From an uncultured Methanosarcinales archaeon (GTDB taxonomy: Archaea > Nanobdellota > Nanobdellia > Woesearchaeales > DATDXC01): a stretch of 64,000 nucleotides of DNA. Positions 1 to 64,000 of the stretch are shown one piece after another; the stretch's first letter is position 1, and the number at the start of each line of letters is the position of its first letter. Made by a program: the position numbers and the translations under genes. A model generated the notes under the pieces. It was given only the letters and a program-made list of their open reading frames with translations, did no database searches and had not been told where the DNA came from. Location: the NCBI GenBank assembly GCA_964510025.1, contig CAZDZV010000006.1, forward strand, positions 11,143-75,142, given 5' to 3'.

Positions 1-194
1 CACCCTTCTTTTTGACAGGTCTGCCACAGCAAATATCAGAAATAAAACTAGCAAAAACCCTATTATAGGAAATATTCTACCCTTCACCACTTTTTTATCT
101 AAATTGAAGTTCTAGTCTTAAATAGTTTTCGGTTATATATGCTACACAAAAGGTAGTTAAAAACCGCTTGCCTTAAAATAAAAAAGTTTAAAAA

Positions 195-212
195 CAAGTA
201 GGTAATTACCTA
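195..212 (+). promoter_or_regulatory. Putative archaeal BRE/TATA element (aaaagtttaaaaacaag) about 20-30 nt upstream of the 228 ATG
   Basis: A/T-rich TTTAAAAA box preceded by purine-rich BRE-like bases, at the spacing of an archaeal promoter for a short-leader transcript. Confidence 0.3.
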
Positions 213-227
213 TTTCTAGGTGGTAAA

Positions 228-2774
228 ATGAACAAACTAGCTTTGATAAGTTTATTCTGTGTTATAGTCCTTGTGACTGGTGTTTATGGAATTGGCTATC
301 CTGTTCGTGGTAAAGTTAATGATGCCATTGATTGCGCAGATGGGGGGGCCAGAAGAGTGATACATGTTTACGTAACAGGGGATCCAGATAACTACGACAC
401 ATGTTACACCACGTCATATTTAGACAATAATAATTACGAATGTGATACTGAAAATATACCTGGGCATACTGTCGAAATTGGAAGCAGTATCACGGTTGAG
501 GTTATAGACAAAGGGGATGGTTATTATTCTGAACCTATATCTGTATTAGTTGATACGGTAACAAATGTACCTGATCTGCAACTAATTAAAGAAGGGATAA
601 TAGAACACCCAGATTATCCAACATGCCAGGGAGACACTGATGGTGATTATATAAATCAGGTTAGCGACAACTGTCCTTCTGTTTTCAACTGGGAGCAATA
701 CAATGCAGACAACGATGGCAGCGGCGATGCCTGCGATTGCGACAGCAGCGATGATACTGTTTACCATAACGCTCCTGAAATATGCGATGGCCAGGATAAC
801 CAGTGCGATGGGGATATTGGCTTTGGTGAGGTTGATGAAGGATGCGACGATGATTCAGATGATTATTGCGACCAGGCTATGACCACAGTTGGAACTCCTG
901 CTGTCTGCCCAAACGGTGGCGATGACTGTGATGATACAAATTCAGCTGTTAATCCAGGGGCATCAGAATCATGCAATGGATTAGATGACAATTGCGATGA
1001 TGTTATTGATGAAGGAGGAGATGCTCTTTGCAATCCTGGAGAGACCTGCACTGGTGAAGATGGCTGTATTGCTTCATCTTTCACATTATCATGGGAAGTT
1101 GTATTTGAGTCTACTTTGTTAACATATACAGATAGCTTCAATGCTGGTGTCGGTACAGGAGCATCAGATGGGTATGGTTCTGAAGATATCCTTCAGCCGC
1201 CTCCAAGCCCCAGTGGGATTGAGATGAAAACCATTGTGGATCTGGTGGCTCTGACAAAAGACTACAGACTAGATGATTCTGCAACGAAAATCTGGGAGAT
1301 AAAGTTGAAAGCGCAGGACCAGACAGGGGTCGGGTTTACTGGAAAGAATACGATATCCTGGTTCTTAGCTGATATACCTGATGATGTCAGACTTCTGATG
1401 ATAGACTACGGGACTGACAGTGCAAAGACCAATGTTGTAAATACTATTGACCTAAAGGTTGATCCTGACAACAAATATAGATTTGAGGTTTCAGGGGCAG
1501 ATGGGACCTATAGGTATCTGGAACTGATAGCAAGGCAGGTATCACCATCTGACAATATCGCTTACTATCCCTTTGACTCTGATTTCCTGGATGCTTCAGG
1601 AAACTTCCATGACGGAATTTCTCATGGGGACATCCAGTTTATCCCGGGGGTGATTAATGATGCAGCACTGTTCGATGGAGATGGAGATTACCTTGATATA
1701 GGCCTTTTTGTGCCCACTGACTCATTTAGCGTATCAGCCTGGGTAAAGAAAGCTGCTACCGCAAACGAGGACCAGGCCATCTTTGGCTATGGCACAGACG
1801 ATTATTTTGGTTACATGGGATTGATGAATATAGACCACAGCGGCTATAAGATGCCTTGGGGATCCATGTATACGACTGAAAGCCTGGATGACCAGTGGAC
1901 TTTCGTCACATGGGTAAGGGAGAGCACAGATAATCATTTCAGGGTTTATGTAGACGGTGAGATTTTTGCGCATATATATGGTACATGGACAGGATTGCTT
2001 CTGCCGCCTGCAAATAATACGCAATCAATAGGGGTCTCGCTAAACCATGCAAGCCCTATGGCAGACACATATTTCAGCGGCTATCTTGATGAGCTAAGAT
2101 TCTACGACAGGGTTCTGACAGAGCAGGAGATAGTAAATATGTGCAATGCAGACCAGGCAGCATCTGGCATTATCCCGGCAGACCAATGCTATAATATGAT
2201 GCCGCTTTCATCAGGATGGAATCTTGTTTCTATGCCGATCGTACCAACTGAATTCAACAAAGACAGGGAGATTTCCCTAAAGCAGGGCTGGAATCTTTTT
2301 GGGCATGTTTCCAAGGCTCCATTCTATTGGCTTGATGCAAAGATACGAAAAGCAGGGGAGACAAAAACAATAGAAGAAGCGCATTCAGATGTGTGGGTCC
2401 AGTCTACTATATACCATTTTGACCCTGGACAACAGGTCTATACCTTTGTGCCTGGAGACACTGACTACCTGGAGCCAAGCAAAGGCTACTGGCTGTATGC
2501 GTTCGAAGATGATCTGACCCTGATACTGGAAAACGCAGGTGGAGCAGCTATGGAAAACGACTTCTTGTGGACAGACGCTGAAATAAGCGATGGAACAGAG
2601 ACAAAAACACTTGAAGAGGCAAACCAGGCCGGATGGCTGCAATCGACAGTCTATTATTATGACGCAGAAGAGCAGGTTTACAAATTCGTGCCTGGAGACG
2701 ATGACTACACTTATCCATGGAAAGGCTACTGGATCTACTGCAACATAGATGACCTGACCCTGACTATCAGCTAA
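228..2774 (+). CDS. Secreted surface protein: signal peptide, two MopE-like Cys/Asp-rich putative metal-binding repeats, LamG (concanavalin A-like) domain, C-terminal tandem ~80-aa repeats
   Basis: N-terminal MNKLALISLFCVIVLVTGVYG signal. Repeats DCD(S/D)xDxxVxxxAPExCDGxDNxCDG match the MopE 'putative metal-binding motif'. 'GYLDELRFYDRVLTEQEI' is the LamG_3 C-terminal signature. ETKT(I/L)EEA..GW(V/L)QST.Y..D...QVY.FVPGD.DY repeated twice. Confidence 0.8.
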   Translation: MNKLALISLFCVIVLVTGVYGIGYPVRGKVNDAIDCADGGARRVIHVYVTGDPDNYDTCYTTSYLDNNNYECDTENIPGHTVEIGSSITVEVIDKGDGYYSEPISVLVDTVTNVPDLQLIKEGIIEHPDYPTCQGDTDGDYINQVSDNCPSVFNWEQYNADNDGSGDACDCDSSDDTVYHNAPEICDGQDNQCDGDIGFGEVDEGCDDDSDDYCDQAMTTVGTPAVCPNGGDDCDDTNSAVNPGASESCNGLDDNCDDVIDEGGDALCNPGETCTGEDGCIASSFTLSWEVVFESTLLTYTDSFNAGVGTGASDGYGSEDILQPPPSPSGIEMKTIVDLVALTKDYRLDDSATKIWEIKLKAQDQTGVGFTGKNTISWFLADIPDDVRLLMIDYGTDSAKTNVVNTIDLKVDPDNKYRFEVSGADGTYRYLELIARQVSPSDNIAYYPFDSDFLDASGNFHDGISHGDIQFIPGVINDAALFDGDGDYLDIGLFVPTDSFSVSAWVKKAATANEDQAIFGYGTDDYFGYMGLMNIDHSGYKMPWGSMYTTESLDDQWTFVTWVRESTDNHFRVYVDGEIFAHIYGTWTGLLLPPANNTQSIGVSLNHASPMADTYFSGYLDELRFYDRVLTEQEIVNMCNADQAASGIIPADQCYNMMPLSSGWNLVSMPIVPTEFNKDREISLKQGWNLFGHVSKAPFYWLDAKIRKAGETKTIEEAHSDVWVQSTIYHFDPGQQVYTFVPGDTDYLEPSKGYWLYAFEDDLTLILENAGGAAMENDFLWTDAEISDGTETKTLEEANQAGWLQSTVYYYDAEEQVYKFVPGDDDYTYPWKGYWIYCNIDDLTLTIS
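2362..2771 (+). repeat. Tandem in-frame duplication (~240-bp period, second copy truncated by the stop) encoding the C-terminal repeat of the 228..2774 protein
   Basis: acaaaaaca(a/c)t(a/t)gaagaagcg... at 2362 and acaaaaacacttgaagaggc... at 2601. Both copies end with gatga(t/c)ctgaccctga(t/c). Confidence 0.7.
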
Positions 2775-4134
2775 ACATTATTTTTTTCTTGTTTCTTTGC
2801 GTCATTATGCATAGTAATATTAGTATGAATACCAGAACTGACAGTGCTACCAAAGCAATGTCTTTTGCGGACTTTTTTTGCGATTGGAGTATTATCTCCT
2901 GCATAATCTCTTCCTCGGTGATTCCGCTGATAGCAACATTTTCTAGATTATAGCCTTCTGCTTTAAAGTACACAAATTTTTCATCTTCATCGACCTTAAT
3001 GGTATTTAGCTTTTCCCACTGGTTTGTTTTCTGAATCCTGTTGTATAGGTATACGTCGTTTTCAGTGAGTTGATTGGTTTGCAGCCATGTTTTCTCCACC
3101 TTAAAGGTAAACACCACTTTCTCAACATCATCATCATCCATATTTCTTTTGACTATCTCAAACTGGCTATATGCTATGCCAGGTGGTTCGCTTGCAGCGA
3201 AAGCCGGTAGCACGCTTTTCACAGCCATGCCTACATTCTTGACTTTCTTTTTCGTAAAGATGGAGATGCTTTCTATAGCCATGCCATCCAGTACAACATT
3301 GACCGGCTTATCAGGGGTAATCTCCTGGTATCTGATCTTTTTCTGAATGATCTCCACAGGTGCTACCGCAACTGGCTGATCGGCGGTGGGAGCAGCGCTT
3401 CCTGCCCCGCCACCGCCGCCTCCGCCGCTGCATACCCCGCAATCCTGGGGGCAAGTCGAGCATGTTTCATCCGGACTGCAAGTCCCATCACCGCAGTCAG
3501 AGACAGCATCGACAGTAAAATAGGCATAGTTTGTCCTTACATTGTTTTCTGAATCATTTGCATAGATCTGGATTAGATATTCGCCATCCGCCAGGTCTTC
3601 GATATTTATTTCGCTGAAATTGCATTCCCTGCATAAGGTGATATTTGCTCCGCCATCAAAGCTATACCAGATTGTATCATTGTAATCCCTTATGGTTGTT
3701 GCATTCACCACAACAGAATCCTCGTCATAAGCTGTAGTTGACGGCGCATCGATTGAGACGATTGCCAGCAATTGCATTACCGGAGCTACGTTATAGGCAC
3801 CATAATCAGTAGTTAAGCTCACAGAATTAGATACATAGTTACCTTCATTATCCACCATCTTTGCATGCAAAATATCACCAGCATTCCAATCATAACTAGG
3901 TATCAAATCAGGATCGCAACAGTAAACATTGTCCCATGCATTTACAATACAGGAATCATTATTCGGTTCAGTATTCTCTGTGTAGATTACTACCTCTCTC
4001 CAAGCTGGTTCAGTTCCATCATAGGCGTTGCTGATTTCCCCACAGATTAAGGGAGCCCCAATAGCATTTATGCTCAGTAAAAAAAATACGGATATGTACA
4101 GTAGCACAAATTTATTCTTGTTGCCAGTTAACAT
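2767..4134 (-). CDS. Cell-surface (S-layer-like) glycoprotein: signal peptide, Cys-rich module, poly-Gly/Ala-Pro linker, PGF-pre-PGF-like domain, C-terminal TM helix plus KKK tail
   Basis: MLTGNKNKFVLLYISVFFLLSINAIGA signal. CGDGTCSPDETCSTCPQDCGVC and SGGGGGGGAGSAAP linker. 'VEKVVFTFKVEKTWLQ...VYLYNRIQKTNQWEKLNT...FVYFKAEGYNLENVAISG' resembles the archaeal PGF-pre-PGF domain. C-terminus ALVALSVLVFILILLCIMTQRNKKK. Many NxS/T sequons. 23-nt overlap with the upstream gene. Confidence 0.75.
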   Translation of the reverse strand: MLTGNKNKFVLLYISVFFLLSINAIGAPLICGEISNAYDGTEPAWREVVIYTENTEPNNDSCIVNAWDNVYCCDPDLIPSYDWNAGDILHAKMVDNEGNYVSNSVSLTTDYGAYNVAPVMQLLAIVSIDAPSTTAYDEDSVVVNATTIRDYNDTIWYSFDGGANITLCRECNFSEINIEDLADGEYLIQIYANDSENNVRTNYAYFTVDAVSDCGDGTCSPDETCSTCPQDCGVCSGGGGGGGAGSAAPTADQPVAVAPVEIIQKKIRYQEITPDKPVNVVLDGMAIESISIFTKKKVKNVGMAVKSVLPAFAASEPPGIAYSQFEIVKRNMDDDDVEKVVFTFKVEKTWLQTNQLTENDVYLYNRIQKTNQWEKLNTIKVDEDEKFVYFKAEGYNLENVAISGITEEEIMQEIILQSQKKSAKDIALVALSVLVFILILLCIMTQRNKKKIMFS

Positions 4135-5581
4135 CGTCTGTTATGAATACACTATATGCTTCCTCCAAAGCTATTTCAAAATTTCCAATCTTAAAGGGCC
4201 CAATGTCAATAGAGCCATCCCATTCTTGTGTTGTTGCATCCCAGCGATTTACACTATTACTGGTTGGGATGCTGTCCATCAAATCATGAGCATCAGTATA
4301 AGTTGTATTACCATACAATGATACAAAATGTCTACCATTATGTTTGTTTTTATCTTCCACATAATTCATCGATATACTTTGGTTTTCAATGAGGCTGCCC
4401 GCCCAGCTCCACTCCATTGATATAGGGCTATCTGTCTTAAGATATACATATACAGCTGATGCTGTCTTATTGATATTAAAATTGCACGGTTCTGCACTGC
4501 AAAAAGCTGGAGGGGGGCAAGAGAATTCTGTACAAACCCAGTAATCTACTGTCGGATCTTCCGGTTGATAAATATAGAATCTCACACTATCAAACTCCTG
4601 AGAAAGCTCTAGCAAATCTTCAGCATCACTTATATATGATGCATTGAGATAAAGACCTAGATAATTCTTGGCAGAATCACCACTTTTCCTCGCAAACGTA
4701 AAATTCTGCTTTCCGACTATGTCAATTGTCTTGTTCAGGCCTCTGTCATTGACAGCAAAAACCCTGTAGTACACTCTTCTGTTCTGCAGCGCTGCTGCAT
4801 CCAGGAATGATTCTTCACCAACACCTATCGTAACGCAGTTGCTCCATCCAGACTGCAGGGAGGTTGTATTGCATATCATAATGTCCTTTGTGTAGTTAGT
4901 GTCGGCAACATCCCATGTCAAGGTGACACCCTCAGCTTCATCGAGGCTTATGTTGAGCCCCATAGGACCCAAAGGATACTTGCTGTAATTAACATCAACA
5001 TAGCTTGAGTTAACTGCTGTGCCGTTATCAGTGCCGTCGAAGGCCACAGCTTCGCATGTCCAGTTTGCCCCTATTGTGACATTTCCGTCCAATATGAGGC
5101 TGATGTTGTCAAACTCAGGCTTATGGGTGCCGTTTACGAACCATTTATAATAATACGAGAGATTATCATAGTTATCGTCAGAGCCGGTTGCAGTGCAGTT
5201 CAGATCGCTCGTCTCGTTTGGATTGGCGGGAAGAACCTCTACAGTCAGCACAGCTGGTGCTGTGTTGTCGACGCTCACATTCGCAAATGTGCTCAGGCTG
5301 TAATACCCTGTCAGGCTTGGGGCACCTAGATAGGTCAAGATTCCTGTTATGCTTAATATGACTGTTATCATGCTTATCGTCAGAAGAATATTTGTTTTTT
5401 CAAGCCTTCTTTGTTCAAGCTGCCTTATCTCTGACGTTATCTGCCTGACGCGGGCCTCGTAGCCCTCTATCCTCTCAGCATAATAACGCTTCAGCTCCCC
5501 ATCGACCATTGACCTATACCTGTCGGCAAGATGGATATAGCCTACAAGCTCTGCTCTTTTCTTCCTAAGTCTGTCGATCAT
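4112..5581 (-). CDS. Type II membrane glycoprotein: cytoplasmic coiled-coil N-terminus, one TM helix, ~400-aa extracellular domain with about 20 N-glycosylation sequons
   Basis: TM ILLTISMITVILSITGILTYL. Sequons NVS,NET,NCT,NLS,NGT,NIS,NVT,NWT,NGT,NSS,NYS,NIS,NYT,NTT,NKT,NFT,NAS,NKT,NQS,NTT. ATGA overlap with the upstream HTH gene. Confidence 0.75.
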   Translation of the reverse strand: MIDRLRKKRAELVGYIHLADRYRSMVDGELKRYYAERIEGYEARVRQITSEIRQLEQRRLEKTNILLTISMITVILSITGILTYLGAPSLTGYYSLSTFANVSVDNTAPAVLTVEVLPANPNETSDLNCTATGSDDNYDNLSYYYKWFVNGTHKPEFDNISLILDGNVTIGANWTCEAVAFDGTDNGTAVNSSYVDVNYSKYPLGPMGLNISLDEAEGVTLTWDVADTNYTKDIMICNTTSLQSGWSNCVTIGVGEESFLDAAALQNRRVYYRVFAVNDRGLNKTIDIVGKQNFTFARKSGDSAKNYLGLYLNASYISDAEDLLELSQEFDSVRFYIYQPEDPTVDYWVCTEFSCPPPAFCSAEPCNFNINKTASAVYVYLKTDSPISMEWSWAGSLIENQSISMNYVEDKNKHNGRHFVSLYGNTTYTDAHDLMDSIPTSNSVNRWDATTQEWDGSIDIGPFKIGNFEIALEEAYSVFITDDVNWQQE

Positions 5582-6036
5582 TTTGTTCTGTTGTATACTG
5601 TCCAGATTGTCTTTTCATTTCTGTGCAGCAACTCCCCTATATCATGATAGCTGATTTCGAAATTATCCTTGATAAAAACAACAATTGCGCCTAGCAGGCT
5701 TGATCCTGATTTCAAAGCGTCAAAAGGGATGTCATACTTTGAATAGCTGTAGCTGTAGCTTCTTGGATACTTTCTCTTAGAGTTCCTGTAAGCAAGCCAG
5801 CAAGAAGAAACCTCTTTATCCAGCAAACCCGCTATCTCCTTAAAAGACTTGTCCATATTCTCCCGCAGAAACTTAACAACTGTCTCAAGTGGGCTTAGCT
5901 TATCATTGAAGATAGAAACAGGCAATTTGTCTTCACCTTCCAGCAAGCCAAAAACCTCTTCAGCGCTAAGGTCATACTTAGCCCTAAACCTGTCAAACCT
6001 TTCCTGCAATTGCACTAAATCAGTTTCCTGAATCAT
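5578..6036 (-). CDS. Small HTH-type putative transcription regulator; first gene of the surface-glycoprotein operon
   Basis: Two helix-turn-helix-like segments (SFKEIAGLLDKEVSSCWLAYRNSKRK; ISYHDIGELLHRNEKTIWTVYNRTK). 4-nt overlap with the downstream gene. Confidence 0.5.
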   Translation of the reverse strand: MIQETDLVQLQERFDRFRAKYDLSAEEVFGLLEGEDKLPVSIFNDKLSPLETVVKFLRENMDKSFKEIAGLLDKEVSSCWLAYRNSKRKYPRSYSYSYSKYDIPFDALKSGSSLLGAIVVFIKDNFEISYHDIGELLHRNEKTIWTVYNRTK

Positions 6037-6285
6037 ATAAATAAGTATTAAAATTATATTTGTAAGTATATAAATCTTTTTATTTTATATTTGTAAGTTT
6101 CATTAAAATTTAAGTAAGTATTATCTTTTTATTTGTAAGTAATTTTATATATTTATAAGTATTTAATTTTATAAATAAGCAATAAAACAATATTTGTAAG
6201 CTTATATATTATATAAATAAGTAATTAATAAATATTTAAAAGTATAAATTTATATTAATAAGTAATAAATATTTATTTGTAAGAA
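6037..6285. repeat. Highly AT-rich control region with 5 dispersed copies of ATTTGTAAG and several (A)ATAAGTA copies; contains a putative minus-strand TATA box (~6060-6075) for the HTH operon
   Basis: ATTTGTAAG at ~6058, 6090, 6132, 6192 and 6275 (spacings 32/42/60/83). ataagta at ~6041, 6113, 6155, 6174, 6224 and 6259. Confidence 0.6.
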
Positions 6286-7362
6286 CTATTTCTTGACAGG
6301 TTTCATATCTTTTGTCTTTTCCTTGTCAGGCTTGTCATCCTTCTTCTCTTTATCGTTCTTCTCTTCTTTTTTCTCTGATTTGACTTCAGCTGAAGCTTCA
6401 GCTGGCTTGCCTTCCAGATGCTTATTGAGGTATTCCTGAAGCTTTAGTCCCTGTGCAAACAAGGGATTGTCCTTGAGCAGATCTTCAAAGGCCTTTGACA
6501 TTATCTCTGCTTTCTCTATCTTAAATTCAAACTCGCCCCTTAGCTTGCCTTCCATCTCCTTGAACCTGTCTGCAAGCTTCCTGAAATATTCCTCAACCTC
6601 GGCAAGTACCTTCTTAACCTTCTTATCGTGTTTCTCTATCTTCTCTATCTTTGTCTCAAACTCCTTCTTCTTCAGGAATGTGCCGGAAGAGACCTCCAGC
6701 TTATCCACCTTGGCAGTAAGCTCCTTAAGCTCGCCTTTGAGGCTTTCAAGCTTGTCTGCAAATGTGTTAAACGCTTCAAAGCTTTTCTGCGCTTCTATGA
6801 AAACATTGTCCACCCTGTCAGCATGCCTCTCTACCTCGGCAGTTATCTTCTTCACGGTCATTATCTCTGTCTTGACCTCCTCATTGAGCTTTATGACCTG
6901 CTCTATGCCCCTGAAAACATTTACCTGGTCCCTTATTTTCCTCAGCTGGTCCATTATGTTCTTCATCATCTCTTCTTTAGCTTCCAGAATTCCCCGTAAC
7001 CCTTCTATCTTTCCATCCTCTTTCTGGACCTGGATCATCAGCTTGTCTGGATGCACGCTCTCTACCAGGTCAGCTGCCTTTGTGGCCTTAACCTCGATCA
7101 TTCCGACTGTCCTTTGAGTATCATTAATCTGCCCCCTTATCTCCCCTATCTGTTCGTTCATGGTGGCAAACCTTTCGCCTGTAGATTTCCTCATCTCTTT
7201 CAGGCTTTCCAGGGTGCCGTTTATCTTCGTAAGGTCTGCCTGGATCATCTCTACTTTCTGAGAAACATTCGCATCTGCAGGAATCTCTTTGTTCTCCTCT
7301 TCCTCTTCGTCATCAGATTCCTCTTCTTGCTTCTTTTTTTTCTTTTTAAAAGGCCACATCAC
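6286..7362 (-). CDS. Coiled-coil protein with a poly-Lys/poly-Glu N-terminus and a Lys/Glu/Asp-rich C-terminal tail; function unknown
   Basis: MMWPFKKKKKKQEEESDDEEEEEN... with long heptad-like helical segments, then ...KSEKKEEKNDKEKKDDKPDKEKTKDMKPVKK. No TM helix. Confidence 0.6.
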   Translation of the reverse strand: MMWPFKKKKKKQEEESDDEEEEENKEIPADANVSQKVEMIQADLTKINGTLESLKEMRKSTGERFATMNEQIGEIRGQINDTQRTVGMIEVKATKAADLVESVHPDKLMIQVQKEDGKIEGLRGILEAKEEMMKNIMDQLRKIRDQVNVFRGIEQVIKLNEEVKTEIMTVKKITAEVERHADRVDNVFIEAQKSFEAFNTFADKLESLKGELKELTAKVDKLEVSSGTFLKKKEFETKIEKIEKHDKKVKKVLAEVEEYFRKLADRFKEMEGKLRGEFEFKIEKAEIMSKAFEDLLKDNPLFAQGLKLQEYLNKHLEGKPAEASAEVKSEKKEEKNDKEKKDDKPDKEKTKDMKPVKK

Positions 7363-7395
7363 ACCAAATAATTAATAGACTACTATATTAAACTT

Positions 7396-7929
7396 TTGCA
7401 TAAAAGAAAACTTTATATATGTATTAAACGAATATTGGCCAAAAGGGGTGATAAATTGAAGAAGGTTTCTCATATTGATGACTTTAGGACTCCTAACTAC
7501 AGGGTTTTCTATGCAGGACCTTATTTCAATCTTGATCTGTGGTATGAGATCACATGGAACAAGAAACATCTTAAAAAGCTGAAAAAACATGCGCAAAACC
7601 CCCATCTCTTCCATAAGCAGTTCCACGATAAGAAGTCAGACGATGCAAAGAAGAGGCATTTCAGGGAGCATGTGATTGACAGCATCCCTTTTCATGAAAA
7701 GATACTGGATGAGCATCAAAGAAGGCTTGACACTATCTTAGAGCTGATGCCTTTGCGAAAATACAAGAAGATCGTAGGCATCTCCATCAAACACGGCGGC
7801 ACGCCAGAATTTTTTGTCTATGACAAAATCAACAAGGAGGTATTTTTTGTTGTAGAGCATCTCACAGACGAAAGGAAAAAATGGATTAAGCTTGTCAGGA
7901 AATTATGTGATGTAATAATATTAAAATGA
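7396..7929 (+). CDS. Hypothetical basic protein, possible PD-(D/E)xK-like fold; the likely true start is the in-frame TTG at 7456 preceded by AGGGGTGA
   Basis: ORF with TATA-like ctttatatatg at ~7416 and SD-like aggggtga at 7444-7451. GTPEFFVYD...VVEHLTDERKK segment. Confidence 0.45.
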   Translation: MHKRKLYICIKRILAKRGDKLKKVSHIDDFRTPNYRVFYAGPYFNLDLWYEITWNKKHLKKLKKHAQNPHLFHKQFHDKKSDDAKKRHFREHVIDSIPFHEKILDEHQRRLDTILELMPLRKYKKIVGISIKHGGTPEFFVYDKINKEVFFVVEHLTDERKKWIKLVRKLCDVIILK

Positions 7930-8004
7930 TTATATTTAATACTTTTTAGCACTATGTTTATATATTTTTTAGGAAGGGGAAAAATCAATGCAAGGGGGTA
8001 GTAC

Positions 8005-9669
8005 ATGAAAAAAGGAACTGTACTGCTACTAATCTTGATAGTAAGCTCTTTTGCTAGCTTGGCAGATGAAGTCCTCATAAATTCCAAAGACTGGAAAGAT
8101 GTATACTCGGGCATGCAGTACGGATTTCTTTCCGGCAAAACGCCAAAATTCATAACAGGAGAAAAGCATGCCACCGTAATACTTAATGAGATCCGAAAGC
8201 AGGGCAACTTCATTGAGGTATACAGCTCACGGGACAAGCCTTTTATTATCGGTTATGAGTCGCTGCTTCTGTCAGAAGGCTATGATGCAGCCGAGACTAC
8301 ATCAAGATCATTGAGTATAGAACTCGCAAAAAAGCTTACGAATGTCACACGATTCATAATCATAGACGATTCCTACGGCTATAATGCAGTCGCAGCTTCT
8401 CCTTATGCGATGGTCACAGATGCGTATGTTCTTTTTGCAGACCGTAGCAACATTGGAGAGATTGTCAATTTCCTCGAAAGCCGTACTGTATCTTATCTAA
8501 TGATCTACGGGCACGTGGATAGGGAAGTCAGGGAAAGGCTTGCGAAGTTTAATCCTGAAGTGATAAACAATGACGGCGACAGGTTTGAGAATAATATTGA
8601 CATTGTAGAAAAATACAAGGAAGTTGAATCTACCAGGCAGGTTATCCTTACAAACGGTGAGTTCCTGGAAGGGGAGATACTGTCTGGAAACTTCCCGGTG
8701 CTGTTCATAGGGCAGAACAATGTGCCTGAAAAGATAAGGGAATATATCGTCAATAGTGATATAGAGGTCGGTGTCCTGATAGGGAACGATCTTGTTGGCA
8801 CAGCGAGCGTGGTAAGGAGACAGACAGGCATCAGCACATTTGTTAAATTTGCAAGGTCAGCCAGGCAACCACAGGGTGCAATCTCCCAGGTTGAGGGCCT
8901 GGACATATTCAGGGTTCCCAGATATGAGCTAAGCCTGAGCATCGATTCAGTAAGGTATAATGCAGCCGCAAGGCAGCTTGAGGTTTCGATAAAGAATGAT
9001 GTGGACCTTTCGACGTATCTGAGGGGGACATACACTCTCACCAGCGGAGACCAGGAGCAGACTGTAGGGGATGTCGATCCTGTTTTCTTGGAAGGCCAAG
9101 ATACAAAGACAGTTGTCTATGATATTGATCCGATAGCTGGTGAAGAGGACATAACAGCAAGAGTTTTCATAATCTATGGGGAATCCAAAGGTTCTCTAGA
9201 AAGGATATTGGAAGGGACCTACCCTGTAGACAGGATAGATGTGCTTGATGACACCTCTGTCACCATACAAAAAGTAGTCTACAACAAAGGGAACGACAAG
9301 TTCCATATCTATCTCACAAATGCTGGGGATATACCAGCTTACGCAGATACCGAGATCATAGACCTCCTTATAATAGATGAAAGGCAGACTTTTGGCTCAG
9401 ATGAAGTGATAAAGATAATGCCTGGAAGAACCAGGGCTTCTACAATTAAGGTTGAGCTGGCAGATGAGGACTTGGAGAACAATGAGATAGTGAGAGCCAG
9501 AGCTTATTACGGCCAGAGGGAGGATGCTCTTGTCAAGATCGTTGAAGGTGATTTTGAGCTGGTTATAAAAGCCTTTGATATAATGACATACTTGCCAGTA
9601 GCCCTCATCCTAGTGCTACTAATCTTGATATTGCTGGCCAGAAAGAAAAAGAAGAAAAAGAAATTCTAA
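8005..9669 (+). CDS. Secreted, C-terminally anchored surface protein (signal peptide; C-terminal TM helix plus KKKKKKK tail)
   Basis: MKKGTVLLLILIVSSFASLA signal. C-terminus YLPVALILVLLILILLARKKKKKKKF. SD-like GGGGGT 7 nt upstream of the ATG. Confidence 0.7.
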   Translation: MKKGTVLLLILIVSSFASLADEVLINSKDWKDVYSGMQYGFLSGKTPKFITGEKHATVILNEIRKQGNFIEVYSSRDKPFIIGYESLLLSEGYDAAETTSRSLSIELAKKLTNVTRFIIIDDSYGYNAVAASPYAMVTDAYVLFADRSNIGEIVNFLESRTVSYLMIYGHVDREVRERLAKFNPEVINNDGDRFENNIDIVEKYKEVESTRQVILTNGEFLEGEILSGNFPVLFIGQNNVPEKIREYIVNSDIEVGVLIGNDLVGTASVVRRQTGISTFVKFARSARQPQGAISQVEGLDIFRVPRYELSLSIDSVRYNAAARQLEVSIKNDVDLSTYLRGTYTLTSGDQEQTVGDVDPVFLEGQDTKTVVYDIDPIAGEEDITARVFIIYGESKGSLERILEGTYPVDRIDVLDDTSVTIQKVVYNKGNDKFHIYLTNAGDIPAYADTEIIDLLIIDERQTFGSDEVIKIMPGRTRASTIKVELADEDLENNEIVRARAYYGQREDALVKIVEGDFELVIKAFDIMTYLPVALILVLLILILLARKKKKKKKF

Positions 9670-9710
9670 AAAGGTAAACTATTTAAACATATCAGCAACT
9701 TTAGAGGTAG

Positions 9711-9986
9711 GTGAAGACTATGGCAAAGAAAAAGAAAGAAAACGCCCCCCAGAGTGTTAGCAAAGAGGAGCAGATCGGTTTTCATAAGGGCGCTTTATCC
9801 ACATTAGCTAAAGAAAGGGAAGAGATGATGAGGATATTGCAGATTGTTGAGCAGCTTATGCAGATGCACATTAAAGGGTTGAAGGATTTGGGAATAGACT
9901 TAGAGGCAGCTGCAAAAAAAAACCAGAAACAGTCTGAAAAGAAGCCAAAGGAGCCTAAGAAACCCATAGAGGATATGCTTAGATGA
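9711..9986 (+). CDS. Small Lys-rich helical protein, hypothetical
   Basis: 91-aa ORF, 4-nt overlap with the next gene; contains an A9 tract. Confidence 0.45.
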   Translation: MKTMAKKKKENAPQSVSKEEQIGFHKGALSTLAKEREEMMRILQIVEQLMQMHIKGLKDLGIDLEAAAKKNQKQSEKKPKEPKKPIEDMLR

Positions 9987-10378
9987 TTTTTTATGCATTT
10001 GGCCATCCAAAAATTAGCGCTAAGCATAGGACCACCCTGGAGTTCACCAAAAGCCCAAGCCTGACAAAAGCAGGAGACTGTATTCTTGGGGTAAATTCTG
10101 ATTTTGACCCAGATAGCTTAATAAGATTCATCCAGAACAGAAAAATCCTAAGCATGGCTATATCTGCTGGCCAGATATCTGATGAGCTTACTTTCACCGT
10201 AAACCCAGGTTTTAGAAGCAGAGAAGAGCTGGTAATAAGGAAAAGTGATTTTATCTCAGAACGGACCTTAGGCACCAATGCCGATAAAGCCTGCACCGAT
10301 ATAAACAGGGATTTGATCAAAAAATTAAGGAATAAAGAAAAAATCAAGATACAGCTGTATGAAAAAGACGCTAAGTAA
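9983..10378 (+). CDS. Conserved archaeal protein, DUF371-like
   Basis: GHPKISAKHRTTLEFTK...GDCILGV...LVIRKSDFISERTLG..ADKA pattern recalled from the archaeal DUF371 family. Confidence 0.45.
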   Translation: MIFYAFGHPKISAKHRTTLEFTKSPSLTKAGDCILGVNSDFDPDSLIRFIQNRKILSMAISAGQISDELTFTVNPGFRSREELVIRKSDFISERTLGTNADKACTDINRDLIKKLRNKEKIKIQLYEKDAK

Positions 10379-10811
10379 AAAAGATAAAAAAGAGATAAAT
10401 GAGAGGATAAGACAGTACAATTACCAGATAGACAAGAAACAGAAAGCTGATATTCTAGATGACAGGATCCTGGTCGAAGATGAGGCTTTGCTCTTTCGCA
10501 AAGACAGCGATATTTACCCCACCTTAAGGCTGATCCTCAAACAGGATACAAAGCTGAAGAAGATTACAGTGGATATGGGCGCTATCAGGTTTATCGCAGA
10601 TGGTGCAGATATCATGCGTCCCGGAATCGTGCATATTGAACCAGGAATCCAGAAAGGGGATCCTGTCGTTATAGTGGACATCGAACATGAGAAGCCATTT
10701 GCGCTTGGGATCTCTCTTCATAGTTCAGAGGATATGCAGAAAACGCAATCCGGAAAAGCGATCAAAAATATCCATTATGTGGGAGACGATATCTGGAACA
10801 CTAGTCACTAG
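10359..10811 (+). CDS. PUA-domain RNA-binding protein (DUF1947+PUA type)
   Basis: C-terminal IADGADIMRPGIVHIE...GDPVVIVDIEHEKPFALGISL matches the PUA consensus. Confidence 0.65.
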   Translation: MKKTLSKKDKKEINERIRQYNYQIDKKQKADILDDRILVEDEALLFRKDSDIYPTLRLILKQDTKLKKITVDMGAIRFIADGADIMRPGIVHIEPGIQKGDPVVIVDIEHEKPFALGISLHSSEDMQKTQSGKAIKNIHYVGDDIWNTSH

Positions 10812-11262
10812 CTTTTATTCTTCTTGTTTTGGGGACATAGTTCAGCAGTTTATCTCCCGCAATCTTGCCGCACCCTAGGAAGTCATCCTTGTTTCTAACC
10901 AGCACGAATCCTGTCAGGCTGCCTTTATATTCCAGGTCATAGCCTTTGAGCCATTCTCGGGACTTTTTCTCATCCAGTTCAAGAATATTTTTGCATGCGC
11001 ATGGGCCTATGAGCTGGCTTCCTTCTATGCTAAGCCTTACCTGATCTTCTCTAAGTTCTGCGATATATAGTCCATAAGAATTTACTCTTAGTTTAGACAG
11101 ATCAATTTTTTTTACGTCCTCATTCACGATATATATCTTGTCCTTCTGGCTCAGCAGGAAGACATAATCAAGATCCTCCTCGAAGCCAAATTGCCTCCTG
11201 AATATCCCTAGAATGCCCTGTTTTTCCTTGTTGTTGAGTATCTTAAGCTTCATATTCCCCAT
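10801..11262 (-). CDS. Nip7-like (UPF0113) ribosome-biogenesis protein with a C-terminal PUA-like domain
   Basis: ~150-aa archaeal-sized ORF. GFVLVRNKDDFLGCGKIAGDKLLNYVP is PUA-like. 13-nt overlap with the aIF5B stop. Confidence 0.45.
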   Translation of the reverse strand: MGNMKLKILNNKEKQGILGIFRRQFGFEEDLDYVFLLSQKDKIYIVNEDVKKIDLSKLRVNSYGLYIAELREDQVRLSIEGSQLIGPCACKNILELDEKKSREWLKGYDLEYKGSLTGFVLVRNKDDFLGCGKIAGDKLLNYVPKTRRIKASD

Positions 11263-13007
11263 ACAGGATTGTTCTTTCTCTTCATCTGCGAGATTTCCTT
11301 CAGCAGCTCGATCTCTTCCTTGGACAAGTACTGCTTCAGCTCCTTCATCTTTCTGAAATCGTCTTCAGGTATGTCTGAATAGAGGATATCCCCCTCATTG
11401 ATCTGCCTTCCTACTGTAACTCCGTCCACAGATATGGCTATCTGCTGGTTCCTCTCTGCCACCCTTATGTTTTCCTGGTCTTTCTGCATGGCTTTTATCT
11501 CTCCGATGGTCCGCCCGTCCTCTTTCATTATGGGGGTGCCTATTCTAAGCTTGCCCGCTATGATATCTACCCCGCATATTGCTGGGTTGGACTGTCTGAA
11601 TACATAGCCTTTCATCAGCTGTAGCTTGGCAGGCCTTACCAGCTCATCAAGCTGTCCGGCCTCTAATCTTGTCTTTTCTTGCTGCTGCCATTTTTCTAGA
11701 TCTTCGATAAGCTTGTAGATTACGTCATTTGTGATTACCTTTACATTCTCCTTGCATATTCCTGAACTGTCTTCGACATTAAAGCCGAGCACGACAGAAT
11801 ACAGCGGATTTGACTCATAATTCGCCTCAGCATCTGCAAGCTCTTTTTTCTTAATAGTGCCGATGGTGGCCTTTTTTATCGGAACATCTTTGTCCCTTAG
11901 CAGTTTTATCAGCGCTTCCAGGGATCCCAGAGTATCTGCCTTGATGACAACCCCTTCCTTGTCTGTTTCAATGACAACCTCCTCAATTTCTTTTTGGACC
12001 TCCTCTTTTGCTTTATCTATGTTATCCGAAGCAGCTCTTATCGGCATTCCGGCTACTACAGCCTCCACACCAGGCGCAATTATCCTTACACCTGTAGCAG
12101 CGACCACCTCCTTCACAGGCTTGAACCTGCTTTTCCTGTCCCTCATCTCAGCCAGTGCTGCTGGCTCAAAAAGCCCCCTTACCTTGGTCACTATAGGTTC
12201 ACCCAGCGACCCGATAACGATAGTATCGTTCTTCTTCAGCGTTCCATCGTAGATTATGACATCCAGACAGGTGCCAAGCCCTTTCTGCTCTTTTACTTCC
12301 ATTATAGTGCCTTTTGCTTTGCCGCTGACATCGCACTTAAGGCAGCTCTCCAGAAATTTCTGTGCCAGTCCTGTGAGGACCATCAGAAGCTCAGCTATAC
12401 CTTCGCCTGTGTGCGCTGATGTAGGCACTATGGCTATCTGCTTGGTATAGTCATCAATCCTATCAAACCTTTCTGAGTTGAATCCAAGCTCAGATAATTT
12501 CCCCACAAGAGTGTAGATCTTGTTGTCCAGCTGCTGACGCACAGACTCTGCCTGGCTGCCTATGTTTTCAATCAAAAAATCCTTTTTTTTCTGCCAACCC
12601 GAAACAAGGTCAATCTTGTTCGCGGCGATGACAAAGGGGGTCTTATAGTTCTTCAATATCTCAATGGATTCCATTGTCTGGGGCTTGACGCCTTCATTGA
12701 TATCTACAACTAAGATAGCAATATCTGCCAGATTTCCCCCTCTTTTTCGAAGATTTGTAAAAGCTGCATGCCCCGGCGTATCGATAAACAGCAATCCCGG
12801 GATAGTAAGCTCCATCTTTAGCGAGGTCAGCAGTTTTCCGCAGATCTTTCTTATAACGTCCAAAGGGATTATGGAAGCGCCAATAGCCTGTGTGATTGCT
12901 CCTGCCTCTGCTTTTACAATAGCTGTCCCCCTGATCTGATCAAGGATGCTTGATTTTCCGTTGTCTACATGGCCCAATGTGGTGCATATTAAGCTTCTTG
13001 TTACCAT
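11250..13007 (-). CDS. infB: Translation initiation factor aIF5B (IF2 family GTPase)
   Basis: G1 GHVDNGKSS, G3 DTPGH, G4 NKID. 585 aa with the typical aIF5B domain order. Confidence 0.9.
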   Translation of the reverse strand: MVTRSLICTTLGHVDNGKSSILDQIRGTAIVKAEAGAITQAIGASIIPLDVIRKICGKLLTSLKMELTIPGLLFIDTPGHAAFTNLRKRGGNLADIAILVVDINEGVKPQTMESIEILKNYKTPFVIAANKIDLVSGWQKKKDFLIENIGSQAESVRQQLDNKIYTLVGKLSELGFNSERFDRIDDYTKQIAIVPTSAHTGEGIAELLMVLTGLAQKFLESCLKCDVSGKAKGTIMEVKEQKGLGTCLDVIIYDGTLKKNDTIVIGSLGEPIVTKVRGLFEPAALAEMRDRKSRFKPVKEVVAATGVRIIAPGVEAVVAGMPIRAASDNIDKAKEEVQKEIEEVVIETDKEGVVIKADTLGSLEALIKLLRDKDVPIKKATIGTIKKKELADAEANYESNPLYSVVLGFNVEDSSGICKENVKVITNDVIYKLIEDLEKWQQQEKTRLEAGQLDELVRPAKLQLMKGYVFRQSNPAICGVDIIAGKLRIGTPIMKEDGRTIGEIKAMQKDQENIRVAERNQQIAISVDGVTVGRQINEGDILYSDIPEDDFRKMKELKQYLSKEEIELLKEISQMKRKNNPVWGI

Positions 13008-13103
13008 GATTTTTGGATTTTTTGGTTGTTTTTAAATGTTGCTACTTTTTCCGAACATAAATCATTATATATTCAGATGCATTCGAAATATAGAGTGGTT
13101 TGC

Positions 13104-13454
13104 ATGCATTGGAAGCAGATAGCTCTTTTGGTTATGTTCGGGGTTGTAGGTGTTAATTTACTTGGAAGATCCTATATCCCCCCATTGGAAGCTGGCCAGG
13201 AGATGGAAATGTTTTTTACAGTGCGCAATCCGACAAAGTATGATCTTGAGGATCTAAATGTCAAGGTGCACATCTATGATCTAGGGTTGACGCTTTTTTC
13301 AAATGAATTTCACTTAAATGACGAAACGCATAAGCTTGTCAGGATCAGCTGGATAGCACCCTCAAGGCTTGGCAAAGGCAGCTACCTTGCTAGAATTTCC
13401 GTTGGAAATGACCATCTTAAGGATATAAACCATGTCTCCCTTACTGCAAATTGA
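13104..13454 (+). CDS. Small membrane-anchored or secreted hypothetical protein (start uncertain; ORF opens at 13026)
   Basis: MHWKQIALLVMFGVVGVNLL hydrophobic N-terminus followed by a beta-rich domain. Confidence 0.35.
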   Translation: MHWKQIALLVMFGVVGVNLLGRSYIPPLEAGQEMEMFFTVRNPTKYDLEDLNVKVHIYDLGLTLFSNEFHLNDETHKLVRISWIAPSRLGKGSYLARISVGNDHLKDINHVSLTAN

Positions 13455-13489
13455 AAAGTTTTTTATTGTGATTTCTTTTTCTGGTTTTT

Positions 13490-14488
13490 ATGCAGGAAGG
13501 AAAGGCAAAGATCTCCTATAAGCCTGGAAAGATAAGCAAAGCAATGGAAGTGTTCTATAACCCTGTTATGAGACTAAATAGGGACATAACCATTTTGCTG
13601 CTTAGCTGCATCAAAGAAAGCAACCTTGCTGTCGCAGACCCCTTGGCAGGAACAGGAATACGGAGTATAAGGCTCATGTTGGAGCTGAAAAGAAAGATCA
13701 AAAGCATCTTTATAAATGATAATTCAGAAAAAGCTGTAAGATGCATAAGAAAAAACCTTAAAATAAATAAAATTAAGGAGGGTGTGGTTGTGTCAAACCA
13801 GGACGCAAACCTTTTTCTGCTGAATTCACAAGGATTTGACTTTATTGATATAGACCCCTTCGGAACGCCTAACCCTTATCTTGATTCGGCAGTTAAGAGA
13901 ATATCAAGAAAAGGCATCATGGCTGTGACTGCAACTGATACCTCAGCTCTTGCAGGGACATACCCCAAGGCATGCCTTAGAAAATATTGGGCGCATCCCT
14001 TGAGAAATGAGCTTATGCATGAGGTTGGCATTAGGATACTGATAAGAAAAGTGCAGCTGGTTGGCGCCCAGTATGATAAGGCCATGATACCTATTTTCTC
14101 CTATTCCAAGGACCATTATATGAGGATATTTCTTCGGTGCAATAAAGGAAAGGGCCACGTGGATAGCCTTCTTAGTGAGCATGGACTCTTCAGAAAGGCA
14201 GGGCCATTGTGGCTTGGTAAGCTTTGGGACAGCAGGCTGGCATCAAAGATGTACAGGAACAATAGTGTTGATGAAAATAAGAGGTTCCTTGGGATAATCA
14301 AAGACGAGAGCAGAATTGACACTGTTGGATTCATTGATACCCATAGGATCGCTAAGCAGGTACCTAGGAAATCAGAGATGATCAATAAGATAAAGGGCCT
14401 TGGCTTCAAAGCTTCTGAAACACATTTTAGCGATACAGGGATAAGGACAGATATCGATTTTGACAGGATTATCCAACTGCTCTCCTGA
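13490..14488 (+). CDS. trm1: tRNA (guanine26-N2)-dimethyltransferase Trm1
   Basis: FYNPVMRLNRD, DPLAGTGIRSIR, ..TATDT.. and ATD-containing motifs characteristic of the TRM family. Confidence 0.8.
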   Translation: MQEGKAKISYKPGKISKAMEVFYNPVMRLNRDITILLLSCIKESNLAVADPLAGTGIRSIRLMLELKRKIKSIFINDNSEKAVRCIRKNLKINKIKEGVVVSNQDANLFLLNSQGFDFIDIDPFGTPNPYLDSAVKRISRKGIMAVTATDTSALAGTYPKACLRKYWAHPLRNELMHEVGIRILIRKVQLVGAQYDKAMIPIFSYSKDHYMRIFLRCNKGKGHVDSLLSEHGLFRKAGPLWLGKLWDSRLASKMYRNNSVDENKRFLGIIKDESRIDTVGFIDTHRIAKQVPRKSEMINKIKGLGFKASETHFSDTGIRTDIDFDRIIQLLS

Positions 14489-14747
14489 CATCGATAATCT
14501 CTGCAGAATTAACTCCCTCTAAATCTGAGATCTGTTCTGCAACAGGGTCGGGGCTTCCTTTCTGCTCATCCATCACAAAGAAAATCTTCAAAGCCTTAAG
14601 ACCGAAAGCAACCGGTTCTATCTCTGTTTTTGTCTCCCCTTCACCTGCAAATTCAGCAATCTTGGCCTTTGCTTTGGTCTCAACCTTAGAAAGATCGATT
14701 TCAGGTGACTGGGGCATTATCTTGACAGTTACAATCGCATTTGCCAT
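14469..14747 (-). CDS. ef1b: Elongation factor 1-beta (aEF-1beta)
   Basis: MANAIVTVKIMPQSPEIDLSKV... the archaeal EF1B N-terminus; 92 aa. Confidence 0.85.
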   Translation of the reverse strand: MANAIVTVKIMPQSPEIDLSKVETKAKAKIAEFAGEGETKTEIEPVAFGLKALKIFFVMDEQKGSPDPVAEQISDLEGVNSAEIIDVRRAVG

Positions 14748-14748
14748 C

Positions 14749-14916
14749 TTAGTTCGGACCAGTAAAGCCGCAAGAAGGGCATGTATATTTAGCAGATATG
14801 GATCTGCAGTGCTTGCACCTTATTACCTCATGCTTGCCGCATTTAGGGCAGGGAAACCTTGCTGTGCCTTCAAGATTGGTGATTCTCACCCTGCATGAAG
14901 AGCATTTTAATTCCAT
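14749..14916 (-). CDS. Zn-ribbon protein (COG2888-type, translation-associated); not in the supplied ORF track
   Basis: Hand translation gives MELKCSSCRVRITNLEGTARFPCPKCGKHEVIRCKHCRSISAKYTCPSCGFTGPN: four CxxC pairs, stop 1 nt before the ef1b start. This is the gene order conserved in archaea. Confidence 0.7.
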   Translation of the reverse strand: MELKCSSCRVRITNLEGTARFPCPKCGKHEVIRCKHCRSISAKYTCPSCGFTGPN

Positions 14917-14939
14917 GATGCTTAGGACTCTGCCTCGCT

Positions 14940-15980
14940 TTAAAAAGGTTTTGTTTCGATAATATTTTCTTTTACAGAAATCTTTCTTCCCAAAAACCTT
15001 TCACAGACATATATGTTGGTAAGGGTATGGTCTGATACCTGTGATACCTTTATCCTTTGGCCTTTTAATGCCAAAAAAGGGATTAGGTTGTCTGCAAGAT
15101 GCTGATCAACCGGAGCTTTGCTCTCAATTTCTTTCAATAGCATCTCTGCAGCTTCCTTACCCACATCTTCAGCTCTCTTTCCCTTTTCACCCAGGGAATC
15201 TGACCCTATCCTGACAGGATTTTCATAGTCTATCTCTTCAGCATCTTTTGAGAAGATAGCCCATAGTGTGATGCCAGAGCCTGTAGACTCAGTGTTGCAG
15301 TATTCCGCCCTTATCTCCACAGGACATGACAGCTTGCTGAGCAGAAGCTTCGCAGTTCTTGCCTGCCTTTCGGCGACCTGTGCTTTTTGCAGTTCAAGCG
15401 AAGCATGAGATATGCCTTTTATCTGTATTAGCCTGCCCTGCTCTACTAGATCTATCTTTTTGTCTGACTCTTTTGGTTTTATCTTGAGGTCTATCCTGCC
15501 GCCTCCTTTCGGATAATACCCGCGTCTTATGATGCGGGAATCAATCGCTGCATATTTCAGCAGATGCACCAAAAAAACATTCTTGAAATAATCAAAAGGA
15601 ATGGCCCATCTTGTATCTGTGCCCCCGGTTATCTTGAGCCTGGATGGTCTTTTGGCTAGCACCAATGGCAGCACTATCGACTGGAGCAGAAGGCTTACCG
15701 AACCTGCAGTGCCGATATCAATAGACAAGTTTTGCGGCTTTATCGCCCCCGGTATATACCTTAATTTCAGGGACCCTACTTCTCCTCCCCCTGCCTTGGC
15801 TCCGGCAAGCATTTCAAGGGCTTTTATGCAATGGCTGTGCTGGGCCTTTAGCCCCGGGTTGGCCCTGCCCTGCCTTATGTTCTTTATCTCAAATGGTTTT
15901 CCGGTCATCGTAGACAATGCCAGCGCAGTCCTTACGATCTGCCCGCCTCCTTCGCCATAGCTGCCGTCTATTTCAATCAT
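14940..15980 (-). CDS. rtcA: RNA 3'-terminal phosphate cyclase RtcA (start set at the internal MIEIDGSYGEGGGQ; ORF extends to 16019)
   Basis: MIEIDGSYGEGGGQIVRTALALS and the cyclase family pattern; key His lies in the ...QHSH region. Confidence 0.85.
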   Translation of the reverse strand: MIEIDGSYGEGGGQIVRTALALSTMTGKPFEIKNIRQGRANPGLKAQHSHCIKALEMLAGAKAGGGEVGSLKLRYIPGAIKPQNLSIDIGTAGSVSLLLQSIVLPLVLAKRPSRLKITGGTDTRWAIPFDYFKNVFLVHLLKYAAIDSRIIRRGYYPKGGGRIDLKIKPKESDKKIDLVEQGRLIQIKGISHASLELQKAQVAERQARTAKLLLSKLSCPVEIRAEYCNTESTGSGITLWAIFSKDAEEIDYENPVRIGSDSLGEKGKRAEDVGKEAAEMLLKEIESKAPVDQHLADNLIPFLALKGQRIKVSQVSDHTLTNIYVCERFLGRKISVKENIIETKPF

Positions 15981-16149
15981 GCGAATATAGAATTGATAAG
16001 GATTTAAATATCTTGCCAATAAAAAAAATAAGAAAAAATAAAAAAAATCTATGTGAGGAACTTTGGTTCTCTCACCTCAGATAGCCAAATTTAGGTGTTA
16101 ATAGCTTAAAAAGCGTAGTTTATTTATAAATACGCTTATATTTGCCAAA

Positions 16150-16218
16150 ATTTAAAGCTTTATATAGCCTCCTAAAGCTTTATAAAAGATAATTTAGCCC
16201 TTTAAAACTTTATATATG
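16150..16218 (+). promoter_or_regulatory. Three direct repeats of a BRE/TATA-like element (T)AAAGCTTTATA(T/A) upstream of 16287
   Basis: ttaaagctttatata (16152), taaagctttataaaa (16173), ttaaaactttatatat (16202). Confidence 0.45.
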
Positions 16219-16286
16219 CATTATTGACCTATATCTCTTAAGCAATATTAGAAATCTTTTTAAAGAGTAGTCAGTTAGTAGAATCC

Positions 16287-16934
16287 ATGAAGAGAATAGC
16301 TGTTTTGGCGATGCTCATATTACTCTCGCAAATGTCTTTTGGCGCTATTCTTCATGGCACAATATACGACACGAAGTTCAATAAGCTAAACGATGTTATA
16401 GTTGAGATAAATTCAACTCCCCCCCAGATCTTTGTTTCTAAAGAAGGGCAATATTCTTTTGTTCTTGACCCAGGACCATATAAGATCACCGCTAAATACC
16501 AGCTCAGTGATGCAAACTACCTTTATTCAGAGTCAAACGTGACAATCGCCAGGAATGGCTACTTTCTGGTAGACCTGTTCCTTAGGCCTGCCAGGAAGAT
16601 TGAAATGCCGACAGGAGCTGTTGTCGGAACCAACGTATTCCTAAATTATTCGATACTCGCATCGGTTAGCGTAACTCTGCTTATAATTTTGGGATTCTCA
16701 GTCTACAAGCTTCGTTCCAGCAATCCTCAAGCCCCTGAATTTGATGACTATACAAACAAGGTCCTTAATGCTGTCAGGGAAGAGGGAGGTAGGACCACCC
16801 AGAAGGACATAAGGAAAAAGATAGCATTGTCTGAAGGAAAGATAAGCCTCATAATATCTGATTTAGAGAACAAAGGGATATTGAAGAGGATCAAAAAAGG
16901 AAGGGGAAACATCATTATCTTAAGCAAGAGATAG
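16287..16934 (+). CDS. Membrane-tethered winged-helix protein: signal peptide, CarbopepD_reg-like beta-sandwich, TM helix, cytoplasmic wHTH
   Basis: GTIYDTKFNKLNDVIVEI (carboxypeptidase-regulatory-like). TM ILASVSVTLLIILGFSV. C-terminal RTTQKDIRKKIALSEGKISLIISDLENKGILKRIKKGRGN is a typical wHTH. Confidence 0.6.
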   Translation: MKRIAVLAMLILLSQMSFGAILHGTIYDTKFNKLNDVIVEINSTPPQIFVSKEGQYSFVLDPGPYKITAKYQLSDANYLYSESNVTIARNGYFLVDLFLRPARKIEMPTGAVVGTNVFLNYSILASVSVTLLIILGFSVYKLRSSNPQAPEFDDYTNKVLNAVREEGGRTTQKDIRKKIALSEGKISLIISDLENKGILKRIKKGRGNIIILSKR

Positions 16935-16990
16935 TTCTATAGAAAAGTTTATAAACAATCTAAGCTAGAGCACTTCAGAAGGGGGTTGTT

Positions 16991-17055
16991 TAATATTGTT
17001 CAACCATTTAACAATATTCAACCATTTTACAATTAAACCACAGATTTATGGTTAA
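16991..17055. promoter_or_regulatory. Compound repeat upstream of the parB-like gene: 9-bp inverted repeat AATATTGTT/AACAATATT, direct repeat TTCAACCATTT(A/T)ACAAT x2, palindrome AACCAcagatttaTGGTT
   Basis: Read directly at 16993-17053, 15-75 nt upstream of the 17070 ATG. Confidence 0.5.
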
Positions 17056-17069
17056 AAAAGTGGGTTTTT

Positions 17070-17882
17070 ATGGGCAGAATTCAGGAGAGATTAGAGCTAG
17101 CCTTGTCAGAATTCGCAGCTCAGGAAAAAAAGGAAAAAGAGAGTATACTATTTCTACCTTTGAGTGAAATAAAGCTTAATCCCAACAGGATAAGAAGAAA
17201 GATCAACAGAGAGGAGATTGCAGATATGGCTAACAACCTGAAGAAGTTTGGCATACTTCAGCCTCTTGAAATCAACGGAAAAAAAGAAGTGGTCCTGGGC
17301 AACAGGAGATTTGAGGCTGCAAAACTAGCTTCTTTGGAGAAGGTTCCTTGTGTAATACGCAACAGCTCAGACATCTTGGAGATGGAAAAACAGCTTGTTT
17401 CCGACCTTCACACAAAGCATCTAAGTGTGCTTGAGAGGGCAATAGCTTTTAGCACCCTTATGGAACTGAAGTCAATGACCAAATACGCGCTTGCAAAATA
17501 TCTAAATCTAAGCCACAACCTTGTATGCAGGACCTTGGCGCTGCTGAAAGCAAATGAGAATACCATGAGATTGATCAGGCTAGGCAGAATCAGCCAGAGA
17601 AAGGTAGCTATGGTTTTGTATAGGCTGAAAGACAAAAAAATGGAAGATTTCGTGATTCAGGAGATAATAGGCAGAAAGATGAATATAGTTCAGGCAGGAA
17701 ATTTCATAGCAGAGATAAATGATCCTGAGATATTCAAGAAGCATTTCTTGACAAGAATAAAGGCTTTCAAAACAACAGTGATGCACTTTAGGGAAAAGCT
17801 CGAAAAACTCAATCTTACCGAAGAGCAAAGAAAAGAGATTCTGGAAGAGCTAAGGTCCATTGATTTCAGTGAAATATTATGA
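17070..17882 (+). CDS. ParB/Srx-like nuclease-domain protein with HTH
   Basis: LPLSEIKLNPNRIRR...GILQPLEI....VVLGNRRFEAAKLASLEKVPCVIR matches the ParB N-terminal consensus, followed by an HTH-like region. Confidence 0.7.
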   Translation: MGRIQERLELALSEFAAQEKKEKESILFLPLSEIKLNPNRIRRKINREEIADMANNLKKFGILQPLEINGKKEVVLGNRRFEAAKLASLEKVPCVIRNSSDILEMEKQLVSDLHTKHLSVLERAIAFSTLMELKSMTKYALAKYLNLSHNLVCRTLALLKANENTMRLIRLGRISQRKVAMVLYRLKDKKMEDFVIQEIIGRKMNIVQAGNFIAEINDPEIFKKHFLTRIKAFKTTVMHFREKLEKLNLTEEQRKEILEELRSIDFSEIL

Positions 17883-18718
17883 AGGTTGATTTCGATTTCC
17901 ATACCCATACTGACGTATCTGATGGTAGCTTAAGCCCTTCTGCCCTGGTCAGAAAAGCCAAGCGTGAAGGATTGAGGCTTATTGCGATAACAGACCACGA
18001 CAATATTGACGGTATACCTGAAGCAGTTGAGACTGGCAGGAAGATAGGTATTGATGTCATTCCGGGTGTGGAGATTAGCATTGACTTCAAGGCTACGATG
18101 CATATGTGCGGCTACTTCATCGACATAACTGATACCCAGCTCAGAAAAGCCCTGAAGTTTGTGCAGGATGCTCGCAGAGACAGAAATCCTCAGATTATCG
18201 ATAAGCTGAACAAGCTGGGCATGGATGTGAGGATTGAAGATGTTAAGAAACATGCAGGCAGGGATCAGATTGGAAGGCCCCATTTCGCAAAAGCGCTTAT
18301 CGAGAAAGGCTATGTTACGACAAAAGAAGAGGCCTTTGAAAAATATCTGGCAAAAGGCAGGCCGGCGTATGTAGACAAGAAGCGGCTTGACAGGGAGAAA
18401 GCAGTGAAGACCATCCTGGATGCAGGAGGCACTGCTGTCCTTGCGCATCCCAAGCAGCTTCGCCTGGACACTGCCAAAGAATACAGGAAGCTTTTTATGG
18501 AGATGAAGGAATTGGGCGTCTCTGGCATCGAAGCATACTCAAGCTGCCATACAGAAGATGAAAATAAGATGTTCAGGGAGATCGCTGATGAGCTGGGGAT
18601 GCTTGTCACCGGAGGCAGCGACTTCCATGGTGACACAAAACAAGATGTTGAACTAGGGGAATTCGGAGAGAACATTGATATTGACGTGGATAAGTTGGTT
18701 GAAAAGATGAAAGCATGA
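17879..18718 (+). CDS. PHP-family metal-dependent phosphoesterase (COG0613/TrpH-like)
   Basis: DFHTHTDVSDGS, AITDHD, GVEIS, LAHP motifs. ATGA overlap with the parB-like gene. Confidence 0.75.
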   Translation: MKVDFDFHTHTDVSDGSLSPSALVRKAKREGLRLIAITDHDNIDGIPEAVETGRKIGIDVIPGVEISIDFKATMHMCGYFIDITDTQLRKALKFVQDARRDRNPQIIDKLNKLGMDVRIEDVKKHAGRDQIGRPHFAKALIEKGYVTTKEEAFEKYLAKGRPAYVDKKRLDREKAVKTILDAGGTAVLAHPKQLRLDTAKEYRKLFMEMKELGVSGIEAYSSCHTEDENKMFREIADELGMLVTGGSDFHGDTKQDVELGEFGENIDIDVDKLVEKMKA

Positions 18719-20118
18719 GAGAAAAGCACATTTTCTGGCTTCTGCTTGTTTTTATTGTATATATGCATTTTGAAGACCTGGTGAAGCTCTATTTCAATTA
18801 TCATCCGATAGCGCATGGGTTCAAGTATGTTTTTGCCCTGGTATTCTTCCTTATATGGATTTTTCAGATTGGGGTAGTTAATACAAGATTTACGATACCT
18901 CTGGCTGTTTATCTGTTCTTTGTATTTGTCCAGTTCATAAATCCCCTCATGTTTGGAAAACAGGGCTTTATGTTGTCGGTTATTGGGTCGCTTTACTATA
19001 TAGCATTTGTGCCCTTGTTTTTTGTTGCCCATCGGGTATTTGATATAGAAAGGCTGAAAAAGACACTATGGATTGTCTTAGGCTTGGCTTGCTTTTCAGC
19101 TCTGGCAGCGCATATACAGTTCTTCCTTGGCTGGCAGAGATACCTCCAGCTGATGCCTTACAGCCATGAGATGTTCCTGAGGACCAAAAACTTTGTTTTC
19201 CATGGGCCTTTGGCTTTCAGCGTAAAGCCCCCAAGATACTGGTATGTTGCAGGCATAATGATCAGCAGCATTTTTGTTCTTTCTGAAAAGAAAAAGCTCA
19301 TAGCTGGCTTTCTGGGCCTTAACTGCTTGCTTGCTTTGGCCCTTTCAGGAATGAGGTTTGCCATGGCAGCTTCTTTTTTTTCCCTGATGATAGTCTTTTT
19401 CTTTGGACTAAGAAAGCAGAAAATATCTAATGCGATGAGGATAGCTGCAGTTTTGATACTGCTATTGACTATGTTTTTCCCTTTCTCGATGCTTCCCAAG
19501 CAAAGGTACATTCAGTTCATCACAAATCCTGTTGGTACATATATCCAGCAAAGAGGGAGGATGTGGCCACAGTTTTTCAGGGATATCGTCAAATATCCGT
19601 TAGGCACAGGATTGAGGGCCGGAGGGCATATTGACACCGAAAGGTTTAAGGTACCTGATGTATCGATGCGTGCCGGAGAAAACTACATAGCAGTCATCGC
19701 TTCCCAGATTGGCATATTTGGGCTGATTGCAGTGCTTTGGCTATATGTTGCGATAGCCCGAAAATTCTATGAAAACTTGTCCCTGAGGAGATTCAGATAT
19801 TTTGTCAGTCTGGGCATATTTGCCCTGCTATTTTCCTTTATGTTTGAGGTGGGTTTTTTCCCGGGAGAAGGCCCGAGCTACTGGATGTTCTGGCTGTTTT
19901 CAGGTGTCTTGTTCAAAATAGATAAGATGGAGGTACAAAAGATGCGAAAAACATATTCTTTGGCTAGCGAAAGTTTTTTTCTCAGGGGAATTCCTGATGT
20001 AAGGGTATGGCTCTTACAAAGCAAATTTGTCAAGCTGGGCCATAGGATATTCTGTTGTTTCAGGAATTCAAGGTTTTTTAGGTTTATTGAGAATATAGTC
20101 AAGTATGCGGAAATTTAA
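18715..20118 (+). CDS. Polytopic membrane protein, O-antigen ligase/Wzy-like (first gene of the glycan locus)
   Basis: About 10-12 predicted TM helices. ENYIAVIASQIGIFGLIAVLWLY resembles the Wzy_C core. Confidence 0.55.
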   Translation: MREKHIFWLLLVFIVYMHFEDLVKLYFNYHPIAHGFKYVFALVFFLIWIFQIGVVNTRFTIPLAVYLFFVFVQFINPLMFGKQGFMLSVIGSLYYIAFVPLFFVAHRVFDIERLKKTLWIVLGLACFSALAAHIQFFLGWQRYLQLMPYSHEMFLRTKNFVFHGPLAFSVKPPRYWYVAGIMISSIFVLSEKKKLIAGFLGLNCLLALALSGMRFAMAASFFSLMIVFFFGLRKQKISNAMRIAAVLILLLTMFFPFSMLPKQRYIQFITNPVGTYIQQRGRMWPQFFRDIVKYPLGTGLRAGGHIDTERFKVPDVSMRAGENYIAVIASQIGIFGLIAVLWLYVAIARKFYENLSLRRFRYFVSLGIFALLFSFMFEVGFFPGEGPSYWMFWLFSGVLFKIDKMEVQKMRKTYSLASESFFLRGIPDVRVWLLQSKFVKLGHRIFCCFRNSRFFRFIENIVKYAEI

Positions 20119-20893
20119 GGTCCTGGTTGCCATACTATCGCTGATTGTCGTCGTGGAACTAGTTTTGAGGTTATTCGGTTTTGGGAACCCTGTGCTCTAC
20201 GTTGAGGACCCGGATATAGGGTATCTGCCGAAAGCCAATCAAAGCATATACAGGTTTGGCAACAAAATATACTACAATGAATATCATCAAAGGTCTGATG
20301 ACCTGATGGCAGATCCAGACTATAGGGTATTTATGTTGGGTGATTCTGTCCTGAATGGTGGGACCTTAATAGACCAGAAAGATACAATCAGTGAGATATT
20401 AGAGAGGCAGTTAAATTCATTCTGTAATTGTAAAGGCGAGGTCCTAAGCGCATCTGCCAAAGGATGGGCAATAGAAAATGAGTATGAATACCTTAGAAAA
20501 TTCGGCACTTTTAATTCAAGTCTGATTATATGGGTGATAAATGAAGGTGATTTGTACCAAAAAAAGAATTTGGGCCGAGACTATCCGTCAAAACCTTACT
20601 TATTTGCTTTGTCTAAGGTATTTTTCCACTATCTGCGCCCGAGAAAATCCGCTTCTGGATCCCAGAATCCGCCGTTGTCCTTTCTTTCACTTTTGAAGAC
20701 TGACTCTCAAGTCGTTATAGTGCAAATACCTAAAAGAAGATCTACTTCAGGAAAGCTGGATATTCAATTAGAAAGAATTGATATCAGGCTTAGTGACAAT
20801 GCGTACAGGGATGATATCCACCTTAACAGGCAAGGCAATTATATTGCCAGTGAAATTATATTTTCCACTATTAAGGACAAAATATTAGACTGA
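20105..20893 (+). CDS. Membrane-anchored SGNH/GDSL hydrolase (putative glycan O-acetyl esterase/transferase)
   Basis: N-terminal TM. FMLGDSV (GDS block I), GxND region, DDIHLNRQG (DxxH block V). Confidence 0.6.
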   Translation: MRKFKVLVAILSLIVVVELVLRLFGFGNPVLYVEDPDIGYLPKANQSIYRFGNKIYYNEYHQRSDDLMADPDYRVFMLGDSVLNGGTLIDQKDTISEILERQLNSFCNCKGEVLSASAKGWAIENEYEYLRKFGTFNSSLIIWVINEGDLYQKKNLGRDYPSKPYLFALSKVFFHYLRPRKSASGSQNPPLSFLSLLKTDSQVVIVQIPKRRSTSGKLDIQLERIDIRLSDNAYRDDIHLNRQGNYIASEIIFSTIKDKILD

Positions 20894-20937
20894 AAATCAG
20901 CCGATTATTGAAAAGTCTCTGCTAAAATAATCATAAG

Positions 20938-21762
20938 ATGGAAGGATATTTGATAATAGCAGCTTACCAACAAAAGTTCCTTGAGATGGCCTCGAATCTA
21001 GCACTATCGATAAGGTTGAAGGATGACAGGCCAATAGCAATCGCAGTTAAGGACATTAAGGTTGATCCAGGCTCTAAAAGAATATTTGATCACATAATTG
21101 AGATACCGCATGAAAAGTCCAGAAAGGCGCATCTTAATAAGTTTATTATGAATGAACTTACCCCTTTCAGCAAAACGATGTACATTGATGCAGATTGCCT
21201 AATGGTCAAGGATGATATTTCTATTATTTGGAAAAAGCTAAAGAAATACAATTTCACAGTACAGGGGACCAAGGTGGAATATGGAAACCATAGAGGGATT
21301 GACGTTTTAAATGTCAAAGACAAACTTGGCATTCCTTATTTTGTAAAGTCAAATAGCGGATTAATTTATTTTGATAAAACTAAAAAAACAAAGAAAGTTT
21401 TTGAGAAATTGAATTGGTATTTGTTGAAAGATGAAAAGATACTGCGTGTTCCATTTCGCGGTCAAATCAAAGATGAGACTTATATCGGTGCTGTAATGGG
21501 GCACCTTGAGCTTGAACCATTTCCAGTTGTATTTAGACATTATTTTCAGCTCAAGCAATGGATGCAGTGTGTATCAGCTAGGTATTGTGCAGAGATCGAT
21601 GTTTTGAAAGGAAAATCCAAGATAACCTTCCGAGATGGCCATACTGATAGCCCAACGGTCGCGCACTTTGTCGGCTTTGTAGGCAAAAGGCAGCTTTATT
21701 TAAGGGAATCGAATAGGCTAAGAAAAGAATTTGGATTTTCTAAAAATAAGATTTTATGCTGA
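20938..21762 (+). CDS. GT-A fold nucleotide-diphospho-sugar transferase-like protein (DxD)
   Basis: YIDADCLMV DxD motif; resembles the 26088 and 26912 proteins. Confidence 0.45.
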   Translation: MEGYLIIAAYQQKFLEMASNLALSIRLKDDRPIAIAVKDIKVDPGSKRIFDHIIEIPHEKSRKAHLNKFIMNELTPFSKTMYIDADCLMVKDDISIIWKKLKKYNFTVQGTKVEYGNHRGIDVLNVKDKLGIPYFVKSNSGLIYFDKTKKTKKVFEKLNWYLLKDEKILRVPFRGQIKDETYIGAVMGHLELEPFPVVFRHYFQLKQWMQCVSARYCAEIDVLKGKSKITFRDGHTDSPTVAHFVGFVGKRQLYLRESNRLRKEFGFSKNKILC

Positions 21763-22667
21763 ATAGACCAAGTTGTACATTATCATTCTTCGTGGCAAGA
21801 ACAGATGTCTCATTTATGATGCATACCATACCCCATCTGGTGCGGATGGCTAATTATCCATTTAGTAAAAAAATTATTTTTGTAGATTCAAAGGATCTGA
21901 AAAGCGACAAGAAAAACCGGGCTAATATAGGGACACTAGAAGAAGTCAGAGATAAATGCAAGGAGCTGCAAGATCAGAATATAATTGATGAGATTATTGA
22001 CTTTGATTATACACATCCTATCGTAGCAGAGACATACAGAAAATATTTTGAAAAAAATTTGAGACATACCCATAATTGGAAAGGTTACCCGGTATATGGA
22101 AATCTTTTTGCAATTGAAAACTGCGATTCAGATTATTTATTGCATTTTGATAGCGACATACTAATGTATCAAGACAACAATTTTAGCTGGGTTGATGCGA
22201 GTATGAAGATAATGGGGGGTAATTGTAACATAGTTACGACCAGGCCCCTCGCAGGCCCATCTGAAAAATCTTCGCCAGGATATCACTTAAGCCAGACATT
22301 TGGAAGTCGATGCTATTTGATACATACTAAAAGACTTAAACAGATATTACCCCTGCCCCTTTTGGTAAGCTTCAGACGCACAAGAATACTGGATTCCTTT
22401 CCCCAGCGAATCAAAAAAAAGTTATATTTGAGTTTCGAAAAGGGCGAGCTGGATTCATGGGAATTGATGGTTGGAGCAGCGCTGAGGAAAAACAGGAAAT
22501 TTCGGGCAATACTATCTTCAGATAAGGCGTGGACTTTGCACCCAAAGGATCATGGTGAGCAATTTATTAGGTTGCTTCCCGAAATTATCCAGAGGATTGA
22601 GCATAAAGATTTTCCTTTGGAACAGGAAAAGAAATACGATCTTGATTTGAATTTATGGACTCGATAA
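21756..22667 (+). CDS. Hypothetical protein, possible GT-A-like (HFDSDILMY)
   Basis: ORF in the coupled array (7-nt overlap). Confidence 0.35.
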   Translation: MLNRPSCTLSFFVARTDVSFMMHTIPHLVRMANYPFSKKIIFVDSKDLKSDKKNRANIGTLEEVRDKCKELQDQNIIDEIIDFDYTHPIVAETYRKYFEKNLRHTHNWKGYPVYGNLFAIENCDSDYLLHFDSDILMYQDNNFSWVDASMKIMGGNCNIVTTRPLAGPSEKSSPGYHLSQTFGSRCYLIHTKRLKQILPLPLLVSFRRTRILDSFPQRIKKKLYLSFEKGELDSWELMVGAALRKNRKFRAILSSDKAWTLHPKDHGEQFIRLLPEIIQRIEHKDFPLEQEKKYDLDLNLWTR

Positions 22668-23683
22668 GAAAGAAACCAAAAATATTTTTCTATTTGCCTG
22701 AGGAATATCTTCCGCAAGGCCAGATACCAGAGGATTATACAGAATTCTGGGACTACTGTGTAAAGAACTGGAATGGGTACTATGCGGGAATTCTAGTCTG
22801 GACCCTTAAGACGTACCTATTGCTTAAAGATTATGTTTCATGCAAATTAGTTACAAACATTCCTGAAAAAGGGATAATCATTGCTCATAGAAAATCCTTA
22901 CCTGCAAAACCGAAGCCGAAGCAGCTCTTTGTTTGCATCAAGGCAGATAAGTCAGTACACCCATATTCGCAGATCCATCTGGTGCAAAATTCTTGTGACT
23001 GTCTCTTCAAAAGGTCACCCGGACTGTGGCAGACATACTATGTCCCCCGTTGGCCCCAGGATAAATTGAAGCCAAGGTCAAAATCGAGAGGCACAAGACT
23101 AGAGAATGTTGGTTATTATGGGGTAAGACGGGAGCTGGCCAAAGAGTTACAGTCTAAAAAATTTGAGAGACTTATGCAATCGAACGGTTTTAAGTGGCAT
23201 ATTTTTTCCAATCCGAAGAAGTGGGTTGATTACAGCAAAACAGATGCTATTGTAGCGGTTAGGAGTTTTAAAAAACAGGGATTCAATAATAAGCTAGCGT
23301 CTAAACTATATAATGCGTGGCGAGCAGGTGTACCTGTATTATTGGGGCCAGAGACAGCTTATCAAAATGAGAAAAAAAGCCGGTTTGATTATATGGAAGT
23401 AAATTCAGCAAATGAAATAATCTCAGCACTTAAAAGCTTAAGAAAGAATCATAGGTTATACAAGCAAATGGTGAATAATGGAATTATCCGATCCAAAGAG
23501 GTCAGTCAGAATAAGATTATCGGTCTTTGGAAATCTTTTTTGGTGAATGTTGCAGTTCCTGCATATCGAAGGCACTGTAAAAATCGTATTTCCACTAACA
23601 TGTTCCTGCTGCAGAGATATTTTTATAACGTATATTATCAACTTCATTTTAAATTTAGGTCGAAAATTTTGTATGGCATATAA
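22655..23683 (+). CDS. Hypothetical protein, possible glycosyltransferase-like Rossmann C-terminal half
   Basis: ORF in the coupled array (13-nt overlap upstream, 11-nt downstream). Confidence 0.35.
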   Translation: MDSIRKKPKIFFYLPEEYLPQGQIPEDYTEFWDYCVKNWNGYYAGILVWTLKTYLLLKDYVSCKLVTNIPEKGIIIAHRKSLPAKPKPKQLFVCIKADKSVHPYSQIHLVQNSCDCLFKRSPGLWQTYYVPRWPQDKLKPRSKSRGTRLENVGYYGVRRELAKELQSKKFERLMQSNGFKWHIFSNPKKWVDYSKTDAIVAVRSFKKQGFNNKLASKLYNAWRAGVPVLLGPETAYQNEKKSRFDYMEVNSANEIISALKSLRKNHRLYKQMVNNGIIRSKEVSQNKIIGLWKSFLVNVAVPAYRRHCKNRISTNMFLLQRYFYNVYYQLHFKFRSKILYGI

Positions 23684-24194
23684 TAAAATATTTGGGATAG
23701 GTCTTTCAAAAACTGGGACTACATCTTTAGCTAGGGCCTTGGAGATTTTGGGATTTAGGACTGTTCACTCCCCTAGGAAGTCCTATTTATATGAGAAAAG
23801 AAGAGGCCTTCCATATTTCTCTACATTAGAAGAATATAGGGGTTTTACAGATTTTCCTTGTTGGGCAATATACAAAGAAGTGGATATTTTGTATCCGGGC
23901 AGCAAATTTATCCTAACTGTTCGAAATCCTCATGATTGGTACGTCAGCAGAAAGAAGCATTATAAAGCAAGACTGAAACAGGATATCAAACTTGATTGGG
24001 ATATGAGCAAAAAGTCAATGGATAAACTTCTGAAACATAACCAAGAAGTGATGGGGTATTTTAAGAGAAGAAAAAAAGATTTACTAGTGCTTGATATTGC
24101 AAAGGGAGAAGGTTGGGACAAGCTGTGCCGGTTCCTGCAGGTCCAAGAACCTTCCTTAACATTCCCCCACCTTAACAAGTCAGAATGTCTGTGA
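23673..24194 (+). CDS. Sulfotransferase 1 (PAPS-dependent type)
   Basis: 5'-PSB GLSKTGTTSL and 3'-PB TVRNPHDWYVS. Start placed at MAYNK (ATG 23673); the ORF-track start at 23547 is probably upstream read-through. Confidence 0.65.
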   Translation: MAYNKIFGIGLSKTGTTSLARALEILGFRTVHSPRKSYLYEKRRGLPYFSTLEEYRGFTDFPCWAIYKEVDILYPGSKFILTVRNPHDWYVSRKKHYKARLKQDIKLDWDMSKKSMDKLLKHNQEVMGYFKRRKKDLLVLDIAKGEGWDKLCRFLQVQEPSLTFPHLNKSECL

Positions 24195-25051
24195 AACCTA
24201 TTGTTTCCGTGATTATACCTGTCTATAATGATTTCAGGATAGTAAAATGTCTAAAAGCTCTGAAGAATCAGACATATCCAAGAGAAAGATATGAGATCAT
24301 AGTAGTTGACAACAACTCTGACAAACACTTCCTGACAAATCTTAGGAAATATAAAATAAGATTATTGTCTGCAAAAGAAGGGACTTATGCAGCCAGAAAT
24401 AAGGGGATTAAGGCAGCCAAAGGGGATATATTAGCATTTACTGATGCTGACTGCATACCTGCAAAAGAGTGGATAGAAAAAGGGGTAGATGCTATTCGCA
24501 ATCAGGCAGCTGGATTAGTAGCAGGAAAAATTGAGTTGTTTCCAAAAGGAAACAGGCCGACCATTGCAGAGATGTTTGAAATCATTACTGGATTTAGGCA
24601 AGAACTTTATGTTAAAAAATGGCATTTTGGAGCTACAGCAAATGTCTTTACAAAGAAGCAAGTGATTAATAAGGTTGGGCCTTTTAATGATTACCTAATA
24701 TCTGGTGGTGACTTAGAATTCGGAAAAAGGATTTTTGAAGCAGGCTATATGCAAATCTATGCACCTGAAGTTATTGTCTGGCATCCGGCAAGAGGCTCTG
24801 TCTTGAAGATATTGGGAAAGCATCGCAGGGTAGTGAGGGGCATAAACTGCATACAAAAGACTAAATCCATAAAGAAATTATTGGTGGATATTAAGGATGA
24901 CTGGCCGCAGCTGGCAGATTTTAGAGAAATTTTAGGGGATCGACGCCTAAAAAAATTTAGGTTAAAGGCATCTATATTTTTTATTTTACTCCTTGTTCGT
25001 TTTGCACGAACATCACAAAGAATATTTTTTATAGACCGCAAAAATAGCTAA
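24185..25051 (+). CDS. Glycosyltransferase family 2
   Basis: VSVIIPVYNDF...NQTYP...YEIIVVDNNSDK, DAD motif. Confidence 0.8.
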   Translation: MSVKPIVSVIIPVYNDFRIVKCLKALKNQTYPRERYEIIVVDNNSDKHFLTNLRKYKIRLLSAKEGTYAARNKGIKAAKGDILAFTDADCIPAKEWIEKGVDAIRNQAAGLVAGKIELFPKGNRPTIAEMFEIITGFRQELYVKKWHFGATANVFTKKQVINKVGPFNDYLISGGDLEFGKRIFEAGYMQIYAPEVIVWHPARGSVLKILGKHRRVVRGINCIQKTKSIKKLLVDIKDDWPQLADFREILGDRRLKKFRLKASIFFILLLVRFARTSQRIFFIDRKNS

Positions 25052-26091
25052 TGAGAAGGAAAGCAGCGCTTTTATTCCCAACATTCCATGGTGGAGGTGC
25101 GGAAGCAGTATGTGCCTGGATATTAGATGCTTTGAAAGGCAGATATGATATAGATTTATTCACCTGTCAAAAAATTACGGCAGAAGAACTTAACAGGTTT
25201 TATGGAACCAAATTATCCAGAAACTCGTTTAGGCTTATTTATAGCAAGCTATTCAATGCGCTTATCCGGATTAACAAAATTTTGCCTTTTGATCCTAATC
25301 TTAGAAGCAGACTGCTAAAAATTACCTTTGAAAAATTTAAGCAAGATTATGATCTTGTTATAAATGGGAAGGATGAAATAGACATCAGTGAAAAAAGTAT
25401 TCATTATATCCATTTTGCAGGCAATCTCATTAAGGGCAAACCATTGCATAAGCATCGTTACATAGCGAATTCCAGAAGTACGGCTAAGCGTGCTGGCTTT
25501 AGGGATATAGGGGTAGTCTATCCGCCCGTGTGTAAAAGGTTTAAAAAAGTTCCCTGGAAATCAAAAGAAGAAGGCTTCATAATAATAGGCAGGATTACAG
25601 AAGAAAAGGGTACACATAAGGCAATTCAAATACTGCAGAAAGTGAGGGCCAAAGGATATGAGGTTAACCTCCATATCGTAGGGACAGTTTATAATTGGCG
25701 CTATTTTGGTTTGGTGAAAAAGATGGCCAGGAAAAGGGATTGGGTGATCCTACATAAGTCAATTTCTAACTATCGGCTTAAAAAGTTGTTGGAAAAGAAT
25801 AAATATGGCATACATTGTAAAGGCGGTGAGCCCTTCGGTATCGATCCTGCGGAAGTGCTTTATTCAGGCGGCATACCGTTTGTACGTAATAAAGGGGGGC
25901 AGACTGAGATTGTCGGAGACAAAAGGCTGATATTCGGGTCCGAGGATGAGGCTGTAGAGAAGATATGCAAGGTGCTTAGCTCAAAAAAAATTCAGGCTCA
26001 TTTATTAAAAAAACTAAATAAAAGAAAAAAAATATTGGGATGCGACAGGTTTAGAGAGAATTTTTTGAAGGCTATCCACAAAATGCAATGA
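25051..26091 (+). CDS. Glycosyltransferase family 4 (GT-B)
   Basis: C-terminal GEPFGIDPAEVLYSGGIPFV motif. Confidence 0.7.
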   Translation: MRRKAALLFPTFHGGGAEAVCAWILDALKGRYDIDLFTCQKITAEELNRFYGTKLSRNSFRLIYSKLFNALIRINKILPFDPNLRSRLLKITFEKFKQDYDLVINGKDEIDISEKSIHYIHFAGNLIKGKPLHKHRYIANSRSTAKRAGFRDIGVVYPPVCKRFKKVPWKSKEEGFIIIGRITEEKGTHKAIQILQKVRAKGYEVNLHIVGTVYNWRYFGLVKKMARKRDWVILHKSISNYRLKKLLEKNKYGIHCKGGEPFGIDPAEVLYSGGIPFVRNKGGQTEIVGDKRLIFGSEDEAVEKICKVLSSKKIQAHLLKKLNKRKKILGCDRFRENFLKAIHKMQ

Positions 26092-26915
26092 AGAGAGGCA
26101 TCTATCTCTTAGCAAATGACCAGGTCTTAGATAATACGCTCGCATTAATCAATAGCATACGTTTTTTTGATCCATATGCATCAATTATCATGATACCTTA
26201 CGATTGTCATGATGTCCGCATAACAACTATTCTGAGAGAGAAATATGGCATTCCGAAGTACCGGAATGATTCGCTGCTCAATAGAATTGACCTGAAAATT
26301 AAGGAGTTTTTTGGAAAGAAATTTTTTACCAGACCTAATCAGTTTAGGAAGCAAGCCTGTTGGTTTGGACCTTTTGATGAATTTCTTTATCTAGACACCG
26401 ACATTGTGGTTTTTGAAAGAATAATTAACAATCTAGAACATCTTAAAAACAAGGATTTTGTTTTTTGTGACTATCAGCACAAGAACGGAATAAAATATTT
26501 GTTTAATCCGCCAATCAAGAATGCCTTAGAAAAAGAGGATCTGAAATTTGTTTTTAACGCTGGTTTTTGGGGATCAAGAAAAGAACTGATAACAGAGCGC
26601 AAGCTATATGGCGCACTTGAAGAATGCGCCAAAAATATGAATTTTTTTGATTTTTCAGCAAAAGTTACTGATATGCCAATTTTTAATTATTTAGTTTTAA
26701 GGAAAATAAAAAAAAGAATCAATTTGGTAAGGGATCTAGAAAGAAAAGGACCAGGAAATTGGGCAGGGATGGATCATTTTATCAGAAAAGGGAACCGGCT
26801 TTTTGATCCAAATGTAAAGCAGTACCTCAAATACCTGCATTGGGCTGGGATTAATATCCAAAAAGGTTGTCCTTACTATGATGTATGGAATTACTATCGG
26901 AGATTGAATAAGTGA
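26088..26915 (+). CDS. GT8-like/GT-A nucleotide-sugar transferase
   Basis: LYLDTDIVVFE DxD. Confidence 0.5.
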   Translation: MKRGIYLLANDQVLDNTLALINSIRFFDPYASIIMIPYDCHDVRITTILREKYGIPKYRNDSLLNRIDLKIKEFFGKKFFTRPNQFRKQACWFGPFDEFLYLDTDIVVFERIINNLEHLKNKDFVFCDYQHKNGIKYLFNPPIKNALEKEDLKFVFNAGFWGSRKELITERKLYGALEECAKNMNFFDFSAKVTDMPIFNYLVLRKIKKRINLVRDLERKGPGNWAGMDHFIRKGNRLFDPNVKQYLKYLHWAGINIQKGCPYYDVWNYYRRLNK

Positions 26916-27667
26916 ATATCTGTTTTTCAACGCTCGCATTGGGAAAAAAGTACCAAGAAATGGCCAAGACCCTTGCCGCTGATATCAAAAAATTCAATCC
27001 AAAAATGAAGATAATTATTTTATCAGACGATACTAAGGTCTTTGAAGATATGGACAATGTGATGGCGATACATCATTGCCAGCAGGGAGTGATGTTCCCT
27101 TACCATGATAAAAGATTTGTTGTAGCTGAAGCGTTGAGACGATTTGACGCTACATTATTTGTAGATGCTGACAGCAGGTTGAACTCGTATGTTGATATAT
27201 CGGGCATATCAAGAGAGGATATATACTGTAACCAGACTGAAAATCTGATAGCTCACATTAAGAAATACAACCCAGATCGTTTATACCATGTAAACAAGAT
27301 AGCCAAGAAAATGTCAATTAATCCCGATAAGGTAACTTATATGGGAGAATCTTTTTTTTTTATCGGAACAAAAAAGATTCAGGATTTTATCTATTATTGG
27401 GGCAAGATAGTAGGATATTTGGAAATTCACAGGATTGTTGCAGGAGCAGGCATTTCGATGGGACTCGCTGCACATAAGGCAGGTATCAAAATATGTGAAT
27501 CAGACAGGTTGCTTACCGCTTCAAGATCCTTTGAACATATCAATATTGCCAAAAAAAAGAGTAAGCAGTCTCTTTACGAATCATTTAAGAACAGGTTCCT
27601 TTACCACTATAGGCTTAATAAAGCTAGGATAAAAGCTATATCAGATTTTGATTTTTACTACAGATAA
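26912..27667 (+). CDS. GT-A-like nucleotide-diphospho-sugar transferase; contains a T10 homopolymer
   Basis: LFVDADSRL DxD. T10 at 27352-27361 encoding FFF. Confidence 0.5.
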   Translation: MNICFSTLALGKKYQEMAKTLAADIKKFNPKMKIIILSDDTKVFEDMDNVMAIHHCQQGVMFPYHDKRFVVAEALRRFDATLFVDADSRLNSYVDISGISREDIYCNQTENLIAHIKKYNPDRLYHVNKIAKKMSINPDKVTYMGESFFFIGTKKIQDFIYYWGKIVGYLEIHRIVAGAGISMGLAAHKAGIKICESDRLLTASRSFEHINIAKKKSKQSLYESFKNRFLYHYRLNKARIKAISDFDFYYR

Positions 27668-28598
27668 TATGAATGAACCTAAGCCTTTTCTCTCAATCGT
27701 GACACCAACATTGGGAAGATTTTCAGAATATTGGCTAGAATCATTGCTGTCAATTGAAGGGGATGTTGAGTTTATCTTGGCATATCCACCACATTCCGAT
27801 ACCCTTACGATAAACGACCTTAGACTAAAGGTCATTATTAGCGATTTTATTGGGGAGGTCATGCAAAGAGCAGCTGGATTAAGGCATGCGAAAGGAAAAT
27901 ATGTTTTAGCATTGGATGACGATGATTATGTGCACCCCAATATAGTTGAATTGGCTAAGGATTATTTTGATAAATATCCCGGAAGCTGGCTTTTTAGGTT
28001 GCAGAAACATGGTATCGATTACAAGAATATGCAGGATATTCGAGCCCCGTGGAAACCTGTCAAAAAAGTCGAGAAGATGAAGCTCTTAGAAATACCCATT
28101 GCTCCCCTAAGAAAAAGGTTTGAACCGATGGCTTTATGGCCCCAGTATAGAAGAAAAGACCATCATGGCATTCATTCAGAAAATTTCGTAGATAGGATAT
28201 GGAGAAACGATTTGGTACAGCCTGCAGTAGATGATTTTTTTGACTGTTTGAAAATTTTTGGACAGGTCAGATATATCCCCCCGAAAAATTCATATGGATT
28301 TGACAGAGTTATGTCCCTTTTTCTGCAGGCCAAATACTTTGAGCCTGGAATAAAAATAGGGCATTGGATTAAAGATTCAGAAGCACAGATAAGAAAAGTA
28401 CATATGCCAAATGAGTTAAAGCCTGCTAGATTCCACTTTCTTTCCCATTTAGTTTTAGTGAAGAAATTTCCCCGATACGGCTACCTTTGGAACTTATTTT
28501 TTGAGACATTTTGGGATATACCCCGAAAAATTGGGAAGGCATTAAAGATCAGACAGCGGCAGAATCATAAACTGGGTAAGACGATTAAAATGAGGTAG
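27648..28598 (+). CDS. GT2-like glycosyltransferase
   Basis: LSIVTPTLGRF...LALDDDDYV. Confidence 0.55.
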   Translation: MIFTTDNMNEPKPFLSIVTPTLGRFSEYWLESLLSIEGDVEFILAYPPHSDTLTINDLRLKVIISDFIGEVMQRAAGLRHAKGKYVLALDDDDYVHPNIVELAKDYFDKYPGSWLFRLQKHGIDYKNMQDIRAPWKPVKKVEKMKLLEIPIAPLRKRFEPMALWPQYRRKDHHGIHSENFVDRIWRNDLVQPAVDDFFDCLKIFGQVRYIPPKNSYGFDRVMSLFLQAKYFEPGIKIGHWIKDSEAQIRKVHMPNELKPARFHFLSHLVLVKKFPRYGYLWNLFFETFWDIPRKIGKALKIRQRQNHKLGKTIKMR

Positions 28599-28612
28599 TC
28601 TGCAAGAAGAAA

Positions 28613-29476
28613 TTGGCTAACGAAACATATATTTCCGTGATTGTCCCCGTATATAACGGAGAGAAGACCATTGAGAGATGTTTATGCTCACTTGCAAATC
28701 AGCGCTATCCTAAAAAAAGATATGAAGTGATAATAGTCGACAATAATTCCACTGATGATACAAAAAAAATAATTGAGAAATATCCAGCTAAATATTTGTG
28801 TGAAAAAAAAAGAGGTTCTTATGCTGCAAGAAATAAAGGTATTAGATATGCTAAAGGCAGAATCTTGGCATTTACTGATGCAGACTGCATGGCTCATGTG
28901 AATTGGATAGCAGATGCTGTTAGGGAATTTTCAGACAAAAAAACCGGATGCGTCGCCGGAAGGATAGGTGCAGGTCAAAGAAATAGCCATATAGAAAGGT
29001 ATATTGCTAAAAAGAAGCTGCTTATACAAAAGAAAGAACCATGCGGTCTGCCGCTCCCCTATGCAAAGACAGCAAACGCTTTTTATAGAAAAGAAGTTTT
29101 TGACAAGATAGGATTGTTTGAAGAATGGATTTCCGGAGGAGATGCTGATCTCTGCTGGAGGATGCAGAAGAAAACAGAATATGGGCTGAAGTTTTCGCGT
29201 GCGCTAGTTATACATAAACATAGGACCTCAACAGCAGGATTGTTTAAGCAGTGCTTTAAGTGGGGTATAGGCAATGCCTTCTTGAAAAAAAAATACCGAG
29301 AAATGCCGCAAATATCATTTAGGGGCCGTTTGTGGATTATTTGCCGGATCCTCTTCGGTTTGCCCATGCTTTTTTATCTGATCCTAAAAAAGGACTCATC
29401 TGACAGATTATTTGATAGGCTAGCATTTATTGGATGGCATTTAGGAATGTTTATCGGATTTATAAAAAAAAGATGA
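28613..29476 (+). CDS. Glycosyltransferase family 2
   Basis: ISVIVPVYNGEKTIERCL..NQRYP..YEVIIVDNNSTDDT, DAD. Confidence 0.8.
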   Translation: MANETYISVIVPVYNGEKTIERCLCSLANQRYPKKRYEVIIVDNNSTDDTKKIIEKYPAKYLCEKKRGSYAARNKGIRYAKGRILAFTDADCMAHVNWIADAVREFSDKKTGCVAGRIGAGQRNSHIERYIAKKKLLIQKKEPCGLPLPYAKTANAFYRKEVFDKIGLFEEWISGGDADLCWRMQKKTEYGLKFSRALVIHKHRTSTAGLFKQCFKWGIGNAFLKKKYREMPQISFRGRLWIICRILFGLPMLFYLILKKDSSDRLFDRLAFIGWHLGMFIGFIKKR

Positions 29477-30303
29477 AAGGTCCAGATTTCATTGTCTTAG
29501 GAGCGGCAAAAGCAGGAACTACCTCTCTTTATCATTACTTAAAGCAGCATCCGGCAATTTTTATTCCAAGTAAAAAGGAATTAAGATTTTTTACTAACAG
29601 GACAGCTGATATTGACGAATATCTGAGGTTTTTCGTGGAGAAATCTGATAAAGTAGCCGGGGAAGTTTCAAGTGATTACTTGTATTCCGGACCCGATACT
29701 GCTAAAAGGATAAAGAAATATTTTCCAGGTGTAAAGCTTATAGCTATACTGCGAAATCCTATTGATAGGGCATATTCAGAATATTGTATGGATCTAAGAC
29801 TTGGAAAAGTCACAGGAAGTTTTGCTGATGAGTTGGGGGGGAAATTCAAAACAAGGTATCTTAATCAGGGATTTTATCATAAGCAGATAAAAAGATATTT
29901 AAAAATATTTGATGAGAAACAATTTAGGGTTTGGCTTTATGATGACCTGTGCCAGGATCCTATGAAGCTATTACAGGAAATTTTTAAATATATCCGTGTA
30001 GATACTAACTTTATACCCAATATCAAAATAAAACATAATAAAGGGGCTGTACCAAAAAATATTTTTGTTCAGGTTTTAGTCCAAAGACCTAATATATTAA
30101 GAAAAGTATTTAGAAATTTTTCAGCACTATTTTTTCCTTTACATATTAGACAAAGAATTCGTAATAGTATAATAAATCACAATTTAAGGAAAATTCTTCC
30201 TATGGATTCAGACATAAGAAGGTCTTTATTAGAGTTTTATAGATCTGACATAATTAAGTTACAGACCCTAATGAATCGTGATTTGTCTTCATGGTTGCGC
30301 TAA
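29473..30303 (+). CDS. Sulfotransferase 2 (PAPS-dependent type)
   Basis: 5'-PSB GAAKAGTTSL and 3'-PB ILRNPIDRAYSEY. Start at MKGPDF gives an ATGA overlap; the ORF track opens at 29434. Confidence 0.7.
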   Translation: MKGPDFIVLGAAKAGTTSLYHYLKQHPAIFIPSKKELRFFTNRTADIDEYLRFFVEKSDKVAGEVSSDYLYSGPDTAKRIKKYFPGVKLIAILRNPIDRAYSEYCMDLRLGKVTGSFADELGGKFKTRYLNQGFYHKQIKRYLKIFDEKQFRVWLYDDLCQDPMKLLQEIFKYIRVDTNFIPNIKIKHNKGAVPKNIFVQVLVQRPNILRKVFRNFSALFFPLHIRQRIRNSIINHNLRKILPMDSDIRRSLLEFYRSDIIKLQTLMNRDLSSWLR

Positions 30304-30309
30304 CATAAT

Positions 30310-31218
30310 ATGCAAATCCAAATATCTGCCATAGTATGTACATATAACAGAAGCAATTATCTTAAGAGAACTTTGAAAAGCTTGATTAAACAGAGTTTAG
30401 ATAACCAGGTGTATGAAATAATTGTGGTAGATAACGCATCAACAGATAATACTAAGAAGATGGTTTCAGAATATTCAAGAATTAATTTTAAATACAGCTA
30501 TGAGAGCAAATTGGCTTTATCTATTGCTAGAAATACAGGTTTAGAAAAAGCAAAAGGTAAATATGTTGCATATATCGACGATGATGCAATAGCTGATGAA
30601 TATTGGTTACAGAATATTCTAAGTTCTTTTAAAAAAGAGAAGAATGTTGGCTGTATCGGAGGGAGGGTAAAACCAATTTGGGAAAGCAAAAAACCAGTAT
30701 GGTTGGATTACAACCTATACCCTTTTCTCAGCTTGCTGGATAAGGGAAAGAAAAGATATATCTTTTCGGAATCTGAGTGGTTCTCCGGGACCAATATGGC
30801 TTTCAGAAAGGATTTGTTAAGAAAAATAGGGGGGTTTCCCGTACATCTCGGTAGAAAAGGCAATTATCTTTTGTCCGGGGAAGAGGTTTATGTCAAGCAG
30901 AAAATCGAGAACCTAGGCTACTTAGCCCTCTATAATCCAGAAGCTCTTGTGCATCACAGTATACCTGGCAGTAGGCTTGCAAAGCAGTGGTTTATTGGAA
31001 GGTTGTTTTGGCAAGGCGTTACCAATGCCGTAATGGAGCCAAAAAAACCTTTTTTGCACCAGCTAAGATCGGGAATCGCTATGTCCCTGCCCGTTTTCTT
31101 CAACCTAGATTCACTTTCTGCCTTGTTCGACAGTTCAGATGATCCAAAGCTTTTCTATGAGAAATGCAGGGTGATTGGCAGATTTGGCTATAGCATGAAG
31201 ATGCTAAGATTGATATGA
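30310..31218 (+). CDS. Glycosyltransferase family 2
   Basis: ISAIVCTYNRSNYL...YEIIVVDNASTDNT, DDD. Confidence 0.8.
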   Translation: MQIQISAIVCTYNRSNYLKRTLKSLIKQSLDNQVYEIIVVDNASTDNTKKMVSEYSRINFKYSYESKLALSIARNTGLEKAKGKYVAYIDDDAIADEYWLQNILSSFKKEKNVGCIGGRVKPIWESKKPVWLDYNLYPFLSLLDKGKKRYIFSESEWFSGTNMAFRKDLLRKIGGFPVHLGRKGNYLLSGEEVYVKQKIENLGYLALYNPEALVHHSIPGSRLAKQWFIGRLFWQGVTNAVMEPKKPFLHQLRSGIAMSLPVFFNLDSLSALFDSSDDPKLFYEKCRVIGRFGYSMKMLRLI

Positions 31219-32231
31219 AAATCGCGTATCTATCAGACAACTGGCCATGGTTTGGTAGATATAGCTCATATTCTCGATTAATTCACTATATTAAGAAGCT
31301 TTCAGATGTTGATGTTGTAGAGACAAAATACACTTTACCCAGGAAGGTCATGGGAAAGATTTATTCTACTGTCCAGGGCGTCGGCAGAAAAGACTCAGTG
31401 TTTGCTGCATCTGAATTTCTGTTCAGGAAAAAAATAAACAGGGGACTGGCCCATGTCCTGTATTACGATACGCATTATCCGATGTGGAAAAAAGAGCTGA
31501 AAAATGTTGTTACCACCATACATCATCCGCCAGACAGGATGCTTCCGGCCCTTATGAAGATGAATCTTAGAAATGTTTCCAAAGCCATCGTACTATCTAG
31601 AAAAAATATTGAATTCTACAAAGAAGCTGTGGGTGAAAATAATGTTGTATTCATCCCTCATGGTGTAGACACTGAATTTTTCAGCCCTGCTGAAACCTGC
31701 GATGAACAAAGAATGCTTTTCGTAGGTCAAAATGGAAGGAATACTGTAATGTTTTCAAAAGTTGTAAAAAAATTGCTCAGACATAATCCTGATTTGATAT
31801 TTGATTTGCTAGTAGTAAAAGACAAGAGGACTGTCTCAGGATTGAAAGAACTTAGGCACCTTCCTAATGTTAACTGGCTTTCTACTAAGAGCAGCGAAGA
31901 GCTTAGAGATATTTACCAGAGAAGTTATCTGTTAGTGATGCCAATGGAAAGCTGCTCAGCCAACAACGCTATTGTTGAGTCTTTGGCATGCGGGCTGCCT
32001 GTAGTGACAACTGATGTTGGTGGTATCAGGGATTATGGTGGAGGAACTGTCTATAAGACAGCAGATAATGTTCAGGAGACTGTTGAACTTGTAGAAAAGT
32101 ATTTGGAAGATAGATCATTTCGGGATAAGATCGCAAAAGACTGCAGGTATTTTGCAGTTGAAATTCTGGATTGGAAGAAAATTGCAATATTGCATATGGA
32201 TTTTTACATTCAGATGGCCTATGAAAAATAG
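31215..32231 (+). CDS. Glycosyltransferase family 4
   Basis: ESLACGLPVVTTDVGGIRDY. Confidence 0.7.
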   Translation: MKIAYLSDNWPWFGRYSSYSRLIHYIKKLSDVDVVETKYTLPRKVMGKIYSTVQGVGRKDSVFAASEFLFRKKINRGLAHVLYYDTHYPMWKKELKNVVTTIHHPPDRMLPALMKMNLRNVSKAIVLSRKNIEFYKEAVGENNVVFIPHGVDTEFFSPAETCDEQRMLFVGQNGRNTVMFSKVVKKLLRHNPDLIFDLLVVKDKRTVSGLKELRHLPNVNWLSTKSSEELRDIYQRSYLLVMPMESCSANNAIVESLACGLPVVTTDVGGIRDYGGGTVYKTADNVQETVELVEKYLEDRSFRDKIAKDCRYFAVEILDWKKIAILHMDFYIQMAYEK

Positions 32232-33129
32232 TCTTGAAAAGAAAAAACCACTGGCGACAGTTATTGTACCCACATACAACCATGCCTGTTTCATCGAAGA
32301 TGCACTGGATAGCCTGCTGAATCAGAGCTATGAAGAAATTCAGATAATTGTCGTGGATGATGGCTCAACAGACCAGACAAGCAAGATTTTGACAAAATAC
32401 AAAAAAGACATTAAATATGTTTATCAAAAGAATTCAGGCCAGGCCGCTGCAATCAAAAAAGGCATAGGGTTGGCAAAAGGCACATATATCTTCATCTTAA
32501 ATGCTGATGATATGTTCATGGCAAATAAGATTGGCAAAGTTGTTTCAGTATTCGAATCCTGCCCGACGGTAACGCATGTCTCGCATCCTGTCCTGGAATG
32601 GGATGGAACATCTAGAAAAATAGAGCCTATACCCAGCCAGATATTGAATAAAGTAATCGATGGAAAAAGACTGTTAGAGTATTTTTACCTGAACAGGTTC
32701 TACGGCGGTGGATCTACCGTAGCTGGCAGAGCATCTATCTGGAAAGAAATCCATATTCCAAGGCAGGTTGATATGTTCATTGATGAATATCTGGCCATCT
32801 CATCTTTAAGAACCGGTTCAGGCTATTTTATAGGTACACCCCTCTCCATATACCGGATTCATGATTCCAACTATTCCAGAATCCCAATAGCCAGGAAGGC
32901 TCTAAGAAATATGAAGGCAAATAAGGCCATACTGGATCAGCTGGACGGTGAGATAAAAATAATGTATGAACTAAAAACAAGGATAGCATATCTGAAATAT
33001 AAGGAGATTATATGCAAAAAAGAGCTCGCGGATGTGATCTCTTTGTGGCAATTTCTATTTAGGCATAAGAGCCTGATGAGATGGAAGACAATCAAAAATT
33101 ATCGGATCCTGCATAGAACAGTCCTATGA
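32221..33129 (+). CDS. Glycosyltransferase family 2 (start at MKNSL; the ORF track opens at 32152)
   Basis: LATVIVPTYNHACFIEDALDSLLNQSYEEIQIIVVDDGSTDQT. Confidence 0.75.
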   Translation: MKNSLEKKKPLATVIVPTYNHACFIEDALDSLLNQSYEEIQIIVVDDGSTDQTSKILTKYKKDIKYVYQKNSGQAAAIKKGIGLAKGTYIFILNADDMFMANKIGKVVSVFESCPTVTHVSHPVLEWDGTSRKIEPIPSQILNKVIDGKRLLEYFYLNRFYGGGSTVAGRASIWKEIHIPRQVDMFIDEYLAISSLRTGSGYFIGTPLSIYRIHDSNYSRIPIARKALRNMKANKAILDQLDGEIKIMYELKTRIAYLKYKEIICKKELADVISLWQFLFRHKSLMRWKTIKNYRILHRTVL

Positions 33130-34034
33130 AAACCAGTGTAATCATCCCTAGCTATAGAAGACCGGCATGCCTGCAAAAATGCTTAAACGCATTGGAGAAC
33201 CAGTCAGTTGCGCCGGAAGAAATAATTGTGGTTCTCAGAAAAAATGATATAGAGACTGTCAGCATGGTAAAAAGAGAGAATTGCAGGGCTATTTATGTAA
33301 ATAGTCCTGGGCAGGTAGCTGCACTCAACACTGGATTAGATAATGCCTTAGGCGACATAATAGCGATTACAGACGATGATGCTGTACCCCACAAGGATTG
33401 GATTAAACTGATTGAAAGGCACTTTAGAAATGACAATGATTTGGCTGGACTCGGGGGGAAGGACAATCTTTACATCGATTACAGGTTGTTGAGGGGTAAA
33501 AAAAGGCTGGTTGGAAAGATCCGATGGTTTGGAAGCATAGTGGGAAATCACCATCTGGGATACGGGCGACCCAGGGAGGTGGACCATCTTAAAGGCGTCA
33601 ATATGAGTTTCCGCAAGGAAGCTATCAAAGATTTACGCTTCGATAAGCGGTTAAGGGGGCTGGGTGCCCAGGTTAGAAATGACACTGCCTTCTGCTTACA
33701 GCTCAAGAGAAAAGGCGCCAAGCTGGTATATGACCCAGAAGTTGTCGCTGACCATTTTCAGGCACCTAGATTTGAGAGGGATAAACGTGGAAATTTTGAC
33801 TATAGTGCTGTATTAGACGGTGCTTTTAACGAGACTCTTGTTCTATTAGAGTACCTCCCTTTCTTTGGAAAGATCTGCCACCTTTTTTTTGCCTTACTTA
33901 CGGGGAATATCTTCACCCCGGGCCTGATCCAGTTCATCCGAATCCTGCCAAGAGAAAAAAAAGATGCTGTTCATAGGTTTTTGGCTTCTTTGGAAGGCAG
34001 AAAGAAAGCCATTCTATTAACATGGATAAAGTAG
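33126..34034 (+). CDS. GT2-like glycosyltransferase
   Basis: SVIIPSYRRPACL...EIIVV...ITDDDAVP. Confidence 0.6.
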   Translation: MKTSVIIPSYRRPACLQKCLNALENQSVAPEEIIVVLRKNDIETVSMVKRENCRAIYVNSPGQVAALNTGLDNALGDIIAITDDDAVPHKDWIKLIERHFRNDNDLAGLGGKDNLYIDYRLLRGKKRLVGKIRWFGSIVGNHHLGYGRPREVDHLKGVNMSFRKEAIKDLRFDKRLRGLGAQVRNDTAFCLQLKRKGAKLVYDPEVVADHFQAPRFERDKRGNFDYSAVLDGAFNETLVLLEYLPFFGKICHLFFALLTGNIFTPGLIQFIRILPREKKDAVHRFLASLEGRKKAILLTWIK

Positions 34035-35155
34035 CTTTCATAGTCAGCCACCCGATCCAGTATTTCTCTCCGCTATTTAGATTACTATCGAAAAAAATGG
34101 ACCTTACGGTCATTTATCTATCAGATGAAACATTGAAGACTTTCATGGATAAAGAATTTTCAGCAGCGATTAAGTGGGATATTCCTTTGTTAAAAGGGTA
34201 TAGGTACAAATTACTAAAAAATAATTCACCTGTCCATTCTGTTTCCAGGCCACCTTTTGGTTTATTAAATCTTGGGATTCTAAATGAGATAACCAATAAA
34301 AAATATGATTGCATAATAGTCCATGGGTGGCATTATGTAAGCCATTGGTTAGTCTACATCCTATGTATCCTTAGGCAGCTGCCTTTCTATATTAGGTCTG
34401 AATCTCCCCTAAACCAGGAAAAAACAAAGCCTGATTGGAAGATTTACATCAAAAAAATTTTACTTGGATATTTATTTCGTAGGGCAGCTGGTCTTCTGGC
34501 GATTGGAACTCAAAACAGGAGATTCTATGGGTTCTATGGGGTAGAAAATAAAAAAATCTTTTATGCACCTTATTCTGTCGATAATGATAGGCTTATGCCA
34601 AAAAAACGTAAAACTAAAAAAGACAAAATAGTAATCTTGTTTGTTGGGAAGCTTATAGAGAAAAAAAGGCCTATGGATCTGTTGCAGGCCTTTGAAAGGA
34701 TAAGTTATGAAACAAAAGCCCTGTATTTTGTAGGCGAAGGAAAAATGAAGAGACAGCTGCAAAAATATACGAAAAAAAATCATCTAAAAAACGTATTTTT
34801 CCCTGGATTTGTAAATCAGACAGCCCTCCCAGACTATTATAATATGGCGGATATATTTGTGCTTCCGTCTGGAATAGGAGAAACCTGGGGGCTGGTAGTA
34901 AACGAAGCAATGTGTTTTGGCCTCCCAGTTATAGTATCGGATATTTCAGGATGCAGCACAGATTTGGTAAAACAAGGCAAAAATGGCTACATATTTAAAA
35001 CAGGAGATATAGGACAATTGTCACGATATTTGAACATGCTTATAAAAAATAAGAAACTAAGAAACCAGATGGGATCTAGGTCTCTCAAAATCATAGGTCA
35101 ATTTAGCTGCAAAGCAGCAGCCGAAGGGATTGCTAAGGCTGTCAAGAGAAAATGA
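34022..35155 (+). CDS. Glycosyltransferase family 4
   Basis: GETWGLVVNEAMCFGLPVIVSDISG. Confidence 0.75.
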   Translation: MDKVAFIVSHPIQYFSPLFRLLSKKMDLTVIYLSDETLKTFMDKEFSAAIKWDIPLLKGYRYKLLKNNSPVHSVSRPPFGLLNLGILNEITNKKYDCIIVHGWHYVSHWLVYILCILRQLPFYIRSESPLNQEKTKPDWKIYIKKILLGYLFRRAAGLLAIGTQNRRFYGFYGVENKKIFYAPYSVDNDRLMPKKRKTKKDKIVILFVGKLIEKKRPMDLLQAFERISYETKALYFVGEGKMKRQLQKYTKKNHLKNVFFPGFVNQTALPDYYNMADIFVLPSGIGETWGLVVNEAMCFGLPVIVSDISGCSTDLVKQGKNGYIFKTGDIGQLSRYLNMLIKNKKLRNQMGSRSLKIIGQFSCKAAAEGIAKAVKRK

Positions 35156-36963
35156 AGCCATTTTTAAAAATAAGGAAAATTTTAGGACTTTTCAGAAAAC
35201 TCGAAATCCGCTTAGTTTACTTTGCGATCCCTATAGTTCTTTCGTTTCTAATAGCATTTTTTGAAGGCCTAAGCATCGGACTGCTAATACCCTTGGCTAA
35301 AGGGATTGTGGAGATGGAATTCAGTTTTGTGAGAAACCTTCCTTTTTTTAAGACAATCAATGACCTTTTCCCCCAGTTGCTAGCGCATAATAGGGCGATC
35401 TTTGTGACTCTTGTACTGATCATATTCATCTCAGCAGTCTTAAAAAATGTCTTCACCTATCTATCTTCCGTCATAGTAAGATATCAAATACGGCAAGCTG
35501 CGCATAAAGCAAGAAAGCACATATTCAATAGATATCTAAGTTTTGGCAAGCTTTTTTATGACAGGAATAATGAGGGCCATCTGCAAAGCATACTGCTCAG
35601 CTATACAAACTCGATCATAGGTCAGCTAGGCTCTATCTCCCACCTCATGAACGGCTCCGCTATGCTTCTTGTGTATTTTATTATGATGTTTTCCATATCC
35701 TGGAGATTGACTGTATTCATTCTGCTGATATTTCCGGTCCTGAACCTATCACTGAAATATCTGATTGCGAAGATAAAGAAAACCTCAAAGTTCTCGGCAG
35801 ATGCTAGGAAGAGGATGAACAGGGCAGTCTTCAACGTGCTTTCGTCTATACCGATTATAAAGGCATATACGAAAGAGGAGGAGGAAAAGAAGAACTTTGA
35901 CAAAATGAGCGAAGAAATGTCAAAATGGGACTTCAGTATGGATAAAAAATACGACCTGATAGGGCCAATGCAGGAAGTTATAACCTTGATAGCAGTACTG
36001 TTGGTAATCTCAGCCATGGCCTTCTTGTTTATAAAAACTAAGACAGGTGATATCTACGGGTTTGCCGTATTTTTTTATCTGTTGAAGAAATCCATGGGCA
36101 CGTTTGGTATCTTTAACAGCTTCAAGGGATCATTGGCAAAAGCCTCCGGACAGGTGCAAGAAATAATGCATATTCTCAGTGAGAAGAATAAGCATTATGT
36201 AAAAGGAGGAAGAAAAGAATTCAATGGATTGGAATCAGAGATTAAGCTGAGTAGGCTAAGCTTCCATTATGACTCAAAAGTTCCCATAATCAAGGACATA
36301 TCCTTCTCTATCAGAAAAGGAAAGATGACGGCTATTGTAGGGCCAACTGGCTCAGGTAAGACAACAATAATCAATCTTCTTCTGAGATTTTATGAATGCC
36401 CTGAAGGTTCTATATTTGTAGATGGGCGGGATATCAAGGAGTTCACGTTAAAATCGATAAGAAAGCATATGGCCCTTGTCAGCCAGGATACTATGCTTTT
36501 CAATGATACATTGAGAAAAAATATGACCTACGGAATAGACAGACAGGTGTCTCAGCAGGAGTTGGCTAGGATAGCAAAAAAGGCCCGGATCTATGACTAC
36601 ATCAAGAAGCTTCCGCGTGGCTTTGAAACGGTTATAGGTGATAGGGGAGTGCAGCTTTCTGGAGGTGAAAAGCAGAGGATATCGATTGCAAGAGCCCTCT
36701 TGAAGAACGCCGATATATTGATACTAGATGAAGCCACAAGCTCCCTGGACTCCAGAACAGAAAAGCTCATTCAGGAAGCTATCTACGAAGCTGTGAAGGG
36801 GAGAACCTCTATAGTCATCGCACACCGGCTTTCGACTATAAAGAACGCTGACAAGATTATCATCATTGAGAAAGGCAAGATAATTGAAAAAGGAAAACCC
36901 AAGGAACTGCTTGGAAAAAAAGGCAGATTCTATCAATATTGGCAGGAGCAGAAGTTTGAATAA
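35152..36963 (+). CDS. ABC exporter, fused permease-ATPase (MsbA/type I exporter-like): putative glycan/lipid-linked oligosaccharide exporter
   Basis: 6 TM helices, then Walker A GPTGSGKTT, signature LSGGEKQRISIARAL, Walker B ILILDEATS. Confidence 0.85.
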   Translation: MKPFLKIRKILGLFRKLEIRLVYFAIPIVLSFLIAFFEGLSIGLLIPLAKGIVEMEFSFVRNLPFFKTINDLFPQLLAHNRAIFVTLVLIIFISAVLKNVFTYLSSVIVRYQIRQAAHKARKHIFNRYLSFGKLFYDRNNEGHLQSILLSYTNSIIGQLGSISHLMNGSAMLLVYFIMMFSISWRLTVFILLIFPVLNLSLKYLIAKIKKTSKFSADARKRMNRAVFNVLSSIPIIKAYTKEEEEKKNFDKMSEEMSKWDFSMDKKYDLIGPMQEVITLIAVLLVISAMAFLFIKTKTGDIYGFAVFFYLLKKSMGTFGIFNSFKGSLAKASGQVQEIMHILSEKNKHYVKGGRKEFNGLESEIKLSRLSFHYDSKVPIIKDISFSIRKGKMTAIVGPTGSGKTTIINLLLRFYECPEGSIFVDGRDIKEFTLKSIRKHMALVSQDTMLFNDTLRKNMTYGIDRQVSQQELARIAKKARIYDYIKKLPRGFETVIGDRGVQLSGGEKQRISIARALLKNADILILDEATSSLDSRTEKLIQEAIYEAVKGRTSIVIAHRLSTIKNADKIIIIEKGKIIEKGKPKELLGKKGRFYQYWQEQKFE

Positions 36964-38053
36964 TAAATTAAGAGTTCTCTTGATAGGCAATTATGCTGCC
37001 AATAATCAAAAAAGCATGCAAAGATTTGCCACTATGATGAAAAAAGGGCTGGAAAAAAGAGGGCATTATGCTATTTTAGCTATACCTACAGCGATTTTTG
37101 GAAAATTTTTTGCAGATACCAATAAGGGGCTCGGTAAATGGCTAGCATATATTGATAAGTTTATTGTTTATCCCTTCTATTTGATCAGACAAGCGAAAAA
37201 ATTCGACCTTGTGCATATTTGCGACCATGGTAATTCCATCTACTCGTTATTTACCGGAAGAACGCCGTGTGTGGTTACCTGCCACGACACAATGGCTATC
37301 AGATGCGCTTTAGGAAAGATAAAAGAAAATAAGCTTCATTTAACTGGAAGAATATTCCAGAAGCTGATAGCCTTCGGCATAAAAAAATCTGACTATGTCG
37401 TATGCATATCAAAAAAAACCAAATCGGATCTGCTAAAAATACTACGTATAGACAGGATTAGCTTGGTTTATAATGGACAGGTGTTTAAGCCGATGCCAAA
37501 AAAAGTATCAAAAAGATATCTCAGGAAGCTTAAAGTCAATATCCCTTACTTTCTGCATGTAGGCAATAACAATTGGTATAAGAACCGGATCGGCGTTTTA
37601 AAGATATTTAGCGATCTAGAACTGCCAGGTTACGGCTTGGTGATGGTGGGCGCTTCTTTTTCAAGGGGCATGAAGGATTTTGTAGCTAAACATAATTTAC
37701 CTGTAAGAGAAATCACATCAGCTGACGATAATGAGCTGGGGGCATTGTATTCTAATGCTGAAGCGCTGATATTTCCGTCTCTGGAAGAAGGTTTTGGTTG
37801 GCCTATAATTGAGGCCCAGGCATGCGGATGTCCTGTCTTCACCACTGACAGAAATCCGATGAAAGAGGTTGCAGGAGATGGCGCTATATATTTTCAGAAT
37901 CCCGAGAGCCACAGACAATGTGCGGATATTATTATCAATAATTTGGCGAAAGCAAGGAATAAAATAAAAAAAGGTTTAGAAAACGCTGCAAGTTTCAAAC
38001 CGAGTTACATGATAGATGGTTATATCAAAATCTACAAGTCATTGAAAAAATGA
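36884..38053 (+). CDS. Glycosyltransferase family 4 (start ambiguous: the ATG at 36884 overlaps the ABC gene by 80 nt; a TTG/ATG further downstream is possible)
   Basis: LRVLLIGNY N-terminal strand; C-terminal EEGFGWPIIEAQACGCPVFTTD. Confidence 0.7.
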   Translation: MKKENPRNCLEKKADSINIGRSRSLNNKLRVLLIGNYAANNQKSMQRFATMMKKGLEKRGHYAILAIPTAIFGKFFADTNKGLGKWLAYIDKFIVYPFYLIRQAKKFDLVHICDHGNSIYSLFTGRTPCVVTCHDTMAIRCALGKIKENKLHLTGRIFQKLIAFGIKKSDYVVCISKKTKSDLLKILRIDRISLVYNGQVFKPMPKKVSKRYLRKLKVNIPYFLHVGNNNWYKNRIGVLKIFSDLELPGYGLVMVGASFSRGMKDFVAKHNLPVREITSADDNELGALYSNAEALIFPSLEEGFGWPIIEAQACGCPVFTTDRNPMKEVAGDGAIYFQNPESHRQCADIIINNLAKARNKIKKGLENAASFKPSYMIDGYIKIYKSLKK

Positions 38054-38170
38054 GGATTCTTTACATTGTCTAAATGAAGGATATAATAGCTCAAGCTACA
38101 ACAAGATGAAACTAAGTACGATACAAATTAAAGAAAGGATTGTAGGTTTGTTCAGTTTAGTAGGAACAAG

Positions 38171-38935
38171 ATGTTAATCAACATGCTAAAAAAGAGTGAA
38201 TATGTGCGAAAAAAATACCATGGCATAAAAGATTTTTTTTATGGCCTTAAATACTTTTCAGGAACTAAAAAAGGTCTAAAATACTTTATAGTTGTATGTC
38301 AAGCAAGGACAGGCAGTACATTATTGATGGACTTATTAGGTTCACACCCGAATATTAAAGTAGACCATCACAGCTTTTTTAAGATAGATAATTTGAAGCA
38401 TAAAATAACCCAGCAAAAAGCAAATACGCGTAAATTCTGCAGGGGATTCAAGTTTAGGTTGTACGATGATGGAAAGGAATATGATTTTAGCAAAATGTAT
38501 CAATTCTTTTGCTCTCTGGATAATGCAGATATTAAGATGATCCACCTAATCAGAAAAAACCAGCTAAGACAGTCCCTTTCCGCAGAAGTGGTAGACTATT
38601 ACAAGAAAATTGGATTGACAAGGCTTCATTCAAAAGATAAGAATCCTGAGATACCGAAAATAAAGGTAGATATCCAAAAGACGCTAAATCGGATTAATTA
38701 TTCAAGAAAGTTGCTAAAGGCAGAGAATGATCTGCTCAAGCATTTCCGCCATCATACAGTTAATTATGAAAAAGATCTTTTGCATTCAACCGACCATCAA
38801 AAAACATCAGACAAGATATTTGCATTTTTGGGCCTCCCCTCTGCTAAGGTCAGTTCAGATTATCGAAAGACAAGTATTGACAACCCATCAGAATATATTG
38901 ATAATTTTAATCAATTGAGGTTGCACTACGAATGA
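38171..38935 (+). CDS. Sulfotransferase 3 (Stf0-like)
   Basis: 5'-PSB VVCQARTGSTLL; 3'-PB-like LIRKNQLRQSLS. Confidence 0.6.
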   Translation: MLINMLKKSEYVRKKYHGIKDFFYGLKYFSGTKKGLKYFIVVCQARTGSTLLMDLLGSHPNIKVDHHSFFKIDNLKHKITQQKANTRKFCRGFKFRLYDDGKEYDFSKMYQFFCSLDNADIKMIHLIRKNQLRQSLSAEVVDYYKKIGLTRLHSKDKNPEIPKIKVDIQKTLNRINYSRKLLKAENDLLKHFRHHTVNYEKDLLHSTDHQKTSDKIFAFLGLPSAKVSSDYRKTSIDNPSEYIDNFNQLRLHYE

Positions 38936-40059
38936 AAGTCCTGGAAGTGATATCATCACTGAATCCTAGAACAGGCGGCACTGCTGAATCCCTAAAGCAA
39001 CTGGAAAAGATACTGTCCAGCAAGCATACTATAGAAATACTCTGTCTTGATAAACCAAAATCTCCATGGCTAAGGGATTTCAAAAGCAAGATATATGCCT
39101 TGGGTCCAGCAATCACCAGATATGCATTTTCTAAAAGGCTTCTAGGTTGGCTAAGAAAGAATGCAGTCAGCTATGATTGCATTATAGTCAATGGCATATG
39201 GCAATATGTGGGTTTTGCTGTATGGCTCATCCTAAAAAATTCCGAAACACCGTATTTTATCTATGCACATGGAATGCTGGATCCTTGGTTTAAAAAAAAC
39301 TATCTTATCAAGCATTTAAAGAAGTCAATTTATTGGCCTATCCAATACAGAATACTAAAAGACGCAGAAGCGGTTGTTTTTAACTGCAAGGAAGAAGCCC
39401 GGTTAGCCTCAAAATCATTCTGGCCAAATAGATGGAATTCAAAAATAATTAGTCATGGCATCTTTAAGCCGCCTGTCAACAAATCTCATCTTGTTGCCGG
39501 CTTTTTGGACAGATACAAAATACCTAGAAACCAGAATTTAATCCTCTTTTTGGGACGCATACACGAAAAAAAAGGCATTGATAACCTGGTGAAATCATTC
39601 GCAGAACTTAGCTCCGATTACCGCTTAATCATTGCCGGTCCTGAGTCAGCCTACGGCAATAGGATGAAAAGGCTTGCAAAAAAACTCGGTATCAGCCACA
39701 AAATTACATGGACAGGGATGCTCGAAAACGACCTAAAATGGGGTGCTTTCTATGCATCAGATGCATTTATTCTTCCTTCTCATCAAGAAAACTTTGGGAT
39801 TGCAGTAGTAGAAGCTTTGGCATGTGGATTGCCTGTCTTGATTTCAGATAAGGTGAATATATGGAAGAAGATTTATGATTTCAGTGCGGGTTTTGTTGAG
39901 AATGATAGCCTTGAAGGAACTTCAAAATTGTTGAAAAGATGGCATCTAGCTAGTGAAGAGAAAAAGAAAAAGATGGCTAAGTCAGCGAAAATTTGTTTTG
40001 AGTCTAACTTTGATATAAACAAGAATATCAGCCAGTTGATTAGGCTTGTCAGTAAATGA
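38932..40059 (+). CDS. Glycosyltransferase family 4
   Basis: ENFGIAVVEALACGLPVLISD. Confidence 0.75.
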   Translation: MKVLEVISSLNPRTGGTAESLKQLEKILSSKHTIEILCLDKPKSPWLRDFKSKIYALGPAITRYAFSKRLLGWLRKNAVSYDCIIVNGIWQYVGFAVWLILKNSETPYFIYAHGMLDPWFKKNYLIKHLKKSIYWPIQYRILKDAEAVVFNCKEEARLASKSFWPNRWNSKIISHGIFKPPVNKSHLVAGFLDRYKIPRNQNLILFLGRIHEKKGIDNLVKSFAELSSDYRLIIAGPESAYGNRMKRLAKKLGISHKITWTGMLENDLKWGAFYASDAFILPSHQENFGIAVVEALACGLPVLISDKVNIWKKIYDFSAGFVENDSLEGTSKLLKRWHLASEEKKKKMAKSAKICFESNFDINKNISQLIRLVSK

Positions 40060-41021
40060 ATGTGAAAAAAGACATCTCAATAGTCATCCCGACATATAAC
40101 GGCTCAAGGTACCTGCCCGAAGTGTTAAACGCTTTGAGGAATCAGGAAGGCCTAAAGGAGATATCCTGGGAGGTTATTGTCGTAGATAATAACAGCACAG
40201 ACACTACGCCGAAGATCGTCGAAGAATTTCAGAAAAAATGGGATATGGACAATAAATTAAGGTATCTTGTTGAAAAAAGACAAGGCGCAGCGTATGCGAG
40301 GGAAACTGGTGTAAGAAATGCAAAAAGCAAGATTATTGGGTTTCTTGATGATGATAATATTCCTGAGAAGAACTGGATCCTGGAAGCTTATAGATTTGGG
40401 TCTGAACATCATGAAGCAGGAGCATGGGGGAGTAGGATCAAAGCAAGATATGAAAAAATGCCGCCTGAAAATTTCGATAGCATAAAGATGTATTTTGCGA
40501 TTATGGAAAAAGGGGAAAATGCTTATTGTTCTGAAGCTAAAAAATTTGTCTTGCCCCCTAGTGCTGGTCTTGTGGTAAGAAAAGATATATGGCCCGCATC
40601 ACCTTTATTGCTAACTGGAAGAACAAAGGAAACATGGCTAGCTGGTGAAGATATAGAGCTATTAGTTAGAATACAGAATAAAGGCTATGGAATATGGTAC
40701 AATCCAAGGATGGAAATTACACATATAATACCTGCTGCAAGGCTTGAGCCAGAATATGCCATTAACTTGATGAAAGGGATTGGATTATGCAAATACATAA
40801 CCAGGATGTTGAGACAATATGTATTGGCTAGACCTGTGGCCATAGTGGGATATTGTATTTCAGATTTTTTAAAGATGATGAAATTTATGCTCAGGTTCCG
40901 AGCCAAAATAATAAAAGATGCTCTGCTGAAGGCTGAATTTTTTTTATATCTGTACAGTTTTTATAGCCCTTTTTATTTTTTATTTAGATACCCAAAAAAG
41001 TTTTTTCTGATAGGAAAATGA
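40056..41021 (+). CDS. Glycosyltransferase family 2
   Basis: ISIVIPTYNGSRYL...WEVIVVDNNSTDTT, DDD. Confidence 0.8.
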   Translation: MNVKKDISIVIPTYNGSRYLPEVLNALRNQEGLKEISWEVIVVDNNSTDTTPKIVEEFQKKWDMDNKLRYLVEKRQGAAYARETGVRNAKSKIIGFLDDDNIPEKNWILEAYRFGSEHHEAGAWGSRIKARYEKMPPENFDSIKMYFAIMEKGENAYCSEAKKFVLPPSAGLVVRKDIWPASPLLLTGRTKETWLAGEDIELLVRIQNKGYGIWYNPRMEITHIIPAARLEPEYAINLMKGIGLCKYITRMLRQYVLARPVAIVGYCISDFLKMMKFMLRFRAKIIKDALLKAEFFLYLYSFYSPFYFLFRYPKKFFLIGK

Positions 41022-41833
41022 CAAAAATTAAAGATGCTGTTGATAAAGCATATATCATTTGTCATAGCTCATCCACTGAAGAATTATCCAAGAGTTTAAC
41101 AAAGAACAATTTAGATGTAGAAGAATTAAGACAAAAACCTAAAAAAAGTTGGAATAAATATTCAAACATATACAAATGCTTGCTTAATCACGAAAGGGCA
41201 TGGAAAAAAGCACTGAACAATGAATTTACATTGATAGTTGAAGAGGATTTTGTACCTGTTAGTAATTTTGGAGACTTTTCTTTACCATTTGATCCAAAAA
41301 AGGATTTTGGAATCTGCTGGATTTATTACTGCGGACCAAGGATTTATAGTGCTTCAGACACAGGCTATATAGAAGGTGGTGCAACTTCCCTAGTTGCATA
41401 TATAATAAACAAAAAAAGCGCAGCGCTTCTAATCGAATTTGCCAAAAAAATGAAAAAAACTATGAAGGGAAAGTATTATCCATTTGATTCAGATATAGAC
41501 GGTTATTTTATAAAGAAAGGATTGAAAAACTATATCGCTTTCAGAAACTATGGCGAGCATGGCGGGCTTCCGAATCCTGAACACAGGCAGAATAAAACAG
41601 GAAACCAAGGTATACACAGGGCTGATGTGTTGGCCGGAAAACTTGATTTTATGCCCCTTTATTCCAAGCACAATATCATTATATATATCGTTGTAAGGAT
41701 AAAGGCAAGAATCAAGGGACTAGTACGTTTATTCAGCGGAAGATATTTAAGGCCAAAGATCTTCTGCTCATCAAGCTTTCCGTTGAGGCTTTTGAAGTGT
41801 GCGATTAAAAGGCATTTGACATGGAACCTATGA
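41018..41833 (+). CDS. Hypothetical protein, possibly GT25-like
   Basis: KAYIICHSSSTEELSKSLTK N-terminus loosely GT25-like; low certainty. Confidence 0.3.
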   Translation: MTKIKDAVDKAYIICHSSSTEELSKSLTKNNLDVEELRQKPKKSWNKYSNIYKCLLNHERAWKKALNNEFTLIVEEDFVPVSNFGDFSLPFDPKKDFGICWIYYCGPRIYSASDTGYIEGGATSLVAYIINKKSAALLIEFAKKMKKTMKGKYYPFDSDIDGYFIKKGLKNYIAFRNYGEHGGLPNPEHRQNKTGNQGIHRADVLAGKLDFMPLYSKHNIIIYIVVRIKARIKGLVRLFSGRYLRPKIFCSSSFPLRLLKCAIKRHLTWNL

Positions 41834-42384
41834 AAGACTTGCTTAAAGGGACAGTTGCATCTGCCGGCCCAAGTTTTAGCTTGAGCAACAGGTTTAGAAG
41901 AGCTGTCTGGAATCTGGTATATCATGTTATGTTCAGGTTATCTCCGGTGTTTTTTCATGAGTGGCGCTCTATCCTGCTAAGGCTGTTCGGGGCAGAAATC
42001 GGCAAAGGCTGCCACATATACCCAAGAGCAGCAATATGGGCCCCGTGGAACCTTAAAACAGGTGATTTTGTAGGCATAGCCGATGATGTGAAGCTTTATA
42101 ACCAGGCAGAGATAGTCATAGGTGACCTCACAGTAATCTCACAAGGGTCCCATATATGTACCGGCACACATGATTATCAGAAAAAGGCGTTTCCGGTCAT
42201 CATCAAGCCAGTTACCATAGGAAAAAGGGCCTGGATATGCGCTGATGCATTCATACATCCGGGAGTCAGCATCGGCGAAGGGGCAGTTGTCGGAGCTAGA
42301 TCTGTTGTGACTAGAGATATTAAGAAATGGACAGTCTGCGCTGGAAATCCGTGCACTGAGATTAGGAAAAGAAATGTTATATAA
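41821..42384 (+). CDS. Hexapeptide-repeat (LbH) acetyltransferase, WcaF/WbbJ-like
   Basis: Repeated [LIV]G..xx[LIV] hexapeptides; IGKRAWICADAFIHPGVSIGEGAVVGARSVV. Confidence 0.75.
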   Translation: MEPMKDLLKGTVASAGPSFSLSNRFRRAVWNLVYHVMFRLSPVFFHEWRSILLRLFGAEIGKGCHIYPRAAIWAPWNLKTGDFVGIADDVKLYNQAEIVIGDLTVISQGSHICTGTHDYQKKAFPVIIKPVTIGKRAWICADAFIHPGVSIGEGAVVGARSVVTRDIKKWTVCAGNPCTEIRKRNVI

Positions 42385-43222
42385 TCTTACTATAGTCATT
42401 CTCACATTCAATTCAGCAAGAACAATCAACGAAGTTGTTTCTTCATGCAGGCATTTGTCTGAAAAAATACTGGTTGTGGACTCATACAGCAAGGATGACA
42501 CTGTTAAGATTGCAAGGTCTCTCGGATGCAAAGTCCTGCAGCATACGTTCAAGGATTACTCGACGCAAAGGAACTGGGCGCAGCAGAAAGTAAGAACTCA
42601 ATGGGTTCTGCATCTCGATAGTGATGAGATAATCTCCAAGAAACTGGCTGACAGCATCCAGGCAGCTTTCTCAAAAAAATCAGATAATGACGGCTATCTT
42701 ATGAAAAGGCTTACTTATTTTATGGGCAAGCCAATCAGATTTGGCCACATGAACCCAAACTGGCACCTGAGGCTTTTTAAGGTCAAGACCGGATATTGTG
42801 AGGACAGGTTGTATGACCAGCATTTTATCGCAAAAGGCAATCTCGCAAGATTGGACGGCTACATATTGGATGTTCCCAAAAAATCTGTAGAAGAATGGAT
42901 AGATAATCATAATCGATGGTCGACAGCAGAAGCAGAGGAGCTCTTGTCTGGAAATTCTTTATGCAAGAGCCTGCCTGGGAAACTTAACAAGGATCCCAGA
43001 ATAAGGAAAAGGCTGATAAAGAATAATGTGTATTACAGGCTACCGCCGCTTGTCAGGCCTTTTATCTTCTTTGGTTACAGCTACATCGTGCGGCTGGGCT
43101 TTTTAGATGGACGGGCGGGATTTATATACAGCATACTCCAGTCTTTCTGGTTCCGGTTCCTGGTGGATGTGAAAATTCTAGAAAGGAAAATCTTTATAAA
43201 ATACGCTAGATTCAGGAGATAA
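42374..43222 (+). CDS. Glycosyltransferase family 2
   Basis: LTIVILTFNSARTI...KILVVDSYSKDDT, DSDE. Confidence 0.75.
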   Translation: MLYNLTIVILTFNSARTINEVVSSCRHLSEKILVVDSYSKDDTVKIARSLGCKVLQHTFKDYSTQRNWAQQKVRTQWVLHLDSDEIISKKLADSIQAAFSKKSDNDGYLMKRLTYFMGKPIRFGHMNPNWHLRLFKVKTGYCEDRLYDQHFIAKGNLARLDGYILDVPKKSVEEWIDNHNRWSTAEAEELLSGNSLCKSLPGKLNKDPRIRKRLIKNNVYYRLPPLVRPFIFFGYSYIVRLGFLDGRAGFIYSILQSFWFRFLVDVKILERKIFIKYARFRR

Positions 43223-43223
43223 G

Positions 43224-44444
43224 ATGAAGTTAGTGGATGATAAAGGGAAAGTCTTGGGAAGGATAAACATATTTGATCTGATGATAGTCATACTGGTTTT
43301 TTTGCTTCTGTTGCAGGGGACTATCCATATAGCTAGGAACTGGACACTTTCCGAGCCTGAACAGGTTCTTGTTAAGATAAAAGGTGAGCTCTGCAATGTT
43401 GATTCCAGCCTGAAAACAAGAGATTGTGGCTCTTCATTGCCAGAATATTTTTACGACAATATCTACATCGGACAGGCTATGAGAAGCAAGGGCGAAATTA
43501 TAGCCAAGGTTGATAAGATAGAAGCCATAGGTGAAACAGAAGCCAAAAAGATTGTTCTCACGCTTGAGGTCAGGGCACAGCTTCAGGACAATGAGCTTAC
43601 CTTTCTGGGCCAAGAGCTGAAGATCAACAGAAGATTTGTATTCGCTACGCCGACGATTAATTTTGGGGTGAATGTCATATATCTTGACAGCAATATCATT
43701 GAGCAGGCAGCCGAGACCATAACCGATGCAACTGCAAACCGGCAAACCAGGATATATGATGGCTGGGATTCTGTCATAGGGGAGTTGTGCACTTTGGATG
43801 AGGCAGATCACGCAAAAGAATGTGGAATAGATATTCCGGACTGGTTTGTCAATCGTATCGAAAATCTGGGGACTATTGAAGATAAGAATGCGATTATCAA
43901 GGTTCAGGAGATAAGGCAGATGATGGTAGACCAGATGACAACTGTCATCATCCTTAACTTAACCACCTATGACAATGAAGCCAAAGAAAAGATGTTTCAG
44001 GGGGTACCTTTGAAGATAAACAATAGGCTGGTTGTAAAAAGTCCCCAAATTAATTTTGGGGTAAAGATATTGAATATCGGGACTGGGCTTCCTGAAGAAT
44101 CCAGGCTTCACGAAAAAACAATAATACTGAAAATAGAAAATCTGGAGCCGGAAATATTCAACAGTATACAGGAAGGCATGACAGAGAAAAACAACAACAA
44201 TGAAGTTATAGCTGAGATAGTTGGCAAGACAGTCCAGCCCCACATTTTGCTGTTGACTACAGAAGATGGCCAGCTGCTGACAGAAGAGCATCCGATAAAC
44301 AAGGATATCACCCTGGAGACCCTTATAAAAGCATCGAAATCCAGGGATTACTATTATAACGGGCAGCTCGTTAAGATCGGAAATCCCCTCACAGTAAAGA
44401 CCGATATTATGGATTTAAATGGAGAGATAATAGCGATATCTTGA
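43224..44444 (+). CDS. N-terminally membrane-anchored protein with internal duplication (NRRFVFATPTINFGVNVIYLD / NNRLVVKSPQINFGVKILNIG)
   Basis: TM IFDLMIVILVFLLLLQG; two related ~20-aa segments about 130 aa apart. Confidence 0.5.
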   Translation: MKLVDDKGKVLGRINIFDLMIVILVFLLLLQGTIHIARNWTLSEPEQVLVKIKGELCNVDSSLKTRDCGSSLPEYFYDNIYIGQAMRSKGEIIAKVDKIEAIGETEAKKIVLTLEVRAQLQDNELTFLGQELKINRRFVFATPTINFGVNVIYLDSNIIEQAAETITDATANRQTRIYDGWDSVIGELCTLDEADHAKECGIDIPDWFVNRIENLGTIEDKNAIIKVQEIRQMMVDQMTTVIILNLTTYDNEAKEKMFQGVPLKINNRLVVKSPQINFGVKILNIGTGLPEESRLHEKTIILKIENLEPEIFNSIQEGMTEKNNNNEVIAEIVGKTVQPHILLLTTEDGQLLTEEHPINKDITLETLIKASKSRDYYYNGQLVKIGNPLTVKTDIMDLNGEIIAIS

Positions 44445-45595
44445 TTGAAGTGAATATTCTTACAAGGGATTTCTTCCCAGACTACAGTGCGGTGGCTAAA
44501 AAGATGACCGGGCTAGCAGAGGATCTTACAGCTGCCGGCATAGACGTTCAGGTATACACAGCTAATCCGCAGTATTACTGCAGAGAAAAGCCTGAAAAGC
44601 GCAGAAATATCAGAAGGGTTTTATGCACCTCGTTCGATAAGGATAATCTCTTATTGAGGGCCATTAATGAGGTTAGCTTTGGAATATCAATATTTGCTAT
44701 CTTGCTTTTTTCGAAAAAAAAGATGAATATAATCCCCTCTCTTCCATTTTCGCTTCAGCTCTCTGCTCTCCTTTTAAGGAAAATAAGAAACCAGGATTAC
44801 ATCATAATAAACTATGAGATTATGCCCGAACTTATGTGTTCCTCCGGTCTAATGTCATATGATGGCCCCTTCTTCCGGATGCTCAACAAGATAGCCAAGA
44901 AAGTGCTTGATAACGCCAGGTGCATTATTACTTTAACTGCATCTATGAGCAAAAAGCTGGAAAGCAAGGTCAGAAAAAAGATAGTGACTATCCCGAATTG
45001 GACTGACACAGATGTCTATTACCCCATCAAAAGAAAAGAAAACGAATTCTTGAGAAGAAACAAGCTTTCAGATAGCTTCGTTGTATCATACTCAGGTAAT
45101 TTCGGCAGGTACATGGATTTTGATACTGTACTTAAGGCTGCGGAGCTTTTGCCCCAGATAAGATTTCTTTTTATAGGTAATGGGGCGCAAAAGGGCAGAA
45201 TAACCAAGGCAGACAATATTTTTTATCATGATTATCTGCCAAACTCAAGGATCAATGAATCTCTGAATTCCGGAAATATAGCATTGGTGCTTACAAACCA
45301 GAAAGATGACGATTATGTTATGCCGAGCAAGATCCTTGACCTGATGGCTGCTGGAAGGCCAATAGTTGCTGTATCAAGAAATTCGGAGATTAAAAAGATA
45401 ATTGCCAGGTCAAGGAACGGGTTTGTTGTAAATCCTGGAGAACCAGATAGCCTAAAAAGAGCTATTCTGGCCCTGAAGAACGACAAAAAATTGCAGAAAG
45501 AAATGGGCAAAAACTCAAGGGATTATGCTGCTAGACATTTTTCCAGAAAGAAGATTACCGGGCAGTATGTTGAACTGCTGAAGAAAAATTTATAA
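44441..45595 (+). CDS. Glycosyltransferase family 4 (WbuB-like)
   Basis: GT-B C-terminal domain, ...LMAAGRPIVAV... Confidence 0.65.
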   Translation: MIEVNILTRDFFPDYSAVAKKMTGLAEDLTAAGIDVQVYTANPQYYCREKPEKRRNIRRVLCTSFDKDNLLLRAINEVSFGISIFAILLFSKKKMNIIPSLPFSLQLSALLLRKIRNQDYIIINYEIMPELMCSSGLMSYDGPFFRMLNKIAKKVLDNARCIITLTASMSKKLESKVRKKIVTIPNWTDTDVYYPIKRKENEFLRRNKLSDSFVVSYSGNFGRYMDFDTVLKAAELLPQIRFLFIGNGAQKGRITKADNIFYHDYLPNSRINESLNSGNIALVLTNQKDDDYVMPSKILDLMAAGRPIVAVSRNSEIKKIIARSRNGFVVNPGEPDSLKRAILALKNDKKLQKEMGKNSRDYAARHFSRKKITGQYVELLKKNL

Positions 45596-45617
45596 ACTAC
45601 CTGCCTAGGCGAAGATT

Positions 45618-46229
45618 ATGGGCATTCTGAAAAGGGTTTTGGATTTTGGGATAGCTGCCATAGCTTTAGCTGTTTCTCTGCCGGTCTTCATCACAATTTC
45701 GGCCCTTATAGTGGCAGATTCAGGCTTCCCTGTTTTTTTTAGTCAGCGGAGGGTAGGCCATAGGCAGAAAAAATTTACCCTGTATAAATTTCGCACAATG
45801 GTTAAAGATGCCGAAAAGATCAAGCACAGGTACAAGAAGCTTGATTATACTGACGGGCCTGTTTTTAAGATTAGAAAAGATCCAAGATACACAAAAATAG
45901 GGCTTTTCCTTGCAAAGACGAGCTTGGATGAGCTACCTCAGCTTTTCAACGTCCTGAAAGGTGACATGTTCATTGTTGGGTTTAGGCCGCCTACACCTGA
46001 AGAGGTAAAAGAGTATAAAGAATGGCAGCTTGAGCGTTTTAAGGGCTATCCTGGGATTACATCTCTTTGGGCCATATCGGGGATGCACAATATAAGGTTT
46101 GATGACTGGATAAAGATGGATATAAAATACAGCAAAAAAGCCAATTTTTTTCTGGATATGAAAATAGTTGCAAAAACAGTCACAAAAATCATAGAAAACA
46201 TATATGCTTCACTTAAACACGGTCTGTAG
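45618..46229 (+). CDS. Bacterial-type polyprenyl-phosphate sugar phosphotransferase (PglC/WbaP C-terminal-domain family)
   Basis: Single N-terminal hydrophobic helix; KFRTM, DELPQLFNVLKGDMFIVGFRPP, GYPGITSLWAISG. Confidence 0.8.
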   Translation: MGILKRVLDFGIAAIALAVSLPVFITISALIVADSGFPVFFSQRRVGHRQKKFTLYKFRTMVKDAEKIKHRYKKLDYTDGPVFKIRKDPRYTKIGLFLAKTSLDELPQLFNVLKGDMFIVGFRPPTPEEVKEYKEWQLERFKGYPGITSLWAISGMHNIRFDDWIKMDIKYSKKANFFLDMKIVAKTVTKIIENIYASLKHGL

Positions 46230-46571
46230 TTTTCTCGTATATTTTATCGGATCCTTTTCCTTTAGGGTTTTTATTAGCTTGAAATAAGGGATAACCTCTG
46301 ATTCTATTTTTCTGAACAATCTCTCCCCCTTTGCAGTCAGCTTCAGCTCTTTGTTCTCATAGCTGACCAGTTTTTTTTTCTGCAGTATCTCTAGATTCTT
46401 ATATAATGCCCTCTCCTGTTTCTTCGCAATTTTAGCTTTCTTGACAATCTCAATAAAGCTGACCTTGTTAATCGAGACAACAAGGGGCCTGTCCTTTATC
46501 CTTTTATTGGCTTCCTGGAACCATTTGCCCAGTGCGTAAAGGATGTACTTTTGTACCTTGGTCATCTTCAT
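46209..46571 (-). CDS. Winged-helix DNA-binding protein (putative regulator); contains a T9 tract
   Basis: 120 aa, basic, KVQKYILYALGKW... HTH-like; convergent overlap with the sugar transferase. Confidence 0.45.
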   Translation of the reverse strand: MKMTKVQKYILYALGKWFQEANKRIKDRPLVVSINKVSFIEIVKKAKIAKKQERALYKNLEILQKKKLVSYENKELKLTAKGERLFRKIESEVIPYFKLIKTLKEKDPIKYTRKLQTVFK

Positions 46572-46608
46572 ATTTCTTCAATATTGAAACCAAGATATAA
46601 AAATATTG

Positions 46609-47019
46609 CTATTTTAGCCTTCTTATCATCTTAAGCGCAGATTCAACGCTTCTTTTTGCATAGCTTTCTATTCTCTTTATGCCGTCTGCCCGGGTCATCT
46701 TGGGTCCTGAAATTCCCAAAGACACCGGTTTGCCTGACTGTACGCTTATGTCTGCGATCTTTCTTGCTGCGTTATTGGCCACGATCTGATCATGGTCTGT
46801 ATCTCCCTCTACAACCGCGCCTAAGCAGACTACCCCGTCAATTTCTTTCCTCTTGACAAGCTTGCTTACCGCGAGGGGTATATCAAAAGCTCCTGGCACC
46901 CTTATTGTCTTGGCTGCCGTTGCTCCCAAAAATCCCGCATGCTCTTGTGCAATCTTGCTCATAAGATGGGTTATATCTGCGTTGTAGTCTGAGACCACAA
47001 ATCCTAGCTTTTCGTTCAT
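46609..47019 (-). CDS. ribH: 6,7-dimethyl-8-ribityllumazine synthase
   Basis: ...IRVPGAFDIPLA...GAVVEGDTDHD... typical RibH; 136 aa. Confidence 0.85.
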   Translation of the reverse strand: MNEKLGFVVSDYNADITHLMSKIAQEHAGFLGATAAKTIRVPGAFDIPLAVSKLVKRKEIDGVVCLGAVVEGDTDHDQIVANNAARKIADISVQSGKPVSLGISGPKMTRADGIKRIESYAKRSVESALKMIRRLK

Positions 47020-47540
47020 TTTTTTGCCTCCACCTGATCTCTGAATTTGATCAGGTACTTATCATAATCATAAACCCTTGCACCCCTGACCCCGAAGATA
47101 TATGCTAAATTCACTTTCAAGAAATCAGTGACGTCGAATCCATTTCCGTCCCATCGGGTGAAGTATCTTCCGTCACGATAATAGAAAGACGCATAGCCGG
47201 CTTGGGCCAGAGCAGCCAGATTGCCGGGTGTCAGGTCGGTATTTGGCTGGGAATATGCCCTTACTAGAGCCGTTAGCTCCGTTTGATACACTCCAATATC
47301 GGCCTTAGGTAGCATTTCTGAAATTGCCTTTCTTAAAGCTTTGCGCTTTCTTGTTCTAACCAAGTTAGTTGCCATTGTTCTTCTTTGTAAAAAGTCTGAA
47401 TCTCTAGGTACCGGCTGTCTTCCTGTTCTGTAGGCTCTTTCTTCCGAATATAGACTGTCTATGTCATATCTCGCTATCTCCCTTTCTGCTAAGAAATTCC
47501 TGTTTCGGATTCTTCCTGTCAGCAGCTGCATCCTGGTCAT
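47016..47540 (-). CDS. Hypothetical soluble protein inside the riboflavin operon; visibly more GC-rich than its neighbours
   Basis: ATGA-type overlaps with ribH and ribC. No recognisable motif (not RibB: no DExxxExEGD). Confidence 0.5.
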   Translation of the reverse strand: MTRMQLLTGRIRNRNFLAEREIARYDIDSLYSEERAYRTGRQPVPRDSDFLQRRTMATNLVRTRKRKALRKAISEMLPKADIGVYQTELTALVRAYSQPNTDLTPGNLAALAQAGYASFYYRDGRYFTRWDGNGFDVTDFLKVNLAYIFGVRGARVYDYDKYLIKFRDQVEAKK

Positions 47541-48004
47541 CTGATTCCACCTGCATCTGATTTGCCCTGCCTGACGCCCTTGCCTGCCTTCATCTTTAGC
47601 TTGTCCTTTCCTGTTGCAAGCGCTATTGTATTCAAGGCATGGTCATAGGTCCGGTTGTAGACAATATCATAAAGTTCCTTGTCGCCCTGTGCCTCATCCA
47701 GGTGCACAAAAACCTCGATTATGTGCTTGTTGGCCAGAAGCTGGACAGTGATTATGCCCTGAGAAGCCTCATGCGCGCATGTCTTGTCAACTGGCTTATC
47801 CCCTGGCATCCCCAAAGCCATACATATATCGCAGCTATGCTCTTCAAAAAGCTTCTTGCATGCGACAGGCAGATCTTTAACGCCCGGTACAGTATACCTC
47901 TCAATCTTGATTCCGCTTAGCATACTATCGTCTACAGCCTTCCTCACTATATGGTACATGTCCACCCTGGCGAACATTGTATCTGCTATGCCTATCTTAA
48001 TCAT
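47537..48004 (-). CDS. ribC: Archaeal-type riboflavin synthase
   Basis: IGIADTMFARVDM...VPGVKDLPVACKKL...CAHEASQG...NKHIIEVFVH matches the archaeal riboflavin synthase family. Confidence 0.85.
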   Translation of the reverse strand: MIKIGIADTMFARVDMYHIVRKAVDDSMLSGIKIERYTVPGVKDLPVACKKLFEEHSCDICMALGMPGDKPVDKTCAHEASQGIITVQLLANKHIIEVFVHLDEAQGDKELYDIVYNRTYDHALNTIALATGKDKLKMKAGKGVRQGKSDAGGIR

Positions 48005-48018
48005 GCTGCACCCCCAGA

Positions 48019-48657
48019 TTATTTCGTTATAATGACAGTATCACTTTCATTGATCTTTAGGTATTTTCTAAGATTAACAGGCGAGATTATCTCAATAATA
48101 TCCTCGCCATGCCTGGTTCTTTCAGGAACAACTATAGCTGCTTGTTTCCCCCCTAGCTTTATCTTGTAGCATTTCAATGAACCGAATGTCCTCTCTTTTG
48201 TTTTAAACCCTGATATTTTTATTTCTTCTAGGTCAGATAAAAACAACAAAAGCGATTCCTTGTCTATCTTGACATTTAGTGTGCCTGGATAGGCCTCAAA
48301 CCCGAGTCTGCTGTTGAACTGCCTCTGATAATTTAATTGGGATACATAATATGACCCTTCTCCTATTCCTGATTTCACAGAACCTTCTAAAGAATCTTTA
48401 GCATCAAATAATTTTCTTATCCTGCAATAGTGTTCTTTTAAGAAGCTCCTGCCTTTTTCATCAATATTTAATACAACACCACTTGTAGATGCTAGCCGTC
48501 TTATGAGCCCAGACTGCTCCATTTCCCGCAATTTTCTGCTTATGGACTGTTGGGATAAACCAAATTTTTTGGCTAACTTAATAGTGGATGTTTCAAACTT
48601 GCCAAAAAATCCGCCTTTTTTCGCGATATGGACTAGTAGCTCCAGATATTCATACAT
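48019..48657 (-). CDS. ribK: Bifunctional HTH regulator / CTP-dependent riboflavin kinase (RbkR-type)
   Basis: N-terminal HTH (LAKKFGLSQQSISRKLREMEQSGLI) plus C-terminal archaeal riboflavin kinase (GTLNVKI...ERTRHGEDIIEIISP). Confidence 0.75.
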   Translation of the reverse strand: MYEYLELLVHIAKKGGFFGKFETSTIKLAKKFGLSQQSISRKLREMEQSGLIRRLASTSGVVLNIDEKGRSFLKEHYCRIRKLFDAKDSLEGSVKSGIGEGSYYVSQLNYQRQFNSRLGFEAYPGTLNVKIDKESLLLFLSDLEEIKISGFKTKERTFGSLKCYKIKLGGKQAAIVVPERTRHGEDIIEIISPVNLRKYLKINESDTVIITK

Positions 48658-48675
48658 ATCTTATAGGAATAAGTA

Positions 48676-48703
48676 GATACTTATAAATTTTATGATACTT
48701 ATA
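48676..48703. promoter_or_regulatory. Direct repeat GATACTTATA x2 (18-bp period) in the divergent rbkR / 48763 promoter region
   Basis: Read at 48676-48685 and 48694-48703. Confidence 0.35.
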
Positions 48704-48762
48704 GATGAGTAATTAAAGATAAACAAAAAATATTATAAAACAAGCTGCAACATTGATCATAG

Positions 48763-49944
48763 ATGCAAAAAAAGCTGCTTATTGTTGGCATTGATCCTGG
48801 CACTACTCTAGCCTATGCAGCTATCGATACAGCGGGTAATCTGGTCAGAGTATTCTCAAAAAAAAATATTGATCTTAGCACCCTGATTGCTCACCTGATT
48901 GGTTTGGGCAAGCCGCTGGTTATTACCGGAGATAAAGAGCATACGCCGGAATTTGTGCAAAAGGTGGCTGTGAAGGTTGGTGCGAAGGTAGTGTCCCCAA
49001 GCTACGATCTCAAGGTAGAAGAGAAAAGGAGACTGGTAAAGGAATATGATACTAACAACCAGCATGAGATTGATGCCCTTGCATCTGCCTTCTTTGCTCT
49101 TAACAAGGTAAGCCCGTTGCTAAAAAAGATAGATATCTTCGTGAAACACTATGGCAAAGAGAAGATAAGGAACGAGCTTATAGAATTTGTGGTCGGAAAA
49201 GAGCTTAATATAAAAGATGCGGCCGATATCATCGAAGAGCCTGAAAAAGAGGAAGTGAAGATAATTAAGGATGTTGTTGATGAGAAAAAGTTGTCTGAAA
49301 AAGACTTCCTCCAGCTATACAGGAAATATAAGGATGCACTAGAAGATATTGAATTGCTGAGAAATCAGAATAACAAGCTAAGGGACAGGCTGAAACAGAT
49401 AAAGAAGGACTATACATATATGTTTCAGAAAGCCACAAGATCTCAGTTGGATGATAAGTTGCAGTCCTTATTGACCTTCAAGGAAAGAAGACTAAAGGTC
49501 TATGACAGCCAGATCAGGCAAAAGGAGAACGGAATAAAGGAAATGCAGGATGAGATAACTACCTTGATCTATTTCTTATCAAATGTAGGTTCAAATATCC
49601 TGTTGAAGAAATTAGACAATTTAGGTACCAAGGAATTTCAGAAAAAGGAGGAGATTCTGAATATATCCGAAGGTGATGTCCTGCTGGTTAAAGACCCGGA
49701 CATAATAAGCGACAGCGTGGTTGACAAAATAAGAGATAAGGTAAACTATATATTCTATAAGAAAAAGGTCAGTAGGAAAATAAAGGAAAAGCTGCCTTTT
49801 GTTTTTATTGACTCGGGGAAAATCAGGATCGAGGAAAACAGTTATTTTGCTATCACCGACAAAGACAGGTTTAATGCGCTAAAAGGCGATCAGGACCTGA
49901 TAAAGGATATTGTCAACAACTATCAGAAAAGCAGAAAAGTCTAA
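48763..49944 (+). CDS. Conserved archaeal protein with an N-terminal RNase H-like (YqgF/RuvC-like) fold, DUF460-like, plus a coiled-coil C-terminal half
   Basis: LIVGIDPGTTLAYAAID N-terminus; Lys/Glu-rich helical C-terminus. Confidence 0.5.
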   Translation: MQKKLLIVGIDPGTTLAYAAIDTAGNLVRVFSKKNIDLSTLIAHLIGLGKPLVITGDKEHTPEFVQKVAVKVGAKVVSPSYDLKVEEKRRLVKEYDTNNQHEIDALASAFFALNKVSPLLKKIDIFVKHYGKEKIRNELIEFVVGKELNIKDAADIIEEPEKEEVKIIKDVVDEKKLSEKDFLQLYRKYKDALEDIELLRNQNNKLRDRLKQIKKDYTYMFQKATRSQLDDKLQSLLTFKERRLKVYDSQIRQKENGIKEMQDEITTLIYFLSNVGSNILLKKLDNLGTKEFQKKEEILNISEGDVLLVKDPDIISDSVVDKIRDKVNYIFYKKKVSRKIKEKLPFVFIDSGKIRIEENSYFAITDKDRFNALKGDQDLIKDIVNNYQKSRKV

Positions 49945-50240
49945 TAAAAACGGAACAAGACAGTTACTCTATATACTTGCCTGCTGGTAAGCCTGTTCTT
50001 TGAATGCAGTCTTCTCGAAATCTTCAGCTCTCCTTTAAAGCTTTTCTTCAGCTTCTTGCCCAGGGAAAGCAGAAATCTGTTCGAAGATATATAATAGTCC
50101 ACCCCTGTCTTCAGCTTCTCAACCTTGGCAATCCATGCTTTCTCGTTGTTCTTAAATTGGTTTTTGATAAACCTGAATGCTTCTTCATCAGGATTTCTTA
50201 GCTGCAGTATTCCCTCAAAATATTGCGGATTTTTTTCCAT
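49941..50240 (-). CDS. Small basic hypothetical protein (possibly NMD3-like OB-fold/RNA-binding)
   Basis: 99 aa; YFEGILQLR, SRRLHSKNRLTSRQVYRV. Confidence 0.3.
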   Translation of the reverse strand: MEKNPQYFEGILQLRNPDEEAFRFIKNQFKNNEKAWIAKVEKLKTGVDYYISSNRFLLSLGKKLKKSFKGELKISRRLHSKNRLTSRQVYRVTVLFRFY

Positions 50241-50340
50241 GATATTGTTGATATATCTTTTTTTAAATAACTATCTATATTTTTAACTGAATCTCCCTAA
50301 ATAGAAAGCTTTTTATTTAGGCCGTGAACCAATCATAAGG

Positions 50341-50946
50341 ATGGGCAAAAAAAATAATTTTTTAAAAGGTGTCAAAAAAACCTGGAAGTTTATATGGGAG
50401 GATGACAGTCTCCTGAGCTGGATTCTGAACATAATCCTGGCCTTTGTACTCATCAAGTTTATTGTGTATCCCGGCCTGGGTTTTGTTCTTTCGACATCTC
50501 ATCCTATTGTTGCTGTTGTTTCAGGATCTATGGAACATGACCAGGCTTTTGACGGTTGGTGGGAATCAAATGGGGAATGGTATGTTAGTGCTGGGATCAC
50601 CAAAGAGCAGTTTGCAGGTTTCGATTTTCAAGATGGCTTTAATAAAGGCGACATAATGATACTTAGGGGCATAAAAACAAAAGATATAAAAATAGGGGAA
50701 GTGATTGTTTTTGAGAGCAAAAGACCTGACCCCATAATACATAGGGTAGTGAAGAAATGGGAGCAGGATAATGATTACCTGTTTCAGACAAAAGGGGATA
50801 ATAATATCGGCTCTATAAAATCGCCGTATCTGGATGAGACAACTATCGGAGAAGAACGGATCATCGGTAAGGCAGTATTTCGGGTTCCCCTGCTAGGCTA
50901 TATCAAGATATGGTTTGTGGAGCTTATCCAGTTGTTTACAAGGTGA
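50341..50946 (+). CDS. Signal peptidase I, archaeal/eukaryotic Sec11 type
   Basis: N-terminal TM; VVSGSMEH (catalytic Ser box), GDIMILRG, GDNN box. Confidence 0.85.
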   Translation: MGKKNNFLKGVKKTWKFIWEDDSLLSWILNIILAFVLIKFIVYPGLGFVLSTSHPIVAVVSGSMEHDQAFDGWWESNGEWYVSAGITKEQFAGFDFQDGFNKGDIMILRGIKTKDIKIGEVIVFESKRPDPIIHRVVKKWEQDNDYLFQTKGDNNIGSIKSPYLDETTIGEERIIGKAVFRVPLLGYIKIWFVELIQLFTR

Positions 50947-50950
50947 GAAT

Positions 50951-51271
50951 ATGTTTTGTCCAAAATGCGGTTCAATATTGGTGCCAAAAAAAGAAGGTAA
51001 AAAGACAGTAGTTAAGTGCTCCTGCGGCTATAAGGCAAAAAACCAGGAATCTACCATAATCCGTGAGGAGGTGGTGGATAATACTAAAGAAGTAGAGCTT
51101 ATTGATGATGATAAAAGCCTTGAGACCCTGCCTAAGATGAAGGCAGAATGCCCAAAATGCCAGAACAATGAGGCTTATTTCTGGGAAGTGCAGACCAGAG
51201 CTTCAGATGAGCCCGCAACCAAATTTCTTAAGTGCACGAAATGCAAGCATGTGTGGCGGGACTATAATTAA
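50951..51271 (+). CDS. tfs: Transcription factor S (TFS / RpoM-like)
   Basis: N-terminal CPKCG...CSCG Zn ribbon; C-terminal CPKCQNNEAYFWEVQTRASDEPATKFLKCTKCKHVWRD (TFIIS-type ribbon with the acidic tip). Start at MFCPKCG. Confidence 0.85.
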   Translation: MFCPKCGSILVPKKEGKKTVVKCSCGYKAKNQESTIIREEVVDNTKEVELIDDDKSLETLPKMKAECPKCQNNEAYFWEVQTRASDEPATKFLKCTKCKHVWRDYN

Positions 51272-51813
51272 AGTATATAAGGGTTATTTCTAGCTTGCTC
51301 GAGAACACCTACTAGCTGCACCAGGCCCTCAGCTCCTGGAAACCCATTGCCTATATAGCCTCTTGCTCTAAGAATATCGCATGCGTCCCTGAATTCGTCC
51401 CCGCCGCCTGTCACCATCACAACAGCAATACGTTGGGTAGCAGCATCTCTCCCAAGCAAAGCCAGGGTTTCAATGCCTGATTCATCATGAGAATAAGACA
51501 GGGTGTTTCCTGTTCTTGGATGTACAATCTGGATTCTCCTGCTATCAACAGGCTCTCCTTGAACTAATCTTTTTGTGCTATAATTTACAGCTAAGAAAAC
51601 CATCAGTGGATCTAGTTCCCTTACCCTATCAGCTACAGACTCAGGGGTTGTTTCGGCTGAAACAGCTTCTGCAACAGCATCATAACCAGCATCCTTCAGC
51701 GTACTTATGTAAAGATCCGCTAACTCAGTTCTAGGATGAAACACTGCAATCTTATTTGGCATACAGGATATGTATAAAGCTTTACTATATAAATGTTTGT
51801 ATTTAGTTATCAC
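51268..51813 (-). CDS. Hypothetical alpha/beta protein (NYN/LabA-like?); GC-rich relative to its neighbours
   Basis: IAVVMVTGGGDEFRDACDILRARGY resembles the NYN C-terminal block. Probable start at MPNKIAVF. Confidence 0.35.
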   Translation of the reverse strand: MITKYKHLYSKALYISCMPNKIAVFHPRTELADLYISTLKDAGYDAVAEAVSAETTPESVADRVRELDPLMVFLAVNYSTKRLVQGEPVDSRRIQIVHPRTGNTLSYSHDESGIETLALLGRDAATQRIAVVMVTGGGDEFRDACDILRARGYIGNGFPGAEGLVQLVGVLEQARNNPYIL

Positions 51814-52036
51814 TTTTAAGTGATGACTGCCCTACAAACCTAGAATTCTGCAATTTTAGGCTTTAATGCGTCTTTCATGCAAGACATGAATAACGACTCT
51901 GTGCTTCTCTTTGATCGGCCCACATCGGCTTTCTATTTTCATTGAGCCCATTTTATTTATATATAGGCAAGATAATGCTTTGATAATATATAAAAGCTGT
52001 GTTTATTTTGGGGAATTTGTGAGTCGACAAATCCCT

Positions 52037-52966
52037 CTAAATTATGATGTCTTTTAGGATTCCTTGTTTTACTAATTCGATATTTATCAAGTAATCATTA
52101 TGCAGAAAAGTTTCAAATAATGATTTCTTTGTTGTTTTCCATCCAAGACCATCGGTAATCCAAATTAAGTCGATTCCTTGTTTTCTTAAGAAGTCTGATA
52201 AGTACTGATATTCACCAGCTGTTGACTTTAATTTTGACCCACCGCCACTATAATAATTGGTTTCAATTACAAAAATCTTATTTTTTGATTTCTCAAATAC
52301 TGCAAAATCAAATATTCGATTGGTTTTATCAAGTTCAATATCAAAATTCCATTTCTCCTTGATCTTTTTTTGTGTTGCTTGCGGAATGTAGTCCAAGTTA
52401 TTTTTCTCTGAGAATTTCAGTATTATCTTCTCAACAATGCTCTCCATTGATTGACCTGTACGGTTTTTTCTTGCATTTGTATCCATTCCTACTTCGACAC
52501 CAAAGCAATAGTCAACAATATTCTTAACATTTTTATCTTTGAATATACTTTTTAATCCCGATTCCTTAAAGAAAATTAGTATGTCTTCTCTTATATCTGA
52601 AGTAAGCTCAACATCAGGATTAAATAATTCCAGTTTACTACCAGACTTTAGCTCTTCAAAATCATCAATGATGTTTACTGCCTTTAATTTGCTTTTTCTG
52701 ATAGCAATGAGAATTGGAAGAACCTTTCTTACATTTGGATATTCAGTAATAAGTTCAATGAATTCTTTTTCTATATCGCTTTTTCCAATTAACACATTAA
52801 GAAGATTTAGCTCTTTTTCAATTAAGTGAGTGTTATTCTTAACTTTCTCAAAATCAACAAAATAATCCCATGTAAATATGGAATCTGTCAAAGTTTGTAC
52901 AAGATAGTCAAATATCCCTTTCTCATCTTTTAGGTTTAATTTTTCATATGTTTGTAAGTATTTCAT
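52037..52966 (-). CDS. Type II restriction endonuclease, R.DpnII (DpnB)-like; GATC specificity inferred
   Basis: YCFGVEVGMDTNARKNRTGQSME and FDFAVFEKSKNKIFVIETNYYSGGGSKLKSTA closely resemble my recollection of R.DpnII blocks. Confidence 0.7.
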   Translation of the reverse strand: MKYLQTYEKLNLKDEKGIFDYLVQTLTDSIFTWDYFVDFEKVKNNTHLIEKELNLLNVLIGKSDIEKEFIELITEYPNVRKVLPILIAIRKSKLKAVNIIDDFEELKSGSKLELFNPDVELTSDIREDILIFFKESGLKSIFKDKNVKNIVDYCFGVEVGMDTNARKNRTGQSMESIVEKIILKFSEKNNLDYIPQATQKKIKEKWNFDIELDKTNRIFDFAVFEKSKNKIFVIETNYYSGGGSKLKSTAGEYQYLSDFLRKQGIDLIWITDGLGWKTTKKSLFETFLHNDYLINIELVKQGILKDIII

Positions 52967-52975
52967 TTCTTCACC

Positions 52976-53809
52976 TTAATAGTTTGTAACGACAACTTCA
53001 TTTATCTTTCCCCTTTTGTCCCCATTACAATTGATCATTCTTGTTGCCTGAACAAAATGGATTTCATAATTAGGATATAATTCTTTAATAAATTTTGTAT
53101 CGCTATTGCTTAACATCACAAGGCAACCATTATCATCCAGTTTTTTGAATACTTCAGCAAGCTGTTTCTGCTCTTCTTCTAAAAATGTGTCTTTTGTGTA
53201 GGTTGTAAAACTCTTTCCTTTTTTAAGTGGATAATAAGGAGGATCAAAATAAATAAAGTCTCCTTTATTTGCTAGATTAACAACCTTTTCGAAAGACATT
53301 ACTTTAATCGTAACATTTTTCAATAATTCTGAAACTAGTCTTAATCTATCTTCTTGGACAATATCTGGATTTTTGTAGGAACCCATCGGAACGTTGAATT
53401 TTCCCTTTGAGTTTACTCTATATAGTCCATTGAAGCAAGTCTTATTTAAATAAATGAATCGTGCTGCTCTTTCAAGAGAAGGTAATTCTTTTGGATTTGT
53501 TGCACGAATTGTTAAATAATATTTTTTGCCTTCAACCATATGATATTCCTTATGCTGTTTTAATTCAATTATTAATCTCTCTACATCACCCCTTATGGTT
53601 TCGTAAGCATTGATTAATTCTTCATTTATGTCTGAAATAATAATTTCAGAAGGATTAAACTTTTGAATTATATAGAAGAAAACTGCTCCGCTACCAACAA
53701 AAGGCTCTAAATAGCGATTAAACTTCTTTGGAAATAATGGCTCAAACTGTTCTAAAAGTTGACCTTTACCGCCTGCCCATTTAACAAATTTGGGGATTTG
53801 GATATTCAT
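52976..53809 (-). CDS. Dam-family N6-adenine DNA methyltransferase (alpha class, DpnM-like)
   Basis: KWAGGKGQLL, EPFVGSGAVFF (motif I), FIYFDPPY (motif IV). Confidence 0.85.
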   Translation of the reverse strand: MNIQIPKFVKWAGGKGQLLEQFEPLFPKKFNRYLEPFVGSGAVFFYIIQKFNPSEIIISDINEELINAYETIRGDVERLIIELKQHKEYHMVEGKKYYLTIRATNPKELPSLERAARFIYLNKTCFNGLYRVNSKGKFNVPMGSYKNPDIVQEDRLRLVSELLKNVTIKVMSFEKVVNLANKGDFIYFDPPYYPLKKGKSFTTYTKDTFLEEEQKQLAEVFKKLDDNGCLVMLSNSDTKFIKELYPNYEIHFVQATRMINCNGDKRGKINEVVVTNY

Positions 53810-55563
53810 TTTTTATTCTCCACCAATTCAGAAACAAATACTTTTAAATTGTCTGTTACCAAATAACTTTTTTCTAATAATTTTTCACATATCATCTTAC
53901 AAATATACTTTTTCAACCCTTCATCACAGAAATTAATCACTTCTTTATCTGAATTTTTACTTTTTATCTTTTCAGTTGCAAAATTCAAAATTTCACTATT
54001 ATTATATGCCTGATTTGTTCTTTCCTTAAATTCATCATAAGCCATAATAGTATAGTGGTTTCTTTTATCTTTTAAAAATTCATTAATTGTTTCTAAAATT
54101 AATTTTGGTTCAAAAATATCTTCAATCTCAAAATTAGCTACATTATTTTCATAATTATCAAAACGCTTAACATATTTACATTCTACACTAAAACAGTTAT
54201 ATGTTTTTGACTTTATTTGTTGAAATATACTTTTTCCAGCTGTATCAAAATCAAAAAGTGCGATAATTTTTGGCTTAAAAGATAGATTATTGCAAAACAA
54301 TTCTAGAAATTGTAGGTAACCTTTATATTTATCAACCCCTCCTGCAACAAGAATATTAGGTTTGATAATTTTTAGTTGTTCAAATAATGCAAATAAATAA
54401 TCTTTATCTTCCTGTCCTTCCACCAATAGATTGAAAGGCAAGATCTCCCAAGAATCATTCTTAGAAATTCCTAGGTGCTCTTTGACCATGTACACTTTTT
54501 CAATACCTGCAGCATTATTTATTCTTGTATTTACTTCATAGAATTTCTCGTCTTTTTTCCTGATGTATTCTTTTAATTGTATATCTGCTTCTAGCAAAAC
54601 TACTTCTTCCACTTTCTCAAGCCGTATAAAATTTGGAGAATGTGTATTAATAATGGTTTGATATTTTTTTGAAAGTTGAAACAAGATATCACTTACCCTT
54701 TTCTGAAGTGATGGTTGAAGAAATGCTTCTGGCTCGTCAAACCCCCAGATAATCTCTTTTCCAGTTTTATCAGATATATATTCGATTAAAGAGTATAAAA
54801 CAATTCTCTGAATTCCGCTCCCTTTTGTTTCAATTTTGTTTGAATTGCTATCAATCAGAGTAAAATCAATTAAATCAGATAAAACTTCTCGTAAGTTAAT
54901 GTATTTTGGGAATAGAATTTCTGCCCTCCATAATGAATTATCTATCCCATTAATTCCATTTGTATATTTTTTGATATTTTCAGTAAGTTCTTTTTTTATT
55001 TCTACTAATGCCTTTTCAGATTCTTCAATAAAAGTATTCAAATGTTCCATTGGTTTTGTTTTTCTTTTTCTCAGATTATCCAGGGGAGTTAATAATTCAT
55101 TACTAACAAACCTTGCAATCTCTTTAGAAGTGTCAATATTACTAGCTTCGACCATAATAAATTGATATTTATTTAGAACATTTTTACAATCTTTATCGCT
55201 CATTAGGGTTTCTTGTTTACCTTTTACTTTTATTTTGCCCTCTATCGTTAATGATTTGATTCCCTTTTTCTGCTCTTTATATGTTGTAGAAATAGTAATT
55301 CTATCTTGATTTTTATTAACAAATTCAGCTGTGATTTTTGTTCTGAATCCTGCTCCTCTTTTTCCATAGTAGATATGATGAGGAATATCCTCGTTAGCAT
55401 TAAATTTATTTTCGTCTAACGAGAAGAACAAATTTATAGCTCGTAATACATTTGTTTTACCAACATTATTTGAACCACAAATGATTTTATAGTTATCATT
55501 AGAGAAATCAATCTTTAACTTACTTATTGATCTGTAATTACTTATACTTATTTTCTTTAACAT
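53806..55563 (-). CDS. OLD-family nuclease (class 1): N-terminal AAA_15/ABC-type ATPase plus C-terminal Toprim
   Basis: Walker A GSNNVGKTN; Q-loop/signature region; Walker B IIWGFDEPEAFL; H-loop INTHSP; Toprim LLVEGQED and FDFDTAG. ATGA overlap with the Dam gene. Confidence 0.75.
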   Translation of the reverse strand: MLKKISISNYRSISKLKIDFSNDNYKIICGSNNVGKTNVLRAINLFFSLDENKFNANEDIPHHIYYGKRGAGFRTKITAEFVNKNQDRITISTTYKEQKKGIKSLTIEGKIKVKGKQETLMSDKDCKNVLNKYQFIMVEASNIDTSKEIARFVSNELLTPLDNLRKRKTKPMEHLNTFIEESEKALVEIKKELTENIKKYTNGINGIDNSLWRAEILFPKYINLREVLSDLIDFTLIDSNSNKIETKGSGIQRIVLYSLIEYISDKTGKEIIWGFDEPEAFLQPSLQKRVSDILFQLSKKYQTIINTHSPNFIRLEKVEEVVLLEADIQLKEYIRKKDEKFYEVNTRINNAAGIEKVYMVKEHLGISKNDSWEILPFNLLVEGQEDKDYLFALFEQLKIIKPNILVAGGVDKYKGYLQFLELFCNNLSFKPKIIALFDFDTAGKSIFQQIKSKTYNCFSVECKYVKRFDNYENNVANFEIEDIFEPKLILETINEFLKDKRNHYTIMAYDEFKERTNQAYNNSEILNFATEKIKSKNSDKEVINFCDEGLKKYICKMICEKLLEKSYLVTDNLKVFVSELVENKK

Positions 55564-55579
55564 TATTTCCCCAGTATAG

Positions 55580-56365
55580 TCAAATAAGCTTATTCTTTAT
55601 AGAGTTTATCCTTTTTATTGTGGTTTTTAAAAAATTCTCCTCTTTATCAATACCTATAAATTGTCGATTAAGCATACTTGATACAACCCCTGTAGTACCA
55701 GATCCATTAAATGGATCTAGTACAACGGCATTTTCTTTTGTTGAAGATGCGATAATTCTTCTCAATAATTCTATTGGCTTTTGAGTGGGATGCTTTCCAT
55801 GAGTCTTTTCGCTCATTGGAGTTAACGGAATATGCCAAATGCTCCTCATTTGTTTACCTTTTGGAGCAATATTATCATCCCATTCCCTCATTAAATCATA
55901 ATTAAAAACATGAGGAATCTTCCCATCTTTTCTTGCCCATAAAACAGTTTCATGTGCATGAGCAAAATACCTGCAGCTTAAATTTGGTGGTGCATTAGGT
56001 TTAAACCATGCAATTTCATTTAATAATTTGAAATTGAGCTTTTGTAACGCATATCCTACTTGGTATATATTATGCATTGTCCCAGAAATCCAAATAGTAC
56101 CATTATCTTTTAATACCTTACGACATGCATTTATCCATTCATAAGTGAATTTGAAATCTTTGTCTATTCCATTAGATTTATCCCAGTCTGCTTTATTAAC
56201 TGAGACCATTTTACCAGCCCTGCAAGAGATCCCTCCGTTAGATAGGAAATAAGGTGGATCTGCAAAAACCATATCAACAGATTTTTCAGGTAATGTGTTT
56301 AGAATACTAATACAATCATTATGGAAAAGTTGCACAGTTTCAGACTTGTAATAGGGTTTAATCAT
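55580..56365 (-). CDS. N6-adenine DNA methyltransferase, beta class (DpnA / M2.DpnII-like)
   Basis: MVFADPPYFLSNGGIS (motif IV first), NGTIWISG, NLSCRYF, GKHPTQKP, VLDPFNGSGTTGV (motif I last). Confidence 0.8.
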   Translation of the reverse strand: MIKPYYKSETVQLFHNDCISILNTLPEKSVDMVFADPPYFLSNGGISCRAGKMVSVNKADWDKSNGIDKDFKFTYEWINACRKVLKDNGTIWISGTMHNIYQVGYALQKLNFKLLNEIAWFKPNAPPNLSCRYFAHAHETVLWARKDGKIPHVFNYDLMREWDDNIAPKGKQMRSIWHIPLTPMSEKTHGKHPTQKPIELLRRIIASSTKENAVVLDPFNGSGTTGVVSSMLNRQFIGIDKEENFLKTTIKRINSIKNKLI

Positions 56366-56495
56366 TTATAAATCTAATAAAGTCCTTTATTATAAACTTT
56401 GTTATTAAACTTTCGAAATATTACTATTTTCTTTGCAATGAGCCGTCTCATCGCCCCCTCTCTTCGCAGATCCTTCTATATACAATGCAAGCCTT

Positions 56496-57113
56496 ATGTA
56501 TTACATACTCCGAACGTTGCTTATAAACGATGGGAGCCTTAAATTAGGTGGTGATAAAATGACCTTGGAATATAAGCGTGAACCTCTAGAAGAGGATGAA
56601 GTGTTGGCTTTAAGGAGAGCATCTACTTTCTTTGAAGAAGAATTAGTTATAAACTGTCTGTTAGATACTGGCATGAGAGTATCAGAGCTTGCCAACCTAA
56701 GAGAAGAAAATATCTCCTGGCAAAGAAACTGTATCAGCTTGATAGGAAAAGGTAATAAGCGTAGGGTGATCCCAATGAGTAAAAGAGTAAGGCTACTCCT
56801 ATTAGACTGTTTTTCTCACAATAATACCAAATTTCCATTAGCCATGCGAACAATCCAAAAATATGTTAAAATCGTGGCAGACAAGGCAAGGATAAGAAAA
56901 ACTGTAAGCCCTCACGTGCTAAGACACACATTTGCAGTAACCTATCTTCACAGAGGAGGCAATTTAAGGGCATTACAGGCTATTCTAGGGCATAGTTCCA
57001 TAACAACTACTGATATTTACCTCAACTACTCAGGGAAGCGAGTTATTGATGATTTTCAAAGAATATGGAATGAGCCAGATACAAATAACAAGTTATTGAC
57101 GGGGTATTTTTAA
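56496..57113 (+). CDS. Tyrosine recombinase/integrase (short XerC/D-like)
   Basis: R..(box I) ...HVLRHTFAV...LGHSSITTTDIYL (R-H-R-Y catalytic set). Confidence 0.75.
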   Translation: MYYILRTLLINDGSLKLGGDKMTLEYKREPLEEDEVLALRRASTFFEEELVINCLLDTGMRVSELANLREENISWQRNCISLIGKGNKRRVIPMSKRVRLLLLDCFSHNNTKFPLAMRTIQKYVKIVADKARIRKTVSPHVLRHTFAVTYLHRGGNLRALQAILGHSSITTTDIYLNYSGKRVIDDFQRIWNEPDTNNKLLTGYF

Positions 57114-57115
57114 AA

Positions 57116-58162
57116 ATGGCAAAAAACATCTTCTTTTTTATTATTAAGCATGGAGCTTTGCTTGGCATAGCATTTCCATTTATATTATCCATAAAAATAA
57201 GCACATCTCCTTTTGGTTTGGTACATTTAGTGTTAACCCTAATTATTTTGGAATACTATGCTTATTCCATACACCAGTTTTTATTTGATTTTCAGGATAA
57301 AAGAAGAAAGTTAAGAATAAAAAAATTTGAAGAGTCTAAACTGATTGATAAATTCCTAAATGCTAAATTAGATTACTCTAAATCTTCAGAACTATTAGAG
57401 TTAATTTCTATTATAAAGAATACAGAATTCTTGCCAAAATTAAAAGAAATGTATAATCAGAAAATCGAAGAAAAAATGATTTATGCTGAAAGACTACTTG
57501 AGAAATTACAGCACCAAGAAGAAATACAAGAACTTGAGCTGAAGAAAAGTCAACTTAATAACAACATTCAATATCTAATAAAGCAAGAAAAGGAGATGAC
57601 TCAAACAGAAGAAGAAAGGAAGGAAGATCTAAAGGGGGAGATGAATCTTGAAGAAAATAAGGTGTTTGAAGAGTCAGATCTTACTGATGAAAAAGCAAAT
57701 TTTCTTCTGGAAGAAGGATACGAACAAACCAATCAATATTCAATTATGGAAGAAGGAAATATCTCGGTTTATATCAAACCCGTACTTAATCATTCAAAAT
57801 CACATATGTTTTTGGTTTACGAATTAAAGCAGATTTTGGAACATTGGTATGAAGCTGAAAACATAGAAGAGCATCTAACAAAGGATGCAGACCTTACTTT
57901 CAAGTATAACAAGAAAATCTACGCTCTGGAAGTTGAGACAGGAACATTGCTGAAAAAGAAAGACCAAGCTAGAGATAAAGTAGAATATCTAAATAGGAAA
58001 TATCAAAACAGATGGATGTTCATAGTAACAAATAGAAACCAAGTGGCTAAATACAAGAAATTAGGAATAGTCAGTGAGAGAAAGCAGGTGACAAAAAATC
58101 TTGATAAGATGCTAAAACTCCGCACCCCCCTAGATCGGGTGTCTGAGGAATTTCCCGACTAA
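57116..58162 (+). CDS. Membrane-anchored coiled-coil protein with a C-terminal putative nuclease-like domain; hypothetical
   Basis: Two N-terminal TM helices; long E/K-rich coiled coil; C-terminal HMFLVYELK...KDADLTF...YALEVETG... Confidence 0.45.
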   Translation: MAKNIFFFIIKHGALLGIAFPFILSIKISTSPFGLVHLVLTLIILEYYAYSIHQFLFDFQDKRRKLRIKKFEESKLIDKFLNAKLDYSKSSELLELISIIKNTEFLPKLKEMYNQKIEEKMIYAERLLEKLQHQEEIQELELKKSQLNNNIQYLIKQEKEMTQTEEERKEDLKGEMNLEENKVFEESDLTDEKANFLLEEGYEQTNQYSIMEEGNISVYIKPVLNHSKSHMFLVYELKQILEHWYEAENIEEHLTKDADLTFKYNKKIYALEVETGTLLKKKDQARDKVEYLNRKYQNRWMFIVTNRNQVAKYKKLGIVSERKQVTKNLDKMLKLRTPLDRVSEEFPD

Positions 58163-58215
58163 AAAATCACTAAAATAGTCACTTATTCAATCTCCGTATA
58201 ATATCACTTCTTATA

Positions 58216-58977
58216 TTACATAAGGCTATTTTCCAGCTTCTCAATTTTTACAAGCATCTCGTACTTCTCTTTGAATTCTTCCATACTTAACTCTCCCTCC
58301 ACATACTTCATCTTGAGTGCTTCCAATGGTTCAATTGTAGATTCTTTTGTGGATTGCTTCGGCTCTCTCTTCGTACCAAAAGCCATGTTTATCTTGTTTT
58401 GTAAGTCTTTATTTGTAATGTAAGCATAGATTTGGGTAGTATGGATATCAACATGCCCAAGAGATCTCTGAACATAGTAGAGGTCGACTCCTTTTTCTAG
58501 TAGATAGGTTGCATAGGTATGTCTCAATGTATGAAAACTGTAAGCATACCTTTGCTGTCCAAGTTGTGTTTTGAAAGTCTCGATACTAAGCTTAGCTTTC
58601 AGAAGATATTTTCTAAAATGCTTGCTTAAAATGTTGTTAGCAAATGGTCTTCCAGAATAGTTTGAAATAAAATACTCTGATTCATCTGAAAGCCTGAACC
58701 ATTTCTCAATCAATGGTTTGACTTTTTCAGGTAGCATCACTACTCTGTCTTTGCTACCTTTTCCCTGTCTTACAATTACCCTTTCAGCTTCAAGATCAAC
58801 ATCTTGTTTTTTCAGATTGCAGACTTCACTTATACGCAGACCACAAAACAAGGCAATAATACAGCCCATAAATATATTTGCATCATCAATCTGCTCAAAA
58901 AGTGCCATTAATTGCTTTTTATTGAAAACATTAGGTAGTTTTCTTTTTGTATTTGGTCTCCCGAATCTCATCTTCAC
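58216..58977 (-). CDS. Tyrosine recombinase/integrase
   Basis: HTLRHTYATYLL...LGHVDIHTTQIYAYI; box I LRISE. Confidence 0.8.
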   Translation of the reverse strand: MKMRFGRPNTKRKLPNVFNKKQLMALFEQIDDANIFMGCIIALFCGLRISEVCNLKKQDVDLEAERVIVRQGKGSKDRVVMLPEKVKPLIEKWFRLSDESEYFISNYSGRPFANNILSKHFRKYLLKAKLSIETFKTQLGQQRYAYSFHTLRHTYATYLLEKGVDLYYVQRSLGHVDIHTTQIYAYITNKDLQNKINMAFGTKREPKQSTKESTIEPLEALKMKYVEGELSMEEFKEKYEMLVKIEKLENSLM

Positions 58978-59381
58978 ATCCTCGCAATAAGGTTTAATCC
59001 ATGATCCCTGATCACTTGGGTTACATCTTCAAACCTTTCCTGTCTTCGCTTTAAAGCCTCAGAAACCGCTTTTTTCTGCGATATAGTCCTCTGCTTGATC
59101 TGGAACTTGATGTCAATCGGAATCTTTTCTAAAAGCAACCATCTGTAAACCGTAAAGGGGTTATAGCTACTTTTGATAAGAAAATCATACAACTCCTTCT
59201 CTAGCCCAAGAACTAGAAACTTCTTCCTATTATAATGAAAATGAGCTAATTTACCCATAATCTGCAAGAAATCACGACTCTCTAGCTGAGGAAGACGACT
59301 ATATACCAATTTCCTCAAGCATTCTAGCTTCTGGACAAAATTTTTCTGCATATCTGCTTGTTTCACGACCGACACCCCCAT
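58974..59381 (-). CDS. Hypothetical protein co-transcribed with the integrase (4-nt overlap)
   Basis: ORF only; basic; no recognised motif. Confidence 0.35.
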   Translation of the reverse strand: MGVSVVKQADMQKNFVQKLECLRKLVYSRLPQLESRDFLQIMGKLAHFHYNRKKFLVLGLEKELYDFLIKSSYNPFTVYRWLLLEKIPIDIKFQIKQRTISQKKAVSEALKRRQERFEDVTQVIRDHGLNLIARM

Positions 59382-59507
59382 GTCAGCTCAATAAGAAAGA
59401 AAAGACCGACGTGAACTCACAAGATGCAGAATCTATAAATCTTTCTATTATTTACTATTAATTAGTAATAACATATCCTTAAAAATATTGGATTATCTAT
59501 ACAATAT

Positions 59508-59738
59508 ATGGATATCGAAGGGCCTGTATTCAGGATTATCGTAAAGCCGAGCAGTCCAAATAATAAGGTGCTTGGCTATGATAAGGCTAAAAAAGCATAT
59601 AAGGTACAGATAAAAGCAAAACCAGAAAAAGATAAGGCTAACATTGAAACAGTAAAATTTTTGTCCAGATTGCTTAAGAGAAAGGTAAAGATAATAAAAG
59701 GCTTCAGGAGTAAGCAGAAGATACTATCTTTTGAATAA
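59508..59738 (+). CDS. DUF167 (YggU-like) small protein
   Basis: VFRIIVKPSSPNNKVLGYD...YKVQIKAKPEKDKANIETVKFLSRLLKRKVKIIKGFRSKQKIL matches the DUF167 consensus. Confidence 0.65.
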   Translation: MDIEGPVFRIIVKPSSPNNKVLGYDKAKKAYKVQIKAKPEKDKANIETVKFLSRLLKRKVKIIKGFRSKQKILSFE

Positions 59739-61688
59739 TTTTCGCCTAACCAGGACCACCAAGATAATAAGGATACCGAAGATAGTCAGGAGGCCGCCTA
59801 AAATGTCAGCAAAAGTCTTTCCATAATAAAGCCTGACATGCTCTGATTCTGGATATACAAGCATAAAGCTTGGGCTAACCAGGTATACCTTATCCGCTCC
59901 TTGCACCTTCCAGTTAGGGAAGTAGGAAACCTTGATTACATGCGGTTTGCCTGTGCAGTCTGTCCTGAATATGATTTCTTCGTCGCTAATTAGCTCTTCG
60001 TTTATTTCACATGCATTATCGATCTTTTTTATGGCCATATTTTCAGCTGAATTCTCAAAGACAACATAATAGCTCAGATTAGACTGCTCAAACCATATCA
60101 TGGAATTTTTTTTCCAGTTCCTCCTCGGATATGTCAGTGGACGATATTTTGGAACTTCGATATATCCTGTCTGGCTGATTTCATATATCTCAATATTTTC
60201 TATCTTCTCCAAAAGCCGGAAACCTGGATGATTCCTAGCCTTGAATTTTACAGAATCAGAGGTAGCTAAGAAATATCTTATGTTGAATAGTCCCATATGT
60301 TTCAGGCCCCTGTCAATATCGACATCAGGGCAGCTCAGGCCCATGATAGGGCAGGAAGCATTTTCAGATAGCTCTGCCTGCATTATGAAATGGAAAGGTG
60401 CTGTGATAGATGAGTCTACAAACAGCCCGGTGATTACTGGTTTATTCGCAAAAACAGGTATAGTCTCAAATGCTCTTGGACTCCCGAATCTGTCATGAGA
60501 GTCGCTGTATTCGTAGAAAATCCTTCCATCAGGCAGATTCTTGAGATAATGTGTTAGTTCAAAGAAAGAACCTTCTTTTTTTTCCAAACCTTCATAGTTC
60601 CATTTTATCCAGCTGGGGGTGTACGCTGTTGTCAGGTTGGCGTATACTAGGACAAGAAGGACAAATAATACGATAAAAATCTCAGTATATTTGGTCTTTT
60701 CTAGAAGATTCTTTATCGGTATAGCGGCCAGAAGCAGCATGAACAGGTAAACAAAAGGTAAAAATCTCACGTTCCATATATGGCCATCTGGCAGTGCAAA
60801 AAAGACAACAAGGGACACAAAGACTATATACATAAAGAAACGTATACGCTCATCCTTGAAGTATAGGATAGCCCCTAAGATTGCGACTGCATAGAAGACA
60901 ATAAGTGTGGGCGGAACTAGAAGCATGATGTTATGCAGCTGGTTCCAGTTGTAGGAGGTTGTATAGCCTATCTTAGCCATGAATGGAACTGACCAGAAAG
61001 CAGAAAGCGAAAAAGCCAGCAGTCCAATTTTCGTAAGATAGACAGAATTATGCTTCAACCTCCTTTGTAGTAAAAAAAAGACCGAGCCTAACGCCGCTAT
61101 CACTGCAACAAAAACATGCGTTAAGGCTATGGAAGCCAGCAACACCGAGTTCAAAATGATATGCTTCCTATGCTTAATGCCATAGTAGAGAAAACCGAAA
61201 TACACCAGCAGTAGTGAAATTGCAATGCTGTGACAAAACTCGCCTGCTAAAGTGCTGGCAATATTACCCCCATACATAGAATGGCTCTCTAAAAAAAGGA
61301 AAGGCAGCACCAGGACAGAGGCTATGACTGGCTTTCTTATGCCCATAAGCTTGAACATCAGATAGGCTGAAGCTGGTAAGGAAAATATTCCTATGACTGT
61401 AATGATCCTAAATGCCAGCTCCAGCGGGATTACATAGGACAAGCCGGCAATTAGTAGAAAAGGCAGCTGGAAATAAAACTGAAACATTGGCAGCCCTGCA
61501 AACCAGGACAAAGAAAAACCTGAAATCCTGCCTTTACCCAGGCTCTCCCTCATAAATCCTGCTGCATGATAATGTGATATAGTGTCTCCTCCAGCCACAG
61601 CCTCAGACTGAAAAACCAGCTGCGGGCTGAAGTAAGCAAATAAGAAAGAGTAGATTATAACCAAAATCAGCATATCTATGTATTTCAT
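59724..61688 (-). CDS. Polytopic membrane protein with a large extracytoplasmic C-terminal domain and a terminal TM anchor (GT-C/YfhO-like architecture)
   Basis: About 13 N-terminal TM helices, ~250-aa soluble domain, final TM ILGGLLTIFGILIILVVLV + RRKLFKR. Start 1 nt after the mre11 stop. Confidence 0.5.
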   Translation of the reverse strand: MKYIDMLILVIIYSFLFAYFSPQLVFQSEAVAGGDTISHYHAAGFMRESLGKGRISGFSLSWFAGLPMFQFYFQLPFLLIAGLSYVIPLELAFRIITVIGIFSLPASAYLMFKLMGIRKPVIASVLVLPFLFLESHSMYGGNIASTLAGEFCHSIAISLLLVYFGFLYYGIKHRKHIILNSVLLASIALTHVFVAVIAALGSVFFLLQRRLKHNSVYLTKIGLLAFSLSAFWSVPFMAKIGYTTSYNWNQLHNIMLLVPPTLIVFYAVAILGAILYFKDERIRFFMYIVFVSLVVFFALPDGHIWNVRFLPFVYLFMLLLAAIPIKNLLEKTKYTEIFIVLFVLLVLVYANLTTAYTPSWIKWNYEGLEKKEGSFFELTHYLKNLPDGRIFYEYSDSHDRFGSPRAFETIPVFANKPVITGLFVDSSITAPFHFIMQAELSENASCPIMGLSCPDVDIDRGLKHMGLFNIRYFLATSDSVKFKARNHPGFRLLEKIENIEIYEISQTGYIEVPKYRPLTYPRRNWKKNSMIWFEQSNLSYYVVFENSAENMAIKKIDNACEINEELISDEEIIFRTDCTGKPHVIKVSYFPNWKVQGADKVYLVSPSFMLVYPESEHVRLYYGKTFADILGGLLTIFGILIILVVLVRRKLFKR

Positions 61689-61689
61689 C

Positions 61690-62868
61690 TCAGATATTCA
61701 AAATTCTTGAAACGTTCTCCTTGATTCTTTTTTCAAAATCTGAAACCTTCTCGCCCTCATTTCTTCCGGTAGAAAGCACCTTCATAAGTTCTTTTGTAAT
61801 CTCCAGATTGCCTGCATTTTCCCTGATAAGCTTATCCTCAATATCCTCGACACTGTCAGCATCTATCTTAATCTCATCAAACTCCTTGGTTGTTAAGGAT
61901 ACGGTATTTTTCATGACAAAATATGCTCCTTTATCATATATCATCTGGATGATGCTCTTAAAGTCGATATCAGAAGGTTTCCCTGTCTCCAGCACGCCGC
62001 CTAACCTTATGGTCACGATTGTATTGATAAACTCCTTATCCTTGATTTCGTCCTTAAGCATCGATTCCACCTGCTCCACGGTCCTGTGGTCGCATTCCAG
62101 CTTTATAGGATAGGTGTTGTAGATCTGCACAGGTTCCCAGCTAAGCTGGCCTTCTTCGTAAATATAGAAGCCGCCGTTTCCTAGTTTTTCCAGCTCCGAG
62201 AAGTTGTTTGGAAAAAGCGGCCCTGGATATGAGATCATACCATAGCCTTGCTCAGCCTTATTGTAGACAAAATGTGGATGTCCGCCAGCGTAGTAATTGA
62301 AATTCCTTGGAAGCAGGGAGATGGGTTGCGAATCTGCATTTTGCATCTCCTTTGGCTTTAGCTCTGTCAGCAATGAGTGGAACATGAAAATTTTGAAGCC
62401 ACCTTCCTTTTCCAGAGGATCCCGGTTAAGTTCTTCATAAAAACCCTTTTCAAGGCCCCCTCTTTTGCCCACCAGCCCTGTAATCTTTGCTCCTGTAATC
62501 TCATCTATGGTGAACTGCAGGTCCAGCTTCCCGTCCTTTACCTTGCCTCTAGCTACGTTTATGCATAAACCAGCATTTTCGAGCACATCCAGCATAGTCT
62601 TTCCAGAAGGTGAAAAATCGTGGCTGCCTGCAATTATATAGAAAGGGATTCCTTTGTCCTTGATCTCCTTGAGCTTTTTTGTGACCGCTTTAAGCTTGTC
62701 GATGGCTGGCAAAGAAGTATTGAAAAGGTCACCTGAAACTATGATAAAGTCGACTTTTTTGCTTGCTGCAAGGTCAATTGCCTTTTGGAATGCCTGCAGG
62801 CTTATGTTGTTTAGCTTAGGGTCTCTCCAGCTGCCAATATGGCAGTCTGCCAGATGAGCGAATTTCAT
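61690..62868 (-). CDS. mre11: Mre11/SbcD-family metallophosphoesterase
   Basis: DCHIG (motif I), SGDLFN (II), AGSHD (III), FMFHS (IV), GGHPH (V). Confidence 0.75.
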   Translation of the reverse strand: MKFAHLADCHIGSWRDPKLNNISLQAFQKAIDLAASKKVDFIIVSGDLFNTSLPAIDKLKAVTKKLKEIKDKGIPFYIIAGSHDFSPSGKTMLDVLENAGLCINVARGKVKDGKLDLQFTIDEITGAKITGLVGKRGGLEKGFYEELNRDPLEKEGGFKIFMFHSLLTELKPKEMQNADSQPISLLPRNFNYYAGGHPHFVYNKAEQGYGMISYPGPLFPNNFSELEKLGNGGFYIYEEGQLSWEPVQIYNTYPIKLECDHRTVEQVESMLKDEIKDKEFINTIVTIRLGGVLETGKPSDIDFKSIIQMIYDKGAYFVMKNTVSLTTKEFDEIKIDADSVEDIEDKLIRENAGNLEITKELMKVLSTGRNEGEKVSDFEKRIKENVSRILNI

Positions 62869-62901
62869 ATTAGCAGGTAATCGACAAATATATATAAAGA
62901 T

Positions 62902-64000
62902 TTATGATAATTTGATGCCGCTAAAATCTCTTGGGCTATCAGATTTATCTTTCCTGGAAAAATTATCGAAGAGGCTGATCTTTATAGGCGTGGCGAACCT
63001 AGCGAAGTTGCTTGAAAGGATAGCTTCGCCCACATCTAGCGAAGCGATGTTCCTGTCGTCCTCGCTAAGATCCTGGGCTGCTGAATCTATGATGGCCTGT
63101 CTTTCAGGCTTCATCTCTATGCCCAAGATTATCTTAGTATTTATATTTGCCAGTATCTGCCTCGGTATCAGAGAGGGCAGCTGCGTTATGGCTGTCAGAC
63201 CAACTTTAAATTTCCTTCCTTCCCTAGCGATCGTGGAAAATATATTTGGACCTTTTTCCAGGACTTCCTTGCCTAGCACTCTGGGTGCTTCTTCTAATAT
63301 TATTGAAATAACAGGCTTGTCCCGTAAAGTCCCTTCTGTTTTGTAATGCTTGTATTTGTTAAAGACCTCTGTGCTAATGAGGCTGCCGATCAGGATCTCT
63401 ATTTCACCAGCATATCCTGAAGTGTCTATTATTACTGTTTTGCTTGCTTCAAGCTCTTGGCCTATATCCCTTAATGTCGAAATCCCGCTCTTAAGCTGGA
63501 AGATACCGTTAAAAAATAGCTGGTTATCTGCAAAATCAATATCCAACAGCCTGAGCATCCTTCTTCTTAGGACAGCAAGTGTAGCTTCATTGAACCCATC
63601 CACTGGTTTCTCCAGGATTATGGCTTCGATCCATTTTTTTTGGTATTTGTGATAAAAGGCAGCCAGGCCTTCCCTTTGGGCCTGCGACCAGTCAACGACC
63701 CCGTTGAAATGTGCAGGTCTGATGAGCTCCAGGTTTATCCTAAGGGTTTTGCCCCCGGGAGGGGCATCTTTTGGCCGGTAATATACGATATTATTCTTAG
63801 TAGGGTGGTTCTTTATCCTACCATAGTACTCATCATGAGGATCAAGGACAAGTATGCCGCAGTAATCCTTGTCGATGCTGTCCCAGAGCATGCATGACAT
63901 AAGGTTAGATTTTCCTTTTCCTGTTGTTGCAGGAATAAGGATATGATGTGAGAAAGCCTTTACACCATCCAGGTATATGCCTACATCCAACACCTTGCTG
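62902..64000 (-). CDS. herA: HerA/FtsK-superfamily ATPase, partial (N-terminus lies beyond the window end)
   Basis: Walker [10 protein letters not shown], Walker [13 protein letters not shown] (EEAH-type), ITQLPS sensor. No stop before position 64000, and the expected HAS-barrel N-domain is missing. Confidence 0.7.

Follow-up and report, generated by a model that had tools for sequence, protein, structure and literature searches.

The window analysed here is a 64,000-nt stretch of archaeal DNA. At 51.8-59.5 kb it holds a foreign island of ~7.7 kb within the archaeal chromosome. The GC content is 0.318 across the island (51827-59451) and 0.401 and 0.419 in the left and right flanks, respectively, and the fall in GC coincides with pal-L, a palindromic site at the left edge. 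This difference (31.8% vs 40-42%) bears out the AT-rich defence or mobile island of the original prediction. The flanks carry archaeal housekeeping genes (TFS, riboflavin kinase, DUF167, Mre11-like and HerA), the immediate left neighbour is an orphan gene (51268-51813, 164/181 aa), and the source genome is a singleton. No tRNA gene is found across the 64-kb window, as had been stated. The island has three parts: a conserved recombination module of 3 kb at the right end (56498-59471), made of the convergent operons orf135-Int2 and Int1-X348; 4.3 kb of cargo, in which a DpnII-type restriction-modification set with two methyltransferases has an OLD-family ATPase embedded in it; and a short conserved left end (51827-51871).

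All four cargo genes lie on the minus strand. The DpnII-family restriction endonuclease (52037-52966) matches Pfam PF04556 (E 3.5e-90, 302 bits, profile positions 2-277 of 278). The Dam/D12-class N6-adenine methyltransferase (52976-53809) matches PF02086 (E 7.4e-68, 229 bits) and TIGR00571 (307 bits vs a cut-off of 115), and an N6_N4 (DpnA/CcrM-like) methyltransferase (55580-56365) matches PF01555 (E 9.1e-61, 206 bits). These three Pfam matches, each near the full profile length and all within one operon, define a DpnII-type restriction-modification set, for which GATC specificity is predicted from the family. Inside this operon is the gene (53806-55563) for an ABC-type ATPase of the OLD family (PADLOC Old E 4.5e-29, AriA E 3e-27, Pfam AAA_15 E 1.4e-24), whose C-terminal part is probably a Toprim domain. 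The ATPase part is clear, with the Old match spanning residues 2-446; the match of the C-terminal region to DUF3226 is weak and below threshold (E 3.7e-5, 24 bits vs a cut-off of 27).

Two tyrosine recombinases on opposite strands, both with an intact catalytic set, had been predicted, and alignment to the XerA structures 5hxy and 4a8e confirms the full R..K..HxxR..H..Y set in each. Int1 (56559-57113, plus strand, 184 aa) displays the motifs GMRVSE, GKGNKRR, HVLRH, LGH and TDIY, and Int2 (58216-58977, minus strand, 253 aa including a C-terminal tail) displays GLRISE, GKGSKDR, HTLRH, LGH and TQIY. Both match Pfam Phage_integrase PF00589 (Int1, E 6.9e-28, 98 bits; Int2, E 1.5e-32, 113 bits; cut-off 27), and Int1 is also aligned with NCBIfam and PDB entries. 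Each protein covers only the C-terminal half of the 263-position XerA profile (94-258 for Int1 and 85-261 for Int2). Thus the core-binding domain is absent and the recombinases consist of the catalytic domain only; Phage_int_SAM of Pfam has no match in either. The mechanical open reading frame of Int1 begins at 56496. Its relatives are 168-198 aa long, and the true start is probably at 56559, like theirs.

Several known recombinase classes were considered for Int1 and Int2 and rejected. In simple tyrosine recombinases one polypeptide combines the catalytic domain with a core-binding domain at its N-terminus (PMC8138268), and a simple Xer-like enzyme is rejected as neither protein has that domain. 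The archaeal XerA equivalog (NCBIfam NF040815) gives 137.5 and 136.3 bits vs a cut-off of 220, and the integron integrase (TIGR02249) 80 and 114 bits vs 265; the latter class is further marked by an IntI-specific insertion and by an attI/attC cassette array next to the gene. In SSV-type “suicidal” integrases attP lies within the int gene, and integration splits that gene. Here both int genes are intact and the repeated sites are intergenic, and this class is rejected as well.

Immediately upstream of Int2, in every locus that reaches far enough, is orf135 (58974-59381, minus strand), which encodes a small all-helical protein of 135 aa with an HTH-like segment (YNPFTVYRWLLLEKIP). Its stop overlaps the Int2 start in GTGA. 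With 92 relatives confirmed, 80 metagenome loci were retained, and in these orf135 is followed directly by Int2 wherever the contig reaches that far; the coupling of a 135-aa frame to the second integrase was thus correctly foreseen. The coordinates given earlier hold for all eight ORFs of the island, but two starts probably need correction, that of Int1 and that of orf135, whose true start is probably the GTG at 59366. The structure prediction for orf135 has a pLDDT of 45, and hhalign detects no similarity between orf135 and the N-termini of neighbouring full-length integrases (probability 1%). The promoter of the orf135-Int2 operon (59424-59445, minus strand) reads GAAAGATTTATAG, followed by a TTCTGCAT motif, and is conserved throughout the cassette loci. 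An inverted copy of the motif, ATGCAGAA, lies within orf135 at 59344-59351, and the two copies co-vary between clades.

X348 (57116-58162, plus strand, 348 aa) starts 2 nt past the Int1 stop. The two transmembrane helices first assigned to it agree with two computed hydrophobic segments (residues ~5-25 and ~33-55), which would form a hairpin. Next is a long helical or coiled-coil stretch, and last a C-terminal domain. The AlphaFold model (pLDDT 84.8), built on just 10 sequences, displays long helices and then an alpha/beta domain at residues 228-336. In PDB and BFVD, the top Foldseek matches to residues ~226-336 are for the most part PD-(D/E)xK-type nucleases, with probabilities of 0.9-1.0 and weak E-values (best 4e-4 in BFVD and 2.8e-3 in PDB). 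As modelled, the C-terminal domain is thus of the PD-(D/E)xK fold, with an alpha-beta-beta-beta-alpha-beta core, and the nuclease-like domain of the original prediction is upheld. H230, D259, F262, E272, E274 and K288 are invariant in 108 family members. The active-site pattern is D..ExE..K, in which ExE replaces “ExK” and the lysine is on the next helix, a non-canonical position. The family comprises 575 clusters. Neither X348 nor orf135 belongs to a family in Pfam, NCBIfam, PHROGs or PADLOC (the latter at E up to 0.01).

The four genes Int1, X348, Int2 and orf135 form a 3-kb cassette. A genome scan and exact-protein look-ups gave 8 loci, of which 7 are complete; besides the window, the four-gene loci are L003, L005, L006, L022, L028 and L032, with L024 cut by the contig end. 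L003 has 72% nucleotide identity over 56499-59460 and a different neighbour. Both recombinases in the same convergent layout are found at ~30 metagenome loci. All genome matches are archaeal (32/32), and the module recurs in methanogen-related and in ultra-small (DPANN) archaea; no description of it was found in the libraries and literature searched. Cassettes that are 75-99% identical occupy unrelated flanks. Among the cargo of other loci are variants of restriction-modification, reverse transcriptases and an ABC transporter, and a tRNA gene adjoins the cassette in only 3 related loci.

The position of X348 in these loci bears on its assignment. In 23 of 36 genome loci, and in most cassettes, the gene next after a tyrosine recombinase is X348 or a diverged form of it, and the stop and start codons of the pair often overlap. 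Nearly all cassettes have an X348-like gene downstream of Int1, the three without X348 being L047, L054 and L112, and the variable genes fall outside the Int-X348 pair. In DPANN loci an X348-like gene is found downstream of an unrelated integrase of ~400 aa. Judged from this gene order, X348 is a core partner of the recombinase and not cargo. The original prediction had made it an abortive-infection effector. A reading of this kind, in which X348 is an abortive-infection or membrane effector carried between two independent integrases in a patchwork defence island, is improbable. It draws on the richness of the island in defence genes (DpnII restriction-modification, OLD-family ATPase), on HEPN/MNT, AbiE and reverse transcriptase genes near related loci, and on the combination of a transmembrane anchor with a nuclease fold known from some defence effectors. 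However, X348 is not variable, it comes right after a recombinase gene in most loci, it has no PADLOC or PHROG match, and it was not found among 2.9 million IMG/VR viral contigs.

At each island edge is a unit of ~42 bp, in which 8-9 nt separate a 20-bp palindrome from a BRE/TATA box. The palindromes, pal-L (TTATCACTTTTAAGTGATGA, 51807-51826) and pal-R (TTACTATTAATTAGTAATAA, 59452-59471), are core-type sites, and a scan for TTAYYACT-N4-AGTRRTAA with at most one mismatch returns just these two in 64 kb, with 0 expected from 100 shuffles. The BRE/TATA box at the left edge (51785-51798, minus strand, AAACATTTATATAG) is a second copy. It faces the orphan gene at 51268-51813 and aligns with the orf135 promoter consensus of the cassettes, cGAAACATTTATAG. 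The two units (51785-51826 and 59433-59471) have identical orientation and are direct copies at the edges of the island, the arrangement of a site-specific integrative element; the earlier statement that att repeats are absent does not stand. The units have a common pattern and only short exact identity, thus a long perfect direct repeat is absent.

Three further motifs are conserved. Next to pal-L is the element-end sequence at 51827-51871 (minus strand, ACGCATTAAAGCCTAAAATTGCAGAATTCTAGGTTTGTAGGGCAG), which holds TGCAGAA; ~45 nt of it are also found before the distal palindrome in L043, L066 and L097, where the cargo differs. The left motif, GTATTACATACTCCGA (56498-56513, plus strand), is ~8 nt upstream of the Int1 TATA box here, and most cassette loci have it ~50-65 nt upstream of Int1. 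At the convergent X348/Int2 junction is the AT-rich mid site TCTCCGTATAATATCAC (58191-58207), a conserved (C)TCYGTATA.. motif that is palindromic in several loci. Compared with L005 and L024, L006 has extra HEPN/MNT cargo inserted beside the mid site. No direct repeats of at least 9 nt were found flanking the 3-kb cassette or the recombinase-X348 pair.

The palindrome and TATA units may alternatively be ordinary operator-promoters of orf135, with the cassette a resident regulatory or DNA-inversion system in an island that recombination sites do not bound. The palindrome stands immediately upstream of BRE/TATA, where an operator is typically found, each of the two copies in the window lies ahead of a gene of the same strand, the orf135 protein includes an HTH-like segment, and long exact direct repeats were not found; pal-L taken singly could be no more than the orphan gene's operator and promoter. 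However, an operator is expected to be conserved with its regulator, and cassettes 96-99% identical carry differing palindromes with unrelated DNA beyond them (L054/L055, L049/L050 and L045/L078). Among cassettes of 75-99% identity in differing contexts, homology ends at the palindrome/TATA unit in >100 locus pairs, 470-512 nt upstream of the orf135 stop. These boundaries are scattered between the palindrome's outer edge and the TATA box and do not fix the crossover point.

The distribution of second sites also argues against operators. Second palindromes are enriched solely on the Int1-side flank, with 11 in 103 kb vs 1.85 expected, compared with 3 in 199 kb (vs 2.3) on the opposite flank and 2 in 136 kb within the cassettes. 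These distal palindromes lie past differing cargo, with the conserved element-end sequence before them and cgaaacatttata after them in direct orientation. In addition, L042 and L043 represent one 6.78-kb element at an identical site in two samples, 99.97% identical. The sole difference is a segment of 28 nt at one junction, from the palindrome centre to TATA, and L043 has a perfect 28-nt repeat. The restriction of this polymorphism to the segment from half-site to TATA speaks against an operator, and a crossover at the centre fits the pattern of half-sites. Reconstruction of attP gives T(C/A)ATCACT-N4-AGTAA in both the window and L042. Taken with this evidence, the operator reading is highly unlikely.

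Two separate acquisitions should also be considered, with the cassette (56.5-59.5 kb) a mobile unit of its own and the restriction-modification/OLD block (52.0-56.4 kb) an independent neighbouring insertion. GC content differs between the restriction-modification part (0.295) and the cassette (0.346), and a secondary joining of both is therefore possible. Cassettes have many different neighbours, and homology among loci with differing cargo ends at the left motif beside Int1; in L108, L087 and L097 just 230-350 nt separate Int1 from the next palindrome. However, in the window the element-end sequence and the second palindrome/TATA unit (51807-51871) are beyond the restriction-modification block and not beside Int1, and in L052 methyltransferases ~65-75% identical (by eye) to those of the window adjoin the same cassette. 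Two acquisitions are thus rather unlikely. If cargo is swapped at the left motif, this explanation merges with that of a single bounded island.

Gene content, conservation, sharp module boundaries, repeated end sites and the two-sample site polymorphism are directly seen. The preferred reading, which is probable, is that 51807-59471 is an integrated mobile island of ~7.65 kb, composed of the recombination module, the cargo and the left end, and bracketed by direct copies of the end unit. From the sequences we infer the recombination chemistry and the binding assignments as follows. The recombinases would exchange strands within the end unit, the palindrome centre being the most likely point, and this would result in both integration and excision of the island. 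On the circle so excised, inverted TGCAGAA/TTCTGCA motifs would flank the palindrome and make up with it a composite attP. These motifs are candidate binding sites for orf135, which may act in trans and replace the missing DNA-binding domain. After integration, the outer promoter copy would read into the adjoining chromosomal gene. The predicted circle junction is …TCTTTCTATTATTTACTAT-[4-5 nt]-AGTGATGACTGCCCTACAAACCTAGAATTCTGCA… and the predicted empty site is …GTATTTAGTTATCACT-[4-5 nt]-TAGTAATAACATATCCTT…. For X348 we infer that it is most likely an active DNA nuclease, tethered to the inner face of the membrane via a dimeric helical stalk. It may serve in element maintenance, in exclusion of incoming DNA, or as an aid in recombination or transfer.

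The closest analogues of the island appear to be the bacterial GInt and SE islands. GInts (ginABCD; Bardaji et al. 2017, PMC5385486) have a similar tripartite layout: at one end a multi-gene recombination operon that encodes several tyrosine recombinases and a small helix-type protein, then variable cargo, and at the far end a short AT-rich stretch. The same work describes site-specific integration with imperfect flanking direct repeats, and variants of the attachment-site sequence (PMC5385486), which parallel the L042/L043 difference. It also gives GInts three putative integrases in a single operon and reports them as “not in archaea” (PMC5385486), whereas the island has two convergent operons, two recombinases with only the catalytic domain, and an extra membrane-tethered protein with a nuclease fold. 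SEs differ in being restricted to Gammaproteobacteria, in gene order and in accessory proteins, and the abstract that describes them reports no membrane nuclease. The SNJ2 integrase is likewise an archaeal tyrosine integrase, co-transcribed with accessory proteins of small size (Orf2 and Orf3) that are required for integration; however, it is a single integrase of a haloarchaeal virus and targets a tRNA gene with a 14-bp core (PMC5861418).

The best sequence matches of Int1 and Int2 are XerA, XerC and XerD, and the end site is dif-like in being an imperfect inverted repeat with a short spacer (dif architecture, PMC2958812). Unlike dif, the island site has arms of ~8-13 bp and a 4-5 bp centre, not 11-6-11. 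Unlike XerA, Int1 and Int2 (136-138 bits vs the 220 cut-off) are without a core-binding domain and are carried by the element itself. IMEX and pdif modules are bounded by Xer sites, akin to the palindromic sites that bound the island. FimB/FimE-type invertases are, like Int1 and Int2, proteins of ~200 aa without an N-terminal domain; however, the NCBIfam matches are weak (29-35 bits vs a cut-off of 221), and repeat scans reveal no conserved inverted repeats bracketing a promoter segment as in the FimB/FimE type. The architecture of X348 is similar to that of bacterial RmuC, in which a membrane anchor at the N-terminus is followed by a long helix and then by a restriction-endonuclease-like domain. 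RmuC itself (Pfam PF02646) was rejected for X348, as it is not among the families most often matched by the 108 members (E up to 1). The core fold can be superposed on those of the archaeal resolvase Hjc, YaeQ, FokI and EndoMS, but X348 differs from RmuC and Hjc in having D..ExE..K(helix) instead of D..ExK and in being linked to recombinase genes.

A more speculative extension, which we hold to be doubtful, is that of a split-part recombination machine. Here recombinases with only the catalytic domain would be given DNA specificity in trans by the HTH-like orf135 protein, bound to arm-type TTCTGCA sites, with X348 as an obligatory partner and the left motif as a second site, for cargo capture. 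If this were the case, X348 might cut the second strand or the junction, or it might couple excision to the membrane and hence to cell-to-cell transfer. Movement of the element from phylum to phylum would then account for the presence of the cassette in both Methanosarcinales and DPANN archaea.

The region at 51807-59471 is probably an integrated, cargo-carrying island, with a recombination module that consists of a four-gene cassette (56498-59471). All eight open reading frames of the original prediction are present as described, and the AT-rich composition it ascribed to the island is borne out by a GC content of 0.318 over 51827-59451 vs. 0.401 and 0.419 in the flanks, where archaeal housekeeping genes are found (TFS, CTP-dependent riboflavin kinase, DUF167, Mre11-like and HerA). 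Four cargo proteins, all encoded on the minus strand within 52037-56365, were assigned by profile matches: a DpnII-family endonuclease, a Dam-class methyltransferase, a 585-aa OLD/AriA-like ABC ATPase and an N6_N4 methyltransferase. Judged by these matches, the segment is an operon for DpnII-type restriction-modification that has an OLD-family gene within it. The cassette comprises a tyrosine recombinase, Int1 (56496/56559-57113, plus strand, with 56559 the probable start), a 348-aa protein, X348 (57116-58162, plus strand), a second tyrosine recombinase, Int2 (58216-58977, minus strand), and a 135-aa ORF, orf135 (58974-59381, minus strand). Elsewhere in the window, at ~17000-46200, approximately 30 consecutive plus-strand ORFs have a GC content of 0.34-0.39, below that of the neighboring DNA; they include a sugar transferase and a DUF4330 protein, and probably form a cluster of surface-glycan genes that may likewise have been horizontally acquired.

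Alignment to XerA structures shows that Int1 and Int2 each have the full R-K-HxxR-H-Y set. Xer profile matches cover the catalytic half only, and the scores of 137 bits (Int1) and 136 bits (Int2) are far below the XerA cut-off of 220. By these comparisons both are catalytic-domain-only proteins. The closest relative of X348, with 64% identity, is found on contig L003 of sample SRR22388036, which displays the same gene order, Int1 > X348 > < Int2 < orf135, and 72% nucleotide identity to window positions 56499-59460; its left neighbor differs and is an acetyltransferase gene. A scan of one genome per species yielded 32 loci, which are without exception from archaea (Methanosarcinales, Woese-, Nano- and Pacearchaeota). 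The same cassette is also present in L005, L006, L022, L028 and L032, as well as in L024, where the contig ends within it. Scanning metagenomes with orf135 confirmed at least 92 relatives, and 80 loci were kept. In these loci Int2 directly follows orf135 wherever the contig allows, with Int1 further downstream and convergent to the orf135-Int2 pair, and the gene just 3′ of Int1 is in nearly all cases X348 or a diverged relative of 330-520 aa with N-terminal TM segments (profile E-values from 1e-6 to 1e-107). Three cassettes (L047, L054, L112) are without X348. In DPANN genomes, X348 follows an integrase of ~400 aa that belongs to an unrelated family; the Int1 profile gave no HMM match to it and an hhalign probability of 39%, and the probability between Int1 and Int2 is 98%. 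Some single DPANN genome bins have the integrase-X348 pair in two or three copies, spread over different contigs (L016/L018, L019/L026, L023/L031/L036, L027/L034), which is consistent with multicopy mobile elements. Two other arrangements were considered and set aside: an invertible segment, as there are no conserved inverted repeats around a promoter segment, and a nested Int1-X348 insertion flanked by CTCCG, as just 3-5 nt are common across loci.

X348 has no match in Pfam, NCBIfam, PHROGs or PADLOC, and the family was not found in IMG/VR. At E-values of 1e-3 or below, an exhaustive profile search recovered at least 575 clusters (50% identity), nearly all of them full length, and 161 of the clusters are at 1e-30 or below; a second, word-indexed protein search with alignment added only two sequences (P0009, P0010). 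The AlphaFold model (pLDDT 84.8, from a shallow 10-sequence alignment) displays a helical hairpin (residues 2-27 and 32-82), a 56-residue helix (107-162) followed by a small beta-alpha-beta-beta unit, and an alpha/beta core at residues 228-336. Two membrane segments are supported by hydropathy, and a basic stretch behind the second suggests that the rest of the protein is cytoplasmic. The suspected likeness of the C-terminal domain to a PD-(D/E)xK core is upheld at the level of the fold, as the best Foldseek matches in PDB and BFVD are mainly nucleases of this type. The matches include YaeQ, VC1899, FokI, Cdn1, Bax1, EndoMS, Hjc and phage “restriction endonucleases”, with high probabilities and weak best E-values (2.8e-3 and 4e-4). 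Residues H230, D259, F262, E272, E274 and K288 are invariant across 108 diverse members, a pattern consistent with a D...ExE...K(helix) active site. Searching PDB sequences with the X348 profile gave only coiled-coil and membrane noise. The architecture resembles that of RmuC; RmuC is not among the Pfam families most often matched by the 108 members. A protein with membrane segments and a nuclease-like core had been proposed as an abortive-infection or membrane-associated effector carried as cargo. It is instead linked to recombinases in nearly all cassettes and also in DPANN loci, and thus is a recombinase partner and not variable cargo; the effector reading is improbable.

The protein encoded by orf135 likewise has no match in Pfam, NCBIfam, PHROGs or PADLOC, and its single-sequence AlphaFold model is unusable (pLDDT 45). 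It does not appear to be a detached core-binding domain, since hhalign against the N-termini of neighboring full-length integrases gave a probability of 1%. A short motif follows the orf135 TATA box, TTCTGCAT in the clade of the window and CTGCGAATTC in another, and an inverted copy is found in the first orf135 codons, ATGCAGAA or GAATTCGCA according to clade. The copies change in concert between clades (TTCTGCAT/ATGCAGAA vs. CTGCGAATTC/GAATTCGCA), and exact inverted matches of at least 8 nt occur in 18 of 54 loci vs. 8.0 in permuted pairs. In the window the copies are at 59424-59432 and 59344-59351 (inverted), with a recurrence near the far end of the element at 51843-51852; the same positions are occupied in L037-L116. 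These are probably protein-binding sites, either arm-type or operator. A leader RNA hairpin was rejected: part of the TTCTGCAT/ATGCAGAA pairing falls in the stretch that runs from the TATA box to the presumed start of transcription, and the copies are therefore read as DNA sites. An Rfam search for a leader RNA gave no match. A 16-nt inverted repeat with 15 of 16 positions matching (TCTGGACAAAATTTTT / AAAATTTTTGTCCAGA, window 59330-59345 / 59654-59669) has one arm in the first orf135 codons, adjoining the ATGCAGAA motif, and the other inside the DUF167 gene, ~190 nt outside the right-hand palindrome; it may be due to chance or be a relic of an element end.

All cassettes share one organization upstream of orf135: an imperfect palindrome with the consensus TTAYCACT-N4-AGTGRTAA, followed after 8-10 nt by a BRE/TATA box, cGAAACATTTATAG, and then by the short motif, always in this order. 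A separate conserved motif, GTATTACATnnTCCGAC, is found upstream of Int1, just before its TATA box (56498-56513, plus strand, in the window). Where cassettes 75-99% identical sit in different contexts, homology was seen in more than 100 pairs, some at 96-99% identity, to end 470-512 nt upstream of the orf135 stop codon, a 40-nt zone that corresponds to the palindrome/TATA unit, and on the opposite side it ends at the motif upstream of Int1 where the cargo differs. With at most one mismatch, the palindrome pattern TTAYYACT-N4-AGTRRTAA occurs in the 64 kb only at 51807-51826 and 59452-59471, and 0 times in 100 shuffles. The right-hand site helped to define the pattern; the left-hand site is an independent match and sits exactly at the drop in GC. 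On the minus strand the left palindrome leads into AAACATTTATATAG, the promoter box also seen at orf135; beyond this box the similarity stops. Thus the island is bracketed by direct copies of a ~42-bp unit. The original prediction had noted neither att repeats nor a tRNA; the first point does not stand, as palindrome/TATA units in direct orientation are found at both edges, and the second does, as the window has no tRNA gene. The left copy reads into a GC-rich ORF directly behind it (51268-51813, minus strand, 181 aa, annotated as 164 aa), which has no homologue among 5.8 billion proteins and may represent a genuine orphan gene or additional cargo, or may not be a gene at all. Just inside the left palindrome, the sequence at 51827-51871, which contains TGCAGAA, also precedes the distal palindrome in L043, L066 and L097, so that the end sequence is conserved with different cargo.

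Among other sequences considered, neither the 3-kb cassette nor the recombinase-X348 pair is flanked by direct repeats of at least 9 nt, and a 14-nt repeat at 51901/58261 was rejected as att since one copy is inside Int2 and is judged to be chance. Targeting of tRNA genes is not a general rule, adjacency being limited to L040, L104 and L073 (a tRNA after Int2).

Second palindromes are enriched only in the Int1-side flank, with 11 matches in 103 kb (expected 1.85; 10 of 31 loci), vs. 3 in 199 kb of the other flank (expected 2.3) and 2 in 136 kb inside the cassette (expected 2.5). The distal units are in direct orientation and have the TATA box. The palindromes may be viewed as mere operators, given their place before the orf135 promoter box; with matching units at the distal ends and homology that stops at the palindrome/TATA zone, this is very unlikely. 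Cargo between Int1 and the distal unit consists of restriction-modification genes (window, L052, L054, L056), reverse transcriptases (L043, L102, L032) or an ABC transporter (L116). At L052:9927-14217, methyltransferases ~65-75% identical (by eye) to the Dam-like and N6_N4 enzymes of the window adjoin the same cassette; the block is inverted relative to the window, and in the place of OLD are a 570-aa DUF262-like gene and a 208-aa gene, an arrangement that suggests module shuffling inside the cargo. That the restriction-modification block and the cassette are separate insertions is unlikely, and is partly compatible with a single cargo-carrying island.

Reverse-transcriptase genes adjoin the recombinase-X348 pair in 18 of 36 genome loci (L004, L008, L011, L012, L017-L020, L022, L026, L028-L032, L034, L035; an example is L020:2548-3732), and they are the cargo of several cassette elements, as at L043:11793-13188 and L102:9333-11036. 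The proteins are 350-600 aa with Pfam RVT_1, some with a C-terminal HTH_40 domain; Pfam gave only RVT_1 and, in one, helix-turn-helix domains. A recurring set beside them comprises a MoxR-like AAA_5 ATPase (400-490 aa), a ~590-aa protein and several 260-300-aa paralogues (L008:10728-16056, L017:12718-18541, L018, L022:2399-6410, L030, L035), without Pfam or PADLOC matches except the AAA-type Pfam matches of the ATPase. Toxin-antitoxin-like pairs (HEPN/MNT-like, AbiE-like) are inserted exactly at the convergent X348/Int2 junction, adjoining an AT-rich palindromic site (58191-58207 in the window), in L006:11079-12387 (compare L005:4440-4473 and L024:478-700), L056, L059, L074 and L082. The junction resembles a second slot for cargo.

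L042 and L043 represent a single 6.78-kb element, found at an identical site and with 99.97% identity in two samples, JGI Ga0075122 and Ga0208904. The difference is confined to 28 nt between the palindrome center and the TATA box of one junction, where the L043 segment equals the copy at the other junction. Crossover at the palindrome center fits the half-sites of L042 and the window; with homology boundaries that scatter, the exact point is tentative, and attP would be T(C/A)ATCACT-N4-AGTAA. In the proposed mechanism the recombinases would act at the palindrome, with orf135 providing DNA binding at the flanking motifs, and X348 would be an active nuclease tethered to the membrane, which may serve maintenance or exclusion, or else recombination or transfer. 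In a circularized element, TGCAGAA and the TTCTGCA beside the orf135 promoter would mirror each other across the palindrome. The predicted circle junction on the window plus strand is …AATCTATAAATCTTTCTATTATTTACTAT[4-5 nt]AGTGATGACTGCCCTACAAACCTAGAATTCTGCA…, and the predicted empty site is …TGTTTGTATTTAGTTATCACT[4-5 nt]TAGTAATAACATATCCTTAAAAAT…. An empty-site comparison yielded nothing, because the proteins flanking the island have no relatives at 90% identity or more and the 181-aa neighbor is an orphan.

To our knowledge, islands with several cooperating tyrosine recombinases (GInts, SEs, RIT elements) are found in bacteria only. Of the known systems, the bacterial GInts come nearest: they combine three integrases with a small helix protein, carry cargo, have imperfect repeats and an AT-rich end, and were reported as absent from archaea (PMC5385486). 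SEs are the next nearest (PMC10214605). The SNJ2 work indicates that archaeal integrases can require small accessory proteins (PMC5861418), and in a general classification simple recombinases consist of a core-binding and a catalytic domain (PMC8138268). A comparable cassette was found neither by term search in a review of archaeal tyrosine recombinases (PMC8371274), nor in PMC8138268, nor in further literature searches.

The window thus presents a well-delimited archaeal counterpart of the bacterial multi-recombinase islands, with a candidate attachment site that is defined and testable. Its architecture is unusual in that both recombinases consist of the catalytic domain only, and a distinct HTH-like protein, orf135, goes with them. 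X348 and orf135 each define a protein family without annotation, and since both are strictly linked to recombinases their function is experimentally approachable; genetic tools exist for Methanosarcina, e.g., a shuttle vector (PMC9569500). The element carries restriction and other defense cargo across Methanosarcinales and DPANN archaea, and short archaeal “integrase fragments” in annotations may be complete, functional units.

Follow-up and report, generated by a model that had tools for sequence, protein, structure and literature searches.

Genes at the end of the window

The end of the window, the 64,000-nt stretch of DNA analyzed here, carries three minus-strand ORFs that were confirmed as real. 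The herA fragment (62902-64000 and beyond) contains the C-terminal ~365 codons of a ~500-aa HerA/FtsK-type hexameric ATPase; its frame stays open up to the window end, and the N-terminus lies past it. The gene for an Mre11-type nuclease of 392 aa (61690-62868) starts 33 nt after the herA stop and is separated by 1 nt (junction TGA-G-ATG) from a gene for a 654-aa membrane protein (59724-61688), a PF10131 (PTPS_related) GT-C-fold glycosyltransferase candidate by Pfam, AF2 and Foldseek. A first-pass annotation, made from the letters of the DNA, had named the same three genes and both spacers; the identities agree with the profile and structure matches and the spacers with the sequence. The convergent plus-strand gene yggU/DUF167 (59508-59738; Pfam 1.1e-14) overlaps the 3' end of the GT-C gene by 15 nt.

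Within the herA-mre11 spacer, TTTATATATA (62889-62898, minus strand) occupies -30 to -21 relative to the mre11 start codon ATG and may be the archaeal TATA box of a leaderless transcript that spans mre11 and the GT-C gene; a sigma-70 promoter scan is inapplicable because the host is an archaeon. A defence island with a DpnII restriction-modification system, an OLD/AriA-like ATPase and two integrases lies 0.3-7.7 kb downstream.

The membrane protein as a candidate GT-C glycosyltransferase

The membrane protein matched PF10131 over residues 69-544 (E 1.4e-37; 130 bits vs a gathering score of 26.4), a family without characterised function that is placed in the GT-C clan CL0111 (PMC7801869). In its AF2 model (pLDDT 93.1, pTM 0.92), about 12 N-terminal TM helices (60615-61688, minus strand) are followed by a soluble extracytoplasmic domain at about residues 359-622 (59823-60614, minus strand) and one C-terminal TM helix (59730-59813, minus strand), a topology like the one first read from the sequence. 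The best 21 matches in a Foldseek search against the PDB were all GT-C-type enzymes, and AftD, STT3, PglB, ArnT, AglB, AftA, DPY19, Pmt4 and PimE were among the matches. The GT-C-like architecture proposed in the first-pass annotation was therefore confirmed by both Pfam and AF2/Foldseek.

The first extracytoplasmic loop carries the motif GGDTISH (61572-61592, minus strand), of which G33, G34, D35 and H39 are at least 90% conserved among 38 homologues, and D35 is a candidate catalytic acid. With its Pfam score, polytopic GT-C fold and conserved acidic residue in the first loop, the protein resembles the GT-C glycosyltransferases of CL0111 (PF10131, AftD, STT3/PglB/AglB, ArnT, AftA, DPY19) in fold, loop-1 Asp and large extracytoplasmic domain. 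On this reading, the enzyme would take a sugar from a putative polyprenyl-phosphate-linked donor and pass it to an acceptor at the external face of the membrane, with the candidate catalytic Asp35 acting in the first external loop.

Homologues with 43-44% identity adjoin GT2 genes (~220-232 aa), PMT, PMT_2 and DUF2079 genes and other GT-C genes, and neither herA nor mre11 was present near them in their loci. The GT2 and GT-C neighbours lend contextual support to the polyprenyl-phosphate-linked donor. The window genome differs from these loci in having no GT2 gene beside the PF10131 gene. The GC content of the gene (0.41) is that of the host genome. Family and predicted fold place the membrane protein among the PF10131 GT-C glycosyltransferases, and it is unrelated to the herA-mre11 module.

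HerA and the Mre11-like protein

The HerA fragment matched the DUF87/HerA central domain of Pfam (PF01935; E 2.9e-25, 90.1 bits vs a cut-off of 23.2). Its Walker A motif, TTGKGKS (63907-63927, minus strand), was read from the sequence and aligns in an orthologue to the P-loop of S. solfataricus HerA (4d2i). Walker B reads IILEEAP (63283-63303, minus strand) and is followed by an 11-residue motif at 63196-63228; the Walker A of the first-pass annotation is thus retained, and its EEAH-type Walker B is corrected to EEAP. The best PDB match of a full-length orthologue was 4d2i (1.7e-25), over both the N-terminal and ATPase regions. Residues 22-218, the N-terminal region on which the question of a HAS-barrel turns, align to 4d2i residues 21-205, and the motif AREGRKF is common to both proteins. 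S. solfataricus HerA differs in its partner, as no NurA gene lies nearby here. The orthologue reached 2e-29 with the NCBIfam HerA models, at 102 bits vs an equivalog cut-off of 800, and scored better with these repair-type models than with CedD (7.8e-17) or HerA_antiphage (1.8e-12). HerA would act as a hexameric ATP-driven DNA translocase.

The Mre11-like protein matched Metallophos in Pfam (1.2e-13) and the NCBIfam model Mre11_Pyroc across residues 1-381 (2.6e-27), although the equivalog cut-offs were not reached (Mre11_Pyroc 95.8 bits vs 600, Mre11_Sulfo 74 vs 500). Its best match by sequence was P. furiosus Mre11 (1ii7, 1e-21), and identity to this protein and to M. jannaschii Mre11 (3av0, 5dny) is only 23-24%. 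The top 50 Foldseek matches of its AF2 model (pLDDT 85.9) in the PDB were Mre11/SbcD structures without exception, aligned over 340-360 columns; the best was again 1ii7 (E 6.5e-20; TM-score 0.74 normalised to the target). The model reproduces the overall Mre11 fold on the minus strand as a nuclease domain (62179-62868), a capping domain of residues 232-327 (61888-62175), a disordered linker (61810-61875) and a C-terminal helix-loop-helix with helices 355-365 and 375-390 (61699-61806). The protein would be a metal-dependent nuclease with these capping and helix-loop-helix parts.

The first-pass annotation had assigned all five phosphoesterase motifs to this protein. Motifs I (DxH), II (GD), IV (H) and V (GHxH) are canonical, as in the P. 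furiosus and M. jannaschii enzymes, whereas motif III (62617-62628, minus strand) reads GSHD instead of GNH(D/E). Alignment to P. furiosus GNHD places Ser82 at the canonical metal-ligand Asn, and His83 and Asp84 are kept. The serine is invariant in 160 of 160 orthologues and in all 131 full-length representatives clustered at 50% identity; judging from every full-length sequence checked, GSHD appears to define a Woesearchaeota Mre11 clade.

With a serine in this metal-ligand position, the nuclease may or may not work as a canonical Mre11 does. Hopfner and co-workers are said to have found in 2001 that Asn84 of P. furiosus Mre11, the residue aligned with Ser82, ligates a Mn ion. An Mre11-like protein with altered or lost nuclease activity that chiefly serves HerA as a scaffold or as a partner in DNA binding would be consistent with this ligand and with the invariance of Ser82. 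However, the 160 orthologues also share, without exception, D8, H10, D47, H83, H164, H197 and H199, which comprise the other metal ligands and the catalytic His, as well as G46 and G196. Such conservation of the ligands and the His points to selection acting on an active site, and we regard altered activity as quite unlikely.

The membrane protein gene in related loci

None of 165 related mre11 loci, among them 109 with 2.5 kb or more of downstream sequence, yielded a homologue of the membrane protein. The gene downstream of mre11 is the GT-C gene in the window and yggU, gatB or others in relatives; only in the window genome does a GT-C gene stand between mre11 and convergent yggU. A related lineage (L168, L169 and L002; 68% Mre11 identity) has the gene order of the window minus the GT-C gene, namely oapC-oapB-GTPase on the minus strand, then herA-mre11 preceded by two small genes, A and B (described below), and convergent yggU, which mre11 abuts. 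In the closest relative compared, at 71% Mre11 identity, a 208-aa ORF lies between mre11 and convergent gatB. From these gene orders we infer that the GT-C gene was inserted between mre11 and yggU rather than lost in relatives, and yggU would mark the boundary of the insertion.

Because the GT-C neighbour occurs in only one genome, its pairing with herA-mre11 is best read as chance adjacency. With 1 nt between them on one strand, mre11 and the GT-C gene very probably share a transcript in the window genome; in a genome this compact, such spacing probably amounts to joint transcription and does not indicate that the products work as a complex. Taken alone, the synteny data are also compatible with a lineage-specific functional link between the two genes.

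The first-pass annotation had considered a non-canonical, membrane-associated HerA/Mre11 module, that is, a membrane-anchored machine for DNA uptake, export or defence. The shared strand and 1-nt spacing, the defence island downstream and the occurrence of HerA-family ATPases in Ced and anti-phage systems, seen here in the CedD and HerA_antiphage scores, are in line with such a machine. The order herA-mre11-membrane gene is not conserved in relatives, however, and the homologues of the membrane protein, a GT-C glycosyltransferase by family and predicted fold, sit in glycosylation contexts. HerA prefers the repair-type models, Mre11 and the membrane protein gave no PADLOC matches, and the context of herA-mre11 is conserved housekeeping (oapABC, gatCAB, aspS). 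The Ced DNA import, Sir2-HerA and DUF4297-HerA anti-phage systems share a HerA-family ATPase with this locus, but PADLOC and NCBIfam revealed no CedA-type, Sir2 or DUF4297 partner beside HerA, where the membrane neighbour is a glycosyltransferase. A membrane-anchored machine is therefore very improbable.

Genes upstream of herA

A protein encoded on the Logan contig L170 is identical to one recorded for the 81,699-bp contig from which the window comes, so that L170 gives an indirect view of the sequence past position 64000; it does not overlap the window, and ~75 codons of herA fall into the gap between them. On L170, oapB and a GTPase gene on the minus strand are followed by gene A for an HTH protein of 182 aa, gene B for a DUF3368 PIN-like protein of 226 aa, and the start of herA, whose 66 encoded N-terminal residues are 83% identical to a relative's HerA. 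The A-B-herA overlaps on this contig, from the window's own organism or strain, are 4 nt each, and relatives share the A-B order upstream of herA.

A herA-mre11-rad50-nurA operon is described for thermophilic archaea (PMC2288612, PMC3326311), and the first-pass annotation had noted that no Rad50-like Walker A protein was present in the gene string. The window indeed holds neither Rad50 nor NurA: its sole SMC_N-like P-loop protein is an OLD/AriA-type ATPase (53806-55563), and its remaining large unannotated ORFs have no P-loop. The annotation had then suggested that rad50 and nurA lie upstream of herA beyond the window, in a four-gene system of unusual order. Besides the existence of the canonical operon, the C-terminal helix-loop-helix of the Mre11-like protein, which resembles a Rad50-binding domain, favors this suggestion. 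L170, however, shows A and B in place of rad50 and nurA directly upstream of herA and the divergent oap genes farther up, and relatives have the same order. In none of 160 loci does a Rad50-like ORF occur at a distance of up to 10 kb from mre11, and the genes inserted between herA and mre11 in relatives are neither Rad50 nor NurA. Among the flanking genes searched, whether upstream of herA, between herA and mre11, or downstream, none gave a NurA Pfam match. A four-gene system with rad50 and nurA just past the window is thus extremely unlikely.

The locus resembles the canonical operon of Sulfolobus and Pyrococcus in the adjacency and order of herA and mre11, in its FtsK/HerA-type HerA and in an Mre11 with nuclease, capping and C-terminal helix-loop-helix parts. 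Only herA and mre11 are contiguous, with A and B upstream; it differs in having no rad50 or nurA after mre11 or before herA, here or in ~160 relatives, so that the Rad50 gene adjoining mre11 is missing, and in its HTH and DUF3368 PIN-like partners and GSHD motif.

The A-B pair lies directly upstream of herA in about one-third of lineages, and the two are fused as one protein in L076. Both proteins weakly match exactly the exclusive COG2405 (DUF3368 PIN-like)/UPF0175 pair, and B has weak but reciprocal matches to DUF3368 and UPF0175. Residues D7, E43, D125 and E126 of B are invariant or near-invariant, a pattern that resembles a PIN active site. Pairs of COG2405 and UPF0175 are usually interpreted as toxin-antitoxin modules (PMC5499597). 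The pair beside herA, however, keeps its synteny and shows vertical conservation at ~50% identity in a phylum-level lineage, with a fusion in one genome, which is atypical for mobile modules of this kind.

These features, with the 4-nt overlaps, the GSHD-defined clade and the lack of rad50 or nurA in ~2.2 Mb around mre11, would fit a module independent of Rad50 and NurA, in which B with its HTH partner A replaces NurA beside HerA and the GSHD Mre11 acts without Rad50. Against it stand the usual toxin-antitoxin reading of such pairs, the absence of B upstream of herA in most lineages and a search scope made up of mre11 flanks. In addition, the conserved helix-loop-helix of Mre11 suggests that a Rad50 partner persists, and the B family had no PDB or significant Pfam match by profile. 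We consider this replacement unlikely.

The herA-mre11 pair in Woesearchaeota

herA lies upstream of mre11 on the same strand in 46 of the 65 loci with at least 9 kb upstream, and a physical Mre11-HerA interaction is documented for Sulfolobus (PMC2288612). Homology, predicted folds and synteny together make a conserved herA-mre11 repair pair with an unrelated GT-C neighbour the probable explanation of the locus. The window ends within a Woesearchaeota-type (DPANN) gene string with herA-mre11 as the conserved core, preceded in the window organism by two small genes, HTH and DUF3368/COG2405 PIN-like, that appear to be translationally coupled. We infer the activities of HerA and Mre11, which together would most likely form the lineage's DNA-end-processing (double-strand-break resection) module; neither rad50 nor nurA is linked to it. 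What remains is modest: Woesearchaeota keep a herA-mre11 pair that often follows two genes for HTH and PIN-like proteins and to which rad50 and nurA are unlinked.

A metagenomic 954-aa HerA::Mre11-like fusion was seen once, on a single contig of 7 kb, where a sequencing error may have created it. The surroundings of herA-mre11 in relatives are a hotspot of unrelated insertions (GGDEF, AAA, MatE, amidohydrolase).

Structure of the herA-mre11-membrane gene string

The three ORFs named in the first-pass annotation are all present, and all lie on the minus strand. The herA frame (from 62902) stays open up to the window end at 64000; its product fragment matches Pfam DUF87/HerA (E = 2.9e-25) and carries TTGKGKS as Walker A and LEEAP as Walker B. 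As described, the herA TAA is followed after 33 nt by a gene for a 392-aa metallophosphoesterase (mre11, 61690-62868), and mre11 is separated by 1 nt from a gene for a 654-aa membrane protein (59724-61688), the junction reading TGA-G-ATG. The membrane gene, assigned below to the GT-C type, is probably co-transcribed with mre11. The herA-mre11 spacer (62869-62901) contains a TATA-like TTTATATATA at -30 to -21 from the mre11 ATG, which would fit an archaeal TATA box for an mre11/GT-C transcript lacking a leader; relatives often have a 4-nt overlap of herA and mre11 in place of such a spacer. A scan for sigma-70 promoters and terminators was uninformative, the organism being an archaeon.

The window encodes no Rad50, as had been claimed: its other large unannotated ORFs lack a P-loop, and the sole SMC_N-like P-loop protein is an OLD/AriA-type ATPase within a restriction-modification island. 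A split Rad50 made of two unannotated ORFs at 2767-5581 was also considered and was rejected, as both ORFs lack a P-loop and their products resemble secreted or cell-surface proteins.

Gene order at mre11 loci of relatives

The Mre11-like protein was used as a query against GTDB representative genomes and JGI metagenomes, yielding 160 loci at 51–69% identity, nearly all labelled Woesearchaeota, Nanoarchaeota or Nanoarchaeia, with a few bins labelled "uncultured Methanosarcinales" or Aminicenantes. No relative above 69–71% identity was found in these scans. The protein database holds 3,897 Mre11-like relatives, and an exhaustive search of 50%-identity representatives gave 372 clusters at E ≤ 1e-30. 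Many contigs with the Woesearchaeota-type cluster (L002, L003, L005, L011 and others) are titled "uncultured Methanosarcinales archaeon", and one with the same cluster type (L047) "Candidatus Aminicenantes bacterium"; mislabelling or contamination of the bins is the probable cause.

Among the 65 loci with at least 9 kb upstream, 46 have a same-strand herA upstream of mre11; herA is directly adjacent in about a third. The genes in between are heterogeneous at other loci (GGDEF, AAA, MatE, amidohydrolase and others), so the herA-mre11 neighbourhood tolerates frequent unrelated insertions. Pfam scans of the ten largest same-strand intervening genes returned those four families, NAGPA and a second metallophosphatase, and neither Rad50 nor NurA.

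The herA-mre11-membrane order is not conserved. No membrane-gene homologue was detected by tblastn (E threshold 1e-4, after an initial pass at 1e-3) at any of the 165 related mre11 loci, 109 of which hold at least 2.5 kb downstream; in 53 of these 109, mre11 is followed by a convergent gatB-gatA-PPIase-gatC. The closest relative (71% Mre11 identity) has a 208-aa ORF and then gatB downstream of mre11. In a related lineage with 68% Mre11 identity (L002, L168 and L169), oapC-oapB-GTPase on the minus strand is followed by two small genes, here called A and B, then herA-mre11 and a convergent yggU, which is the arrangement of the window minus the GT-C gene. In the window, the GT-C gene and the convergent yggU/DUF167 gene share 15 nt at their 3' ends (59724-59738); mre11 and yggU of L168 likewise overlap, by 11 nt. 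The GT-C gene is thus a lineage-specific neighbour of herA-mre11. An arrival together with the nearby integrase island was considered and rejected, as the gene has a host-like GC of 0.41 against 0.27–0.39 in the island, and yggU stands between the two.

The membrane protein as a candidate GT-C glycosyltransferase

The membrane protein matches PF10131 (PTPS_related) with an E-value of 1.4e-37, and its topology is as had been described, with about 12 TM helices at the N-terminal side, then a soluble domain (about 265 aa) and one TM helix at the C-terminus. PF10131 is placed in the GT-C clan CL0111 and has no characterised function (PMC7801869). An AF2 model built on 38 homologues was very confident (pLDDT 93.1, pTM 0.92), and the 21 PDB structures closest to it are without exception enzymes of the GT-C type, namely AftD, STT3, PglB, AglB, ArnT, AftA, DPY19, Pmt4, PimE and a GPI-transamidase subunit, which bears out the GT-C-like architecture proposed earlier. 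The first external loop contains a GGD..H motif (D35, H39) with conservation of 90% or more across the 38 homologues. This loop is where GT-C enzymes carry the catalytic acid, and D35 is a candidate for that role because its position matches. The nearest homologues are only 43–44% identical; they adjoin GT2, PMT, PMT_2 and DUF2079 genes, and herA or mre11 is never adjacent.

The proposal of a membrane-associated HerA/Mre11 module for DNA uptake, export or defence is therefore unsupported, given the lack of a membrane-gene homologue at the 165 related loci, the GT-C fold and the glycosylation-gene contexts, and a false lead is removed. PF10131 is a large, functionally uncharacterised GT-C family, for which the high-confidence model and the conserved GGD-H loop offer an entry point for study.

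The region upstream of herA and the question of rad50 and nurA

The first-pass annotation had also allowed that rad50 and nurA might lie just upstream of herA, beyond position 64000. A query with the PIN-like protein of L168 found a 226-aa PF11848/DUF3368 protein (P0250) that is absent from the window and is recorded on an NCBI contig of 81,699 bp, the length also listed for the contig of the window's membrane and Mre11 proteins. A Logan contig (L170) encodes an identical copy of P0250. On it, minus-strand genes for oapB and a GTPase precede A (182 aa), which is followed by B (226 aa) and by the initial 66 codons of a HerA-like gene, with a 4-nt overlap at each of the A-B and B-herA junctions. 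The product of this gene start shares 83% identity with the N-terminal part of HerA from a relative. L170 and the window do not overlap and are separated by a gap of about 75 codons, so the region past 64000 is bridged only indirectly. The order A-B-herA therefore speaks strongly against a position of rad50 and nurA immediately upstream of herA, and that idea is unsupported.

A Rad50-like ORF was likewise not found within 10 kb of mre11 at the 160 loci, and a regex screen (N-terminal Walker A, ORFs of at least 450–500 aa, CxxC hook) was blank in 2,237 ORFs. Literature searches yielded nothing usable on Rad50, Mre11 or HerA of Woesearchaeota or DPANN archaea.

The genes oapC, oapB and a small GTPase gene are divergent from A-B-herA-mre11 in L168 (3569-5023), L010 (5721-7139) and L170 (187-1280). 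Since they match Pfam "origin-associated protein" families, the cluster may lie near a replication origin.

The A-B gene pair

The pair lies immediately upstream of herA with 4-nt overlaps in L170 (1314-2539), L168 (5259-6499), L010 (7209-8500) and L076 (4454-5686), where A and B are fused into one 410-aa ORF. A is a protein of about 183 aa with a C-terminal HTH region and a weak UPF0175 match. B has about 229 aa, invariant or near-invariant D7, E43, D125 and E126, and precomputed or weak matches to DUF3368/COG2405 PIN-like proteins. The B family profile found nothing in the PDB even at an E-value of 10, and per-member Pfam scans gave noise only; B is considered PIN-like because of the weak DUF3368 and UPF0175 matches together with the pattern of acidic residues. 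UPF0175 exclusively accompanies PIN-like proteins of COG2405/DUF3368, in pairs that are interpreted as toxin-antitoxin-like (PMC5499597). The A-B pair resembles a toxin-antitoxin module, yet it is vertically conserved beside herA. As its synteny is conserved, we speculate that the pair may serve HerA as a nuclease partner and stand in for NurA.

The Mre11-like protein and its GSHD motif

The Mre11-like protein matches NCBIfam Mre11_Pyroc over residues 1–381 with an E-value of 2.6e-27, far under the equivalog cut-off, and P. furiosus Mre11 (1ii7) with an E-value of 1e-21. Its AF2 model (pLDDT 85.9) shows a nuclease domain (1–230), a capping domain (232–327), a disordered linker (332–353) and a helix-loop-helix (355–390), and the top 50 PDB neighbours are all Mre11/SbcD, 1ii7 being the best (E = 6.5e-20).

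All five Mre11 motifs had been claimed, and four of them hold; motif III (62617-62628) reads GSHD, not GNHD. The Ser replaces Asn in all 160 orthologues (loci L001-L169) and in all 131 full-length 50%-identity representatives (P0361-P0510), down to 36% identity. Apart from the Asn position of motif III, every Mre11 metal ligand is invariant across the Woesearchaeota-type clade, with D8, H10, D47, H83, H164, H197 and H199 unchanged in the 160 orthologues. The Ser of GSHD aligns with Asn84 of P. furiosus Mre11, a residue said to ligate a Mn ion in the 2001 work of Hopfner et al. Literature searches on the GSHD variant or on Asn84 returned nothing. We file the protein as a divergent Mre11-family clade because its fold and architecture fit, whereas it departs from Mre11 at one defining position in the motifs and falls short of the equivalog thresholds.

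HerA-Mre11 coupling and a proposed role in DNA-end resection

In Sulfolobus acidocaldarius, HerA is bound by Mre11 (PMC2288612). A 954-aa metagenomic predicted protein from ENA (P0472) joins a full HerA, which over 493 aa shares 46% identity with a relative's HerA, to an Mre11-like domain with GSHD. Either the fusion is genuine or a stop codon has been lost, and the protein is weak evidence for coupling because it is a singleton cluster on one 7,060-bp contig.

What remains new is a variant, spread across the phylum, of the archaeal cluster for end resection; it is composed of the HTH and PIN-like genes, herA and a GSHD mre11, and has neither rad50 nor nurA linked to it. Three points would interest archaeal DNA-repair specialists: a very large DPANN clade keeps herA and mre11 paired, with rad50 and nurA unlinked or perhaps missing; a normally invariant Mre11 metal ligand is substituted in every full-length sequence checked; and herA is translationally coupled to the HTH and PIN-like gene pair in many genomes. 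It is conceivable, and we consider it improbable, that Woesearchaeota and Nanoarchaeota resect DNA ends without Rad50 and NurA; the HerA hexamer would then act with the GSHD Mre11, whose helix-loop-helix would dock on HerA, and the COG2405 PIN-like nuclease and HTH protein would stand in for NurA. The retained C-terminal helix-loop-helix in the predicted model suggests instead a Rad50 partner encoded elsewhere in the genome. Should Rad50 be absent from these reduced genomes, Mre11 and HerA would be able to act as a minimal resection unit, and the clade would offer a natural test of which functions of Mre11 need Rad50.

Other features of the window

The low-GC island (52037-59381; GC 0.27–0.39) is bordered or interrupted by a pair of tyrosine recombinase genes (56496-57113, plus strand; 58216-58977, minus strand). 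Within the island is a DpnII-type restriction-modification cassette with a REase (52037-52966), a D12 Dam-like MTase (52976-53809) and an N6_N4 MTase (55580-56365); an insertion between the methyltransferase genes encodes the OLD/AriA-like AAA_15 ATPase (53806-55563). Two further island ORFs (57116-58162 and 58974-59381) are unannotated.

A long, co-directional surface-glycan biosynthesis cluster occupies about 18700-46000 on the plus strand and includes a Wzy_C-like polymerase/ligase (18715-20118), an ABC exporter (35152-36963), several GT2 and GT1/GT4 genes and a gene for a DUF4330 protein; a ParB-like gene (17070-17882) lies just upstream. About 14 kb separate the cluster from the GT-C gene, and the GT-C protein may receive its lipid-linked donor from this cluster.

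The regions 228-5581 and 8005-9669 encode several large proteins, secreted or anchored in the membrane, that have no family matches and are probably cell-surface proteins of a DPANN archaeon. One protein in these regions, of 848 aa, shows a Laminin_G_3/MopE motif, and two others, of 455 and 554 aa, each carry a TM anchor near the C-terminus with a basic tail behind it.
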